From: Pseudodesulfovibrio mercurii
Lineage (GTDB): Bacteria > Desulfobacterota > Desulfovibrionia > Desulfovibrionales > Desulfovibrionaceae
Length of the DNA stretch: 32,000 nucleotides
Assembly: GCF_000189295.2 (NCBI RefSeq)
Contig: NC_016803.1
Coordinates: forward strand, 2,610,001-2,642,000
Direction of reading: 5' to 3'
In this document: piece by piece, positions 1 to 32,000 of the stretch
How the letters are laid out: every line of letters starts with the position of its first letter
How positions within the stretch are numbered: the first letter of the stretch is position 1
Notes under the pieces: model-generated
What the model saw: the letters and a program-made list of their open reading frames with translations, nothing else
What the model was told of the DNA's origin: nothing
Databases searched by the model: none
Position numbers and translations under genes: made by a program

Positions 1-69
1 AGGAGTATGGGCGAGCGGGACATGCATCCTCCACCAGGGGCGGAACCCGCCGGTTCCGCCGGGTTGTCG

Positions 70-118
70 AAAAGGGCCGGGGCGCGGTCTCCGGACGATA
101 CCCGATACCGCGCGCCCC
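70..118 (-). terminator. candidate intrinsic terminator downstream of the BMP-family gene
   Basis: On the minus strand, plus-strand 79-88 (GGGGCGCGGT) pairs with 107-118 (ACCGCGCGCCCC) with a 2-nt bulge. A U-run (plus-strand AAAA, 70-73) follows after 5 nt. It lies about 60 nt past the stop codon at 181-183. The gap between stem and U-run is longer than ideal. Confidence 0.3.
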
Positions 119-180
119 GCCAAGCGGACGGACGGCGGCGGACCCTCGCCCGCCGCCGGAGAACCGTCCGGCCGGACCGG

Positions 181-1173
181 CTACTTGTCCATGATGTCGA
201 AGTAGTTGGTGACCTTGATCTTGCCGGAGATGATGTCCGCCTTGGCCTGGTCAACGCGCGTCCGCATGGCCGGGGTGATCAGCGACTCGTTGTACTTGTC
301 CAGGGCGTAGTCCACCCCGCCCTCGGCCAGGCCCAGGACCTTCACGCCGGGCTTCCAGGTGCCCTGCTCGGCGTCGCGCATGGCCTCGAACACGGCCAGG
401 TCCACGCGCTTGACCATGGAGGTCAGCACGCTGCCGGGATGGATGTAGTTCTGGTTGGAGTCCACGCCGATGGAGAACTTCCTGGCGTCGGCCGCTGCCT
501 GGAGCACGCCCATGCCCGAACCGCCCGCCGCCGTGAAGACCACGTCCGCGCCCCGGTCGAACTGGGAGCGGGCCAGCTCGCCCGCCTTGATAGGATCGCC
601 CCAGGCCGCCGGGGTGGTCCCGGTCATGTTCTCGAAGACCACGATGTCCTTGTTCACGTACCGCGCGCCCTCCTTGTAGCCCAGGGCGAACTTGCGTATC
701 AGCGGCACGTCCATGCCGCCCACGAACCCGACCTTGCCGGTCTCGGACTTCATGGCCGCGATCATGCCCACCAGGAACGAGCCCTCATGCTCCTTGAAGA
801 CCACGGACTCCACGTTGGGCTGGTCCACGACCATGTCGATGATCACGAACCGGGTGTCCGGGAACTCCGGCGCGATCTTCTCCAGGGCCGAGGCGTAGGA
901 GAAGCCCACCACCACGATCAGGTCGCTGCCCCTGGACGCGAACCGGCGCAACGCCTGCTCGTACTGGGACTCGTTGGTCGGCTCGAAGTCCCGGTACTTG
1001 ATGCCCGAGACCTCGGAAAAATGTTCGGCCCCCATGTGCGCGGCCTGGTTGAACGACTTGTCGAACTTGCCGCCCAGATCGTAGATCACGGCGGGATTCA
1101 GGGCCAACGCGCTGCCGGCGGAAAACGCCAGAACCAAGGCAGCCACGGCCGCCATCAACAATTTGCGGAACAT
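181..1173 (-). CDS. BMP-family (Med/TmpC-like) ABC-transporter substrate-binding lipoprotein, probably nucleoside-binding
   Basis: The ORF 181..1467 was trimmed to the internal ATG at 1171-1173, which is preceded by a GGAGGG Shine-Dalgarno. The product starts MFRKLLMAAVAALVLAFSAGSALA (signal peptide). It continues with typical BMP-family strings: VIYDLGGKFDKSFNQ, DLIVVVGF, RFVIIDMVV, SVVFKEHEGSFLVG, GFVGGMD.PLI.KF..GY..GA, FTAAGGSG.GV, IGVDSNQ. Confidence 0.85.
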   Translation of the reverse strand: MFRKLLMAAVAALVLAFSAGSALALNPAVIYDLGGKFDKSFNQAAHMGAEHFSEVSGIKYRDFEPTNESQYEQALRRFASRGSDLIVVVGFSYASALEKIAPEFPDTRFVIIDMVVDQPNVESVVFKEHEGSFLVGMIAAMKSETGKVGFVGGMDVPLIRKFALGYKEGARYVNKDIVVFENMTGTTPAAWGDPIKAGELARSQFDRGADVVFTAAGGSGMGVLQAAADARKFSIGVDSNQNYIHPGSVLTSMVKRVDLAVFEAMRDAEQGTWKPGVKVLGLAEGGVDYALDKYNESLITPAMRTRVDQAKADIISGKIKVTNYFDIMDK

Positions 1174-1590
1174 GCATCCCTCCAAAACGGTTTCGCGGGA
1201 TTCCCCTCTCCCGCAACAATGACCACAACCGGGCCGGTTCGCGCCCGCACCGCCCGCGCCCACACGCGCACGGCGGCACCGTAAGTCATACGCTATCCCC
1301 GGCCGGACGCCAACCCGAAGATGCCGCCCCATGGTCGGGACTTGGGTAGAGGGGAAATGCCCTCGCCGGGCGGGCGCCTCCGGCGGGCAGGGCGCCGCCC
1401 TATCGCTGCTGTCGACGGCTCTAAGACCGAGCAAGCTCGGCCTAAGACCCGACGCGCCCCCGCTCAAGGCCGAGGGCCTTGAGAATCCCGTCGCCTCGCC
1501 GCGCTCGGGGTTGAGCGCGGGGAGGCGGCGTGTCGGGACGGTGGAAAGAGAAGGGAAGCTATCGCGTTACCCCATCCGCGCAGCGGCACA

Positions 1591-1775
1591 AAAAAGTTTA
1601 GGAAGGAAAAGGGGATGGGGGTCCGGGTGAAGGGGAGAGGGACAACCCTTTTCACCAATCCGCAGGACAGCAGATTTGGACCGCGCCCGCTTCGGGCGCG
1701 ACCCCGAAGGGGCGCAGGCCACGGACGGCCTGCGTCAAAGGGTTTCCCTCTCCCCTTCCCCCGGCCGCCGGAGGC
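1591..1775 (+). repeat. intergenic palindromic element, copy A (related to 28186..28271)
   Basis: It starts AAAAAAGTTTAGGA. The inverted arms are GAAGGGGAGAGGGACAACCCTTTT (1629-1652) and AAAGGGTTTCCCTCTCCCCTTC (1737-1758), complementary except for a 1-nt bulge. The 84-nt spacer holds three GC hairpins: 1682-1700, CCCCGAAGGGG, and GCAGGCC..GGCCTGC. The element ends GGCCGCCGGAGGC (1763-1775). It lies just downstream of the minus-strand gene 1792..2577 and may also act as its terminator. Confidence 0.4.
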
Positions 1776-1791
1776 GTCCGCCCGGGGCGGG

Positions 1792-2577
1792 TTAGTTGAA
1801 GAGGTCGCTGATGGCGTCGCGGATGCTGCCCTTGATTTCGTCCTTGGTGGCTTCCTTGGCGTCGGTGCCGATTTCCTTGGCGTCGTCGCCCAGGCCCATG
1901 TCATTGCTCTGGTTCTGGGAGGGCTGCTGCACCTGGACCTGCTGGGCGTTGGACGGGAGCTTGTAGTAGCTGGAGGCGAGGCTCTTCACGGCCAGCTTGG
2001 TCAGGCGCATCTCGTCGCCGTAGCGCAGGATGCCGCCGTAGCCCATCTTCCTGGCCTCATCCAGGGAGTCCTGGAAGGACTGGCCCATGGACTGGGTCAG
2101 GGCGTCGGCCATGGCCATCCAGGCGTCGGTGATCTTCTTGATGTTGGCGTGGGTGGACAGGACCATCTGGTCGCGGCGCACGACCTTGCCGTCCTCGAGG
2201 ACCACGGCGTTGTAGATGGTGCCCTTGTAGCCGGCCACGGTTTCGGTCTTGCCGGTCTTTTCGTAGCGCACCTCGTAGTCCGGCTCGGACCCGCCGCCGA
2301 ACATGGAGGTCATGCCGGACGCCATGCCCTTGGACATGGCGCTGAGGTCGTAGACCTGGCACTGGCCGGAGTCGCAGTTCACGGAATAAACCTTGCCGCC
2401 CGAGAGCAGGGTGTAGGCCGTGGGCGAGGTGTCCATGCGGACGTGTTCGGCGTCGCGGGTGCACAACGTGACCATGGTCCCGTCGGTGTACTTGTAGGTG
2501 GCGATGATGTCGGACGCGGCCTGGGCGGCCATGGGCATGGCCAGGACAAGACAGAGTAGAAGAATGATCCTGCGCAT
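1792..2577 (-). CDS. secreted hypothetical protein (261 aa)
   Basis: The ATG at 2575-2577 is preceded by GAGGAG. The N-terminus MRRIILLLCLVLAMPMAAQAAS is a signal peptide. Amino-acid composition is ordinary (not R/G/P-rich), with a Q/N-rich linker and a charged tail. I recognise no family. It lies 116 bp downstream of the giant vWA gene on the same strand. Confidence 0.7.
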   Translation of the reverse strand: MRRIILLLCLVLAMPMAAQAASDIIATYKYTDGTMVTLCTRDAEHVRMDTSPTAYTLLSGGKVYSVNCDSGQCQVYDLSAMSKGMASGMTSMFGGGSEPDYEVRYEKTGKTETVAGYKGTIYNAVVLEDGKVVRRDQMVLSTHANIKKITDAWMAMADALTQSMGQSFQDSLDEARKMGYGGILRYGDEMRLTKLAVKSLASSYYKLPSNAQQVQVQQPSQNQSNDMGLGDDAKEIGTDAKEATKDEIKGSIRDAISDLFN

Positions 2578-2693
2578 TGAGTCAGCTCCTCACGGTTCTC
2601 CCCGTGGTTGTTCACGTTCCCGCCCGGCACGATGCCGTTTTCGAGAAAACCTTAATCATAAATAAAGAATTGTTTCAATCCATGAATATGTAT

Positions 2694-5600
2694 CTATCCT
2701 CCGGCCTGGGAGAAATAGAAATTGACCCCGTCCTTGAACCCGCCCTCGAAGCCGCCGAGGTCGATCTTGGGTTCCTTGAGCTTGTCGTACCAGCCCTTGC
2801 CGGTCTTGGCCGCGTTCACGGCCCCGGCCCCGGCGCCGGTGTAGGTGGTCTCGATCTGGGATGAGCCGACGGCCCCCTTGAACTGGAAGTCGCCCACCTT
2901 GACCGAGGCCGAGAAGTTGTCGGCCAGTCCCAGGGCGAACTTTTTGGCTTCGGTCATGATCTGCTTGTAGTCGTCGAGGACCAGGGAGAAGGCGGACACG
3001 GACCAGATGGACGAGGAGATGCCCACCAGGCCGCCGGTGACGTAGTCCAGCCCCTGCTTCCACAGGTCGCTGAAGACCCGTTCGACCATGCCGCCGCGCT
3101 CGCCGGTGTCGAGAACCGCGATGGTCCGGTAGGTGTCCGGGTCCACTTCGAGCCAGGCCCAGCGCGGGCGGCCGTCGAGGATGGCGGGCTGGTCCGGGAA
3201 GAGGACCGTGGCCCGGCTCTGGTTCAGGAGGCGGAAGACGCGGTCCGGGACCGCCTTTTTCAGGTCTTCGGCCATGGCGGCGCGGGCGTCGGCGGTCAGC
3301 CACAGAAAGCGGGTGTCCGCCGGGTAGCGCGGGAGCAGCTGGTAGAAGCCCACGCCGTCCGGACCCAGAACCTTGGCCTCGAGCTGGGAGGCGAACAGGC
3401 CGGACAGGATGTTGAAGGCGCGCACGGCCTCCGGGTTCGTGCCGGGCGCGGGCTGGACCTGGTTGGCGGCCTGGCGCAGGTCCAGGGCGGTGCGCACGGG
3501 CTGGTCCGGTCCGGTGCGGGACACGGTGGCGATGAGGCAGCGCGGGGTCGTGGTCCGGCCCACGGTGAGCTTGAGGGTCCCGGCCAGGGAGCGTTCGTAT
3601 TCGGACTGGGCGCAGACGAAGCGGTACAGCCGGTTGCGGGCGTACCACCTGAGGGCGGACAGGTTGTCCGGGGCGTCCTCCAGCTTGTGCACGGCCCGCA
3701 TGGTCTTGTCGAGCTTGCGGACCGCGTCCATGTCCATGTCGGGCAGGTTCAGGCCCAGGCAGTGGTAGCGGTCGGTCAGGGATTCGTTTTCATCCACCGG
3801 GAGTTCCAGGACCAGCTGGCGCTGGTTCAGGGTGATGGACAGCCGCTCGGCCACGATCACGTAGTCGCCGGTGTCCACGGCGTCCGCGCCGATGACCCGG
3901 CCGTCGTTGCCGTCGAAGATCGCCTTGATGACCGGGCCGTTGCCGTACCCGGCCAGGGTGAAGCCGAGGTCCACGGCCCCGCGCGACAGGGCGGGCAGGG
4001 ACGGGGAGGCCGTGAGCAGGTGGAGCTCCACGGGGGCGCCCGCGTCCGACTCGCCGGACAGGGCGTCGGACAGCTCGCGCCCGGCCCGGGCCTGGCCGGT
4101 CTGGACCGGCCGGGCCAGCACGCTGACCGTGACGGACGCGGTCATGGGCTCGGCGGACGGGTCGTCGTCGGCCACCTTGCGGATCAGGCCGGGCAGCTTG
4201 GCCTCGGTCTCCAGGAACGGGGCCACCAGGACGTGTTTGTTGCCGTCCGCGTCGCGGTATTCCAGGGCGGGCACGGCGTAGGCGTCGGTACGTTCCAGCC
4301 CGGCCAGCCTGGCCAGGGCCTGCCGACCCCGGTCGGTCAGCTCCAGGGAGAGCCGCCTGGTCTTGACGCCCTGCCGGGCCAGGACCAGCTCGGCCATGCG
4401 CGCGAAGTCGGCCGGGCCGCCCCAGTTCTGGACCAGGACCGCCTGGGGCGCGAACAGGTGGCGCCATTCGCCCAGGTCGGCGGGCAGGCAGCGCACGGTC
4501 TTGAGCCGCGCCTTGAGCGCCTTGAGGGTCTTGATGTCCGCGAACTCGGCCTGGGCCGGGTCGGTGATCTCGGGCACGGCCACGGCCCGGACCGGGGGAG
4601 CGTCGCCGTCCAGGTCCGTGGCCTTGGGCCGGTACGCGCCGGGCTTCTCGAAACGGCGCGCGGCCCGCTGCCGGGCCAACTCGGCCACGGCCTCCTCGAA
4701 GGCGACCATGGACCCCTCGCCGTAGGGCTGTTCGGCACCCTGGCGGCGGACCAGGAGGCGTCCCTCGGGGTAGGGCTCGTCGCCCACGGGCTGTTTCAGG
4801 TCCGGGAACAGGGGCGAGGTCAGGTCCCAGGCCGCCGGGTCGGGCTCGGAGGGCGGCAGGCTGAACAGGATCAGGCCGCGCAGGCTGCCGCCGTCCGGGA
4901 CGATGGTCTCGTCGGTCACGCCGAAGACCAGGTCCGCCGTGTCCAGGGCCGGGGGCATGGTGCCCACCGGGATGAGCGCGTTGTCCGCGGCGAATCCGGC
5001 CAGCCCCTTGCTCTTGGTCCAGTCCAGGGGCGGGGGCTCGAAGCCCGGTCCGGGCGTGAAGTTCCTGTTTCTGAGGATGAACGCGTCCACCAGCTGGGTG
5101 GCCTTGCCGTCCTTTTGGTCGAACAGGGTCAGGTCGGCCACGTACAGGTTCTCGCGGTCGGGCAGGGGGGCTAAGCCGTTGACCACCAGGGCCACGCCGT
5201 CGCCCTTGAGGGCGTCGTCCGGCGCGGTCCGGGGGACGGCCTTGGCCGCGCGCTCGTCCAGGGGCACGACCACGCCGCCGCCCTTGACGTCCACCACCAG
5301 CTCGCCCTTGCCCGCCTCCCCGGCCACGTCGCCCGGCACGCGGAAGACGAGGCGGACGCGGTTGTTCGAGCCCGGCGAGAGCAGGGTCGGGGCGTAGAAG
5401 CCCATGGGCAGCAGGGCCGTGGCCTCGTGCAGGCGCACGTTCAGCGCGCCCTCGGCGGTGTTCAGGCGCAGGGAGAAGCGCTCGGCTGGGTTGACGTCGA
5501 GCAGGGCCTGGACCTTGGACGTGAAGTCCGCCTCGACCACCCGGAAGACGCCGCCCTCCTCGGCCTGGACAGCGCCGATGCGGGTCACGTCCCGGACCTC

Positions 5601-8600
5601 GCGCACGGCCAGGGAGAAGGCGTCGGACAGTCTGACCGGCGGCTTGGCGGGCAGCGTGCTCAGCCGGTCCGCGCCCGTGGGCATGGCCCCGACCAGGGGG
5701 ATCTCGGCGTGGCCGTAGTTGACGTCGTAGAAATGCAGGGAGAGCTGGCGCATGTTCCCGTCGGGCACCAGGAAGACCACGGTGCCCCGGACGGTCTCCT
5801 TGGGCGGCACGGCCACGGCCGGTTCGTCCGGGAGGGTCAGCGGGGTCTCGGCCAGCCAGGTGGCCGGGGAGACCGGGGTCATGACCGCGTCGTTCCAGCG
5901 CAGGAACAGGTGCCGCTTGAGGTCCGGGATGACGTAGGTGGGGACCATCTCCACGACCTTGCCCGTGGTGGCCTTGTCGTTGCCCACCCAGGCCGCCGGG
6001 TGGTTGGACCCGTCGGGGTAGACCAGGACCTGCTGCTTGGGCAGGACGTTTTGCAGGTCCACGGCCAGGGCCAGGTAGCGGTAGTGGTCCGGGGCGTCCA
6101 GGCCGCGCAGCCGGTCCAGGAACCAGGCGGACTCCACGGTGAACTTGGCGGCCTTGTTGCCGCCCGTGACCCCGATGGGGATGCGCTTGGTGATGCGCGC
6201 GTCGCGCACGGGCACCCCGTCGCCGGTGAGCAGGGCCGACACGGCCGGGTCGTAGCGCTCCCTGAGCTCGGCCAGCTCGTAGCCGATGGCGGCCGGAATC
6301 TCCACGGTGTCGTCGGTCTTGAGCGGCGGCAGCTCGGTCTGGTCCGCCCCGGCAAAGGTCAGGTTGCGGCCGTTTTGCAGCCGGTGGCGCACGGTCAGCT
6401 CGACCATGGTTCGGACCGCGTCGCCGGACGGCACGGGCTTGCGGATGTCCGCCACCAGCCCGTCGAAGGCCCGGCCCAGTTCGGCCGGGTCCTCGGTCAG
6501 GACGTAGCTGCCGCCGGAGATTTCGGCCGCGCGCTTGAAGGGCGCGGGGTCGAGTTCGCCGATGCCGACCCACAGGCAGTAGACGCCCTCGTCGCGCAGC
6601 TTGGCCAGGGTGGTCTCGAAGAACAGCTTGTCCTCGGGCTCCACGTCTAGGGCCGCGTCGGTGATGAACAGCAGGTAGCGGCGGGTGGACGGGATGGCCC
6701 GCTGGGTCTCGAGCACGGCGGCCACGGCCCCGGCGATCTCGGTGCCGCCGTCGGCGTACAGGTCGTTCATGGCCGCGAGCATTTCGCCCGTGTTGGCCGT
6801 GGTCACCTGTTCGATGACGTTCTGGTCCGAGAAGGTCATGCCCTGGGCCAGGACCTCGTCGGGCAGGGCCGCGAGGAAATCGTGCAGGATGGCTTTGACC
6901 TTGTCCATGCGGTAGTTGCAGCCGCTGAAGTCCGGGGTCTTGTCCATGGACCCGGAGATGTCCACCATGCAGGTGACCACCGGCACGTTGGACGGCCGCC
7001 CGCGCGTGGGCCGCTCGTACCGGGCGGTGAAGGTGTTGGCCAGGTTGGCGTTGACCACGGCGAAGGCCTTGTCCAGGGCTCCGGGGTCCGAGGCCGGGTA
7101 GTAGCGCCCGCCGGACAGGGACGCGATGCGGTCCAGGGTGGACACGTCGTGCCCCTTGCCGAAGCCGATGGTGAAGACCGGCACGCCGCCGGTCTTGACC
7201 GCGTCCAGGACCTCCCGCCTGGTGGCCTTGGAGCCCGGCCCGGTGTCGTTGAAGTTGGCGTCGAACCCGTCGGTGAAGACGAGCAGGGCGGGCCGTTTGG
7301 CCCCGGCCAGCATGTGCAGGCCGAGGAGCACGGCGTCGTTCAGGCAGGTGGCCCCGTTGGCCTTGATCCCGGCCAGCCCCTTGAGGGCCGCGTCGCGGGT
7401 CTCGCCCGGCAGCGCCCTGGGCTTGGTGTCGAAGTCCACCACGCGCACCCGGGCGTCCGCGGGCAGGGCGGCGATGAATTTCCGGGTGGCGTCGAGGGCG
7501 TTGCGCATTTGCCCCTTCATGGACCCCGAGGAGTCCACCAGCAGGACGATGTCCAGCGGCAGCCGGGTGCGCTCCACCGAGACCACCCGGGCCGGGGAGC
7601 CGCCCTCCCTGACGGTCAGGTCGGCGGCCAGGGGGACCATGCCCTCGGCGTCGGGCCCGTAGAGGGAGAAGGTCGCGTCCACGTGGTTGCCCTTGCGCTC
7701 GACGGCGTTGACCGCCAGCCCGTTGCCGCCCTCGGCCGCGAAGACCGAGGTCATGGCCAGGGGCCAGTCCAGGACGGTCTCACGGCCCGAGTGCACGGGC
7801 ACGAACTGGGCGCGCACGGCCGTGGCCGTCTTGAGGCTGGTGGGCAGGACCTCCACCTGCCACAGACCGGCGGGCATGAGGAAATAGGCGTCCCCCTCGG
7901 GGGTCACGTCGCCGTTCTCGAACCCGGTGCCGTCCGGGAACTCCGGGTGGAAGGCGTGGACCGCCCCGAAGCGGTTCACGGCGCGGATGCGGGCCAGGCC
8001 GTAGGGCACGTTGCGGATGCGCAGGGCCCCGAGCTTCTCGCCCATGCGCACCTTGGGCACGGGGTAGGGGTGCTCGTTCAGGGTCACGGACACGGCGGTC
8101 GCGTCCGAGCCCGGATTGGTGGACAGGATGAAGTGGCAGACCCCGGCCTCCTGGGGCAGGCCGTCGATGGCGAAGCGCTGGGCCCGGCCGCCGTTCAGGG
8201 ACCACTTGCCCGCGATCTCGCGGCGGTACGCCCCGGCGCGCAGGATCTCCTCGGCCTCCAGGTAGCATTCGCCCGAGGGCAGCGTGACGGTCAGGCTGCG
8301 GTACCGGCCGCCGGGGTTGTCCGTGAAGAAGCGGACCTCCACGCGCTCCTCCCCGGCCAGGGGAAAGGACACGGTCCGGCCGGGGTCCAGGCGCAGGGTC
8401 CGGACCACGGCCAGGTCCAGGCCGTTTTCGAAGCGGCCCTTGCACCACCAGACCACGCCGTTGCCCGCGTCCTTGCGCAGGAGCAGGTGGAACTCGTCGT
8501 CGCGCAGGAGTTCCGCGCCCTGCGCCTCGGCGAACGCCTTGAGGGCCGCGATCATGGTCGGCAGCTCGTCGCCGGAATAGGTGTAGTACCAGGCGTCCCC

Positions 8601-8798
8601 CTGGATCTCGCGGGTCTCCAGGCCGTCCCCGCGCGGGATGGCCACCTCGATCTCGGCGTTGGCCGCGGGGTTGATGTCGACCACCTCGCGGAACCCGGCC
8701 AGGGGGTCGAAGGACGGGACCTCGTCCAGGGCCCAGGCTGCGGGACAGGCGGTCAGGACGGTCAGGATCAGGACCAGGCGGAACGCGAAGCGGTGCAT
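2694..8798 (-). CDS. giant secreted protein (2,034 aa) with two tandem von Willebrand factor A (vWA) domains
   Basis: The ORF 2694..8999 was trimmed to the ATG at 8796-8798, preceded by GGAGGT. The product starts MHRFAFRLVLILTVLTACPAAWALDEV (signal peptide). vWA domain 1 spans about 7029-7556 and has the MIDAS motif VLLVDSSGSM (Asp codon at 7533-7535). vWA domain 2 spans about 6435-6971 and has MVDISGSM. The remaining ~1,250 aa have normal composition, and I recognise no domain in them. Confidence 0.85.
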   Translation of the reverse strand: MHRFAFRLVLILTVLTACPAAWALDEVPSFDPLAGFREVVDINPAANAEIEVAIPRGDGLETREIQGDAWYYTYSGDELPTMIAALKAFAEAQGAELLRDDEFHLLLRKDAGNGVVWWCKGRFENGLDLAVVRTLRLDPGRTVSFPLAGEERVEVRFFTDNPGGRYRSLTVTLPSGECYLEAEEILRAGAYRREIAGKWSLNGGRAQRFAIDGLPQEAGVCHFILSTNPGSDATAVSVTLNEHPYPVPKVRMGEKLGALRIRNVPYGLARIRAVNRFGAVHAFHPEFPDGTGFENGDVTPEGDAYFLMPAGLWQVEVLPTSLKTATAVRAQFVPVHSGRETVLDWPLAMTSVFAAEGGNGLAVNAVERKGNHVDATFSLYGPDAEGMVPLAADLTVREGGSPARVVSVERTRLPLDIVLLVDSSGSMKGQMRNALDATRKFIAALPADARVRVVDFDTKPRALPGETRDAALKGLAGIKANGATCLNDAVLLGLHMLAGAKRPALLVFTDGFDANFNDTGPGSKATRREVLDAVKTGGVPVFTIGFGKGHDVSTLDRIASLSGGRYYPASDPGALDKAFAVVNANLANTFTARYERPTRGRPSNVPVVTCMVDISGSMDKTPDFSGCNYRMDKVKAILHDFLAALPDEVLAQGMTFSDQNVIEQVTTANTGEMLAAMNDLYADGGTEIAGAVAAVLETQRAIPSTRRYLLFITDAALDVEPEDKLFFETTLAKLRDEGVYCLWVGIGELDPAPFKRAAEISGGSYVLTEDPAELGRAFDGLVADIRKPVPSGDAVRTMVELTVRHRLQNGRNLTFAGADQTELPPLKTDDTVEIPAAIGYELAELRERYDPAVSALLTGDGVPVRDARITKRIPIGVTGGNKAAKFTVESAWFLDRLRGLDAPDHYRYLALAVDLQNVLPKQQVLVYPDGSNHPAAWVGNDKATTGKVVEMVPTYVIPDLKRHLFLRWNDAVMTPVSPATWLAETPLTLPDEPAVAVPPKETVRGTVVFLVPDGNMRQLSLHFYDVNYGHAEIPLVGAMPTGADRLSTLPAKPPVRLSDAFSLAVREVRDVTRIGAVQAEEGGVFRVVEADFTSKVQALLDVNPAERFSLRLNTAEGALNVRLHEATALLPMGFYAPTLLSPGSNNRVRLVFRVPGDVAGEAGKGELVVDVKGGGVVVPLDERAAKAVPRTAPDDALKGDGVALVVNGLAPLPDRENLYVADLTLFDQKDGKATQLVDAFILRNRNFTPGPGFEPPPLDWTKSKGLAGFAADNALIPVGTMPPALDTADLVFGVTDETIVPDGGSLRGLILFSLPPSEPDPAAWDLTSPLFPDLKQPVGDEPYPEGRLLVRRQGAEQPYGEGSMVAFEEAVAELARQRAARRFEKPGAYRPKATDLDGDAPPVRAVAVPEITDPAQAEFADIKTLKALKARLKTVRCLPADLGEWRHLFAPQAVLVQNWGGPADFARMAELVLARQGVKTRRLSLELTDRGRQALARLAGLERTDAYAVPALEYRDADGNKHVLVAPFLETEAKLPGLIRKVADDDPSAEPMTASVTVSVLARPVQTGQARAGRELSDALSGESDAGAPVELHLLTASPSLPALSRGAVDLGFTLAGYGNGPVIKAIFDGNDGRVIGADAVDTGDYVIVAERLSITLNQRQLVLELPVDENESLTDRYHCLGLNLPDMDMDAVRKLDKTMRAVHKLEDAPDNLSALRWYARNRLYRFVCAQSEYERSLAGTLKLTVGRTTTPRCLIATVSRTGPDQPVRTALDLRQAANQVQPAPGTNPEAVRAFNILSGLFASQLEAKVLGPDGVGFYQLLPRYPADTRFLWLTADARAAMAEDLKKAVPDRVFRLLNQSRATVLFPDQPAILDGRPRWAWLEVDPDTYRTIAVLDTGERGGMVERVFSDLWKQGLDYVTGGLVGISSSIWSVSAFSLVLDDYKQIMTEAKKFALGLADNFSASVKVGDFQFKGAVGSSQIETTYTGAGAGAVNAAKTGKGWYDKLKEPKIDLGGFEGGFKDGVNFYFSQAGG

Positions 8799-9030
8799 GC
8801 CTACCTCCGGGTTGGGGATGACGCTTATATTCCCATAGCCAATCTTTATGTTCCGGGCAAACTTGTGACCGCCCCGCGCGGCGGGCGTATATGGGCCGCG
8901 CAAGGCGGCGGGAGGAGCGGAGGCGGGCGCACCATCCCCGCCCCGGCCGGATTCCGCTGGCGTTATTTTCGTACAGCGGATATTCTGCGCGGAACTCATA
9001 CGCGTTCATCTTTTTCGGCGAGGAGAGCCC

Positions 9031-10809
9031 ATGGCGACGGAAGATCGGGACAACCCGCGGGGCGCGGGGCGCGGTACGATGTTCGAGCGGCTGTACGGGA
9101 TCGTCAACGACTACACGGGCGGGCGGCTCATCGCGCAGCTGACCCCGGAGCGGTTCGGGACGATCTGGCGGGACATCGTCACCGGGTCCGAGCCCGCGCC
9201 CAGGTACTACATCATGGTGGTGGTCTCGACCCTGATCGCCGAGTTCGGCCTGCTGTCCAACAGCACGGCGGTGGTCATCGGGGCCATGCTCGTGGCCCCG
9301 CTGATGACGCCGATCTTCGGCATCTCCCTCGGCCTGGTCCGGGGGAACACCCGGCTCATCCGCAAGGCGCTCAAGTCCGAGGTCCAGGGCGTGCTCATCG
9401 CCGTGGGCATGGGGCTGCTGGTGGGCGGCCTGCTGGTCCTCATCGACCCGGCCATCGAGTCCACCCCGGAGATGCTGGCCCGGACCAAGCCCAACCTGTT
9501 CGACCTGATCGTGGCCCTGCTGGCGGGCTTTGCCGGGGCCTACGCCATCGTGGACGAGAAGATCAGCCCGGCCCTGCCCGGCGTGGCCATCGCCACGGCC
9601 ATCGTGCCGCCCCTGGCCAACTGCGGGCTTTGCCTGGCCTACGGGCTGTACGCCGGGGCGCTCGGCTCGTTCCTCCTGTTCACGGCCAACTTCCTGTCCA
9701 TCCACCTGATCAGCGCGCTGCTGTTCTTCCGGGTGGGCATGGCCAGGGACTACGGCGAGGAGACGCGGGGCGTGGTGGTCAAGCGGTTCGGGCCCACCTT
9801 CGTGCTCTTCGTGGCCATCGCCGTGACCTTCGCCTTTTTCTTGTTCGATACCCTTGAGGAGCGCAAGGTCTACAACGAGGCCTACGCCATCCTGTCCGAG
9901 GAACTTTCCGACTACGCGGCCACCGGCATCGACGGGTTGGAGATCCACCAGGGCAGGGACGGGATGAGCGTCCTGGCCCGCATCTATTCCACCGGGGATT
10001 TCGACCCCAACCAGGTGGGACGCATCGAGGCGCGTCTGGGCCAGAGTCTGGACAGGTCGGTCCATCTGGTGGTCCGGGCCATCAGGACCGCCGACATCTC
10101 GGCCAGGGGCGCGGACGTGCCGGGGCTGAACAAGGCCCTGGAGGGGACCACGCCGTCCTTCAGGATGAACCTGCTGCGCATCACAGAGCAGGTGGTCCGT
10201 GAGTTCCTGGCCGACCGGGTGGGGCTCGATTTCGAGAAGGCGGAGTACCTGCACCTGCCCAACGGCGCGGTCGTGGCGGTCAGCCTGTCCGGGCTGCGCG
10301 GACCGAGCGGGGAGGAGATCCGGGCCATGGAGGAGCGCATCCGGAACGACACGCAGTTCGACGCCCTTCGGCTGCTCATCCGATACACGCGGCAGGACCT
10401 GTTCGACGACCGGGGGCCCATCCGTTCGGCCTGGACCACCTGGATGGAGACCACCGAGGCGCAGCGCCGGGCCGACGAGGAGGGGTGCCGACTGATCGCC
10501 GAGTGGTTCCAGGGCGGGGACAGCCTGCTCGTGACCCGGGTCAACGGGGTGATCGAACCGAACGGCCACACCTTCCTGGTGGAGGCCGAGGGCACCGGCG
10601 AGTACCGCCGGGAGACCCTGGCCGTCCTGCGCGACCGGGTCGGCCGACAGCTCGGCACGCCCGTGACCATCTACGTCTGGCTCAACCACGGCGTGGTCCT
10701 GACCGAGGACGGCCTGGTCCCCTACAACACCCTTCTGGACCGCCGCCTGGACGAGATCCGTCGCAATTCCGGCAAGGAGATCCGGGAACTGCTCGACAGC
10801 TCCCGCTGA
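9031..10809 (+). CDS. DUF389 (TIGR00341-like) integral membrane protein with a ~300-aa soluble C-terminal extension
   Basis: The ATG at 9031 is preceded by GGAGAG. Strings characteristic of DUF389 are present: YIMVVVSTLIAEFGLLSNSTAVVIGAMLVAPLMTPI, LFDLIVALLAGFAGAYA, ALPGVAIATAIVPPL. There are several hydrophobic helices. An alternative start at 9079 (MFERL) cannot be excluded. Confidence 0.8.
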   Translation: MATEDRDNPRGAGRGTMFERLYGIVNDYTGGRLIAQLTPERFGTIWRDIVTGSEPAPRYYIMVVVSTLIAEFGLLSNSTAVVIGAMLVAPLMTPIFGISLGLVRGNTRLIRKALKSEVQGVLIAVGMGLLVGGLLVLIDPAIESTPEMLARTKPNLFDLIVALLAGFAGAYAIVDEKISPALPGVAIATAIVPPLANCGLCLAYGLYAGALGSFLLFTANFLSIHLISALLFFRVGMARDYGEETRGVVVKRFGPTFVLFVAIAVTFAFFLFDTLEERKVYNEAYAILSEELSDYAATGIDGLEIHQGRDGMSVLARIYSTGDFDPNQVGRIEARLGQSLDRSVHLVVRAIRTADISARGADVPGLNKALEGTTPSFRMNLLRITEQVVREFLADRVGLDFEKAEYLHLPNGAVVAVSLSGLRGPSGEEIRAMEERIRNDTQFDALRLLIRYTRQDLFDDRGPIRSAWTTWMETTEAQRRADEEGCRLIAEWFQGGDSLLVTRVNGVIEPNGHTFLVEAEGTGEYRRETLAVLRDRVGRQLGTPVTIYVWLNHGVVLTEDGLVPYNTLLDRRLDEIRRNSGKEIRELLDSSR

Positions 10810-11058
10810 CCGCCTCCCGCACCGTCGGCGAGGTCCGGGAATCCGCCAGGGATCACGGCCAGGTCGGCTGGTTGTGGGCTGACTCGCCGACCGGCCTTGC
10901 CGAGTCTGGAAACCGGCCTGCGTTTCTGCTTTGCGGGCTGACGGCCCCGGCAGGGGGGGCTGCATTGTCCGCTCGGCTGACGGGAGCGAGCCGAGCGCCG
11001 TCCCCATCCGGACGGTGCGCGCTCCATGAAGCCCGCGCCGGGCGTCGAGGAATCGGGT

Positions 11059-13221
11059 TTATTGTTGCGGCGTGAAGAAATACACCGTCATTCCCTGGAC
11101 GACGCCCTTGTTGCGGCTGAATGCGATGAAATTGACCTTTTGCGCTTTCTTGTTGTCCATGATGGCGATGCCGATGCCGTTCTTCGTCTCGTCCTTTACC
11201 AGCAGGTCGTTGTTCATGTTCATGACGGCAACATCGAGCTCCCCGTCCTGTTGCGGTACGCTCATGAACAGATAGTGCCCTGTCTCCTCCAGGTCGATGT
11301 CGAATCCGGAATAAAAGACGCCGTTTCTCTCCTCGTCCAGTGCCAGCTTGTCGATCTTTTTTATCACGGAGACATTCATGTCGGGACTTTGCTTTTTAAG
11401 GACGTAGGTTATGAGTGCGTCGGCCGCGTTGCCCAGGGCGGCGTCCCAATAGGCAATGTCTATCCGCGACCGGGCCGGTTGCCCGTCGCCTTTGGGGGAC
11501 GTGGTGTAGGTCAACCCTATATTGCCGGGTTCTCCGGCCAGGACAAAGGCGTAGTGAGCATAGTTGGCGAAGTCGATTTTCGGGGTGTATGCGCTTATGT
11601 TCTTCTTTCCGGAAAGCACGATTTTCATGCCCTGGATGGTATCTTCGGATTGGATGCGTATCAGGTACAGCCCCGGTCTCTCCAAATGGATTTTCTCCGC
11701 GCCCGCACCCGCGCCCTGGCTGTTTTTCATGAGAACGTCGCTGGATATCGACCAGGCGGATTTCACCGTATCGACGCCGAAGATGTCTTTCGCTGCGTCC
11801 AGGACTTCCTGGTTCGATGTCGTGTAGCCCGGCAGATATTCACGCAGGCTTTCCTTCCACTGCTGCTTCAGGGCCGCGACCCTGCCGTCCGGATCCGGGC
11901 CGAGGAGGTCGAACAGGAAATCGATCCGCTGTCCGAAATTCACGTCGGCGGCGTTGGGAGTCCTGGCCCATGTGCCGGGGGACACGTTCATTGAACTGAT
12001 GATCCCGATGACCTTGCCCTCGGCGGTGAACATCGGGCTTCCGCTAGCGCCGCCGGTGACGGGCAGGCCGTGATGGATCAGCCTGTTGGGAAAGTCGTCT
12101 CGCCGGGTCTGGAAGAAATCGGTGACGCGAATTATCTCGTCCTGTTGGGCCACCGGGGCCGGTTTCTTGTTGTTCCCCGGCAACAGCGCCTCCATCGGGT
12201 AGCCGACAAAGGCCACCGGCATGCCCGGACCGATGGCGGAAAGCTCCTCCATGGTTGCCAGGGGCAGGGGCCGCCCCAGGTCTTCCGGGTTCTCGGGGTA
12301 GAGGATGGCGACGTCCGCAGGGGTGGTGGTTTTGAAGAGCGACAGCTTGTCGCCGACTTTTTGGCAGGGCCAATACCCGCTCCACAGGTCGCCGAAGGCG
12401 GCGTATCCCGGATGGATGAACGCGTCCTTGATGACATAACTCCTGTACGGGGCGACGGGCGAGCGGGCGATCATTTCCTCTTGAGGCTTCAGCCGTTCGA
12501 GCTGACCGGCCACATGGGCGTTGGTCACAAGCCGGTTCCCCTCGATGACCCAGGCGGTGCCTGCGGGCTGTTCCCCTCCCCCGCTGTTCCGGACCAGGAT
12601 CAGATATACGGAGCGGCTGATCCCCTCGATAACCTCGCGGGGAATGCCGTCGGCCTGTCCCTTCACCTGGGTCAGGGTTGCGGATATTGCGTCCAGGCGC
12701 GCGGCCACGCGCTGCACGTTGTCGTCCGAGACGTGGATATCCGATTCCAGCCAGAACTGGTGCTCGCCGATATAGAGCATCGCGGCGCCCAGCAACACGA
12801 GGAAGACGAGCAGGGTTCGGAGATGCCTGTTGGTCCGCTGCACCTGCTCCCCCGCCTGCAGGTTCCTCCCCGTGTTGTTCTTCGGCTGCCTCCGTTCGTC
12901 GATCACCTCGACTTCAATGATGACGTCTTCGCCGAGTTGGACGGTCGCCGTGCCCGCTATCTCCTGATCCTCGAAGGGCGTCTCCCCATCGATCAGGACA
13001 TGGTTGTCCATGTTGAGATCGACCTGGTACCGCCCCAGGCTCCGCCTGAAGGCGATATGCTCATTGCCCATTCCCGTGTCCCGATATCGCTCCGGAAACG
13101 AGATGTCGCAGCTCTCGGCGTCGCAGCCGACGACCACCATTTGATGCCGATGGTCGAAATAATATTCCGTTTTCCGGTCCGACGTCGTGCCCTGGAGAAT
13201 GGAGATCTTGAGTCCTGTCAT
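11059..13221 (-). CDS. FHA-like domain / single TM helix / trypsin-fold (S1, Trypsin_2-like) serine protease / C-terminal beta-rich domains (720 aa)
   Basis: The ATG at 13219-13221 is preceded by AAGGA. aa 1-105 (12907-13221) look FHA-like: VVVGCDAESCDISF..NEHIAFRR..GRYQV.L...VLIDGE...VQLGEDVIIEVEV. The TM helix is LLVFLVLLGAAMLYI (about 12769-12822). The protease domain is aa ~205-440 (11902-12609), with a His/Asp/Ser triad in the canonical order: GTAWVIEGNRLVTNAHV (H236), ADVAILY (D303), GGASGSPMF (S393). The last ~280 aa are beta-rich and possibly form two PPC-like sandwiches, which is a weak call. Confidence 0.85.
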   Translation of the reverse strand: MTGLKISILQGTTSDRKTEYYFDHRHQMVVVGCDAESCDISFPERYRDTGMGNEHIAFRRSLGRYQVDLNMDNHVLIDGETPFEDQEIAGTATVQLGEDVIIEVEVIDERRQPKNNTGRNLQAGEQVQRTNRHLRTLLVFLVLLGAAMLYIGEHQFWLESDIHVSDDNVQRVAARLDAISATLTQVKGQADGIPREVIEGISRSVYLILVRNSGGGEQPAGTAWVIEGNRLVTNAHVAGQLERLKPQEEMIARSPVAPYRSYVIKDAFIHPGYAAFGDLWSGYWPCQKVGDKLSLFKTTTPADVAILYPENPEDLGRPLPLATMEELSAIGPGMPVAFVGYPMEALLPGNNKKPAPVAQQDEIIRVTDFFQTRRDDFPNRLIHHGLPVTGGASGSPMFTAEGKVIGIISSMNVSPGTWARTPNAADVNFGQRIDFLFDLLGPDPDGRVAALKQQWKESLREYLPGYTTSNQEVLDAAKDIFGVDTVKSAWSISSDVLMKNSQGAGAGAEKIHLERPGLYLIRIQSEDTIQGMKIVLSGKKNISAYTPKIDFANYAHYAFVLAGEPGNIGLTYTTSPKGDGQPARSRIDIAYWDAALGNAADALITYVLKKQSPDMNVSVIKKIDKLALDEERNGVFYSGFDIDLEETGHYLFMSVPQQDGELDVAVMNMNNDLLVKDETKNGIGIAIMDNKKAQKVNFIAFSRNKGVVQGMTVYFFTPQQ

Positions 13222-13471
13222 ATGGGGTCCTTGGAGGGTCGAGGGGGGATACGGTCAAATCGCAACGGGCATGACGACGCACGGTGGATTTTCAGTACAC
13301 CAACGGGATCATCAAATCCACGTTGATTCTTCAACGGAACGTCAAGGTCAGGTCTGTTCACGGCCCGTCCCGCGTGCGCCGCCGCCCTCGCGGCGCGACA
13401 GGCGTCGTGTGGCGCCGTCCGAGACGGGGCGTCCCGCCTCTGTCTCCGTATGGGCCGCAGGTCCTTCCGCC

Positions 13472-14203
13472 TCATCTGTTGCGGGTTTTCAAACGCCGTC
13501 CCAACGCACGGGCCAACTGTTCCTTCGTATATTCAACCGGAGCCGGAACGGGGCGCGCCCCGCCCGGAGCGAGTATCGACACTTCGCCGGAAGGGGCCGT
13601 TGAAAGGAGAATTATGGGCATGTCGCGTTTCAGGGCCGCATGGACCGTGGCCGCCGTCCCGAGGGGCGTTGAAATATCCCCGTCGAAAACCGCGACCAAC
13701 AGATCGCTGTGATCGGCCAGGACTTCGGAACACGCGGCATACGCCTCAGGCCGATGCGCGGGGGAGCCGTCGAGTTCGATGATCCGGCCGACGGCCCGGC
13801 CCGCCGTTTTGCCGCCGATGCGGGTCAGCCATCGACGAAATTCGGCAACGGTCCCGTGAACCGGGTCCACGACGCTCGCTTCAGGCAGGAAATCCTTTTC
13901 ATATTCAGCCCTGGCGAAGGGCAGGATGGCGGTCAGGGTGTGTTCGAAGGGTATCAGGCCGGGTTCAATGCAGAGCCTGTCCGCTCCCTCCGCCAAGGAG
14001 GAGACGAACAGAAAACCGGCCTGTCCCCGGGCGGGGAAGTCCCCGGCGCCGTCGGCGGATGCGCGGTAAAGGTCCCGGTAGACTTGTCCGAGCTTTTGCC
14101 GCAGGCCCGGCAGCAACGCCGCCTCCAGACGCCTATGGCCTGCCACGCCGATGCGTATGGGAGAGGTCGCGTCCGTAGCGTGTATCTCTTGAAAAGGTCT
14201 CAT
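13472..14203 (-). CDS. small Rossmannoid protein with SLOG-like (LOG/DprA/YpsA/ThsA-C-terminal type) motifs (243 aa)
   Basis: The start is the ATG at 14201-14203; there is no strong Shine-Dalgarno. The motif order is IRIGVAGHRRL (strand plus Gly-loop), then FVSSLAEGADRL, then HSDLLVAVFDG...PLGTAATVHAAL...MPIILL. This matches the strand-loop-helix series of SLOG-fold proteins. Composition is normal. The gene lies upstream of the FHA-protease gene on the same strand and diverges from the TIR gene. The CDS call is firmer than the family call. Confidence 0.6.
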   Translation of the reverse strand: MRPFQEIHATDATSPIRIGVAGHRRLEAALLPGLRQKLGQVYRDLYRASADGAGDFPARGQAGFLFVSSLAEGADRLCIEPGLIPFEHTLTAILPFARAEYEKDFLPEASVVDPVHGTVAEFRRWLTRIGGKTAGRAVGRIIELDGSPAHRPEAYAACSEVLADHSDLLVAVFDGDISTPLGTAATVHAALKRDMPIILLSTAPSGEVSILAPGGARPVPAPVEYTKEQLARALGRRLKTRNR

Positions 14204-14337
14204 GCGGATGCCGCACCCAACGGCCGGACAATGTGAATGTGAACTTTATAAAAAAGCTAGTATATGGGCTTGCAAATTACAAGTACTCTATTTTAAAAAC
14301 TGTTATGGTTTAATATGTTGCCATATTCGGAGACGCC
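14204..14337. promoter_or_regulatory. AT-rich divergent promoter/operator region between the SLOG-like gene and the TIR gene
   Basis: This 134-bp spacer is by far the most AT-rich stretch in the window (TTTATAAAAAAGCTAGTATATGGGCTTGCAAATTACAAGTACTCTATTTTAAAAACTG). It contains TTGCAA and several TAxxxT-like hexamers. The palindrome AATATG-TTGC-CATATT (14312-14327) abuts the GGAGA Shine-Dalgarno (14329-14333) of the TIR gene. No transcription start can be assigned from sequence alone. Confidence 0.4.
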
Positions 14338-16290
14338 ATGAGTGAGACGGAAAGCCATAGATACAGTGCGTTCATCAGCTATCGGCACACCACAAAAGAC
14401 CGGAAATGGGCCGAGTGGCTTTTGGAGGCCCTGGAGACGTACCGTATTCCGAAGGCATTGCAAAAGGCGGGCTTTCCGGGCCGGGTGGGCAGGGTCTTCC
14501 GCGATCGAGACGAACTCCCGACGGACGGCAGCCTGAACAATCAGATCGAGACGGCGCTCAGGCAATCCAGATTCCTGATCGTCATCTGCTCTCCGGACAC
14601 CCCGCAGTCCAAGTGGGTATCCCGGGAAATCGAAATTTTCAAAGAGTTGGGGCGGGGAGACAAGATCCTCCCCCTGCTGGTCGAAGGTGAGCCGGACGAG
14701 TCCTTCCCCAAGGTGCTGACCACGAGTCGGCTTGTCGGTTTCGAGGAGGCCGAGGCCGATCCGCCGGTCAAGGATGTCGAACCCATAGGCGCGGATGTCC
14801 GGCCGGTGGAGGGCAAAAGCGAAAAGGAGATCAGGAAAGACGAACTGCTGCGGCTGGTGGCCGGGATAATCGGCTGCGGTTTCGATGACCTGAAGCAGCG
14901 GGACAAGGAGCGGGAGCGGAAAAAACGCCAGTACCGCATTATGGGGGGCGCAGTGACGTGCCTGCTGCTTCTCGCGGCCGGGCTTTATTATTGGGACTAT
15001 AATCGCATCAAGACAAGCTACTTTAATAACTACGTCAATGTGTACGGCGTCCCCAAGGGGATAGGGCCAATAAGCGATGAAGAGGCGAAGAAGAGGAATG
15101 TCGCCTATGCGCTTTCGTATCAGCGGGGCAAGCTCATACGCATGGTGCGGCAGAAGGGGGCGCAGAGGGCCATAGCCTACGAACAGTCCTACAATGTCGA
15201 CCCGTGGCTGGTTGGCATCGCCGAATGGCGGTATCAGTATGGAGTTCACGGGAGACTGGATAAGGTCTCCCTGTATGATGCCCAAGGCAAATACAAGGTC
15301 GCCCACAATTATGAATTCCCGACCGACGGGGACAAGGCAACCATCTATTTCCGCAAGATGTCCTATGAAGGCGAGGGCATCCCCACGACGGTTGAATCGA
15401 CCTCGTCCCTGCTCGCCGACTCCATGCAGAACGGCAAGAGTGAAATTTTTCAACACATTGTTTACTTCAACGCGCTTGGTTACGAAAGCAGAAGGGTTTT
15501 CCGCACGATCAGCGGGGGGGCCGCCAAAGACCAGCTCGGCGCCGCGGGGTATGCGTATGCGTATGACGGCCACGGCTCACGCGTGCGTGTCCGTTTCCTG
15601 GACACGCAACAGCATGAACTCATACTCAAATCCGGTCTCGCCGAGATCGTCTGTACTCCCTCCATTGACGGCATCGCCGAAACGATGACGTTCCTGAACG
15701 AAAAGGGCGAGCAGCTATTAACTAAGTTCGGGTATGCGAAAATAGTCGTCGAACTGGACGCTCAGAGAAATGCAACAGGGATAAGCGCTCTGGGGACGGA
15801 CGGGCAGCCGATTCTCCACAAGGAAGGGTACGCCCGGCTGATCCGACGCTATGACGACCGGGGCAACCTCATCGAGGAAGCCTACCGGGGAGTGGATGGT
15901 CGGCCCGTCCTCTGCGATGAGGGCTATGCCAAGGTCACCTGCGCATATGACGACCGAGGCAACGCAACGGAATACGCCTACCAGGGCGCCGACGGTCAAC
16001 CGATTCTCCGCAAGAACGGCTATGCCCGGCTGACCCGACGCTATGACGACCGGGGCAACCTGGTCGAACAAGCCTATTGGGGGGTGGATGGTCGGCCCAT
16101 TCTCCACAAGGATGGTTACGCCGAGGTCTCCTGCGAGTACGATGATCGCGGCAACTTCATCAAGGAAGCGTACCGGGGAGTGGATGGGCGGCCGGTCCTT
16201 TGCGGTTATGGCTATGCCAAGGTCACCTGCGCATATGACGACCGAGGAAGCCTACCGGGGAGTGGATGGTCGGCCCGTCCTCTGCGATGA
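14338..16290 (+). CDS. TIR-domain / single-TM / tandem-repeat protein, 5' portion (ends at a frameshift-induced stop)
   Basis: The ATG at 14338 has a GGAGA Shine-Dalgarno 4 nt upstream. TIR motifs occupy aa ~8-130 (14359-14727): YSAFISYRHTTKD..WAEWL, VFRDRDELPTDGSL...I..AL..SRFLIVICSP....SKWVSREIEIF (conserved Glu at E97), ILPLLVEGEP. The linker is EPIGADVRP...LLRLVAGIIGCGFDDLKQRDKERERKKR. The TM helix is IMGGAVTCLLLLAAGLYYW (about 14938-14991). Degenerate repeats and then canonical 32-aa repeats follow. After codon 16243 the frame reads SLPGSGWSARPLR and then a stop. Confidence 0.85.
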   Translation: MSETESHRYSAFISYRHTTKDRKWAEWLLEALETYRIPKALQKAGFPGRVGRVFRDRDELPTDGSLNNQIETALRQSRFLIVICSPDTPQSKWVSREIEIFKELGRGDKILPLLVEGEPDESFPKVLTTSRLVGFEEAEADPPVKDVEPIGADVRPVEGKSEKEIRKDELLRLVAGIIGCGFDDLKQRDKERERKKRQYRIMGGAVTCLLLLAAGLYYWDYNRIKTSYFNNYVNVYGVPKGIGPISDEEAKKRNVAYALSYQRGKLIRMVRQKGAQRAIAYEQSYNVDPWLVGIAEWRYQYGVHGRLDKVSLYDAQGKYKVAHNYEFPTDGDKATIYFRKMSYEGEGIPTTVESTSSLLADSMQNGKSEIFQHIVYFNALGYESRRVFRTISGGAAKDQLGAAGYAYAYDGHGSRVRVRFLDTQQHELILKSGLAEIVCTPSIDGIAETMTFLNEKGEQLLTKFGYAKIVVELDAQRNATGISALGTDGQPILHKEGYARLIRRYDDRGNLIEEAYRGVDGRPVLCDEGYAKVTCAYDDRGNATEYAYQGADGQPILRKNGYARLTRRYDDRGNLVEQAYWGVDGRPILHKDGYAEVSCEYDDRGNFIKEAYRGVDGRPVLCGYGYAKVTCAYDDRGSLPGSGWSARPLR

Positions 16291-19072
16291 GGGCTATGCC
16301 AAGGTCACCTGCGCATATGACGACCGAGGCAACGCAACGGAATACGCCTACCAGGGCGCCGACGGTCAACCGATTCTCCGCAAGAACGGCTATGCCAGGC
16401 TGACCCGACGCTACGACGACCGGGGCAACCTGATCGAACAAGACTATTGGGGAGCGGATGGTCGGCCGATCCTGCAAAAGAACGGGTACGCCCGGCTGAT
16501 CCAACGCTATGATGACCGGGGCAACCTGATCGAACAATCCTATCGGGGAGTGGATGGTCAGCCCATTCTCCACAGGGATGGTTACGCCGGAGTGACCCAA
16601 ACATACGATGAACACGGCAACCTCATCGAGGAAGCCTATTGGGGCGTGGACGGGCAACCGATTCTCCACAAGGAAGGGTACGCCCGGCTGACCCGACGCC
16701 AGGATGACCGGGGCAACCTCATTGAACAATCCTATTGGGGAGTGGACGGTCGACCGATTCTCCGCAAGAACGGCTTTGCCCGGCTGACCCAACGCTATGA
16801 CGACCGGGGCAACCTGGTCGAACAAGACTATTGGGGCGTGGACGGTCAACCGATCCTCCGCAAGAACGGGTATGCCCGGCTGACCCGACGCTATGATGAT
16901 CGGGGCAACCTGATCGAACAATCCTATTGGGGGGTCGGCGGCCAACCGATTCTCCACGAAGAGGGTTACGCCCGGCTGATCCAACGCTATGACGACCGGG
17001 GCAACCTCATCGAACAATCCTATTGGGGGGTGGATGGTCGGCCGGTCCTCCGCGATAACGGCTATGCCAGGCTCACCTGCGAATATGATGATCGCGGCAG
17101 CCTCATCGGGGAGGCCTATTGGGGAGTCGGCGGGCAACCGATTCTCCACAAGGATGGGTACGCCCGGCTGAGCCAACAATACGATGACCGGGGCAACCTG
17201 ATTGAACAATCCTATTGGGGCGTGGACGACCGGCCGATTCTCCACAAGAACGGGTATGCCAGGCTCACCTGCGAATATGATGATCGCGGCAGCCTCATCG
17301 AGGAAGCCTATTGGGGCGTCGACGGGCAACCGATTCTCCAAAGGGATGGGTACGCCAGGTTGGCCCAACAATACGATGACCGGGGCAACCTGATTGAACA
17401 ATCCTATTGGGGCGTGGACGGTCAACCGATTCTTCGCAAGAAGGGGTTTGCCAGGCTGACCCAACGCTATGATGATCGCGGCAACATTCTTGAGGAAGCC
17501 TATTGGGGCGCCGACGGTCAGCCGATTCTCAATAAGGATGGCTACGCCAGGCTGACCCGGAAATACGACGGCCGGGACAACGTGACGGAATATGCCTACT
17601 GGGGAACCGACGGGCAGCCGATCCTCTGCAAAAACTATTTCGCCAGGCTGACCCAGAAATACGATGGTCGGGGCAATCTCGTCGAGGAGGCCTACTGGGG
17701 AACCGACGGGCAACCGATCCTTTGCAAAAACGCTTTCGCCAGGTTGACCCAACGCTATGATGGGCGGGGCAACCTCATTGAACAGGCCTATTGGGGACCT
17801 GATGGGCGGCCGATCCTTTGCAGTAACGGGTATGCCGGGTTCACCAGCGAATATGATGGCCGGGGCAACGTCATTGGACTAGCCTATTGGGGCGTTGACG
17901 GGAAGCCGACGTTTCTCAAAGCGGGCTATTGCATGCAGACCCGGCAATATGATGATCGAGGCAACGTCATTGAGGAAGCCTACTGGGGACCCGATGGGCA
18001 GCCGATCCTTTGCAGAAAAGGGTATGCCCGGGTCACTCAGCAATATGATGATCGGGGCAATGTCACGGGATACGCCTACTGGGGGGTAAGCGGGCAGCCG
18101 ATTCTTCAATGGGAGGGCTATGCCGGGGACACTCGAAAGTATGATGATCGAGACAACGTTACGGAACATGCCTACTGGGGAACCGATGGACGGCCGATCC
18201 TCTGCACGGAGGGGTATGCCAAGGTCGCCCTACGCTATGATGGTCGAGGGAACCTCATCGAAGAAGTCTACCTGGGAATGGACGGGCAGCCGGTCCTGAG
18301 CAAAAGAACCGGTTTTTCCAGGCTCACAAAGAAATATGACGCCCAAGGGAATGTAACGGAATATGCGTGCTGGGGCGTTGACGGGAAACCCATCCTGCAT
18401 CCCGGCGGCTTTTCCAAATTCCTCGTGCGACATGATGCCCGGGGAAATCATATTGAGGAAGCCTATTACGGTCCGTCGGGAAAGCCCGTTCTTATCCAAA
18501 AAGGCTACGCCAAGCTCACCGAAAGGTATGACGATCGAGGGTACCGGATCGAGCAGGCCTATTGGGGAGTAGATGGAGCGCCCATCCTCCGGAAAGACGG
18601 TTTTGCCAAGCTCACCGAAAGGTATGATGGTCGAGGGCATGTCACGGAGCAAGCGTACTGGGGAGTGGACGGTAGGCCGATTCTCCACAAAAAGGGTTAT
18701 GCCAAGGTCACCTACGAGTATGATGATCGGGGCAACGTCATCGAGGAAGCCTACTGGGGAGTGGATGGACGGCCGATCCTCAACCAAAATGGATATGCCA
18801 GGCTGACCCCGAAACATGACGACCGAGGCAACATCATTGAGGAAGCCTACTGGGGAGTGGATGGACGGCCGATCCTCAACGGAGAGGGGTGTGCCGTGCT
18901 GACGCTCAAGTATGACGGCCGGGGGAACGTCACGGAACACGCCTTTTGGGGAATAGACGGAAGACCCATATCGGGTGCAAAGGGATATGCCAAATGCACC
19001 CTGAAATATGCTCCCGAGACGAATGCATTGCTCGAAGTCCGCTACTATGACGCAAAGGGAAATGTCATGAAG
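15730..19072 (+). repeat. coding tandem array: 35 units of 96 bp (32 aa), consensus GYARLTRRYDDRGNLIEQAYWGVDGRPILxKx (YD/RHS-like beta-hairpin repeat)
   Basis: I counted the units directly from the translation: 6 in the first ORF and 29 in the second. One unit is 82 bp (16234-16315), one is 33 aa, and the last is a degenerate 30 aa. Each unit looks like two 16-aa halves (xxAxxxxxYDxxGNxI and ExAYWGxDGxPIxxxx). 15873-16026 is identical to 16243-16396 (154 nt). A 37-nt string (GCTATGCCAAGGTCACCTGCGCATATGACGACCGAGG) occurs three times. Confidence 0.9.
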
Positions 19073-19075
19073 TAA
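16043..19075 (+). CDS. 3' portion of the same TIR-repeat gene (29 further 32-aa repeat units), in the +1 frame relative to 14338..16290
   Basis: The ORF-track frame opens at 16043, but its first ~67 codons are out-of-frame readings of the repeats. Meaningful repeat translation starts at 16244 (EEAYRGVDGRPVLCDEGYAKVTCAYDDRGN...). It runs to the TAA at 19073-19075. There is no independent Shine-Dalgarno or start context at 16244, so this is most simply the continuation of one disrupted gene. Confidence 0.7.
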   Translation: MTTGATWSNKPIGGWMVGPFSTRMVTPRSPASTMIAATSSRKRTGEWMGGRSFAVMAMPRSPAHMTTEEAYRGVDGRPVLCDEGYAKVTCAYDDRGNATEYAYQGADGQPILRKNGYARLTRRYDDRGNLIEQDYWGADGRPILQKNGYARLIQRYDDRGNLIEQSYRGVDGQPILHRDGYAGVTQTYDEHGNLIEEAYWGVDGQPILHKEGYARLTRRQDDRGNLIEQSYWGVDGRPILRKNGFARLTQRYDDRGNLVEQDYWGVDGQPILRKNGYARLTRRYDDRGNLIEQSYWGVGGQPILHEEGYARLIQRYDDRGNLIEQSYWGVDGRPVLRDNGYARLTCEYDDRGSLIGEAYWGVGGQPILHKDGYARLSQQYDDRGNLIEQSYWGVDDRPILHKNGYARLTCEYDDRGSLIEEAYWGVDGQPILQRDGYARLAQQYDDRGNLIEQSYWGVDGQPILRKKGFARLTQRYDDRGNILEEAYWGADGQPILNKDGYARLTRKYDGRDNVTEYAYWGTDGQPILCKNYFARLTQKYDGRGNLVEEAYWGTDGQPILCKNAFARLTQRYDGRGNLIEQAYWGPDGRPILCSNGYAGFTSEYDGRGNVIGLAYWGVDGKPTFLKAGYCMQTRQYDDRGNVIEEAYWGPDGQPILCRKGYARVTQQYDDRGNVTGYAYWGVSGQPILQWEGYAGDTRKYDDRDNVTEHAYWGTDGRPILCTEGYAKVALRYDGRGNLIEEVYLGMDGQPVLSKRTGFSRLTKKYDAQGNVTEYACWGVDGKPILHPGGFSKFLVRHDARGNHIEEAYYGPSGKPVLIQKGYAKLTERYDDRGYRIEQAYWGVDGAPILRKDGFAKLTERYDGRGHVTEQAYWGVDGRPILHKKGYAKVTYEYDDRGNVIEEAYWGVDGRPILNQNGYARLTPKHDDRGNIIEEAYWGVDGRPILNGEGCAVLTLKYDGRGNVTEHAFWGIDGRPISGAKGYAKCTLKYAPETNALLEVRYYDAKGNVMK

Positions 19076-21008
19076 TGGACAACCCGCAAGACTCCTTCAG
19101 CAACTTCGGCAGGGTCCGTTGCATGTCCCTGTCGAATTCCTTTGTCTTTTCACTCAGCTCGTCAAAGGGGATCATGTCCGGGTGCGTCAGGCGCAAATCG
19201 TCGCGCGGTCCTTTTTCCCAGCCCGCCAGGACGCGTTCGACCCACCAGCGGTTGTGCTCCTGTTCGGCCATGGTCTCGATTTGTTCGTCGGTGAACGTGG
19301 CGTTGTCCGTATCCGCCTCGGCGGCGGCCAGGCTGAATCCGTTGCTCCTCAGGCGCTCGAGATAGGCGTCCGCCTGGTAGCGGTTCGACCAGCGGTATTT
19401 CTCGCTCAGCCGTTCCCAGGGCTTTTGCGCGGGTTTGTTCCGATCCATCCAGCCGTTGGCCTGCAACGTGTTCAGATATACCTGATGAATGGACCGCGCC
19501 AACCGTTCCTGCTGGGCGTCGTCAAGAAGGTACTCGTCCAGCGAGCCGAAGAAACGGATATTGTCCCACCGGGTGTCCGGGGCCTCCACCTGCCGGTCCT
19601 TTTCCCTGGTCGTGACCGAAACGGCGGTTTGCTCCTGAAGCCGCCGGGCGAATTCGGAAAGACCGGCGGTCACTTCCTGCCGGACCAATATCGGAATCTC
19701 GCCGATCAGCACCTCGGGGGGCAATCCCAGGGCCGTGGACATGGACTGGTCGGGATCGGAGAGACAGATGACCACGGTGAGTATTTTCTTTTCGTCCAAG
19801 GCCAGCCCGGTCAGCAATTCCCTGGCCTCGGGAGCATCCGCCGCGGCCTCGTGAAAGACGAAGCGCACGCCGGGCAGGCGGCCATCCACCAGGCCGTGCT
19901 GCATCTCGAAAGCGGTCCTCCTTGTGCCGAGGTCGGGATCAAAAACCACGATTTCGGCATCCTGGTTGTTGGCATGGTTGGCCAGCCGCGCCGCCTGCAA
20001 GGCCATGGCCTGCCCCATCTGCCCGAATCCGAGGATCGCGACCACCACGTTCGCGCCCGGGGCGCGCCTACTGTACAGTAGCGGAGGGTAGGGGGGATGC
20101 GGATGGCGGGCGTCCGGCAGGCGGCTCCAGACCTTGCGGGCCCAGCCTTCGTAAAAATTGAAGGGGCGGAAATCCAGGAATTGGCGGTCTTCCTCCGACA
20201 GATCGATCTCCTGGAGCAGATCGTATGTCCGCAGATGGGAAATGGCCACCTGGCAGCCGAGCAGGCCGGATGGGGTGCCGGGAGATGCCTTGGAAACCAT
20301 CTCCGCTATGCGCATGGCCGTTTGCAGGTTGCGGCTGTTGCTGCCCCTTACCTGGGGATCGCCCAAGATGACCACCTTCCGTGCGGCCCAGGGGCGGAGA
20401 TTCCGTAATTCTTCAACGGCATCGAAGGACCCGTGGAAAATGAAGACATGCCGGGTTTTCTTTCGGAGTTCCTTTGCATCAAAAGCGGAGAAGGTCGTGA
20501 GGGCGTTGCGCACCTTCTCGGCCTCGCTCATGGTCAGGACGACCACCTCCCGGCATCCCTCGGAAAGCAGGTGATGCACCGTTGCGGGACCCATGCGGTC
20601 CCACCCCAAGATGATGCCGTGGTCCTTCTTGAAGGTATACCGGGCAAGCCCTTGACGAGCCCGGCGCATGCGGCGCTCATACGTGTTCACCAGCACCGAG
20701 ACGAACAGGCCCCCCAAAAGGAGGAACCCGGCCAGGGATAAAGCCACACTGAGAAGACGCCATTCGGAATGTCCCGCCTCATTTCCCAAAAAGCCCGGAT
20801 CCATCGTGTGTACGAACGCCCACCAGAACGGATCACAGGAATTCGTTCCGAGAACGTCGATGTTCATGCTCTTGGCAACCAGCCATCCCGCCAGGAGGAT
20901 GACGCAATAGGTAACGATCAGCATCCGGACTTGACTGAAAACGGACCCGGCCAAGATCCTGTCGAGCTGTTTGGAAATGAAGCTGCAAGGCAAGATTTTC
21001 ATTGTCAC
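19065..21008 (-). CDS. 2-TM ion-channel-like protein with two RCK/TrkA-N-like Rossmann modules and C-terminal tandem RyR-type domains (647 aa)
   Basis: The likely start is the GTG at 21006-21008, with AAGGA 6 nt upstream; an alternative ATG lies at 21000-21002. TM1 is VRMLIVTYCVILLAGWLVA. The pore-helix-like string is DPFWWAFVHTMDPGFLG, which has no TVGYG filter. TM2 is LLSVALSLAGFLLLGGLFVSVLV. The channel region spans about 20679-20927. Rossmann motifs are GIILGWDRMG and VVAILGFGQMGQA. RyR-type motifs lie at about 19089-19511: ERLARSIHQVYLNTLQANGW...KPWERLSEKYRWSNRYQADAYLERLRSNGF and MAEQEHNRWWVERVLAGWEKGP...THPDMIPFDELSEKTKEFDRDM. The stop codon overlaps the convergent TIR-repeat gene by 11 bp. 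Confidence 0.8.
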   Translation of the reverse strand: MTMKILPCSFISKQLDRILAGSVFSQVRMLIVTYCVILLAGWLVAKSMNIDVLGTNSCDPFWWAFVHTMDPGFLGNEAGHSEWRLLSVALSLAGFLLLGGLFVSVLVNTYERRMRRARQGLARYTFKKDHGIILGWDRMGPATVHHLLSEGCREVVVLTMSEAEKVRNALTTFSAFDAKELRKKTRHVFIFHGSFDAVEELRNLRPWAARKVVILGDPQVRGSNSRNLQTAMRIAEMVSKASPGTPSGLLGCQVAISHLRTYDLLQEIDLSEEDRQFLDFRPFNFYEGWARKVWSRLPDARHPHPPYPPLLYSRRAPGANVVVAILGFGQMGQAMALQAARLANHANNQDAEIVVFDPDLGTRRTAFEMQHGLVDGRLPGVRFVFHEAAADAPEARELLTGLALDEKKILTVVICLSDPDQSMSTALGLPPEVLIGEIPILVRQEVTAGLSEFARRLQEQTAVSVTTREKDRQVEAPDTRWDNIRFFGSLDEYLLDDAQQERLARSIHQVYLNTLQANGWMDRNKPAQKPWERLSEKYRWSNRYQADAYLERLRSNGFSLAAAEADTDNATFTDEQIETMAEQEHNRWWVERVLAGWEKGPRDDLRLTHPDMIPFDELSEKTKEFDRDMQRTLPKLLKESCGLSITS

Positions 21009-21164
21009 GTTTCATCCTTGTCGAAGAAGATGGATACCCGCATGCGTCATGTGGGGCCTGCGGCACAAAATGAACGTTTGCCGAGGCCCTCGTTTCAGAT
21101 CCGGGCTTGCGTCCGCTCCCGGCTTCTTTCCGGCCGTCCATTCCAGGCAATTTGCCTGATGGAT

Positions 21165-21254
21165 GGCAAACTCCGCAGGCGTCGGGTTGCCCAAGGAACA
21201 GAGAGGACGATCCACATTGTAGTCCCGCCTCCACGCTCCGACTTTACGCTGCGT
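21165..21254 (-). pseudogene. remnant of an IS3-family transposase (C-terminal end of the rve/integrase-core OrfB)
   Basis: The translation TQRKVGAWRRDYNVDRPLCSLGNPTPAEFA matches the conserved IS3 OrfB C-terminal signature (..W...YN..RPHSSLG..TP.EF), with HS replaced by LC. I could not find the catalytic core upstream in any frame, so only about 30 codons survive. Confidence 0.55.
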
Positions 21255-22172
21255 ATCCCCCGGAGACAATCAACATGTCCAGCCGGCCATATCAACAGGA
21301 GAATCGGACAATAACCCTCCTCTTGCAAGGGTATAGCCCGTGGACATCTTCGGAGCAACCTTGCGCTTTTTACTCTCCGAAGCATTCGCTCCCGCGCGTG
21401 TTGTCGTGAGCCTTGCCCCTATTCCTGGGCGCCGGCCGCTTGGCAACCACAGGGAAGAACGGAGGCGGCGAAAAGGGACGAAACGTCCGTCCGTCGCCTC
21501 TGCCGATCCCCGATCCCCAACCGGATTCCTCCAGGCGTTTTTCGGCAAGATGTATGGGTGATGCGCCACCCGGACCTGTGGCCATGGGTTCCGGTTCCAG
21601 GCGAAGCGCTTCGGTCTGGATTCCCCGGTCGCCGGGCTCCGTCCGTCCGCTTTCGCCTGGGCGTCATGCGGGGCGGAATGAAGCTCCACGTTGTTCGACC
21701 AAAACGGATGGCTGCCCGCCTTCGTCCGGGTGACCAAGGCCCGGCTGCACGATTCCGGGATGGCCGAGATGCTGAAGCGGCCCAAGGGGTCCATCGCCGT
21801 ATGACCAGGCCCACGGCAACCATTCCCGGTTTCGGACGCTGGAAGCTCCCCGCGTGTCCCTTGTCGCCAGGCGCGGGACCAACGCCCTTCATGCAGAGGT
21901 CAGGCGACGTTCTGCCGGGAAAGGCGGGGCGTGACCTCGGGCCGCGCGGTCAACGCCATCGTCCGCGGCAAGGCGTTCCGCCTTCGGCGCAGGGGCGACC
22001 GAGACAGGGAAAGCGGAAAGTACCAAGCGGTTGCGAGGATCGAGGCCCTGTGGGTTGATGAGACCGACACCGCACGGCAAGAAGCCGTTGAAGCGTGAGG
22101 AAGATCGACGAGAATTCACCCACCCACGAAAAAGGCTTCCGTCAAAACTGACGAAAGCCTTTGATTCCGAAG

Positions 22173-22248
22173 TGGTGCTCGGGGACAGAATTGAACTGCC
22201 GACACGGGGATTTTCAGTCCCCTGCTCTACCGACTGAGCTACCCGAGC
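22173..22248 (-). tRNA. tRNA-Phe (anticodon GAA), 76 nt with encoded CCA
   Basis: The reverse complement reads GCTCGGGTAGCTCAGTCGGTAGAGCAGGGGACTGAAAATCCCCGTGTCGGCAGTTCAATTCTGTCCCCGAGCACCA. The acceptor stem GCTCGGG/CCCGAGC is perfect, as are the D stem GCTC/GAGC and the anticodon stem GGGGA/TCCCC. The anticodon loop is CTGAAAA, placing GAA at positions 34-36. The T arm is GGCAG-TTCAATT-CTGTC, and a 3' CCA is encoded. Confidence 0.95.
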
Positions 22249-22436
22249 AACCCGTCGAGAAGTTGGGGTTTACCCAAATGGCGGGCCGTTTGCAACCCCT
22301 TTTTTTCAGACGAGCCCTTTTTCCCGGCGAGGACGGGGCGGTCGCGGTTGCCGGACCGTGCGGGGCGGGCGCGATTTGCGGGCTGCGGTTCGTCCTGCTG
22401 CGCGTATCGCCTGGCCGTCGGAGTGCTCGAGCCGGA

Positions 22437-22485
22437 TCGGCGCTAAGTCGGCGCTAAGTCGGCGCTGAGTCGGCGCTGGGTCGGC
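22437..22485. repeat. 11-bp tandem repeat, about 4.4 copies (TCGGCGCTAAG)
   Basis: The sequence reads TCGGCGCTAAG TCGGCGCTAAG TCGGCGCTGAG TCGGCGCTGGG TCGGC. It sits in the non-coding gap between tRNA-Phe and the 3' end of the AOR gene. Confidence 0.85.
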
Positions 22486-22510
22486 AATAGGCCGGGGGCG
22501 GGCCGGGAGC

Positions 22511-24271
22511 CTAGGGCTTTTCCGCTTCCTCCGGGTCCGCGCCCATTTCGAGGATGCTGGCCGCGTAGGCTTTGCGCAGGGCGTCCAGGTAGTCCGGGTC
22601 CACCGGGCCCTTCCAGGTGGTGATCTCGGTGTACCGCTTGGGGATGACGACCTCGTCCGGGCGGTAGCCCATCTGAAGGCGCAGCCGCCAGCGCATGCGC
22701 TGGACCCGCTTGCCGATGTCGCCCACGGACCCGTTCAGGTCGCCGTAGCCCACGGACTCCAACGCCTCGGCCAGGAGCTCCTCCTTGTACACCCCGCGCG
22801 AGAACAGGCAGCCGACCATGCAGTTGAGCACGATCCGTTCGCGGCCGTCCGTGAGCAGGAAATTCAGGGCCTTGTCCACGTCCTTGTCGTCGTGCTTCTG
22901 GTCGTAGGCGTAGCCGCCGGAATCCAGGTGGGAGTGGCGGAAGCCCAGCCCCTCGGCCACGAAGAAGACCTCGCCCGTGGCGTAGCCGGCCATCTCCTGG
23001 CCGAGCACGCAGGCGAAGTCCTCGCCGCCGTAGGTCTTGGCGCACTTCATGGTCCCCTGGGCCAGCAGGCGGTAGAAGTCGTTGTCCGGGCGGCCCAGGT
23101 GTTCCACGGCCTGCATGTAGGTCTCGGCGTCGCCCCACTTGAGCGGGACCAGGGTCTGCTCCTCGGTGAGCACGCCCTTTTCCAAAGCCTCGGTGGCCCA
23201 GGCCAGGGCCACGCCCGTGGACATGCAGTCCAGGCCCTCCTTCTCGATGACGTCGAGGATGCGCAGGACCTGGGGCGCGTCGGTCACCTCAAGCATGCCG
23301 CCGCAGGCGAAGATGGGCTCGTAGTCGTAGCCCACCTGGCGGTAGAGGTACTGATTGTTGGTCTGGAACTGCTCGCGCACGAAGCCCACGTGGATGCAGC
23401 CCACCGGGCAGCCCGCGCAGGCCGCGTTGCGCAGCAGGGTGTCGTCCGCGAAGGTCTCGCCCGAGATGTTCTCGGCCTCGGGGCTCGAGGTCTGCTGCAG
23501 GTTCTTCCACGGCAGGGACTTGAGCGCGTTGAGCGGGTTGATGTTCACCGCCGTGCCCAGGCCGTGGTACTTGGCCATCATCTCGGTGGTGGTCAGCTGG
23601 TCGAAGATGTGCTTGTACAGCTTGGGGTAGACCTTGCCCTCGGGCAGGTCGAAGCCCCGGTCGCCGACCACGCAGATGGCCTTCAGGTTCTTGGCCCCCA
23701 TGACCGTGCCGCCGCCCAGCCGTCCGAAGTGGCGGAAGGTGTCCACGTTGATGCAGGCGAAGGCCGACAGGTTCTCGCCCGCCGGGCCGATGCGCATGAT
23801 CGAGCGGCGGCCCGAGCCCGGAAATATCTTGCGCAGCACGCGGCCGGTCTGGATGGCGTCGAAGCCGCGCATGTACTCCACGTCGCGGATGTCCACCAGG
23901 CGCGAGCCCACGCAGACCGCGGTCAGCCGCTTGGCCCTGCCGGTGATGACCAGCGCGTCCAGGTCGGCGAAGCGCAGGGACAGGGCGGATTTCCCGCCCG
24001 CGTAGCTCTCGGTGTACTGGTTGTGGTAGGGCGAGCGGAAGGCGCAGCAGGTCTTGCTCATGAGCGGGAAATACCCGGTCAGCGGCCCGATGGCGAAGAT
24101 CAGGGGCTGCTCGGGATCGTCCCAGTCGCGGTCGATGTGGCCGAACTCCTGGAAAAGATACGCGGCCAGCCCGGCTCCGCCCAGGTATTCGCCCCGGCCG
24201 GGGAGCTCCTTGAGGCTGGTCTTGCCCGTGGTCAGGTTGACCACCATGACGCGGAAGAAGTCCCTGATCAT
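22511..24271 (-). CDS. aor: aldehyde:ferredoxin oxidoreductase family (tungsten/molybdopterin AOR), 586 aa
   Basis: The ORF 22511..24535 was trimmed to the ATG at 24269-24271, preceded by GAGGAGG. The N-terminus MIRDFFRVMVVNLTTGKTSLKELPGRGEYLGGAGLAAYLF is typical of AOR. Other family strings are GPLTG, MRIGPAGENL, HFGRLGGGTVMGAKNLKAI, and the cluster motif CAGCPVGC. The 4-bp ATGA overlap with the upstream ferredoxin gene suggests translational coupling. Confidence 0.9.
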   Translation of the reverse strand: MIRDFFRVMVVNLTTGKTSLKELPGRGEYLGGAGLAAYLFQEFGHIDRDWDDPEQPLIFAIGPLTGYFPLMSKTCCAFRSPYHNQYTESYAGGKSALSLRFADLDALVITGRAKRLTAVCVGSRLVDIRDVEYMRGFDAIQTGRVLRKIFPGSGRRSIMRIGPAGENLSAFACINVDTFRHFGRLGGGTVMGAKNLKAICVVGDRGFDLPEGKVYPKLYKHIFDQLTTTEMMAKYHGLGTAVNINPLNALKSLPWKNLQQTSSPEAENISGETFADDTLLRNAACAGCPVGCIHVGFVREQFQTNNQYLYRQVGYDYEPIFACGGMLEVTDAPQVLRILDVIEKEGLDCMSTGVALAWATEALEKGVLTEEQTLVPLKWGDAETYMQAVEHLGRPDNDFYRLLAQGTMKCAKTYGGEDFACVLGQEMAGYATGEVFFVAEGLGFRHSHLDSGGYAYDQKHDDKDVDKALNFLLTDGRERIVLNCMVGCLFSRGVYKEELLAEALESVGYGDLNGSVGDIGKRVQRMRWRLRLQMGYRPDEVVIPKRYTEITTWKGPVDPDYLDALRKAYAASILEMGADPEEAEKP

Positions 24272-24693
24272 CGTCCTTCCTCCTCTTCCCTGGCCGGCAG
24301 ATCGACCATCTCCAGGCAGTCGTGGGGGCAGTAGGCCACGCACTGGCCGCAGTGGATGCAGACGTAGGGGTTGACCTGGTGGTCCAGGAAGATGGCGTCC
24401 ACCGGGCAGGCCTCGGCGCACCGGCCGCAGCGGATGCACAGGTTGCGCTTCTGGATCACGCCGCCGTCGCGGCGCTGGGACAGGGAGCCCGTGGGACAGG
24501 CCTCGGCGCAGGGGGCCGGGTGGCAGGCCAGGCACAGCCGCGCCTCGAAGCCGGTGGACAGGCCGCCCGCCGACGAGATGCGAATGCCCGCCTTGTTCCA
24601 GGAAAGGACCTTATGGACCTGCCGGGCGCAGGCCAGCGAGCAGGAATGGCAGCCGATGCATCGTTCCATGCGGGCCGCTCTGAGAGCTTTCAT
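24268..24693 (-). CDS. 4Fe-4S poly-ferredoxin-type protein (141 aa), probable electron partner of the AOR
   Basis: The ORF was trimmed to the ATG at 24691-24693, preceded by GGAGG. The product starts MKALRAARMERCIGCHSCSLAC. Further cysteine motifs are CLACHPAPCAEACP, CIRCGRCAEACP and CIHCGQCVAYCP. Confidence 0.85.
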   Translation of the reverse strand: MKALRAARMERCIGCHSCSLACARQVHKVLSWNKAGIRISSAGGLSTGFEARLCLACHPAPCAEACPTGSLSQRRDGGVIQKRNLCIRCGRCAEACPVDAIFLDHQVNPYVCIHCGQCVAYCPHDCLEMVDLPAREEEEGR

Positions 24694-24727
24694 CAAATGC
24701 CTCCGGGTCGAAAACGCCGGGTTGGAA

Positions 24728-26356
24728 TCACTCCACGATCTGCAGGATATCCTGCTTGAGCGCCCACAGGATATGATTTTCAATTCGGGTGACATCCATG
24801 GGCGCCACGTCGGCAACCTTGCGTATCAGGGTTGCGCTGTCAACCGGGTTGCGGGCGAAAAAGGCCAGCCGCCGGACCACGTCGAGGTCTATGGCGTCCT
24901 TCAGCCCCGCGTACAGATTGGGAAAATCACGGTTCCGGTAAAACGCCTCGCCCGTGCGGCCCACGGACAGTTTCACCGTATCGTCAAGGACCCGCGAGGG
25001 GTAGTGGCCGAAGATGCGCCCGTACTCCGGGGCCAGGGGGTGGGCCAGGTCGCGCAGGGGGGCGGCCTCGGCCGGTTCCCGCCACAGCTCCTCCCACAGA
25101 TCCAGATACCGCCCGATGACCACGGGCCAGGAAAATTCCCGGACCACCCGCTCGCGTCCGGCCGCGCCCATGGCCCGGCGCAGCGCGGGCTCGCGGATCA
25201 GCCGTCCGAGCGCCCCGGCCAGGGCGGGCACGTCCACGGCCGTGGCCTGGGCCAGGGACAGGTGGTAGTGGTTGTCGAAATTCAGCGGCGCGGTCAGGTC
25301 CACCTCCGGGGTGGCCGACGGCCCCATGGTCGGCACCAGGAAGCCGGTCTCGCCGTGGACCACGATGTCCCGGTAACCGTCGTAGTCCGAGGCCACCACG
25401 GGCAGTCCGAAGGCCCCGGCCTCCGCCAGGGTGATGCCGAAGGTCTCCTGCGGGTTGTCCGCGATGGACACGAACACGTCCGCCATGCGGAACAGCTCCC
25501 GCTTGCGCGCCTCGCCCGGCCGCAGGACCACGCTCATGGGGATGCCCGCGTTGGCCGCCAGGTGGGTCAGGGTGTCCAGGACATGGGTCTCGCGCTCGGC
25601 CCAGCCCGCCAGGACCAGCTCCACGGAGCGCGGGTCGAGCCCGTCCCGGATCAGCCGGTGCACGGCCCGGACCAGGGGGACCAGGTCCATCTTCGAATGG
25701 TGGGAGATGCGCCCGAAGACCAGGATGCGCACCGGCCCGTCCGTCTCGCCTCCGCCCTTGGCGCCCGGCGCATACGCCCCGGTGTCCACGGCCAGGGGGA
25801 TGCGCTTGAGGCCAGGTGCGGGGTGGGTGTCCTCGCCCAGGCCGAAGCCCCGGCGCAGCTGCCCGAAGAAGCCCTCCACCGCGATCCGGCCCGCCTCGGA
25901 GGTGCAGACGATGGCGTCGCGCCGGGTGGTGCCGGGCCACAGGTGTTGCAGGAATGCCTTGGGATAGCCCGCGTAGCTCAGGGAATGGATCAGCCCGGTG
26001 ACCGGAAAGATGCGCGCGCTCAAGGCGTTGCGCAGCCGGGCCAGGTACGGCTGGCTGGTGATGCAGTCCGACAGGTGGAAGCAGTGGTAATCCGTGCTCC
26101 CGACCATGCCGGGCAACGCCTCGCGGAGCATGAGCCGGACGCGTCCGCCCTCGACCAGCCCCGGCGCGCGCTTCTCCAGGTGCTTTCGCAGCGGGGCCAG
26201 GGCGCGCTCGCCGGGCAGGAAGAAATGGTATTCGTCAAAGGGATCGGCCGCGAGCAGCCCGTCCAGGAAGGCCGTGTTGGCCACGGTCCGGCCCAGGACC
26301 GGTCCGCCCTCGAAAAAAGGGTCCAGGGTGCCCCAGATGCGTTTTGTTCCGGTCAT
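24728..26356 (-). CDS. GT-B fold glycosyltransferase (family 1/4-like), 542 aa
   Basis: The ORF was trimmed to the ATG at 26354-26356 (MTGTKRIWGTLDPFF); the Shine-Dalgarno is weak. The C-terminal half has the typical strings ADVFVSIADNPQETFGITLAEAGAFGLPVVASDYDGYRDIVVHGETGFLVP. The start is uncertain; the longest ORF starts at 26473. Confidence 0.75.
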   Translation of the reverse strand: MTGTKRIWGTLDPFFEGGPVLGRTVANTAFLDGLLAADPFDEYHFFLPGERALAPLRKHLEKRAPGLVEGGRVRLMLREALPGMVGSTDYHCFHLSDCITSQPYLARLRNALSARIFPVTGLIHSLSYAGYPKAFLQHLWPGTTRRDAIVCTSEAGRIAVEGFFGQLRRGFGLGEDTHPAPGLKRIPLAVDTGAYAPGAKGGGETDGPVRILVFGRISHHSKMDLVPLVRAVHRLIRDGLDPRSVELVLAGWAERETHVLDTLTHLAANAGIPMSVVLRPGEARKRELFRMADVFVSIADNPQETFGITLAEAGAFGLPVVASDYDGYRDIVVHGETGFLVPTMGPSATPEVDLTAPLNFDNHYHLSLAQATAVDVPALAGALGRLIREPALRRAMGAAGRERVVREFSWPVVIGRYLDLWEELWREPAEAAPLRDLAHPLAPEYGRIFGHYPSRVLDDTVKLSVGRTGEAFYRNRDFPNLYAGLKDAIDLDVVRRLAFFARNPVDSATLIRKVADVAPMDVTRIENHILWALKQDILQIVE

Positions 26357-26604
26357 GCCTAGGTAAAGACCGTTCCGGCCCGGTTTGTCAATGGCCGGGC
26401 GTCCGGCCCCTGGGCAGACTTTGCCGACCCGTCCCGCGTCCCGTCCGCGACCGCCTGATTTTTTGCCAGCCATATCAGCCCCCTGTCCGCCGCCGGGCCG
26501 TTCCTCACCAGACCGTCACCCGACGTGGCCCCGATTTTGCTCAATCCCGGATGAGGCGGAAGGAACCGCCAATGTTTTGACGTCGTAAAGGAGTACGATG
26601 GAGC

Positions 26605-28101
26605 ATGCCTAGACAGTCCATGAAACGCGGCAGACGGCCGGAACTCATGTGGGGCGTCGGCCTCGCCGACTCGGTGGCGCGCCAGATCGAGGAGGGCGTG
26701 GGACCCGGTTTCCACGTCCGCAACTTCCCCGAGGACGCACTGCCCGTGGCCCGTGAACTCGAACAGGACGAAAAGCCCTCGGCCGCCTGGATTCCCTGGT
26801 CGGTCTGGTCCGGCTTCCCCGAGGCCCGCAGGCAGGAATACCGCAACCAGGACGAGACCCACCGCATCCTCATCCGCGACAACGACGCGGAACTCGAAAT
26901 GGAAAAGGTCCTGGCCGAAGGGTTCCTGACCGTGGTGGACCTGCCCCTGACCCGGCCCAAGATCCAGGACGTCATGTTCCGCGCCAGGGAGGTCAAGAGC
27001 CTCTACTCGGACATCTACCGCATGACCGAGGAGATCATGCTCGAACGCGAACTGCTCGCCCGCAAGACCGACCAGCTCCTGTTCCTCAACAAGCTCCTCG
27101 CCTCGGCCACCGAAAGCCTCGACGCCGCCACCATCCTGGCCAACGCCAAGAACTCCCTCGGCCTCATCCTGCCCGTCAGGATGCTCCACGCCGCCTTCTG
27201 GAACACCGGCCCCGACGCCGCCGCCGACGTGGAAATCTTCCTCAACGGCAAGATGCCCCCGGCCGTGGAGTCCGCCTGGATCGAACAGATCATGACCTCG
27301 GCCAGCTCCATGGGCTCGGGCTCGGTCAACGGCTTCCAGGTCTCCTACACCGACCCCGCGCGCCGCGCCGAATACGCCCAGACACCGGACCAGGGCAAAC
27401 TCGTGGTCATGCCGCTCACCGCCGGACACCAGACCTTCGGCTGCCTGGCCCTGCTCTGCGAACCCGGCTACCGCCTCGGCAAGGACCAGGTCGAAACCCT
27501 GCGCTCCGCCGTCAACCACGTGGGCCTGGCCCTGCGCAACGCCCTGGCCTTCAAGGAGGTCAAACTGCGCGCCGACCGCGACGGCCTGACCCGGCTCTAC
27601 AACCGCCGCTCCTTCGACGAACGGTTGGTCTACGAGATCAAGCGCCGCGCCCGCTACCACCACGACCTCTCCCTGCTCATGTTCGACCTCGACCATTTCA
27701 AGGCCGTCAACGATACCTACGGACACAAGGCCGGTGATCTCGTCCTGCGCAAGATCGGCGATATCCTGACCACCGTGTTCCGGACCACCGACCTGGCCGC
27801 GCGCTACGGCGGCGAGGAATTTGTCGTCCTCCTGCCCCACACCAGCGAGGAGGCCGCCTGGAAACTCGCCGAACGCGTGCGCACCGCCATCGAAAACTGC
27901 GCCTTCCACTTCGACGGCCGCGACTTCTCCGTCACCGCCTCCATCGGCGTGGCCTCCGTGGAAGGCGGCTCCCTGTCCGCCTCCGACGACGACCTCGTGC
28001 TCAAGGCCGACAAGGCCCTCTACCAGGCCAAAAACAACGGCCGCAACATGGTCGTCGTCTCCGGCCAGAAAACCACCAGCGCCCAAAACGCCGTGCAATA
28101 A
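26605..28101 (+). CDS. diguanylate cyclase (GGDEF domain) with N-terminal sensory/GAF-like region, 498 aa
   Basis: The ATG at 26605 has AAAGGAG 11 nt upstream. The C-terminal GGDEF domain reads DGLTRLYNRRSFDERL...LLMFDLDHFKAVNDTYGHKAGDLVL...RYGGEEFVVLL...SIGVAS...ADKALYQAKNNGRN. An RxxD I-site (RTTD) lies exactly 5 residues before GGEEF. Confidence 0.9.
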   Translation: MPRQSMKRGRRPELMWGVGLADSVARQIEEGVGPGFHVRNFPEDALPVARELEQDEKPSAAWIPWSVWSGFPEARRQEYRNQDETHRILIRDNDAELEMEKVLAEGFLTVVDLPLTRPKIQDVMFRAREVKSLYSDIYRMTEEIMLERELLARKTDQLLFLNKLLASATESLDAATILANAKNSLGLILPVRMLHAAFWNTGPDAAADVEIFLNGKMPPAVESAWIEQIMTSASSMGSGSVNGFQVSYTDPARRAEYAQTPDQGKLVVMPLTAGHQTFGCLALLCEPGYRLGKDQVETLRSAVNHVGLALRNALAFKEVKLRADRDGLTRLYNRRSFDERLVYEIKRRARYHHDLSLLMFDLDHFKAVNDTYGHKAGDLVLRKIGDILTTVFRTTDLAARYGGEEFVVLLPHTSEEAAWKLAERVRTAIENCAFHFDGRDFSVTASIGVASVEGGSLSASDDDLVLKADKALYQAKNNGRNMVVVSGQKTTSAQNAVQ

Positions 28102-28126
28102 CACCACCCCGACCCTTCACCAGAAC

Positions 28127-28162
28127 GCCCCGCCCGGACCACCCGCCCGAGCGGGGCTTTTT
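28127..28162 (+). terminator. candidate intrinsic terminator of the GGDEF gene
   Basis: GCCCCGC (28127-28133) pairs with GCGGGGC (28151-28157). The loop is 17 nt and TTTTT (28158-28162) follows. The structure begins 26 nt after the stop codon. Confidence 0.5.
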
Positions 28163-28185
28163 CGTGGGCCGGGGAGAGCGGGGGA

Positions 28186-28271
28186 GGCCTCCGGCGGCCC
28201 TACCGGGGGTCGCCTTCGGCGGGACCAGAGAACCCTTTGGAAAGGGTTCTCTGGACTCTCCCAAACTTTTT
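28186..28271 (-). repeat. intergenic palindromic element, copy B (related to 1591..1775)
   Basis: The reverse complement reads AAAAAGTTTGGGAGAGTCCAGAGAACCCTTTCCAAAGGGTTCTCTGGTCCCGCCGAAGGCGACCCCCGGTAGGGCCGCCGGAGGCC. It shares its start (AAAAAGTTTrGGA), its core hairpin (GAGrrAmAACCCTTT / AAAGGGTTyyCTC) and its end (GGCCGCCGGAGGC) with copy A. The core at 28225-28254 is a perfect 30-nt palindrome with 14-bp arms. Confidence 0.4.
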
Positions 28272-28282
28272 GTGTGCCTTCG

Positions 28283-28384
28283 GCGGGGGCGGGGGGGCGC
28301 GGGGATGTGTGCGGGAGGGGAGAGAAGAGGAGGGGAGCGGGAGGGGGGAGATCGTTTGCGGGGGGGGGTGGCGGTGCGCGGGGA
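28283..28384 (+). other. G-tract-rich segment with G-quadruplex-type motifs
   Basis: The segment reads GGCGGGGGCGGGGGGGCGCGGGG...GGGAGGGGAGAGAAGAGGAGGGGAGCGGGAGGGGGG...GCGGGGGGGGGTGG. It contains several sets of four or more G3+ runs with short loops on the plus strand. Confidence 0.5.
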
Positions 28385-28390
28385 GACGGT

Positions 28391-28457
28391 GTCCCGAAGG
28401 GTTCGCGCCGGACGGCCACGGGCCTCGGAGGGCCGCCCGGCGCGAACCCTTCGGGAC
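28391..28457. repeat. long perfect inverted repeat (21-bp arms, 25-nt spacer)
   Basis: GTCCCGAAGGGTTCGCGCCGG (28391-28411) is the exact reverse complement of CCGGCGCGAACCCTTCGGGAC (28437-28457). A second hairpin follows at 28465-28516, with 10-bp arms CCAACGCCGC / GCGGCGTTGG. Confidence 0.85.
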
Positions 28458-28577
28458 GGTTGCCCAACGCCGCAGGCGGGTGGGCGGAACCCGCTAACGC
28501 GGTTTCGCGGCGTTGGTAAAAGGCGGCGGAGCGGTAGGTGTTTTCGCGCTATTCCCAAACCAAAAAAATAAACCCCC

Positions 28578-28658
28578 GCGATTTCGGGCAGAAAAAACGG
28601 CGTGCATTTTCTTGTGAAGAAGCACGCCGTGCTGTCCGTTTTTTCTGCTCGAAATCGC
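28578..28658. repeat. long imperfect inverted repeat / extended hairpin (23-bp arms with 1 mismatch, nested inner hairpin)
   Basis: GCGATTTCGGGCAGAAAAAACGG (28578-28600) pairs with CCGTTTTTTCTGCTCGAAATCGC (28636-28658). The inner stem is GGCGTGC (28599-28605) with GCACGCC (28622-28628). Both strands carry T-runs after the stem. It could be a bidirectional terminator or a small structured RNA. Confidence 0.6.
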
Positions 28659-28933
28659 ACACCGGCACGGCTGAAGGCGTCCCTTGCCAAGCCTTCCGCC
28701 GCCGCACGTATCTGAGCGCAGCGAACATGGGGGTGCAGGGGGCCTTGCTCCCTGCCGGGTCCAGGGCAGCGCCCTGGCCGCCGGAGGCATTCCCCGTGCC
28801 GTATTCAGGACCCTGTCAAGTTGATTTTTTATACCTCTCAAGCGTTTTTTTCATACATTCGCCGACATTTCGGGGGTGGCGGAAAAACCGGGCCTATACT
28901 CCGGGCAAACATTTTAACCGGAGGATTTGCATC

Positions 28934-29227
28934 ATGGGTGGATCTGAACAATTGCTGGGGACCGTTTTCGGCGGGTTGACCAACCTGTTGGGGGTCGCCG
29001 TCGGCGGATCGCAAGACGACGCCTTGAAGGAGGAGCGGGAGGCGCGTGCGCGCGAGGAGGCCCGCAAGGAGACAGAGGAGCGTCGCCGGGACCGGGACAA
29101 GGTGCTGGAGGCGCGTGAGGTGGAGGACAAGCGCGGTTCGGAGAGTCTGCTTTCCCAGGGCGCGGCGTCGTTGACGGAGGACCCCGAGGTCTCGGCCAGG
29201 GCGTTGAAGACCAAGTTGGGGGAGTAG
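28934..29227 (+). CDS. small phage-module protein (97 aa): Gly-rich hydrophobic N-terminus plus E/R-rich helical region
   Basis: The ATG at 28934 is preceded by CCGGAGGA. The product reads MGGSEQLLGTVFGGLTNLLGVAVGG then ...KEEREARAREEARKETEERRRDRDK. It ends 1 nt before the portal gene start. The upstream part of ORF 28538..29227 was rejected as non-coding. Confidence 0.6.
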   Translation: MGGSEQLLGTVFGGLTNLLGVAVGGSQDDALKEEREARAREEARKETEERRRDRDKVLEAREVEDKRGSESLLSQGAASLTEDPEVSARALKTKLGE

Positions 29228-29228
29228 C

Positions 29229-30968
29229 ATGGACAGAACCGAACTGGCCCGTTCCCTGCTGAAGCGCTTTTCCGGACTGGAGGAGGCCCGCCGTCCGTGG
29301 GTGTCTTCGTGGCAGGAGCTTACGGAATACATGTTGCCCCGCAAGAACAGCTTTGCCGGGCCCGGCGGGCACACCCTCGGGCGCGGCCGGGCCGGGGACG
29401 AGCGCATCTTCGATTCCACGCCGCTGCATGCGCTGGAGCTTTTGGCCTCGTCGTTGGGCGGACTGCTGACCAATCCTTCGCTGCCGTGGTTCGACATCTC
29501 GGTGAAGGACCGGGCCAAGGGCGACGCGGACGAGGTGCGCGCATTCATGCAGGAGGCGCGGGAGCGCATGGTCGCGGTCTTCAACAGCGAGGACACCGGG
29601 TTCCAGGCGCACGTGCACGAGTTGTATCTGGACGTGGCCCTGCTGGGCACGGCGGTGATGTACGTGGAGGCGGACCCGACCTCGGTGGTCCGGTTCTCGG
29701 CGCGGCCGCTGGGCGAGGTCTTCGTGGCCGAGTCCGCGCGCGGCCAGGTGGACACGGTGTACCGCCGGTACGAGGTCACGGCCCGCCAGGCCATCCAGGA
29801 GTGGGGCGCGGCCTGTTCGGACGAGACCCGGCGCAAGGGCGAGGACCGGCCCGAGGAGCCGGTGGAGGTCCTGCACGCGGTCTTTCCGCGCATGGACCGC
29901 GACCCGGCGGGATTCGGCTCGGCGCATTTCCCCTTTGCCAGCGTGTACATGGAGGTCAAGAACAGCCACGTGCTGGAGGAGAGCGGCTATCTGGAGATGC
30001 CGTACATGGTCCCGCGCTGGGCCAAGGCCGCGGGCGAGACCTACGGCCGGGGGCCGGGGCAGACCGCGTTGTCGGACGTGCGCGTGCTCAACGCCATGGC
30101 CCGGACCGCGCTCATGGCGGCGGAGAAGATGTCCGATCCGCCGCTGATGGTCCCGGACGACGGCTTTCTCGGGCCGGTCCGTTCCGGTCCGGGCGGGCTG
30201 TCCTATTACCGGGCCGGGTCCACGGACCGCATCGAGGCCTTGCCGGTGAACGTGGACCTGCGCGCGGCCGAGGAGATGATGAACGGCCGCCGGGAGTCCA
30301 TCGGCCGGATATTCCTGTCCGATCAGCTGGCCCCGGAGGGGCCGGCGGTCACGGCCACGGAGGCGGTCATCCGCCAGGCCGAGAAGATGCGCGTGCTCGG
30401 CCCGGTGCTGGGCCGGTTGCAGACCGAGTTCCTCAGCCCGCTGATCCGGCGGGTGTTCCGGGTCATGCTGCGCGGCGGGGCGCTGCCGCCGTTCCCGGAG
30501 GGGTTGTCCCCGGACGATCTGGAGGTGCGCTACACCTCGTCCGTGACCCGCGCCCAGAAGCAGTACGAGGCCCAGGGACTGGCCCAGGTCATGGAGTACC
30601 TGTCGCCCCTGGTGGGCGGCCGGGACGCCTTCGGGATCATGGACAACTTCGACACGGACCGGGTGGCCCGGCACGTGGCCGAGTTGTTCAACATCCCGTC
30701 CGACTACCTCAAGTCCGAGGACCGCGTGGTCGAGGGGCGGACGCAGAAACAGCGGGTCGCGAGCTCGCAGCAGACCGCGTCCACCGTGGCCAACGCGGCG
30801 GCCATCGCCAAGACCCTGTCCGAGGCCTACACGGACCGGCCCAGCGCCCTGACCGAGCTGTGGGGGATGCTGACCGGCATGCTCGGGGCCAAGGCCGGGG
30901 CGGAGGCCGCGCAGCCCGCTTCCGCGCAAACGGACCCCGCCGCATACGAGGAGGCGCCCCATGCCTGA
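29229..30968 (+). CDS. phage portal / head-to-tail connector protein (T7 gp8-like family), 579 aa
   Basis: The ATG at 29229 is preceded by GGGGGAG. The N-terminal pattern RF..LE.AR.PW...W.EL..Y.LP, then DST...ALE.LAS.L.G.LTNP..PWF.I, and the overall size resemble the podovirus Head-tail_con family. This is recognition by eye with no search. Composition is normal, unlike the overlapping shadow ORFs. Confidence 0.7.
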   Translation: MDRTELARSLLKRFSGLEEARRPWVSSWQELTEYMLPRKNSFAGPGGHTLGRGRAGDERIFDSTPLHALELLASSLGGLLTNPSLPWFDISVKDRAKGDADEVRAFMQEARERMVAVFNSEDTGFQAHVHELYLDVALLGTAVMYVEADPTSVVRFSARPLGEVFVAESARGQVDTVYRRYEVTARQAIQEWGAACSDETRRKGEDRPEEPVEVLHAVFPRMDRDPAGFGSAHFPFASVYMEVKNSHVLEESGYLEMPYMVPRWAKAAGETYGRGPGQTALSDVRVLNAMARTALMAAEKMSDPPLMVPDDGFLGPVRSGPGGLSYYRAGSTDRIEALPVNVDLRAAEEMMNGRRESIGRIFLSDQLAPEGPAVTATEAVIRQAEKMRVLGPVLGRLQTEFLSPLIRRVFRVMLRGGALPPFPEGLSPDDLEVRYTSSVTRAQKQYEAQGLAQVMEYLSPLVGGRDAFGIMDNFDTDRVARHVAELFNIPSDYLKSEDRVVEGRTQKQRVASSQQTASTVANAAAIAKTLSEAYTDRPSALTELWGMLTGMLGAKAGAEAAQPASAQTDPAAYEEAPHA

Positions 30969-31191
30969 GACCAGCCCGCTTGAACTGCACCGGGCCTACA
31001 GGCGGCTGTTCGACTCCGCCGACGGGCGCGTGGTCATGGCCGATCTGGAGCGGCGCGGCTGCTTCATGCGGCCGACCTATTCCACGGACCGGGGCAGGAC
31101 CGAATTCAACGAAGGCCGCAGGTCCCTGGTCCTGCACATGAAGCAGATGCTTGAACCCGACAACTTCATCGAAAAGGAGAACAACCGATGA
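30961..31191 (+). CDS. small conserved phage protein following the portal gene (76 aa; possibly Bbp19-like)
   Basis: The ATG at 30961 overlaps the portal gene stop by 8 nt. The product is MPETSPLELHRAYRRLFDSADGRVVMADLERRGCF...TEFNEGRRSLVLHM. The family assignment is a recollection only. Confidence 0.55.
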   Translation: MPETSPLELHRAYRRLFDSADGRVVMADLERRGCFMRPTYSTDRGRTEFNEGRRSLVLHMKQMLEPDNFIEKENNR

Positions 31192-32000
31192 TGACCGACA
31201 AGAATGAAAAGCAGAAGAATTGGCGGATGACCCTGCCCGAGGAGTGGACCGTGCGCCAGACGGGCGAGGATGGGACCGAGACCGAGATCCCCCTGCGCGA
31301 CCATCCGGCGCTGGCCAAGTACGCCACCAAGGACGAGGCCGTGAAGGCCCTGGTCCATGCCCAGCGCATGCTCGGCAAGACCCCGGAGGGGTACGTGCGC
31401 CTGCCCGGCGACCAGGATTCGCCCGAGGACCAGGCCGCCTTCTACGCCGCCCTGGGCAGACCGGAGAAGCCGGACGGTTACGGCCTGCCGGACATGGACC
31501 TGCCCGACGGCTTCGAGCTCCGCGAGGACCTGATCGGCGGCCTGCGCGAGAAGTCCTTCGAGCTGGGGCTGACCCCCCGGCAGGTGGTCGGACTGTACGA
31601 GTGGTTCCTGCCCCTGGTCCTGGACACCCACCACGACATGACGGCCAAGGCGGCCCGGCTGCGCGAGACCGAGCTGGATTCCCTGCGCTCGGTGCACCGG
31701 GGCGACACCCCGTCGCTGCTCGATTCGGCCCTGCGCGCGGCCGAGGCCGTGGGCGGGCGCGAGCTGCTGGCCGCCCTGGACGACACGGGCGCGGGCAACC
31801 GGGCGGCGGTCATCAGCGCCTTCGCCAGGATCGCGCCCCTGGTCCTGGAGAGCGGCCTGCGCGGCTCGGCCCGTGGCTGGGGCGAGGACCTGACCATCGA
31901 GCGGCTGCGCGAGATGATGCAGGACCCGCGCTACAAGGACCCGACCCAGCGCGAGGATTCGTTCGTCAAGAAGGTCAACCAGGGCTTCGAGCTGCTCTAT
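31188..32000 (+). CDS. phage scaffolding-like protein, partial (runs off the window end)
   Basis: This ORF is not in the ORF track because it has no stop codon within the window. I translated it by hand from the ATGATG at 31188: MMTDKNEKQKNWRMTLPEEWTVRQ...DQAAFYAALGRPEKPDGYGLPDMDLPDGFEL...RLREMMQDPRYKDP...VNQGFELLY. The frame is open through 32000. Its position directly after the portal gene and its acidic, helical character fit a scaffold or assembly protein. Confidence 0.6.
   Translation, partial: MMTDKNEKQKNWRMTLPEEWTVRQTGEDGTETEIPLRDHPALAKYATKDEAVKALVHAQRMLGKTPEGYVRLPGDQDSPEDQAAFYAALGRPEKPDGYGLPDMDLPDGFELREDLIGGLREKSFELGLTPRQVVGLYEWFLPLVLDTHHDMTAKAARLRETELDSLRSVHRGDTPSLLDSALRAAEAVGGRELLAALDDTGAGNRAAVISAFARIAPLVLESGLRGSARGWGEDLTIERLREMMQDPRYKDPTQREDSFVKKVNQGFELLY

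What the first reader, a model, noticed from the sequence alone, without database searches (positions are those of the whole stretch)
11059..21008. Low-GC island combining TIR, SLOG-like, RyR/RCK channel-like and FHA-protease genes: candidate undescribed NAD-signal membrane defence or signalling system
SEEN: Four large genes are packed into a block with visibly lower GC than its flanks. (i) 14338-19075 (+) encodes a TIR domain with the conserved Glu (SKWVSREIE, E97), one TM helix and 35 tandem repeats. (ii) 13472-14203 (-) diverges from it across a 134-bp AT-rich spacer and has the motif series IGVAGHR / SSLAEGADR / LLVAVFDG..PLGTAATV. This matches the SLOG Rossmannoid pattern. (iii) 11059-13221 (-) lies downstream of (ii) and encodes an FHA-like domain, a TM helix and a trypsin-fold protease with an intact H236/D303/S393 triad. 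(iv) 19065-21008 (-) is convergent with the TIR gene and overlaps its end by 11 bp. It encodes a K-channel-like 2-TM pore, two RCK/TrkA-N-like modules and two RyR-type repeats. ESTABLISHED: TIR domains (Thoeris ThsB, SARM1, plant TIRs) cleave or cyclise NAD+ into ADPR/cADPR-isomer signals. The SLOG domain of Thoeris ThsA is a receptor for such signals, and the SLOG-like N-terminus of TRPM2 binds ADPR. RCK domains gate channels on ligand binding, and FHA domains bind phosphothreonine. INFERENCE: The locus could be a membrane-embedded system with four roles. The repeat ectodomain would sense an envelope or phage cue, and the cytoplasmic TIR would make a nucleotide signal. The SLOG-like protein would bind or process that signal. 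The channel (membrane depolarisation) and the protease would act as effectors. I know of no described system with this composition. The co-occurrence of TIR, SLOG and RyR-type modules also echoes animal ADPR/cADPR-Ca2+ signalling, but the RyR repeat itself is not an established cADPR-binding site.
Basis: partly seen in the sequence, partly recalled or inferred. Interest (0 to 1): 0.9.

Follow-up and report, generated by a model that had tools for sequence, protein, structure and literature searches.

The report
TIR–SLOG–RyR channel signalling gene cassette
A low-GC four-gene block in Pseudodesulfovibrio mercurii is one copy of a cassette found in several bacterial lineages: a TIR sensor, a SLOG receptor, a potassium-channel-like protein ending in a ryanodine-receptor (RyR) repeat domain, and a membrane protease; it is probably a Thoeris-like alarm system, and it hints that the animal RyR repeat began as a receptor for TIR-made nucleotide signals.

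Summary
TIR, Trypsin_2, RyR and YD repeats pass profile thresholds. SLOG and the GsuK-like pore with tandem RCK domains hold at fold level. FHA holds only through family members. One correction: the TIR gene is not one ORF here. An 82-nt repeat unit (normal 96 nt) at 16234 splits it into 14338-16290 and a second frame running to 19075.

The juxtaposition is not chance. Searches anchored separately on the SLOG gene, the channel gene and the protease gene all recover the same neighbours. An uncultured Desulfosarcina genome has the same four genes in the same relative order and orientation (52-79% identity), with an intact TIR gene. Of 80 SLOG-anchored genomic loci, 42 carry a TIR gene and 15 an RyR-domain gene, usually directly adjacent.

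Most relatives fuse the SLOG domain to a 4-TM SLATT-type module. This copy lacks it.

Two 2026 preprints show that phage RyR-domain proteins bind or cleave 2'/3'cADPR, and the ligand-contact residues are invariant in this channel family.

Best reading: a Thoeris-like TIR signalling system whose RyR/RCK channel is a signal-gated effector. TIR-SLOG(-4TM) pairs were already predicted. The RyR-channel and FHA-protease partners appear undescribed. No function has been tested.

The parts
11059..13221 (-). Gene A, 720 aa. Divergent FHA-like N-terminus (about residues 1-110, nt 12892-13221). One TM helix (residues 134-152, nt 12766-12822). Trypsin-fold serine protease (about residues 190-420, nt 11962-12654). 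About 300-aa C-terminal region of unknown fold.
   Evidence: Trypsin_2 E=1.3e-12. H236, D303 and S393 are invariant in 50 homologues. FHA PF00498 hits 11 of 50 family members but not this protein. TM helix. The family has 1054 representative clusters. Annotated as DND132_2365.
13222..13471 (.). 250-bp spacer between the SLOG gene and the protease gene. It holds a probably spurious 85-aa ORF (13218-13475, minus strand).
   Evidence: The ORF has no family hit. The equivalent 305-bp gap in relative L085 has stops in all frames. No SLATT remnant was detected.
13472..14203 (-). Gene B, 243 aa. Stand-alone SLOG-fold protein with motifs GVAGHR, SSLAEGADR, EYEKDF and FDG..GT. It lacks the 4-TM SLATT/DUF4231 module that most homologues carry.
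   Evidence: AF2 pLDDT 88.9. Foldseek hits YpsA at 3e-5, then DprA, ShosA, ThsA-SLOG at 2e-3, TRPM2/4 and LOG. Conserved motifs. DUF4231 in 43 of 52 long homologues. Annotated as DND132_2366.
14204..14337 (.). 134-bp divergent intergenic spacer between B and C.
   Evidence: Coordinates. The same divergent TIR/SLOG arrangement is seen in L084, L085, L102 and L108. No promoter match above chance.
14338..16290 (+). Gene C, 5' part (650-aa ORF). Cytoplasmic TIR domain (residues 12-121, nt 14371-14700, Glu97). TM helix (residues 201-219, nt 14938-14994). About 250-aa juxtamembrane domain. First YD-type 32-aa repeats. The ORF ends at a stop created by the frameshift.
   Evidence: TIR_2 4.5e-15 and ThsB_TIR 2e-9. 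E97 aligns to the Glu of the R-E-L motif of TcpB/PdTIR. TM helix. Orthologues are intact at 1297 aa (L108) and at least 1153 aa (L084).
16234..16315 (+). Aberrant 82-nt repeat unit (normal 96 nt). It is the site of the frameshift that splits gene C.
   Evidence: Repeat register printed. TRF reports an 82-nt period at 16163-16329. Spacing of 274 instead of 288 in the repeat family.
16248..19075 (+). Gene C, 3' part, in the second frame (open from 16043). The remaining roughly 29 YD/RHS-type repeats of the predicted periplasmic ectodomain.
   Evidence: TIGR01643 YD_repeat E=3.8e-21. RHS_repeat 9e-11. 96-nt periodicity.
19065..21008 (-). Gene D, 647 aa. 2-TM pore-like module (residues 23-106, nt 20691-20942) with a non-canonical loop HTMDPGFLG. 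Two RCK/Rossmann modules (about residues 125-495, nt 19524-20636). Tandem RyR Repeat12-like domain (about residues 498-641, nt 19086-19517).
   Evidence: RyR PF02026 7e-15. phmmer hits RyR1-3 at about 1e-21. AF2 pLDDT 78, with Foldseek hits to GsuK at 5e-9, Slo, CASTOR, MthK and RyR3 Repeat12. E584, H585, W588 and D626 are invariant, and the position of H609 is His in most members. Annotated as 'Ryanodine receptor Ryr'.
21100..21270 (-). Remnant of a transposase C-terminus (AWRRDYNVDRPLCSLGNPTPAEF) at the right edge of the low-GC block.
   Evidence: Six-frame translation. I recognise the motif from my own knowledge of IS3-type integrase-core ends. No profile search was run.
22173..22248 (-). 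tRNA-Phe(GAA), about 1.1 kb beyond the block. A possible integration landmark.
   Evidence: ARAGORN. No direct repeat of its 3' end was found at the left edge.

Best explanation
The block is a horizontally acquired copy of a conserved multi-gene nucleotide-signalling cassette of the Thoeris type.

Shown:
- C is a single-pass membrane protein. It has an N-terminal TIR domain that keeps the Glu aligned with the catalytic Glu of bacterial TIR NADases, and a very large YD-repeat region after the TM helix.
- B has the SLOG fold.
- D has a GsuK-like 2-TM pore, tandem RCK domains and a C-terminal RyR Repeat12-type domain. That domain keeps the His/Trp/His/Asp positions that phage RyR-domain proteins use to hold cADPR isomers.
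- A is a membrane-anchored trypsin-fold protease with a degenerate FHA-like N-terminus.
- Homologues of these four genes travel together in other bacteria.

Inferred:
1. A cue at the envelope, or phage infection, makes the TIR domains of C associate and convert NAD+ into a cADPR-type signal.
2. The signal is read by the SLOG protein B and by the RyR module of D.
3. Ligand binding acts on the RCK gating ring and opens the D pore. This dissipates ion gradients and arrests the cell.
4. A is a second effector or regulator. Its FHA-like domain is predicted to face the cytoplasm and its protease domain the periplasm.

In most relatives the SLOG domain is itself fused to a 4-TM SLATT-type pore former. 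In this copy that module is absent, so D would be the membrane effector.

In this particular sequence C is frameshifted, so the system may be impaired in strain ND132, or the assembly may be wrong at that point.
For: Domain identities.

Synteny from three independent anchors:
1. SLOG anchor. 80 genomic loci, with TIR in 42, an RyR domain in 15 and both in 8. 41 of the 43 TIR loci (of 83 scanned) have the TIR within 5 kb of the SLOG gene. In most RyR loci the RyR ORF ends within about 350 bp upstream of the SLOG gene on the same strand. Of 42 neighbour proteins in one cluster, 31 are TIR_2 with TPR, WD40 or STAND domains.
2. Channel anchor. The closest D homologues (65-67% identity) lie convergent to TIR genes that are divergent from a SLOG-SLATT gene.
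3. Protease anchor. All three A homologues examined sit in loci with a D-type RyR protein and a SLOG-SLATT gene, and two of them also have a TIR gene.

Orthologue-like locus in an uncultured Desulfosarcina genome, with the same relative order and orientation: D 67%, C-type TIR + RHS repeats 79% in the TIR region and intact at 1297 aa, SLOG 52%, A 67%.

SLOG-only variants with the same neighbours: L084 and L085. SLOG-only genes followed directly by a D-type channel: L063, L064 and L078.

Ligand competence of RyR domains: phage RyDEP (H75, W78, H100, D117) cleaves 2'/3'cADPR, and other homologues bind them with nanomolar affinity (PMC13232231). RyR Tad (H129/W132, H154, D171) binds 3'cADPR at 43 nM, and 2'cADPR and cADPR below 1 uM (bioRxiv 10.64898/2026.06.04.730250). 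D has H585-x2-W588, H609 and D626 at matching spacing. E584, H585, W588 and D626 are invariant in the family.

Precedents: TIR + SLATT and TIR + ion-channel Thoeris types.

Low GC and an IS remnant point to horizontal acquisition.
Against: - No experiment exists. No NADase, ligand-binding, channel or phage data for any member.
- Gene C is split by a frameshift in this sequence.
- PADLOC calls no system and has no model for B or D.
- Two 'SLOG and 4TM' candidates tested in E. coli by others gave no defence. I could not verify that they belong to this family.
- D lacks a K+ selectivity filter, so ion conduction is an assumption.
- In 11 of the 28 loci with an RyR domain, that domain is a small stand-alone ORF rather than part of a channel. 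That fits a buffer or hydrolase role as well as a gating role.
- The A family was absent from all 80 SLOG-anchored genomic loci, so A is an accessory of one sub-lineage.
- The FHA-like domain lacks the phosphothreonine-binding Arg and Ser.
- Topology comes only from hydropathy and the positive-inside rule.
Confidence: 0.6

Rival explanations
1. The cassette is the same, but the RyR module is not a gate. It acts as a built-in signal sink, either a sponge or a RyDEP-like glycosidase. It would set the activation threshold or switch the system off. SLOG(-SLATT) would be the true receptor and effector, and the D pore would be gated through its RCK domains by something else (GsuK crystals include ADP- and NAD-bound forms).
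For: The characterised RyR-domain proteins are sponges or hydrolases, not gates. In 11 of 28 loci with an RyR domain, it is a short stand-alone ORF, in most of them directly upstream of SLOG-SLATT with no channel part. The His and Asp that RyDEP uses for catalysis are conserved in D. GsuK structures with ADP and NAD are among the top fold matches.
Against: In D-type proteins the RyR domain is covalently attached to the RCK ring in every family member aligned. That placement is typical of a regulatory ligand sensor. SLOG-only genes pair with D-type proteins where SLATT is missing, which suggests that D supplies the membrane effector function.
Confidence: 0.2
2. The cassette is not an anti-phage system. 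It is a transmembrane envelope or cell-contact signalling device, a Toll-like-receptor-like arrangement. The periplasmic YD-repeat domain of C would sense an extracellular ligand or a neighbouring cell. The output, through the channel and the periplasmic protease, would remodel physiology or the envelope rather than kill the cell.
For: The predicted topology of C is cytoplasmic TIR, one TM helix and a periplasmic repeat region of about 1350 aa. The protease domain of A is predicted periplasmic. No known defence genes lie in the window next to the block. A related locus carries a Ser/Thr kinase-TIR fusion, an FHA protein and a PP2C phosphatase, which are typical signalling parts. Aravind-lab surveys place TIR, STAND, trypsin and FHA combinations in conflict systems of multicellular bacteria (PMC7159879).
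Against: In most relatives the TIR partner is a soluble STAND, TPR or WD40 protein of the type seen in immune sensors. SLATT modules are described as cell-killing effectors. The block looks like a mobile island.
Confidence: 0.15
3. In this strain the block is a decaying, non-functional remnant of the cassette.
For: The frameshift in C. No SLATT module on B, although the closest complete relative has one. A transposase fragment at the edge.
Against: A, B and D are full-length, with catalytic and ligand residues intact. The 3' part of C stays open for 2.8 kb after the shift with well-kept repeats, so the lesion is recent or an assembly error in a repeat array. SLOG-only B with the same neighbours is conserved at 47% identity in two other organisms, so loss of SLATT defines a variant and is not decay.
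Confidence: 0.25
4. Chance juxtaposition of unrelated genes in a junk island.
For: Low GC and an IS scar.
Against: The same gene set recurs in several phyla and is recovered from three independent anchors, with the same relative order and orientation in Desulfosarcina.
Confidence: 0.02

Closest known systems
Thoeris anti-phage systems (type I ThsB + SIR2-SLOG ThsA; type III multi-TIR + SLOG effector; type VII TIR + SLATT ThsH; type X TIR + ion channel ThsK)
   Same: A TIR protein sits next to proteins with a nucleotide-signal receptor domain (SLOG) and membrane effectors (SLATT in relatives, a channel here). C hits Pfam ThsB_TIR. The B model matches the ThsA SLOG domain bound to 3'cADPR.
   Different: The TIR protein is not a small ThsB. 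It is a 1.3-1.6 kaa TM receptor with YD repeats, or a STAND/WD40/TPR giant in relatives. There is no SIR2. The SLOG family matches no Pfam SLOG model. The cassette has four genes and includes an RyR/RCK channel and an FHA-protease. Homology of D to ThsK was not tested. No defence phenotype is known.
TIR + 'SLOG and 4TM' candidate effectors (bioRxiv 10.64898/2025.12.03.692087, Table S2), and the SLOG-SLATT association named in the Pfam SLATT families (I attribute its origin to Burroughs et al. 2015 from my own knowledge)
   Same: Most homologues of B are SLOG + DUF4231/SLATT 4-TM proteins next to TIR genes.
   Different: The window's B has no TM module. The RyR-domain and protease partners are not mentioned in that preprint or its stored supplements. 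Family identity with the tested Streptomyces and Nitrospira genes is unverified.
Phage RyR-domain proteins RyDEP and RyR Tad (2026 preprints)
   Same: The same Pfam family, PF02026. The ligand-contact His-x2-Trp, His and Asp are conserved.
   Different: Those are small soluble viral anti-defence proteins that dimerise. Here the domain is host-encoded, is present as an intramolecular tandem repeat, is fused to a pore + RCK protein (or is a small ORF beside SLOG-SLATT), and sits inside a TIR locus.
GsuK, MthK and Slo RCK-gated K+ channels
   Same: A 2-TM pore followed by tandem RCK domains. GsuK is the top fold match.
   Different: The pore loop reads HTMDPGFLG, not the T-V-G-Y-G K+ selectivity signature (the motif is from my own knowledge). 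There is an extra C-terminal RyR domain. Pfam TrkA_N reaches only E=0.02 for this protein.
Animal ryanodine receptors (Repeat12) and TRPM2 (SLOG-like MHR1/2)
   Same: D's C-terminus matches RyR1-3 repeats at E about 1e-21 and the RyR3 Repeat12 structure. The B model weakly matches the TRPM2/4 N-terminal region. The theme is the same: an NAD-derived nucleotide acting on a cation channel.
   Different: The pore architecture is entirely different, and the protein is much smaller. No Ca2+ link is known. The resemblance concerns modules, not whole proteins.
NTP-dependent conflict systems of multicellular bacteria (Kaur et al. 2020, PMC7159879)
   Same: Relatives combine STAND NTPases, TIR, WD40/TPR arrays, trypsin-like peptidases, FHA and SLATT.
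   Different: That paper has no occurrence of RyR. The window copy has no NTPase.

Membership tests
Thoeris-type TIR signalling system | TIR-domain protein that retains the catalytic glutamate | tested here: met
   TIR_2 4.5e-15 and ThsB_TIR 2e-9. E97 aligns with the Glu of the R-E-L motif in TcpB and PdTIR. That this Glu is catalytic is my own knowledge.
Thoeris-type TIR signalling system | Adjacent gene encoding a signal-receptor domain coupled to an effector, with conserved co-occurrence | tested here: met
   The SLOG-fold gene is divergent from the TIR gene. TIR is present in 42 of 80 SLOG-anchored loci. SLATT is fused in 66 of 80.
Thoeris-type TIR signalling system | Production of an ADPR-derived signal, and protection against phage | not testable with these tools
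   Needs biochemistry and phage assays. PADLOC calls nothing.
Type I Thoeris | ThsA effector with SIR2 fused to SLOG | tested here: not met
   B is SLOG only. There is no SIR2 in the window. One relative has a SIR2_2-TIR_2 protein instead.
Type VII Thoeris / SLOG-SLATT class | SLATT-type TM effector module | tested here: not met
   B has no TM helix, and no SLATT remnant lies downstream. The feature is met in relatives: DUF4231 in 43 of 52 and SLATT_1 in 20 of 52.
SLOG superfamily | Rossmannoid fold shared with YpsA, DprA, LOG and ThsA-SLOG, with Gly-rich loops after strand 1 and a later GxGT-type loop | tested here: met
   AF2 pLDDT 88.9. Foldseek hits YpsA at 3.3e-5 (TM 0.71 on the target), DprA, ShosA, ThsA-SLOG at 2.2e-3 and LOG. 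Motifs GVAGHR, AEGAD and GGT are conserved.
SLOG superfamily | Significant match to a curated SLOG sequence family | tested here: not met
   No Pfam or NCBIfam hit for B. Some homologues give only weak hits: Nuc_deoxyrib_tr 8.6e-5, YAcAr 4e-3, and YpsA at best 7.6e-5 in 2 of 52 long homologues. Profile against PDB: 0.01 to a nucleoside 2-deoxyribosyltransferase.
RyR domain (PF02026, Repeat12 type) | Profile match above the gathering score | tested here: met
   55.5 bits against 27.4. RyR1-3 at E about 1e-21. RyR3 Repeat12 structure 9ls7 at E=9e-6.
RyR domain (PF02026, Repeat12 type) | Ligand-contact residues of the phage cADPR-isomer binders (His, Trp, His, Asp) | tested here: inconclusive
   H585, W588, H609 and D626 are present at matching spacing, and E584, H585, W588 and D626 are invariant in the family. 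No direct alignment to RyDEP or RyR Tad could be made, because DyoEdafos was not retrieved.
RCK-gated K+ channel (GsuK/MthK type) | 2-TM pore followed by RCK domain(s) | tested here: met
   Foldseek top hits are GsuK at 5e-9 over 447-521 aligned columns, then Slo1/2, CASTOR and MthK. Two hydrophobic helices at residues 23-53 and 88-106.
RCK-gated K+ channel (GsuK/MthK type) | K+ selectivity filter T-V-G-Y-G | tested here: not met
   The loop between the helices reads FWWAFVHTMDPGFLGNE.
FHA domain | Profile match, and conserved phosphothreonine-contact Arg and Ser | tested here: not met
   No Pfam hit for A at E<=0.1. 11 of 50 homologues hit PF00498. A reads VVGCD and GNEH where the family consensus has IGRDP and VGREH. 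The canonical G-R and S-x-x-H pattern is my own knowledge.
S1 (trypsin-fold) serine peptidase | Profile match and a His/Asp/Ser triad | tested here: met
   Trypsin_2 at 49.1 bits against 27.6. H236, D303 and S393 are invariant.
YD/RHS repeat proteins | Profile match to the YD repeat | tested here: met
   TIGR01643 at 74.7 bits against 15.8. RHS_repeat at 42.3 against 22. Whether the repeats form a closed shell was not tested.
tRNA-linked genomic island | Deviant composition, integrase, and direct repeats of the tRNA 3' end | tested here: inconclusive
   Low GC is met. tRNA-Phe lies 1.1 kb away. A transposase remnant is present. No integrase and no att-like repeat were found.

The most novel reading that the evidence does not exclude
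D-type proteins are ion channels gated by a cADPR-type signal, with a ryanodine-receptor Repeat12 domain as the ligand sensor for a signal made by a TIR protein. On this reading the RyR repeat arose in bacterial TIR immunity as a signal-receptor module. Phages later borrowed it as a sponge or hydrolase, and it was later built into eukaryotic RyR channels. That would give a direct, tractable model for the long-disputed action of cADPR on RyRs.
Probability: 0.3. Interest if true: 0.9.

Novelty: new variant of a known kind. Interest (0 to 1): 0.78.

Why it matters
TIR-derived nucleotide signalling (Thoeris) is a fast-moving field, and new effector types are still being catalogued. In the papers held here, RyR-domain proteins appear only on the phage side, as sponges or hydrolases of 2'/3'cADPR.

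This locus and its relatives show the same domain on the host side. It is embedded in TIR-SLOG cassettes and is often fused to an RCK-gated pore. If the RyR module senses the TIR signal, four things follow:
- It adds a new effector class.
- It explains where phages obtained their anti-Thoeris RyR domain.
- It offers a small, expressible bacterial protein for studying how a Repeat12 domain couples nucleotide binding to channel gating. That question is unresolved for animal RyRs and cADPR.
- The TM-anchored TIR protein with a large repeat region outside the membrane is also a rare bacterial analogue of Toll-like-receptor topology.

Tried and rejected
- 85-aa ORF between B and A (13218-13475). 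It first looked translationally coupled to both neighbours. I rejected it: no family hit, Arg/Pro/Ala-rich, and not conserved in L085.
- att-type direct repeats linking tRNA-Phe to the left edge. None found.
- Promoter and terminator scans of 10.8-21.4 kb. Nothing above the shuffled expectation.
- PADLOC. No system, and no model for B or D.
- Exact-sequence look-up of the 243-aa B. Not on record, because GenBank annotates a 214-aa version.
- Metagenome scan with B. Only distant relatives at or below 37% identity over most of the protein.
- Attempt to fetch phage DyoEdafos RyDEP for a direct residue alignment. Not retrieved from the phage collection.
- Burroughs et al. 2015. Not held in the library, so SLOG-SLATT prior art rests on Pfam family descriptions, later papers and my own knowledge.
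- Independent Logan assemblies of the same strain. They break at the repeat array and cannot settle the frameshift.
- First contexts of distant B homologues (L001, L003). These looked unrelated and nearly suggested no synteny. The larger sample reversed that impression.

Full report
SOURCE AND LAYOUT

The window comes from the chromosome of Pseudodesulfovibrio mercurii (Desulfovibrio sp. ND132). The SLOG-like, protease and channel proteins are 100% identical to DND132_2366, DND132_2365 and a protein annotated 'Ryanodine receptor Ryr'. The flanks encode ordinary genes:
- Left of the block: a Bmp-family binding protein, a 2101-aa vWA protein and a DUF389 membrane protein.
- Right of the block: tRNA-Phe, an aldehyde:ferredoxin oxidoreductase, a glycosyltransferase, a GGDEF protein and a T7-type phage portal protein.

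GC falls to 0.56-0.62 between about 11.0 and 21.5 kb, against 0.65-0.74 outside. Just beyond the channel gene the minus strand reads AWRRDYNVDRPLCSLGNPTPAEF, the C-terminal end of a transposase. tRNA-Phe lies 1.1 kb further on. I found no integrase and no att-like repeats. The block therefore looks horizontally acquired, but its mode of insertion is not defined.

CHECK OF THE OBSERVATION

Three of the four ORFs are exactly as described. The fourth is not. The TIR gene is two ORFs in different frames, 14338-16290 and 16043-19075. When the 96-nt repeats are printed in register, the unit starting at 16234 has only 82 nt: 14 nt are missing after TATGACGACCGAGG. TRF and the repeat spacing agree. 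The downstream frame stays open for 2.8 kb with well-kept repeats, so the lesion is either recent or an assembly error in a repeat array. Independent short-read assemblies of the strain break at the array and do not help. Orthologues are intact at 1297 aa and at least 1153 aa.

DOMAIN CALLS

- TIR. TIR_2 4.5e-15 and ThsB_TIR 2e-9. Glu97 aligns with the Glu of the R-E-L motif in the bacterial TIR proteins TcpB and PdTIR.
- Repeats. YD/RHS type, TIGR01643 at 3.8e-21.
- Protease. Trypsin_2 1.3e-12, with H236/D303/S393 invariant across 50 homologues.
- FHA. The protein itself has no Pfam FHA hit. Its family is large (1054 representative clusters), and 11 of 50 members hit PF00498 over the homologous N-terminus. 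The window protein reads GC and NEH where canonical FHA domains have the phosphothreonine-contact GR and SxxH. It is an FHA-like fold of doubtful phosphopeptide binding.
- SLOG. No curated family matches. The AF2 model is confident (pLDDT 88.9). Its best structural matches are all SLOG-superfamily members: YpsA (3.3e-5), DprA, ShosA, the ThsA SLOG domain bound to 3'cADPR (2.2e-3), the TRPM2/4 N-terminal region and LOG. Weak profile hits among homologues point to the same clan.
- Channel. RyR PF02026 at 55.5 bits and RyR1-3 at about 1e-21. The AF2 model (pLDDT 78) matches the GsuK channel best (5e-9, up to 521 aligned columns), then Slo1/Slo2, CASTOR and MthK, and RyR3 Repeat12 for the C-terminus. 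The loop between the two TM helices reads HTMDPGFLG, not a K+ filter, so selectivity is unknown.
- Topology. Hydropathy gives one TM helix in C (residues 201-219) and one in A (134-152), each preceded by a basic stretch. This places the TIR and FHA-like domains in the cytoplasm, and the repeats and protease domain in the periplasm. This is inference.

IS THE JUXTAPOSITION MEANINGFUL?

Yes. The same neighbours come back from three independent starting points.

1. SLOG anchor. The B family has at least 531 loci in the species-representative genome collection. In the best 80:
   - 66 have the SLOG domain fused to a C-terminal 4-TM region. That region hits DUF4231 (43 of 52), SLATT_1 (20 of 52) and SLATT_3.
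   - 42 have a TIR domain within the 10-kb flanks. In the 83 loci scanned, 41 of the 43 TIR hits lie within 5 kb of the SLOG gene.
   - A cluster of 42 neighbour proteins is 31/42 TIR_2, combined with TPR, WD40, nSTAND1, AAA_16 or SIR2_2.
   - 15 have an RyR domain. In most of these the RyR ORF ends within about 350 bp upstream of the SLOG gene on the same strand. Eight loci have both TIR and RyR.
   - The RyR-positive loci come from Nitrosomonas, Acidobacteriota, Aminicenantes, Chloroflexota, Thermoleophilia and Deltaproteobacteria.

2. Channel anchor. The closest D homologues (65-67% identity) lie convergent to TIR-containing genes, which in turn are divergent from a SLOG-SLATT gene.

3. Protease anchor. 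All three A homologues I could place lie in loci that also hold a D-type TrkA_N/RyR protein and a SLOG-SLATT gene, and two of the three also hold TIR genes.

The best case is an uncultured Desulfosarcina genome. Its layout is D, then (opposite strand) a TIR + RHS-repeat protein of 1297 aa and a TIR-WD40 protein, then (divergent) SLOG-4TM followed by A. This is the same relative order and orientation as the window. Identities to the window proteins are 67% (D), 79% in the TIR region, 49% in the juxtamembrane domain and about 50% in the repeats (C), 52% (B) and 67% (A).

Two short metagenomic contigs (43-44% GC) carry a SLOG-only B (47% identity). One is divergent from a C homologue (72% identity in the TIR region). 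The other is followed, after a 305-bp gap, by an A homologue. The SLATT-less form is therefore a conserved variant, not decay. In three further loci (L063, L064, L078) a SLOG-only gene is followed directly by a D-type gene. This fits the idea that D supplies the membrane function where SLATT is missing.

The A family was absent from all 80 SLOG-anchored genomic loci. It is an accessory of the sub-lineage closest to the window.

WHAT THE LITERATURE ADDS

- TIR + SLOG and SLOG-SLATT are established predicted combinations. The Pfam SLATT descriptions say so, and later Aravind-lab papers restate it.
- A December 2025 preprint defines Thoeris types V-XI. These include TIR + SLATT (type VII, canonical cADPR) and TIR + ion channel (type X, signal unknown). 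It lists 'SLOG and 4TM' candidates that gave no defence in E. coli. Neither its text nor its stored supplements mention an RyR domain, TrkA or trypsin.
- A May 2026 preprint shows that the phage RyR-domain protein RyDEP cleaves 2'/3'cADPR. It uses H75 and D117 for catalysis, and W78 and H100 hold the ligand. Other phage homologues are nanomolar sponges.
- A June 2026 preprint describes RyR Tad, which binds 3'cADPR at 43 nM, and 2'cADPR and cADPR below 1 uM, through H129/W132, H154 and K170/D171.

In D the second repeat reads EH(585)NRW(588)...TH(609)P...FD(626)RD, with the same spacing. E584, H585, R587, W588 and D626 are invariant in the D family. I could not align directly to the phage proteins, so this equivalence is inferred. 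I found no paper that places host RyR-domain proteins in TIR/SLOG loci.

MECHANISM

Shown: the domain identities, the conserved residues and the conserved gene neighbourhood.

Inferred:
1. C acts as the sensor and signal generator.
2. B and the RyR module of D act as signal receptors.
3. D acts as a ligand-gated pore that collapses ion gradients.
4. A acts as an additional effector or regulator working across the membrane.

The main alternative for the RyR module is a threshold-setting sink. This is favoured by the stand-alone RyR ORFs next to SLOG-SLATT and by the known phage activities. A non-immune, envelope-sensing role cannot be excluded for the TM-anchored C variant. In this strain the cassette may be crippled by the frameshift.

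VERDICT

The finding is real and mostly right. It is a new variant within the known kind of TIR nucleotide-signalling (Thoeris-like) systems. Its distinguishing features are a host RyR/RCK channel partner, an FHA-protease partner and a TM-anchored TIR sensor with YD repeats. The interest lies mainly in the host-side RyR domain.

Noticed in passing
window 21100-21270 (-): Fragment of a transposase C-terminus (…AWRRDYNVDRPLCSLGNPTPAEFAIHQ…) with no intact ORF, right next to the channel gene's start. Probably an IS scar marking the island edge.
   Followed up: partly
window 13472-14203 (-): GenBank annotates this protein as 214 aa (DND132_2366). That start would remove the conserved strand-1 GVAGHR motif, which aligns in all homologues. 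The 243-aa start is more likely correct.
   Followed up: partly
window 2694-8999 (-): A 2101-aa ORF at about 72% GC with a vWA domain (residues about 464-645), just left of the island and separated from it by a DUF389 gene. vWA giants occur in MoxR-vWA conflict systems. No link to the island was seen in relatives.
   Followed up: no
window 29229-30968 (+): T7-type head-to-tail connector (portal) protein, Pfam E=2.9e-154. This indicates a prophage or phage remnant about 8 kb right of the island.
   Followed up: no
window 24728-26473 (-): A group-1 glycosyltransferase that also hits PF20706 'GT4-conflict' (7.7e-9), a family named for conflict systems.
   Followed up: no
window 22441-22490: Four tandem copies of a 12-nt unit (GGCGCTAAGTCG-like) between tRNA-Phe and the aldehyde:ferredoxin oxidoreductase gene.
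   Followed up: no
L110/L111/L112 1-22172: A related locus is much richer. It has two extra FHA-trypsin proteins, an SH3_3 protein, a Ser/Thr kinase fused to TIR_2, a stand-alone FHA protein, a PP2C phosphatase and a Cas_NE0113-family protein, alongside A, TIR-WD40, D-type and SLOG-SLATT genes. This suggests phospho-signalling input in some versions.
   Followed up: no
L104 2-6238: A 41%-identical D homologue sits between a protein of at least 976 aa with beta-helix and Listeria-Bacteroides repeats and a Peptidase_M48 gene. No TIR or SLOG is visible on the short contig, so this may be a different partner set.
   Followed up: partly
L064, L078, L082: Some loci carry two or three RyR-domain genes around one SLOG gene: a small RyR ORF upstream plus a D-type protein downstream. 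This hints at a division of labour between RyR modules.
   Followed up: no
window 15873-16172 vs 16243-16542: These two 300-nt stretches of the repeat array are 88% identical, against 60-80% for other unit pairs. They lie 370 nt apart, which is not a multiple of 3. The frameshift may stem from a segmental duplication or a mis-join in the array.
   Followed up: partly

Follow-up and report, generated by a model that had tools for sequence, protein, structure and literature searches.

A membrane-bound TIR protein with a YD-type repeat array beside an RyR-domain channel-like gene in Pseudodesulfovibrio mercurii: a candidate Thoeris-like receptor system

The window considered here, a stretch of 32,000 nucleotides from Pseudodesulfovibrio mercurii (NC_016803.1, positions 2,610,001 to 2,642,000), carried a gene for a TIR protein that ran into a long tandem repeat array and was flanked by genes for a 243-aa protein and an RyR-domain protein (Table 1). 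The initial annotation had described a single gene at 14338-19075, encoding a TIR domain, one transmembrane (TM) helix and an ectodomain of about 1,350 aa. Its anatomy (TIR domain, basic stretch, helix and 32-aa array) was recovered here, although not as one continuous ORF: a frameshift at 16247 interrupted the gene.

Table 1. Features of the TIR-TM-repeat locus (window coordinates)
Feature	Position	Strand	Details and basis
243-aa alpha/beta Rossmann-like protein gene, candidate second signal-binding component	13472..14203	-	motifs, recurrence
ORF1	14338..16290	+	frame 1, 650 aa; source-genome annotation 'DUF1863'/TIR protein
TIR domain	14362..14733	+	aa 9-132; Pfam, AF2, Foldseek, invariant E97
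Cytoplasmic linker helices	14821..14937	+	aa 162-200; ends in basic cluster KQRDKERERKKRQYR
Predicted TM helix	14938..14994	+	aa 201-219, IMGGAVTCLLLLAAGLYYW
Membrane-proximal beta-hairpin region ('degenerate units')	15010..15729	+	aa 225-464; AF2, alignment
Regular 32-aa YD-type units 1-5 and 5' part of broken unit	15730..16245	+	frame 1
154-nt exact repeat	copy 1 15873..16026, copy 2 16243-16396	+	offset 370 = 4x96-14
Frameshift junction	16166..16329	+	two 82-nt copies in place of 96-nt units
Remaining units, 3' part of broken unit through unit 34	16247..18982	+	open only in frame 2
Remnant unit at the C-terminus, with stop codon	18983..19075	+	overlaps 3' end of convergent RyR gene by 11 nt
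RyR-domain gene, candidate read-out	19065..21008	-	647 aa; Pfam, PDB phmmer, AF2, Foldseek

The N-terminal TIR domain, initially placed at aa ~8-130, was located by Pfam at aa 12-121, counted from the ORF start at 14338 (TIR_2, E=4.5e-15, 56.6 bits, cut-off 28). It also exceeded the curated thresholds of profiles ThsB_TIR (E=2e-9, 38.2 bits, cut-off 21.2) and TIR (21.8 bits, cut-off 21.3) and is thus a member of the TIR superfamily. AF2 displayed the strands and helices of a TIR fold over aa 9-132 (pLDDT ~86-91), and Foldseek matched this model with AbTir (7uxu_A, TMt 0.58), SARM1, RPS4 and BtpA. Residue E97, within motif W93-x-x-R-E97-I, was invariant across 31 aligned family members and aligned with the glutamate in the PdTIR (4c7m) motif WPARE; we take this position to be the catalytic Glu of TIR NADases. 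Judged from these residues, the domain looks catalytically competent and is putatively of the NAD-cleaving type.

The linker displayed a motif, RLVAxIIGCxFDDLxQRD..., that was conserved throughout the wider TIR-TM superfamily. It ended in the basic stretch KQRDKERERKKRQYR, directly followed by IMGGAVTCLLLLAAGLYYW, which was the sole strongly hydrophobic 19-mer and coincided with the helix proposed initially (aa ~201-219). The Kyte-Doolittle (KD) mean of this segment, 1.69, barely exceeded the usual threshold of 1.6, and no hydrophobic segment was found in ORF2 on the same scale (maximum 0.5). Nine K+R residues were counted in the 15 aa on its N-side and two in the 15 aa on its C-side (eight and two in slightly shifted windows). 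The structure prediction called for by the initial annotation (AF2; pLDDT 86.9 and pTM 0.68 overall) returned the TIR domain, one continuous helix at aa 182-222 containing the TM segment (pLDDT 93-95) and, right behind it, hairpin strands beginning at aa 225.

Comparable features were encountered in 83 relatives from many phyla. Their TM helix displayed a median KD of 1.93, and K+R medians were six on the N side (TIR) and two on the C side (repeats), the N-flank exceeding the C-flank in 77 of them. Elsewhere the TM-YD module followed a Ser/Thr protein kinase (Pkinase) domain (P0146, P0157, P0164 and P0175) or an nSTAND1 domain (P0172). The former is the classic N-in layout of receptor kinases, which supports the topology of the window protein; both the charge bias and these fusions thus favour the earlier claim that the repeats lie outside the cytoplasm. 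With one TM helix and a positive-inside bias, the window protein is predicted to be a single-pass, N-in membrane receptor. The surface exposure proposed initially would require the array to cross the outer membrane; otherwise, in a diderm, it is expected to lie in the periplasm.

The ectodomain is composed of about eight degenerate units, which were 35-40 % identical in full-length relatives, followed by 34 strict 32-aa units (aa 465-1548 of the conceptual protein) and a C-terminal remnant. The strict period announced by the initial annotation was therefore retained while its count of 35 units was corrected, and the consensus computed here, GYARLTQRYDDRGNLIEEAYWGVDGQPILHKN, was nearly identical to the one proposed. 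Tandem Repeats Finder reported a 96-nt period with higher orders of 192 and 288 nt. The suspected relationship to YD/RHS repeats was confirmed by Pfam RHS_repeat (E=9e-11 for the whole sequence, no individual stretch being significant alone; E=5.7e-31 in relative P0157) and by Foldseek, which matched the hairpins with Rhs cores, the teneurin YD shell and Tc toxin BC at probability 1.0.

Rhs/YD-repeat proteins are typically extracellular. T6SS Rhs effectors, Tc toxin BC and teneurins share with the window protein the beta-hairpin repeat and its YD-x-x-G-N/R turn, and these matches, as well as the marginal KD score of the helix, would also agree with an Rhs-type polymorphic toxin or with a cytoplasmic repeat scaffold devoid of a real TM helix. 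Such an identity is nevertheless highly improbable. The Rhs core motif PxxxxDPxGL, sought in the window protein as P....DP.G[LWIV] or DP.G[LW], gave no match; an N-terminal plug, an aspartyl-protease core motif, an encapsulated toxin and PAAR were likewise lacking, and the protein ended in a repeat remnant instead of a C-terminal toxin domain. The ectodomain model (aa 225-624 only) displayed TM-scores of only 0.1-0.23 to Rhs shells, with rmsd of 14-20 A. The comparison of repeat numbers suggested by the initial annotation gave about 5 to 32 units among relatives. This variability and the strict 32-aa period set the array apart from Rhs/YD proteins, and a variable number of units is easier to reconcile with an open-ended array than with a closed cocoon, so that a shell is less likely. 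Conservation of the helix and charge bias throughout the family, and the sharing of the module with receptor kinases, also argue against a toxin or scaffold. The repeats are YD/RHS-like locally, yet the protein is not an Rhs protein.

The stretch 14338-19075 cannot be a single ORF since its length, 4,738 nt, is not divisible by three. ORF1 extended from the TIR domain over the linker, the TM helix and the membrane-proximal beta region into the first 5.5 regular repeats, and ended 45 nt past the frameshift junction. The distal array was open only in the +1 frame (ORF listed as 16043-19075): the 942 codons after the junction displayed no stop in frame 2, whereas the two remaining frames contained 28 and 51. 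The switch from frame 1 to frame 2 occurred at 16246/16247, in a unit of 27 instead of 32 aa. The junction, at 16247/16248, was an out-of-register near-duplication, segments 16166-16247 and 16248-16329 (82 nt each) being 91 % identical, with microhomology CGAGG at the joint. It was also where the second copy of the 154-nt repeat began; the array contained no other long exact repeat (next longest 56 nt). Only the 650-aa ORF, 100 % identical to ORF1, was annotated by NCBI. Owing to the frame shift, the deposited P. mercurii genome contains a 650-aa TIR-TM-repeat protein and 942 open +1-frame codons, and the full-length ectodomain is obtained only as a conceptual translation skipping one base. 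As deposited, the 650-aa product keeps every module with only 5.5 regular units, and it matches the size of apparently intact relatives with partner genes (663 aa in L028, 645 aa in L026).

As the gene is frameshifted, the system may no longer work in this strain. In that case the receptor would be a recent pseudogene with a real frameshift, ORF1 and the out-of-frame array both being functionless; this is consistent with the broken 27-aa unit, with an NCBI annotation confined to the 650-aa ORF and with the location of the junction on the sole 154-nt exact repeat, a mark of recent recombination or conversion. Complete loss of function appears doubtful, however, because ORF1 retains its TIR domain, TM helix, proximal domain and 5.5 units at a length seen in apparently intact relatives, and because the downstream codons are free of stops, which indicates that the event was very recent or is an artefact. 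An error of assembly or finishing would account for the same lack of stops: the 82-nt unit would result from assembling a 96-nt tandem array, and the true gene would be an intact ORF of ~1,580-1,590 aa, comparable to intact relatives L013, L019, L008 and L029 (28-32 units, 1,443-1,584 aa). The array is indeed difficult to assemble, as two independent assemblies made from short reads of this organism (Logan SRR3926152 and SRR3926153) break off ~215 nt into it. Such an error is nonetheless rather unlikely, since the joint has merely five nt (CGAGG) in common with its source, unlike overlap or k-mer assembler mis-joins, and since the deposited chromosome is one 3.86-Mb contig. The receptor system is thus possibly crippled or shortened here.

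The family was large, with 11,437 clusters of 50 % identity at E<=1e-30, 1,781 matches in a word search and at least 598 loci among species-representative genomes. It was found in Proteobacteria, Planctomycetota, Verrucomicrobiota, Bacteroidota, Clostridia and others. The initial interpretation gained strength at the family level as to the architecture, while it failed on the intact gene and on rarity, the transmembrane TIR form having been considered unusual. The 'TIR-linker-TM' module is conserved while the outside domains vary, including YD arrays, WD40, TPR, FGE-sulfatase-like, PDZ and C-type lectin domains. No published description of a TIR-TM-repeat family was found in the literature searched. 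This large bacterial family is apparently undescribed, and its members are often situated beside RyR-domain ion-channel genes.

In the window, the product of the RyR-domain gene displayed two TM helices, a segment resembling a pore helix and a pair of RCK/Rossmann domains. Its C-terminal RyR (R12) domain (aa about 497-647) was recognised by Pfam RyR (E=7e-15) and by a phmmer search of PDB, where the match was to the R12 domain of RyR (E=3e-18). The top Foldseek matches of its AF2 model (pLDDT 79.8, pTM 0.73) were the GsuK K+ channel (E=4e-8, TMt up to 0.58), CASTOR/DMI1 gating rings and Slo1; the C-terminus matched RyR3 Repeat12 (TMt about 0.56-0.65). The fold is thus shared with RCK-gated 2TM channels (GsuK, CASTOR/DMI1, Slo), whereas the pore segment reads FVHTMDPGF and not TVGYG. 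No described channel uniting an RCK ring and an RyR domain was found in the literature searched.

Of 81 other loci, 12 had an RyR-domain ORF beside a TIR-TM gene, often co-directionally and with gaps of <50 nt, so that about 15 % of the sampled relatives had an RyR gene within 8 kb. Locus L029 displayed the order TIR-TM, RyR and homologue of the 243-aa protein (gaps of 22 and 13 nt), and L038 the order RyR, TIR-TM and TM protein. In the reciprocal look-up, which started from homologues of the RyR protein, a gene for a TIR-TM-C-type-lectin protein followed 30 nt downstream in L084/L085, and an nSTAND1 plus SIR2-TIR pair was found in L086; beside an RyR-less relative no TIR gene was detected. 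The RyR domain was preceded by a TrkA_N/RCK channel-like part in the window, L006 and L028, and by a different, non-membrane N-terminus in L029. Ligand sensors that are coupled to diverse effectors typically occur in this way, behind varied N-terminal parts. Thoeris TIRs produce 2'cADPR and 3'cADPR, and RyR-domain proteins of phages bind or cleave both, binding of cADPR isomers by RyR being shown for phage proteins only; RyR domains can also act as hydrolases/glycosidases and not sensors, e.g. phage RyDEP (preprint PMC13232231).

The 243-aa protein displayed motifs IGVxGHR ... SxLAxGAD ... WDG ... GGT. Searches of Pfam, NCBIfam and PDB (including profiles) gave no match, and none to SLOG/LOG/DprA-type domains; a SLOG-like reading would draw on resemblance of motifs, and the protein is not assigned to that group here. 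Nearly all of its 337 relatives were labelled 'hypothetical', and PF10686 appeared in one of the 120 relatives listed. Homologues were found beside TIR-TM genes in eight other loci (about 10 % of the sampled relatives). In L069 and L040 they were joined to a multi-TM region that weakly matched DUF4231, and in L006 to an RyR channel-like protein. The 243-aa gene of the window was divergent and the RyR gene convergent; the three genes do not form an operon, and most family members appear devoid of an RyR or 243-aa partner, two observations that count against a three-gene reading.

In Thoeris anti-phage systems, a ThsB TIR protein acts as sensor and signal generator, and an effector of the ThsA type binds the signal through a SLOG, Macro or other domain. 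Resemblance to them lies in the TIR domain with its conserved Glu and ThsB_TIR match, in neighbours carrying a Rossmann-like domain and an RyR domain, of the kind binding Thoeris-type cADPR isomers (PMC13232231), and in the fusion of a signal-binding domain to varied effector parts. Described ThsB proteins are cytosolic, whereas the window protein is anchored in the membrane and carries a very large domain outside. Neither a SIR2-SLOG nor a Macro effector adjoined the window TIR gene, RyR channel-like and Rossmann-like genes being found there instead, and the candidate effector, an RCK channel-like protein with an RyR domain, is absent from effector types I-XI in 10.64898/2025.12.03.692087, which does not mention RyR. 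Among Thoeris-type models, only the generic Pfam ThsB_TIR domain passed its threshold; NCBIfam Thoeris_type3_ThcB4 remained far below (11.7 bits, cut-off 220) and PADLOC ThsB matched short stretches only (E about 7e-4).

Animal Toll-like and IL-1 receptors are also single-pass, with a repeat-built ectodomain outside and TIR inside, and their ligand-driven TIR apposition provides a plausible activation logic. They differ in domain order, the window protein having an N-terminal TIR domain and type II topology, and in their LRR or Ig ectodomains as opposed to YD hairpins; moreover, the window TIR has retained the Glu that is catalytic in enzymatic TIRs and is predicted to be more than a pure scaffold. 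Membership among Toll-like receptors was rejected on account of the N-terminal TIR and the YD-type array without LRR (no Pfam LRR match in the window protein), the resemblance being one of analogy; there was no evidence for common descent of the whole architecture with Toll-like/IL-1 receptors. Bacterial receptor Ser/Thr kinases (PknB-like) displayed an identical layout, including in relatives the same TM-YD sensor module, and differed in having a kinase instead of TIR as output domain.

With moderate confidence, the locus is regarded as encoding a type II membrane receptor, YD array outside and TIR in the cytoplasm, belonging to an outward-looking Thoeris-like signalling system that is possibly crippled here. 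The recurring flanking genes, which the initial annotation had missed, suggest how the TIR output might be read. An envelope-side cue, such as phage attachment or penetration, attack by another cell or envelope damage, would alter how the ectodomain packs or oligomerises and draw the cytoplasmic TIR domains together, as TIR enzymes require. The apposed domains would cleave NAD+ into an ADP-ribose-derived messenger of cADPR-isomer type, which may be sensed by the RyR (R12) domain of the adjoining RCK channel-like protein and perhaps also by the 243-aa protein, leading to ion flux, membrane depolarisation and growth arrest.

Most family members looked like stand-alone genes without recognisable partner within 8 kb, e.g. 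L001, so that TIR could act alone via NAD+ depletion, the mode of many bacterial TIR effectors (reviewed in 10.64898/2025.12.03.692087). The protein would in that case be a suicide NADase triggered by an envelope cue without diffusible messenger, and the RyR and 243-aa neighbours would be unrelated, or would modulate or terminate the response, for instance if RyR hydrolysed cADPR/ADPR as phage RyDEP does, the glycosidase activity possible for RyR-domain proteins (PMC13232231) being compatible with this. We consider it unlikely, as tight RyR linkage recurs in at least five phyla and was also found reciprocally, and as the fusion of RyR to channel-like and other N-termini better fits a sensor than a scavenger.

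The YD array could alternatively be a general extracytoplasmic sensor (of cell wall state, cell-cell contact or teneurin-like adhesion) that feeds TIR, Ser/Thr kinase or nSTAND1 outputs for physiological regulation, e.g. of K+ flux, and serves housekeeping or social signalling but not immunity. Hanks-type kinases bear the same TM-YD module, curated defence-system models gave no above-threshold match, and L001 was flanked by ordinary metabolic genes. A role outside immunity is nonetheless improbable in view of the neighbours encountered (TIR, nSTAND1, SIR2-TIR, trypsin-like protease, M48) and the arrays of several TIR-TM paralogues, both typical of conflict islands (Kaur et al. 2020, PMC7159879). 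The window copy itself was situated in a low-GC stretch (0.56-0.64 vs 0.65-0.74).

The TIR locus of Pseudodesulfovibrio mercurii (14338-19075, plus strand) combined a membrane-anchored TIR domain, bearing a conserved catalytic-type glutamate, with an outside array of Rhs-type hairpin repeats (YD repeats), and genes of the type of its two neighbours, coding for a 647-aa RyR-domain protein and a 243-aa protein, were recurrently linked to such loci. The initial annotation had taken this interval as one receptor ORF with a repeat ectodomain of ~1,350 aa. All features named there were real, but the ORF was split by a frameshift into two overlapping frames, ORF1 (TIR domain, membrane helix and repeats) and ORF2 (downstream repeats), which together form the conceptual protein considered below.

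By membership, the window product is a TIR-domain protein, with Pfam matches over aa 12-122 (TIR_2, E=4.5e-15; ThsB_TIR, 2e-9; TIR, 1.8e-4). The TIR part of its AlphaFold model resembled AbTir (7uxu_A, TMt 0.58), SARM1, RPS4 and BtpA in Foldseek searches. Residue E97 of the motif W93-x-x-R-E97-I was invariant in an alignment with 30 relatives and aligned with the glutamate of 'WPARE' in the Paracoccus TIR structure 4c7m; this position is presumably that of the catalytic glutamate of TIR NADases, and NADase activity is predicted.

Only one 19-mer, residues 201-219, exceeded the Kyte-Doolittle threshold (mean 1.69), no hydrophobic segment being detected in the repeat region, and it was preceded by nine K+R within 15 residues (eight in slightly different windows) versus two in the next 15. 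AlphaFold displayed an unbroken helix at aa 182-222 (pLDDT 93-95), with beta structure from aa 225. Among 83 relatives with a minimum length of 500 aa, gathered from 82 loci, the equivalent helix had a median Kyte-Doolittle value of 1.93 and reached at least 1.6 in 71; K+R were more numerous on its N-terminal than on its C-terminal side in 77 of the 83 (medians of six on the TIR side versus two on the far side). An exhaustive profile search against 1.84 billion cluster representatives also retrieved proteins sharing only the TM-plus-repeat part, behind other N-termini. In the five of these that were scanned, the N-terminus was a Ser/Thr protein kinase (P0146, P0157, P0164, P0175) or an nSTAND1 NTPase (P0172). 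Kinase-TM-sensor is the standard layout of receptors with the N-terminus inside, and the domain swaps thus provide independent support for this topology. An arrangement with the TIR domain inside, a single TM helix and extracytoplasmic repeats is well supported by sequence and model, and the TM-plus-YD array seems to behave as an exchangeable extracytoplasmic sensor cassette. Its presence on Ser/Thr kinases and nSTAND1 proteins would mark it as a general one, whose ligand is worth finding. Some of these five kinase and nSTAND1 fusions carried a C-terminal PDZ domain.

In the conceptual protein (1,578 aa), a unit HMM placed 34 units, each 32 aa long, between aa 465 and 1548, with a C-terminal remnant behind them. 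The unit consensus was GYARLTQRYDDRGNLIEEAYWGVDGQPILHKN, and positions 4, 7, 8, 15, 18 and 30-32 varied most. The kinship with YD/RHS repeats put forward initially was borne out by Pfam (RHS_repeat, E=9e-11, whole-sequence score) and by Foldseek, whose top matches (probability 1.0) were T6SS Rhs cores (8qja_B, E=3.8e-12), teneurin YD shells and Tc-toxin BC. The AlphaFold model of aa 1-624 (pLDDT 86.9, pTM 0.68) displayed Rhs-type hairpins, one strand pair per unit and similar ones throughout the 'degenerate' aa 225-464, but superposition on the Rhs, teneurin and Tc structures yielded TM-scores of just 0.1-0.23 (rmsd 14-20 A). The number of detectable units ranged from about five to 32 among relatives, which is why an open-ended array seems to fit better than a closed cocoon, as judged from the sequences and the aa 1-624 model. 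Neither an Rhs core motif, nor PAAR, nor a C-terminal toxin was present, and an Rhs polymorphic toxin was rejected; this reading, or that of a cytoplasmic scaffold, is essentially excluded.

The length of the interval 14338-19075, 4,738 nt, is not divisible by three. At the junction, translated frame 1 reads '...KVTCAYDDRGSLPGSGWSARPLR*', and frame 2 carries on the repeat from 16247 ('EAYRGVDGRPVLCDEGYAKV...'), with 942 open codons against 28 and 51 stops in the other two frames. Tandem Repeats Finder detected a 96-nt period across the array, with higher orders of 192 and 288 nt. The exception was 16163-16329, composed of two 82-nt copies head to tail (91% identity). Segment 15873-16026 was exactly repeated at 16243-16396, with an offset of 370 (4x96-14); this 154-nt identity was the sole long exact repeat of the array, the runner-up being 56 nt. 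The junction sits at a 5-nt microhomology (CGAGG), and the unit there is 27 instead of 32 aa long. Either the gene was broken very recently, by recombination or conversion out of register, or the junction is an error of the finished assembly. A pseudogene in P. mercurii is possible at best, and an assembly error at the junction rather doubtful; the latter would agree with Logan short-read assemblies of the same organism, which end at the array edge. No further record of the exact ORF1 product was found elsewhere, and the exact 38-nt junction sequence had 0 matches in metagenome contigs. A programmed +1 frameshift at 16240-16290 was judged unlikely because no slippery or stop-adjacent motif was recognisable and the joined 27-aa unit would break the hairpin register. 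Promoter and terminator scans gave nothing above shuffled background. Either the P. mercurii receptor is a shortened protein of 650 aa, or it is dead or mis-assembled; genome users should be aware that the NCBI label of the 650-aa ORF ('protein of unknown function DUF1863 / TIR domain-containing') conceals ~940 further codons of a split gene. Within 16354-17901, the 192-/288-nt periodicity corresponded to units alternating in pairs and triplets, which indicates amplification of the array two or three units at a time.

The first ~215 aa (TIR, linker, basic cluster and TM, hereafter TIR-TM) displayed 45-55% identity to proteins with other C-terminal parts, namely WD40, TPR, FGE-sulfatase-like or PDZ; for full-length relatives, which also possess the proximal beta region and YD-type units, identity was 35-43%. 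At least 598 relatives were confirmed among species-representative genomes; they include Nitrosomonas, Pseudomonas izuensis and many Alphaproteobacteria as well as Planctomycetota, Verrucomicrobiota, Bacteroidota, Clostridia, Desulfovibrionaceae and others. The exhaustive search yielded 27,916 matches at E<=1e-3, of which 11,437 reached E<=1e-30; the best 150 all exceeded 730 bits, and most of these displayed the full TIR-TM-YD layout over 800-2,000 aa. The receptor-like architecture of the initial annotation held, but its description as unusual does not agree with the 11,437 representatives, and surface exposure of the array found no support. More than 10,000 sequence clusters with an enzymatic-type TIR domain tied to an outside sensor domain imply that many bacteria may couple envelope events directly to NAD-derived second messengers. 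Ten loci (L013, L023, L026, L027, L028, L032, L036, L039, L040 and L045) held two to four paralogues of TIR-TM that differ in their outside regions, and most of these islands also held an M48 peptidase with zinc ribbon and a ~168-aa zinc-ribbon protein.

Features of the window and of the loci of relatives (L numbers)
Sequence	Feature	Coordinates	Strand	Size	Remarks
Window	Bmp/PnrA substrate-binding protein	181-1467	-
Window	vWA protein	2694-8999	-	2,101 aa
Window	Trypsin_2 protein	11059-13221	-	720 aa
Window	243-aa neighbour	13472-14203	-	243 aa
Window	ORF1	14338-16290	+	650 aa	ORF list
Window	ORF2	16043-19075	+	1,010 aa as listed	ORF list; other frame, overlaps ORF1
Window	RyR neighbour	19065-21008	-	647 aa
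Window	Aldehyde ferredoxin oxidoreductase	22511-24535	-		Ordinary-looking
Window	GT4 glycosyltransferase	24728-26473	-		Ordinary-looking; weak 'GT4-conflict' match
Window	GGDEF diguanylate cyclase	26605-28101	+		Ordinary-looking
Window	Phage head-to-tail connector (portal)	29229-30968	+
L029	TIR-TM	8010-12590	+	1,526 aa	Intact long relative, 28 units; Clostridiales
L029	RyR	12613-14349	+
L029	243-aa homologue	14363-14839	+
L038	Homologue of window RyR protein	5820-7979
L038	TIR-TM	8004-10700
L038	RyR-domain TM protein	10716-12887
L084	TrkA_N-RyR	7001-9925
L085	TrkA_N-RyR	171-3095
L013	Intact long relative			1,508 aa	32 units
L008	Intact long relative			1,584 aa	29 units
L019	Intact long relative			1,443 aa	30 units
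L028	Short relative, ORF1-sized			663 aa	Ignavibacteriaceae
L026	Short relative, ORF1-sized			645 aa
L003	Relative in the isolate Pseudomonas izuensis (IzPS43_3003)			1,306 aa

The RyR neighbour displayed a RyR domain (Pfam, E=7e-15; PDB RyR R12 domain, E=3e-18), and its relatives bear TrkA_N or Slo-like RCK domains. Its AlphaFold model (pLDDT 79.8, pTM 0.73) starts with two long helices on either side of a short one; a pair of Rossmann-type domains follows, and the C-terminal domain is helical. The top Foldseek ranks went to the Geobacter GsuK channel, to gating rings of CASTOR/DMI1 and to Slo1 channels, and the C-terminus resembled RyR3 Repeat12. According to the model, the protein would be channel-like, with two TM helices and RCK domains in a tandem ring, the RyR (Repeat12) domain occupying the C-terminus at aa ~497-647. 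The pore-like segment reads FVHTMDPGF instead of TVGYG. Since both termini of 2TM channels of RCK type are cytoplasmic, the RyR domain would share the compartment of the TIR domain.

Clustering of all ORFs from the 82 loci revealed that both genes flanking the window TIR gene recur. RyR-like ORFs, counted with a local RyR HMM, were present in 12 of the 81 other loci, mostly directly adjacent to the TIR-TM gene and co-directional, with L029, L038 and L006 as examples; the pairing spans many phyla. The HMM replaced a BLAST cluster ('RyR-B') that proved heterogeneous, its member from L035 being a papain peptidase with a lectin-like domain and that from L036 having no Pfam match. An HD domain guessed by eye at the N-terminus of the L029 RyR protein was not confirmed by Pfam. 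In reciprocal look-ups that set out from homologues of the RyR protein, the TrkA_N-RyR gene of L084 and L085 lay 30 nt upstream of a TIR-TM-C-type-lectin gene, whose 372-aa product (TM helix at aa 165-185, C-type lectin-like outside domain) represents another type of TIR-TM receptor with a RyR partner. The RyR protein of L086 adjoined an nSTAND1 protein and a SIR2-TIR protein, and a relative devoid of the RyR domain had no TIR neighbour.

The 243-aa neighbour (DND132_2366, 'hypothetical' at NCBI) displayed the conserved Rossmann-like motif set GHR ... SxLAxGAD ... WDG ... GGT; of its 337 relatives, almost none carried an annotation. Nothing usable for it came from Pfam at E<=1, NCBIfam, a PDB profile search or a homologue search; it is SLOG-like by motif only, a SLOG assignment having no profile or PDB support. 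Homologues were found in eight other TIR-TM loci. The domain formed the N-terminal part of multi-TM proteins in L069 (with a weak DUF4231 match), L040, L033 and L047, and in L006 the RyR protein carried a similar one as a C-terminal fusion. It may represent a new nucleotide-signal sensor domain. Further TIR-TM paralogues, the M48 peptidase with zinc ribbon and the 168-aa zinc-ribbon protein were the other recurrent neighbours.

According to a 2026 preprint (PMC13232231), the messengers of Thoeris TIR proteins, 2'cADPR and 3'cADPR, are bound or cleaved by phage RyR-domain proteins (PF02026), and RyR R12 domains retain the residues in contact with the ligand; the TIR-RyR pairing ties in with this binding of cADPR isomers. 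In the mechanism proposed here, an envelope-side cue would alter the ectodomain, and the TIR domains would gather and turn NAD+ into an ADP-ribose-derived messenger. The latter would be bound by the RyR domain of the channel-like protein, possibly also by the 243-aa protein, and membrane potential or ion balance would shift, bringing growth to a halt. The overall logic would be that of Thoeris with an outward-looking sensor. Bacteria might widely use such a TLR-like outside-in path, from the YD-hairpin array, or a different exchangeable ectodomain, through membrane TIR and cADPR-type product to an RCK channel gated via its RyR Repeat12 domain, a proposal that we regard as tentative. A stand-alone NAD+-depleting receptor would be in line with the many family members, e.g. 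L001, devoid of a RyR or 243-aa partner within 8 kb, and is considered unlikely; envelope or contact signalling of a non-immune kind seems likewise improbable. For the outside-in path, the recurrent RyR-domain partner offers a concrete, testable read-out. The family-level picture and the TIR-RyR link make these findings more interesting, the broken P. mercurii copy and the purely computational basis less so.

To our knowledge, the known bacterial TIR systems (Thoeris types I-XI) rely on cytosolic TIR sensors and detect infection from inside. By its sequence, the window protein is outside the curated Thoeris families (NCBIfam ThcB4, 11.7 bits versus a cut-off of 220; weak PADLOC ThsB match) and is neither an Rhs toxin nor a TLR. 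Thoeris, TLR/IL-1R and receptor Ser/Thr kinases are its nearest analogues in mode of action. With Thoeris it would share a TIR signal plus an effector. Like TLR/IL-1R it is a single-pass TIR receptor, although with reversed domain order, and with receptor Ser/Thr kinases it shares the same TM-YD sensor module. A December 2025 Thoeris survey describes effector types I-XI, without a RyR-domain effector or a membrane-anchored TIR sensor (10.64898/2025.12.03.692087). In passages retrieved by keyword, two conflict-system surveys refer to TIR effectors and to sensor domains in the periplasm, without describing this architecture (PMC7159879, PMC10907252), and a TIR classification paper reports prokaryotic TIR groups to be diverse in architecture, no more (PMC7075850). 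Literature searches for TM-anchored bacterial TIR receptors, TIR with YD repeats and TIR with RyR uncovered no description of the family; an earlier partial mention is possible. The locus would add to TIR-based signalling an outward sensor on a membrane TIR and a TIR-RyR link. The action of cADPR on ryanodine receptors in animals has long been debated, and the bacterial pairing echoes this question. If true, the proposed path would be the first immune-type TIR system with a sensor facing outside the cell, and a prokaryotic counterpart, possibly the evolutionary source, of the animal cADPR-ryanodine-receptor link.

GC content was 0.56-0.64 at 11000-22000 versus 0.65-0.74 in most of the flanking 1-kb windows. 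The difference points to horizontal acquisition of the segment that carries the TIR locus and its neighbours. The same low-GC stretch included the Trypsin_2 protein, which was not a recurrent neighbour in other loci; it displayed a ~140-aa N-terminal region without family, one hydrophobic segment, the Trypsin_2 domain and a long C-terminal part, likewise without family. Upstream, the large von Willebrand A protein (VWA_2, E=1e-22) contained long regions without family; giant vWA proteins are common in conflict systems. The portal gene (Pfam Head-tail_con, E=2.9e-154) identifies, by sequence, a prophage or phage remnant beginning near the 3' end of the window.

What the first reader, a model, noticed from the sequence alone, without database searches (positions are those of the whole stretch)
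19065..21008. Channel-like protein with non-canonical pore signature fused to RCK-like and RyR-type domains
SEEN: Between two hydrophobic helices lies DPFWWAFVHTMDPGFLGNE. The FWWA.V segment resembles the K+-channel pore helix, but the TVGYG selectivity filter is replaced by HTMDPGFLG. Two Rossmann modules follow (GIILGWDRMG; VAILGFGQMGQA). The C-terminus carries two RyR-type repeats, including EHNRWWVERVLAGW...HPDMIPFDELSEKTKEFDRD. ESTABLISHED: 2-TM pore plus RCK is the architecture of ligand-gated prokaryotic K+ channels (MthK-like) and of CASTOR/POLLUX-type cation channels, which have divergent filters. As far as I know, bacterial RyR domains exist but lack an assigned ligand. INFERENCE: This may be a cation channel of altered selectivity, gated by a cytoplasmic ligand. 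Its position next to a TIR gene makes a nucleotide signal an attractive candidate.
Basis: partly seen in the sequence, partly recalled or inferred. Interest (0 to 1): 0.7.

Follow-up and report, generated by a model that had tools for sequence, protein, structure and literature searches.

The report
TIR-linked cation channel with RyR sensor
This gene encodes a bacterial membrane channel built like calcium- or nucleotide-gated potassium channels but with an acidic, non-potassium pore and a ryanodine-receptor-type nucleotide-binding domain; it and its relatives sit next to TIR immune-signalling genes, so it is probably an immune effector opened by an NAD-derived signal, which has not been tested.

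Summary
Window 19065-21008 (-) encodes a 647-aa protein, annotated "Ryanodine receptor Ryr" in Pseudodesulfovibrio mercurii. It has a 2-TM P-loop pore, two tandem RCK/Rossmann domains and a C-terminal tandem RyR (Repeat12-like) domain.

A family profile aligns the pore and RCK1 to GsuK (E 8e-15) and MthK (E 2e-13). This puts D70-P71-G72-F73-L74 where K+ channels have T-V-G-Y-G. The family consensus D-P-G-N matches the A-D-S/A-G-N-H-A filter of the Ca2+-selective plant channel CASTOR.

The RyR pocket residues are nearly invariant in 87 relatives. In phage RyR-domain proteins (2026 preprints) the same residues bind 2'/3'cADPR.

A TIR gene lies next to relatives in at least seven lineages, including archaea, often as a tight two-gene operon. 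Other relatives sit beside DUF4062 (TIR-like NADase) STAND proteins and other RyR fusions. A 65%-identical relative keeps the four-gene cassette.

Best reading (about 0.6): a Thoeris-like effector channel gated by a TIR-made ADPR-type nucleotide. It is unrelated to the type X Thoeris "ion channel" candidate. I found no prior description. Ion selectivity, ligand and defence phenotype are untested.

The parts
19065..21008 (-). Whole ORF: P-loop channel, RCK1, RCK2 and tandem RyR domain (647 aa; NCBI start at 21002 gives 645 aa).
20868..20942 (-). TM1 (residues 23-47). An amphipathic helix at residues 9-20 precedes it.
   Evidence: AF2 model, pLDDT 91-96. Hydropathy. Aligned to TM1 of MthK and GsuK.
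20778..20834 (-). Pore helix (residues 60-69) and filter-position loop D70-P71-G72-F73-L74 (DPFWWAFVHTMDPGFLGNE).
   Evidence: The profile alignment places family 'f-l-D-P-G-n-l' on MthK I-A-T-V-G-Y-G and GsuK M-T-T-L-G-F-G. Conservation in 87 sequences: G72 55/87, D/E70 47/87.
20655..20768 (-). TM2, the inner helix (residues 81-118), running into the RCK linker. Conserved G94, G100 and N108.
20109..20627 (-). RCK1 (residues about 128-300). Rossmann fold with a degenerate glycine motif (H130...G135-W-D-R-M-G140).
   Evidence: Weak TrkA_N. Profile hits to the RCKs of MthK, GsuK, DMI1 and CASTOR. Foldseek.
19539..20057 (-). RCK2 (residues about 318-490). Intact dinucleotide-binding motif G327-F-G-Q-M-G332 ... 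D357.
   Evidence: F420_oxidored/NAD-binding hits. G327 86/87, G332 85/87, D357 83/87.
19341..19520 (-). Degenerate RyR repeat 1 (residues about 497-556; H508, Y511, W531, N542, R543).
   Evidence: Foldseek match to RyR3 Repeat12.
19086..19289 (-). RyR repeat 2 (residues about 574-641) with pocket residues H585, W588, H609 and D626.
   Evidence: Pfam RyR E = 7e-15. PDB RyR hits. Residue spacing equals RyDEP H75/W78/H100/D117. Conservation 83, 87, 68 and 84 of 87.
14338..16290 (+). TIR-TM-repeat protein. TIR domain at residues 12-121 (14371-14700), single TM at residues 201-219 (14938-14994), then YD/RHS-type repeats. Putative signal generator.
   Evidence: TIR_2 E = 4.5e-15. TM. Homologous TIR proteins lie next to channels in L007, L009 and L058.
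16043..19075 (+). YD-repeat ORF. It continues the TIR protein's extracytoplasmic repeats in another frame (frameshift or repeat collapse near 16243-16290). Its stop overlaps the channel gene's stop by 11 bp, convergently.
   Evidence: YD_repeat_2x E = 4e-21. Sequence. The relative L058 has one intact 1297-aa TIR-TM-YD ORF.
13472..14203 (-). SLOG / nucleoside-deoxyribosyltransferase-like protein (243-aa ORF; 214 aa as annotated), transcribed divergently from the TIR gene.
   Evidence: Homologues lie next to channels in L014 and L015 and in the L058 cassette.
11059..13221 (-). 720-aa membrane protein with a trypsin-like peptidase domain, downstream of the SLOG-like gene. Possible second effector.
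   Evidence: Trypsin_2 E = 1.3e-12. TM.
21012..21269 (-). Transposase (rve_3) remnant directly upstream of the channel gene.
22173..22248 (-). tRNA-Phe at the edge of the low-GC island (about 11-22 kb).

Best explanation
What it is. The gene encodes a ligand-gated cation channel of the MthK/GsuK/CASTOR architectural class. Each subunit has a 2-TM P-loop pore, two tandem RCK domains that would form the cytoplasmic gating ring of a tetramer, and a C-terminal tandem RyR (Repeat12-like) nucleotide-binding domain. An Asp-Pro-Gly loop replaces the K+ signature TVGYG. A tetramer would therefore carry a ring of acidic residues, as in CASTOR, so the channel is probably Ca2+-permeable or a non-selective cation channel rather than K+-selective.

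How it probably works. It belongs to a horizontally acquired cassette. The cassette also holds a single-pass transmembrane TIR protein with large extracytoplasmic YD repeats, a SLOG/NDT-like protein and a membrane trypsin-like protease. The likely sequence of events:
1. A trigger, such as phage attack or envelope damage, activates the TIR protein.
2. The TIR domain converts NAD+ into an ADPR-derived nucleotide (a cADPR isomer or ADPR).
3. The nucleotide binds the RyR pocket (H585, W588, H609, D626).
4. The change passes through the RCK ring and opens the pore.
5. Cation flux collapses the membrane potential or floods the cell with Ca2+/Na+, which stops growth and phage replication.

Shown here: the domain architecture; homology of the pore, RCK and RyR parts; conservation of the pocket and of the RCK2 Rossmann motif; the recurrent TIR/DUF4062 neighbourhood.

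Inferred: tetramer formation, ion selectivity, the identity of the ligand, the direction of gating, and a defence role.
For: Architecture.
- Pfam RyR E = 7e-15.
- The AF2 model has pLDDT 92.3 and pTM 0.89 and shows TM1, P-helix, TM2, two Rossmann domains and a helical RyR module.
- Foldseek TM-scores, normalised to the target: GsuK 0.63, MthK 0.54 (rmsd 4.2), CASTOR/DMI1 gating rings 0.44-0.45. RyR3 Repeat12 scored 0.57.

Pore homology.
- The N-terminal family profile hits GsuK (E = 7.7e-15, profile positions 17-223 against chain residues 9-207) and MthK (E = 1.8e-13).
- It also hits pore-only chains: KvLm E = 0.002 and Kv1.3 E = 0.003.
- The alignment puts D-P-G-n-l on T-V-G-Y-G.
- CASTOR's filter is A-D265-S/A-G-N-H-A. 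The D265N mutant carries no current, and the channel is Ca2+-selective (PMC6697748).

Ligand site.
- The phage RyR-domain proteins RyDEP and RyR Tad bind 2'cADPR, 3'cADPR and cADPR through His/Trp/His/Asp residues.
- The target has the same residues at the same spacing. They are conserved in 83, 87, 68 and 84 of 87 relatives.

Genomic context.
- A TIR gene lies within 0-2 genes of the channel gene in: the window; L003/L004 and L005/L006 (3-31 bp downstream); L007; L009; the archaeal loci L016, L018 and L020 (4 bp upstream); and 11 of 27 metagenome loci.
- Other loci carry DUF4062-NACHT-WD40 proteins next to the channel. DUF4062 is a TIR-like NADase (10.64898/2026.05.01.722283; 10.64898/2026.09.04.749371).
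- The same loci carry AAA-RyR and peptidase-C39-RyR proteins. RyR therefore behaves as a modular sensor domain.
- The cassette of channel, TIR-TM-YD and SLOG-like genes is conserved in a 65-67% identical relative with different flanking genes.
- The window segment is a low-GC island with an IS remnant next to tRNA-Phe.
Against: - There is no experiment on any member of this family.
- In the window the TIR and channel genes are convergent, with stops overlapping by 11 bp. They are not in an operon.
- The window's TIR-YD gene is split by a frameshift, so this copy may be impaired.
- PADLOC has no model that matches the channel.
- A large Bacteroidales subfamily sits in a fixed dnaG - X - creD context with no TIR. 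Not all members are immune-linked.
- The archaeal TIR-linked subfamily has two hydrophobic helices but no recognisable P-loop.
- In the monomer model, residues 71-77 form a short helix rather than an extended K+-type filter.
- RyR Repeat12 domains also bind ATP/ADP, and RCK2 keeps a Rossmann nucleotide site, so the gating ligand could be an ordinary metabolite.
- The RyDEP catalytic dyad (His/Asp) is conserved, so the domain could hydrolyse the signal rather than sense it.
Confidence: 0.6

Rival explanations
1. A housekeeping cation channel gated by an ordinary metabolite (ATP/ADP/NAD(H) at the RyR domain and/or RCK2, or Ca2+). Its role would be ion homeostasis or stress response, with no functional tie to the TIR gene in this genome.
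For: - The Bacteroidales subfamily keeps a fixed dnaG - X - creD context without TIR.
- GsuK, the best structural match, is activated by NAD+/ADP (PMC3510474 abstract).
- Animal RyR Repeat12 binds ATP.
- The RCK2 GxGxxG...D motif is nearly invariant.
- The TIR gene in the window is convergent, not operonic.
- PADLOC gives no hit.
Against: - TIR or DUF4062 NADase genes recur next to family members in bacteria and archaea, often 3-31 bp away on the same strand.
- The channel and TIR-TM-YD genes are kept together in a 65%-identical relative with different flanks.
- The window segment is a low-GC island with an IS remnant at a tRNA.
- Other RyR fusions (AAA, peptidase C39) lie in the same loci.
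Confidence: 0.2
2. The RyR domain acts as a RyDEP-like glycosidase or sponge that removes the TIR signal. The protein would then be a membrane-anchored regulator or off-switch. The real effector of this locus would be the SLOG/NDT-like protein plus the trypsin-like protease.
For: - The RyDEP catalytic dyad H75/D117 corresponds to the conserved H585/D626.
- The window and L058 both carry a SLOG/NDT-like gene, followed in the window by a protease gene, next to the TIR gene.
- Caspase-like proteases and SLOG domains are known Thoeris effector and sensor modules (10.64898/2025.12.03.692087).
Against: - Many loci are two-gene TIR + channel operons with no other candidate effector (L003, L005, L018, L020).
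- Pore, gating-ring and RCK2 features are conserved, which a mere hydrolase anchor would not need.
- None of the eight other phage RyDEP homologues tested cleaved the signals, although the residues are conserved; six of them bound the signals.
Confidence: 0.12
3. Not a channel. The two helices only anchor a cytoplasmic Rossmann enzyme or scaffold, and any toxicity would come from membrane disruption on oligomerisation, as proposed for other transmembrane Thoeris/CBASS effectors.
For: - The filter motif is conserved in only about half of the relatives (D/E70 47/87, G72 55/87).
- The archaeal subfamily lacks a P-loop.
- Pfam gives F420_oxidored/NAD-binding hits.
Against: - Profile homology to MthK and GsuK runs continuously from TM1 through the P-loop and TM2 into RCK1.
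- Pore-only K+ channel chains are hit independently.
- The P-helix is modelled with high confidence.
- The TM2 residues G94, G100 and N108 are conserved.
Confidence: 0.08

Closest known systems
GsuK (Geobacter sulfurreducens) and MthK: prokaryotic 2-TM K+ channels with RCK gating rings
   Same: - Same order of parts: TM1, pore helix, loop, TM2, then RCK.
- Like GsuK, two RCK domains per subunit and a Rossmann nucleotide site.
- Best profile hits (E = 8e-15 and 2e-13) and best Foldseek hits (TM-score normalised to the target 0.63 and 0.54).
   Different: - The K+ signature T-V/L-G-Y/F-G is replaced by D-P-G-F-L.
- An extra C-terminal tandem RyR domain.
- TIR-linked genomic context.
CASTOR / POLLUX / DMI1: plant nuclear Ca2+ channels with a tandem-RCK gating ring
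   Same: - Non-K+ filter with an essential Asp followed by x-G-N. CASTOR has A-D-S/A-G-N-H-A; this family's consensus is D-P-G-N.
- A tandem-RCK gating ring that is among the top structural and profile hits.
   Different: - The plant proteins have four predicted TM segments, no RyR domain, and are gated by Ca2+.
- The target has F73 where the consensus and CASTOR have N.
- Pore homology could not be tested directly, because the solved CASTOR/DMI1 chains lack the pore.
Phage RyR-domain proteins RyDEP and RyR Tad (PF02026)
   Same: Same domain family, and the same His/Trp/His/Asp pocket that binds 2'cADPR, 3'cADPR or cADPR.
   Different: - The phage proteins are small, soluble, homodimeric anti-defence proteins (a glycosidase or sponges).
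- Here two repeats lie in one chain, fused to a host membrane channel.
- The encoding is cellular: only one partial hit in IMG/VR.
Thoeris systems, including type X (TIR + ThsK 'ion channel') and type II/V/VII membrane effectors
   Same: A TIR protein next to a membrane protein that carries a putative nucleotide-sensing domain. The expected logic is the same: signal, effector activation, growth arrest.
   Different: - The ThsK candidate I located in B. cereus (L027:3247-3987) is a 246-aa multi-TM protein with no Pfam domain and no similarity to the target.
- The TIRs belong to different families: ThsB/DUF1863 there, TIR_2 here.
- RyR has not been reported as a Thoeris sensor domain in the texts I could search.
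- Here the TIR protein is often a single-pass membrane protein with an extracytoplasmic domain.
Animal ryanodine receptors
   Same: A RyR Repeat12-type domain attached to a cation (Ca2+) release channel. There is also a long-debated link to cADPR made by NAD-consuming enzymes.
   Different: - The pore domain (6-TM in animals) and the overall architecture are unrelated.
- The shared element is only the repeat domain and, possibly, the ligand class.

Membership tests
P-loop (K+-channel-type) pore with RCK gating ring (MthK/GsuK class) | TM1, re-entrant pore helix, loop, TM2, homologous to K+ channel pores. | tested here: met
   Profile hits across the pore to GsuK, MthK, KvLm and Kv1.3. AF2 topology, pLDDT 86-96.
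P-loop (K+-channel-type) pore with RCK gating ring (MthK/GsuK class) | K+ selectivity signature T-[VIL]-G-[YF]-G. | tested here: not met
   The aligned positions are D70-P71-G72-F73-L74. This should not be called a K+ channel.
P-loop (K+-channel-type) pore with RCK gating ring (MthK/GsuK class) | Cytoplasmic RCK domain(s) directly after TM2. | tested here: met
   Foldseek matches to GsuK, Slo1 and the CASTOR rings. Profile RCK hits. TrkA_N in relatives.
P-loop (K+-channel-type) pore with RCK gating ring (MthK/GsuK class) | Tetramer with a central conduction pathway; measurable conductance. | not testable with these tools
   No multimer modelling or electrophysiology was available.
CASTOR/POLLUX/DMI1 | Filter A-D-S/A-G-N-H-A with an essential Asp. 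| tested here: inconclusive
   The D-x-G core is shared. The family consensus is D-P-G-N, but the target has D-P-G-F. No CASTOR pore sequence or structure was available to align.
CASTOR/POLLUX/DMI1 | Tandem-RCK gating ring. | tested here: met
   6o7a/7vm8 Foldseek E = 2e-8 to 4e-7. Profile E = 6e-9 to 2e-8.
CASTOR/POLLUX/DMI1 | Four predicted TM segments; Ca2+-dependent gating; Ca2+ selectivity. | tested here: not met
   Only two TM helices plus an amphipathic N-terminal helix. Gating and selectivity cannot be tested here.
RyR domain (Pfam PF02026, Repeat12-like) | Profile match above the gathering score. | tested here: met
   55.5 bits against 27.4, E = 7e-15. PDB RyR hits down to 3e-18.
RyR domain (Pfam PF02026, Repeat12-like) | Ligand-pocket residues His/Trp/His/Asp (RyDEP H75/W78/H100/D117). 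| tested here: met
   H585/W588/H609/D626 at matching spacing, conserved in 83, 87, 68 and 84 of 87 relatives. Actual binding was not tested.
RyR domain (Pfam PF02026, Repeat12-like) | A pair of repeats forming a two-fold pseudo-symmetric domain. | tested here: inconclusive
   Repeat 1 is degenerate (internal E = 0.014). The whole region matches RyR3 Repeat12 with TM-score 0.57 normalised to the target.
Thoeris-type TIR signalling defence system | A TIR-domain gene adjacent to the candidate effector. | tested here: met
   TIR_2 E = 4.5e-15 at 14338-16290. The adjacency recurs in relatives.
Thoeris-type TIR signalling defence system | TIR and effector co-transcribed as an operon. | tested here: not met
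   The genes are convergent in the window and in L058. The feature is met in other lineages: L003, L005, L016, L018, L020.
Thoeris-type TIR signalling defence system | A catalytically competent TIR (conserved Glu) that makes a nucleotide signal on infection. | tested here: inconclusive
   A W-x-x-x-E-type motif (SKWVSREIE) is present by eye and in alignment with Thoeris TIRs. No activity assay. The gene is frameshifted downstream of the TIR domain and TM helix.
Thoeris-type TIR signalling defence system | Protection against phage; effector activated by the signal. | not testable with these tools
   Needs experiments.
Type X Thoeris effector ThsK ('ion channel') | Homology to ThsK. | tested here: not met
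   I took ThsK to be the 246-aa operon partner of a type X TIR homologue (89% identical) in B. cereus (L027:3247-3987). It has no Pfam domain, and BLASTP against the target gives E >= 14. This identification is an inference from gene order.
Phage anti-Thoeris RyDEP / RyR Tad | Small soluble phage-encoded protein. | tested here: not met
   The target is a 647-aa membrane protein in a bacterial chromosome. Only one partial relative was found in IMG/VR.

The most novel reading that the evidence does not exclude
RyR-repeat domains are an ancient receptor module for NAD-derived (c)ADPR-type signals. In prokaryotes, TIR or DUF4062 NADases would signal through such nucleotides to RyR-domain effectors. 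Many of these TIR proteins are single-pass, Toll-like-receptor-shaped membrane proteins with extracytoplasmic YD, lectin, TPR or WD40 domains. The foremost effector would be this CASTOR-like, probably Ca2+-permeable channel. Under this reading the locus is a prokaryotic counterpart, and possibly an evolutionary source, of the animal [quoted passage not shown] axis. It also defines a new Thoeris-like class in which one signal may address several RyR-tagged effectors: a channel, an AAA ATPase and a C39 peptidase.
Probability: 0.35. Interest if true: 0.9.

Novelty: new variant of a known kind. Interest (0 to 1): 0.75.

Why it matters
If the mechanism holds, four things follow.

1. **A new effector and sensor for TIR immunity.** It would add a ligand-gated cation channel with an RCK gating ring, and RyR as a new sensor domain, to bacterial and archaeal TIR immune signalling.

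2. **A host-side explanation for the phage proteins.** Phages carry RyR-domain sponges and glycosidases. They would be copying or competing with the host's own receptor domain.

3. **A tractable model for an old question.** Whether RyR Repeat12 domains bind cADPR-type nucleotides and couple that binding to cation-channel gating is a long-contested point in animal Ca2+ signalling. This small bacterial protein could be used to test it.

4. **Links to other systems.** It would connect plant CASTOR/DMI1-type Ca2+ channels to a large prokaryotic family, and it would point to DUF4062/NIR STAND proteins as possible signal generators rather than only NAD+ depleters.

The protein itself is already annotated as "Ryanodine receptor Ryr". 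What is new is the functional reading and the context.

Tried and rejected
- **Type X Thoeris ThsK.** I asked whether the protein is the type X "ion channel" effector. I traced a type X TIR homologue to B. cereus contigs. Its operon partner is an unrelated 246-aa multi-TM protein, so I rejected this.
- **Plasmid search.** A search with the type X TIR returned only type II (Macro) systems, which did not help.
- **Thoeris preprint supplements.** I searched them for RyR, TrkA, the window's TIR peptide and the CW[IV]APRD TIR motif and found nothing. The stored tables are cut off alphabetically at about "DUF2270", so absence proves little. I could not see the labels of that paper's Figure 1C.
- **Defence and naming libraries.** PADLOC and NCBIfam gave nothing for the channel.
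- **Collection scans.**
  - The word-index homologue search found only 12 relatives and understated the family. The exhaustive profile search showed thousands.
  - The genome scan used a single peptide pattern and returned only 12 loci.
  - The context sample is therefore modest and biased towards sequences that have the CLSDPD motif.
- **Regulatory signals.** The promoter/terminator scan around the gene found no more than chance.
- **Oxidoreductase reading.** I rejected the F420_oxidored/NAD_binding Pfam hits as evidence of an oxidoreductase. They cover only the GxGxxG turn of RCK2.
- **Phage origin.** I rejected a phage origin, with one partial hit in IMG/VR.

Full report
**1. The observation**

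- The window carries an ORF at 19065-21008 on the minus strand, 647 aa from a GTG start. It is 100% identical to the protein annotated "Ryanodine receptor Ryr / RyR domain-containing protein" of Pseudodesulfovibrio mercurii, which NCBI starts two codons later at 645 aa.
- Pfam gives a clear RyR domain at residues 575-638 (E = 7e-15, 55.5 bits against a cut-off of 27.4). It also gives short NAD-binding hits on the second glycine-rich turn, and only a marginal TrkA_N hit at 132-170 (E = 0.02). PADLOC and NCBIfam have nothing for this protein.
- The plus-strand neighbour at 14338-16290 has an N-terminal TIR_2 domain (E = 4.5e-15).

**2. Architecture**

- Two AlphaFold2 models were made. The first, from 10 sequences, had pLDDT 78. 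The second, from 87 family members, had pLDDT 92.3 and pTM 0.89.
- Both models give the same layout:
  - an amphipathic helix at 9-20;
  - TM1 at 23-47;
  - a small hairpin at 52-57;
  - a short helix at 60-69;
  - the D70-P71-G72 turn, then a short helix at 71-77;
  - a long TM2 at 81-118;
  - two Rossmann-type domains at about 128-300 and 318-490;
  - an all-helical C-terminal module at 498-641.
- Foldseek against the PDB returns dual-RCK and RCK channels first. TM-scores normalised to the target are:
  - GsuK: 0.63;
  - MthK, closed state: 0.51-0.54, rmsd 4.2-4.6;
  - LjCASTOR and MtDMI1 gating rings: 0.44-0.45;
  - Slo1 and Slo2.2.
  Human RyR3 Repeat12 (9ls7) matched the C-terminal module over 187 columns with a score of 0.57.

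**3. Is the N-terminus really a pore?**

- A profile of the first 240 residues from 21 diverse relatives (alignment A3) hits GsuK at E = 7.7e-15 (profile positions 17-223 against chain residues 9-207) and MthK at E = 1.8e-13 (31-234 against 20-202). The match runs without a break from TM1 through the P-loop and TM2 into RCK1.
- The same profile hits pore-only chains: the KvLm pore module (E = 0.002, profile positions 28-111) and Kv1.3 S5-S6 (E = 0.003).
- The HMMER alignments place the family segment "l-w-l-v-l-l-h-f-l-D-P-G-n-l" on MthK "L-Y-W-T-F-V-T-I-A-T-V-G-Y-G" and GsuK "I-Y-W-T-I-T-V-M-T-T-L-G-F-G". The target's D70-P71-G72-F73-L74 therefore occupies the T-V-G-Y-G positions.
- The protein is a P-loop channel homologue that lacks the K+ signature.
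- Conservation of the filter region:
  - In 87 aligned relatives, position 70 is Asp in 36 and Glu in 11. Position 71 is Pro in 37. Position 72 is Gly in 55.
  - The consensus in 158 sequences is F-[LIV]-D-P-G-[NSYF].
  - A second subfamily has L-Q-L-F-T-L-E-S-G-S, again acidic-x-Gly.
- CASTOR's predicted filter is A-D265-S/A-G-N-H-A. The D265N mutant carries no current, and the channel is Ca2+-selective (PMC6697748).
- The CASTOR and DMI1 RCK regions are the next-best profile hits after MthK and GsuK (E = 6e-9 to 2e-8). The solved plant chains lack the pore, so the pores could not be compared directly.

**4. Nucleotide sites**

- RCK1 has a degenerate glycine motif.
- RCK2 keeps G327-x-G-x-x-G332 and the acidic residue D357 at the end of the second strand. 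These are conserved in 86, 85 and 83 of 87 relatives. This pattern is typical of dinucleotide-binding RCK/TrkA domains.
- In the RyR module, W588 is invariant, and H585, H609 and D626 are present in 83, 68 and 84 of 87 relatives.
- Two 2026 preprints are relevant:
[quoted passage not shown] These residues are conserved across PF02026. Other phage homologues are high-affinity sponges (PMC13232231).
  - "RyR Tad" binds 3'cADPR, 2'cADPR and cADPR through the equivalent H129/W132, H154 and D171 (10.64898/2026.06.04.730250).
- The spacing of the target's residues (+3, +24, +41) matches RyDEP's (+3, +25, +42) allowing one indel.
- A degenerate first repeat (H508, Y511, W531, N542, R543) precedes the canonical one. 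The two repeats in one chain would mimic the phage homodimer and the animal Repeat12 pair.

**5. Family and context**

- The word-indexed search found only 12 relatives. An exhaustive profile search found 17,226 cluster representatives at E <= 1e-3 and 3,319 at E <= 1e-30. The top 150 were full-length at E < 1e-96.
- I examined about 50 loci. A TIR gene lies beside the channel gene in:
  - L003/L004 and L005/L006, where a TIR_2-TM-C-type-lectin gene lies 3-31 bp downstream, with an integrase nearby in L005;
  - L007, with the gene order TPR/Sel1, TIR-TM, WD40, a 93-aa RyR protein, the channel, then a sigma-r4/peptidase-C39/RyR protein;
  - L009, a Bacteroidales MAG;
  - the Methanoregula/Methanomicrobiales loci L016, L018 and L020, and eight metagenome loci of the same type, with the order Vps4-like AAA, TIR_2, channel, and 4-bp gaps;
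  - L034, with the order channel, TIR_2-TM-TPR, AAA-RyR;
  - L043.
- Another group (L013/L055 and L035/37/38/40/41) has the channel flanked by an AAA-RyR protein, a WD40 protein and a DUF4062-NACHT STAND protein. DUF4062 ("NIR") has just been shown to be a TIR-like NADase that makes ADPR (10.64898/2026.05.01.722283; 10.64898/2026.09.04.749371). Neither paper mentions RyR or channels.
- RyR thus appears as a portable module on several effector-like proteins in loci that hold an NAD-cleaving enzyme. SLOG, Macro, SAVED and CARF sensor domains show the same pattern in other signalling systems.
- Exceptions:
  - A Bacteroidales subfamily always lies between dnaG and creD with no TIR.
  - L059 has a beta-helix/InlB-repeat protein and an M48 peptidase as neighbours.
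  - The archaeal subfamily has two hydrophobic helices but no recognisable P-loop.

**6. The window's own locus**

- The segment from about 11 to 22 kb has 56-63% GC against 65-74% on either side. It ends at tRNA-Phe and holds an rve_3 transposase remnant directly upstream of the channel gene.
- Gene order:
  - a 720-aa membrane trypsin-like protease (-);
  - a 243-aa protein (-);
  - the TIR-TM-YD-repeat gene (+);
  - the channel (-).
  The channel gene is convergent with the TIR-YD gene, and their stops overlap by 11 bp.
- The TIR gene is read as two ORFs (650 aa and 1010 aa) because of a frame change inside a repeat near 16243-16290.
- A metagenomic relative of the channel at 65-67% identity (L058) keeps the block with different flanking genes:
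  - the channel;
  - an intact 1297-aa TIR-TM-YD ORF;
  - a second TIR-TM-WD40 gene;
  - a homologue of the 243-aa protein.
- The cassette is therefore a conserved unit, and the window's split TIR gene is a frameshift or an assembly collapse.
- The 243-aa family has the motif SPLAEGADR ... WDG..G.GGT. It gives weak but repeated matches to nucleoside 2-deoxyribosyltransferase and to SLOG families (YAcAr, DprA, YpsA). Its homologues also sit directly upstream of channels in L014 and L015, and beside a TIR_2 gene and an nSTAND gene in L056.
- Many partner TIR proteins have a cytoplasmic TIR domain, one TM helix and a large extracytoplasmic domain (YD repeats, C-type lectin, TPR or WD40). This is the topology of a Toll-like receptor.

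**7. Mechanism**

- I commit, at about 0.6, to the following. The protein is the effector, or one of the effectors, of a Thoeris-like system.
- The TIR protein, once triggered, converts NAD+ into an ADPR-type nucleotide. The nucleotide binds the RyR pocket. The RCK ring transmits the change to the inner helices. A pore lined by a ring of Asp70 residues opens and passes cations, which depolarises the cell or loads it with Ca2+/Na+.
- Shown: architecture, homology, pocket conservation and neighbourhoods. Inferred: the oligomeric state, selectivity, ligand, gating and phenotype.
- Rivals:
  - a metabolite-gated housekeeping channel (0.2);
  - a RyDEP-like signal-removing regulator, with the SLOG-like protein and the protease as the true effector (0.12);
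  - a non-channel membrane anchor (0.08).

**8. Comparison with what is known, and novelty**

- The Dec 2025 survey of TIR systems lists 29 putative Thoeris types, among them type X with an "ion channel" effector, ThsK, whose signal is unknown (10.64898/2025.12.03.692087).
- I located the operon partner of a type X TIR homologue in B. cereus. It is a 246-aa multi-TM protein with no Pfam domain and no similarity to the target. That this protein is ThsK is my inference from gene order.
- The survey's text contains "ryanodine" only in a discussion of animal cADPR signalling. Neither "RyR" nor "TrkA" occurs in its text or in the stored part of its tables, which is truncated.
- Neither RyR-domain phage paper describes host RyR-domain effectors.
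- Searches for Thoeris with TrkA, for RyR domain with TrkA, and for ryanodine with SLOG and TIR found no prior description.
- I therefore rate this a new variant of a known kind: TIR signalling plus an effector, with a new sensor domain and a new channel effector. Two caveats apply. The library I searched is incomplete, and figure labels could not be read.

Noticed in passing
window 16043-16290 (overlap of ORFs 14338-16290 and 16043-19075): The TIR-TM protein and the YD-repeat protein are one gene broken by a frame change inside a repeat unit near 16243. A relative (L058:12114-16007) has a single intact 1297-aa TIR-TM-YD ORF. This is either a real pseudogenising frameshift or a repeat collapse in the assembly.
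   Followed up: partly
window 13472-14203 (-) and 11059-13221 (-): A SLOG / nucleoside-deoxyribosyltransferase-like 243-aa protein (motif SPLAEGADR ... WDG..G.GGT, no Pfam hit of its own) is followed by a 720-aa membrane trypsin-like protease. Both are transcribed divergently from the TIR gene. Homologues of the 243-aa protein lie directly upstream of RyR channels in L014 and L015, in the L058 cassette, and next to a TIR_2 gene and an nSTAND gene in L056.
   Followed up: partly
window 21012-21269 (-), 22173-22248 (-), GC profile 11000-22000: An rve_3 transposase remnant, tRNA-Phe and a GC dip (0.56-0.63 against 0.65-0.74 in the flanks) mark the TIR/channel segment as a horizontally acquired island.
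   Followed up: partly
L034:5304-7745, L035:64-2862, L038:115-2703, L007:8204-9511, L007:5600-5881: The RyR domain is also fused to AAA ATPases (814-933 aa) and to a sigma70-r4/peptidase-C39 protein (RyR E = 2.8e-33), and it occurs as a 93-aa stand-alone protein. All of these lie in the same TIR or DUF4062 loci as the channel. RyR behaves like a portable sensor domain.
   Followed up: partly
L013:1175-5575, L038:6533-9265, L041:7042-9774, L055:175-4575: DUF4062(NIR)-NACHT(-WD40) STAND proteins lie in an operon with RyR channels and AAA-RyR proteins. This suggests that the recently described NIR NADase may feed a signalling pathway and not only deplete NAD+.
   Followed up: partly
L003:9807-10925, L005:7800-8915, L034:2951-5227, L058:16101-19607, window 14338-16290: The partner TIR proteins share a Toll-like-receptor-like topology: an N-terminal cytoplasmic TIR domain, one TM helix, then a C-type lectin, TPR, WD40 or YD-repeat domain.
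   Followed up: partly
L003, L005, L013, L034, L038 channel N-termini (for example L013:5536-7443): A second subfamily has the pore loop L-Q-L-F-T-L-E-S-G-S. From memory, this resembles the T-L-E-S-W selectivity filter of bacterial sodium channels. These members also have a canonical TrkA_N GLGxxG motif.
   Followed up: no
L016:5782-7491, L018:1053-2786, L020:853-2346, L044, L050: The archaeal TIR-linked relatives keep RCK and RyR but have only two hydrophobic helices joined by a short loop, with no recognisable P-loop. How they would act on the membrane is unexplained.
   Followed up: no
L001, L002, L008, L010, L012, L030-L033: A Bacteroidales subfamily of about 700 aa has a Slo-like_RCK Pfam hit, and its RyR motif residues are kept although Pfam RyR is not called. 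It is always located between dnaG and creD with no TIR. This suggests a non-immune, housekeeping branch of the family.
   Followed up: partly
L026/L027:4544-5686 (-): In the B. cereus type X Thoeris-like locus, a 380-aa protein with a faint Nuc_deoxyrib_tr match lies convergent to the TIR gene. This echoes the NDT/SLOG-like gene next to the window's TIR.
   Followed up: no
window 2694-8999 (-), 9031-10809 (+): A 2101-aa ORF with a VWA domain and a DUF389 membrane protein lie just outside the low-GC island. I did not examine them further.
   Followed up: no
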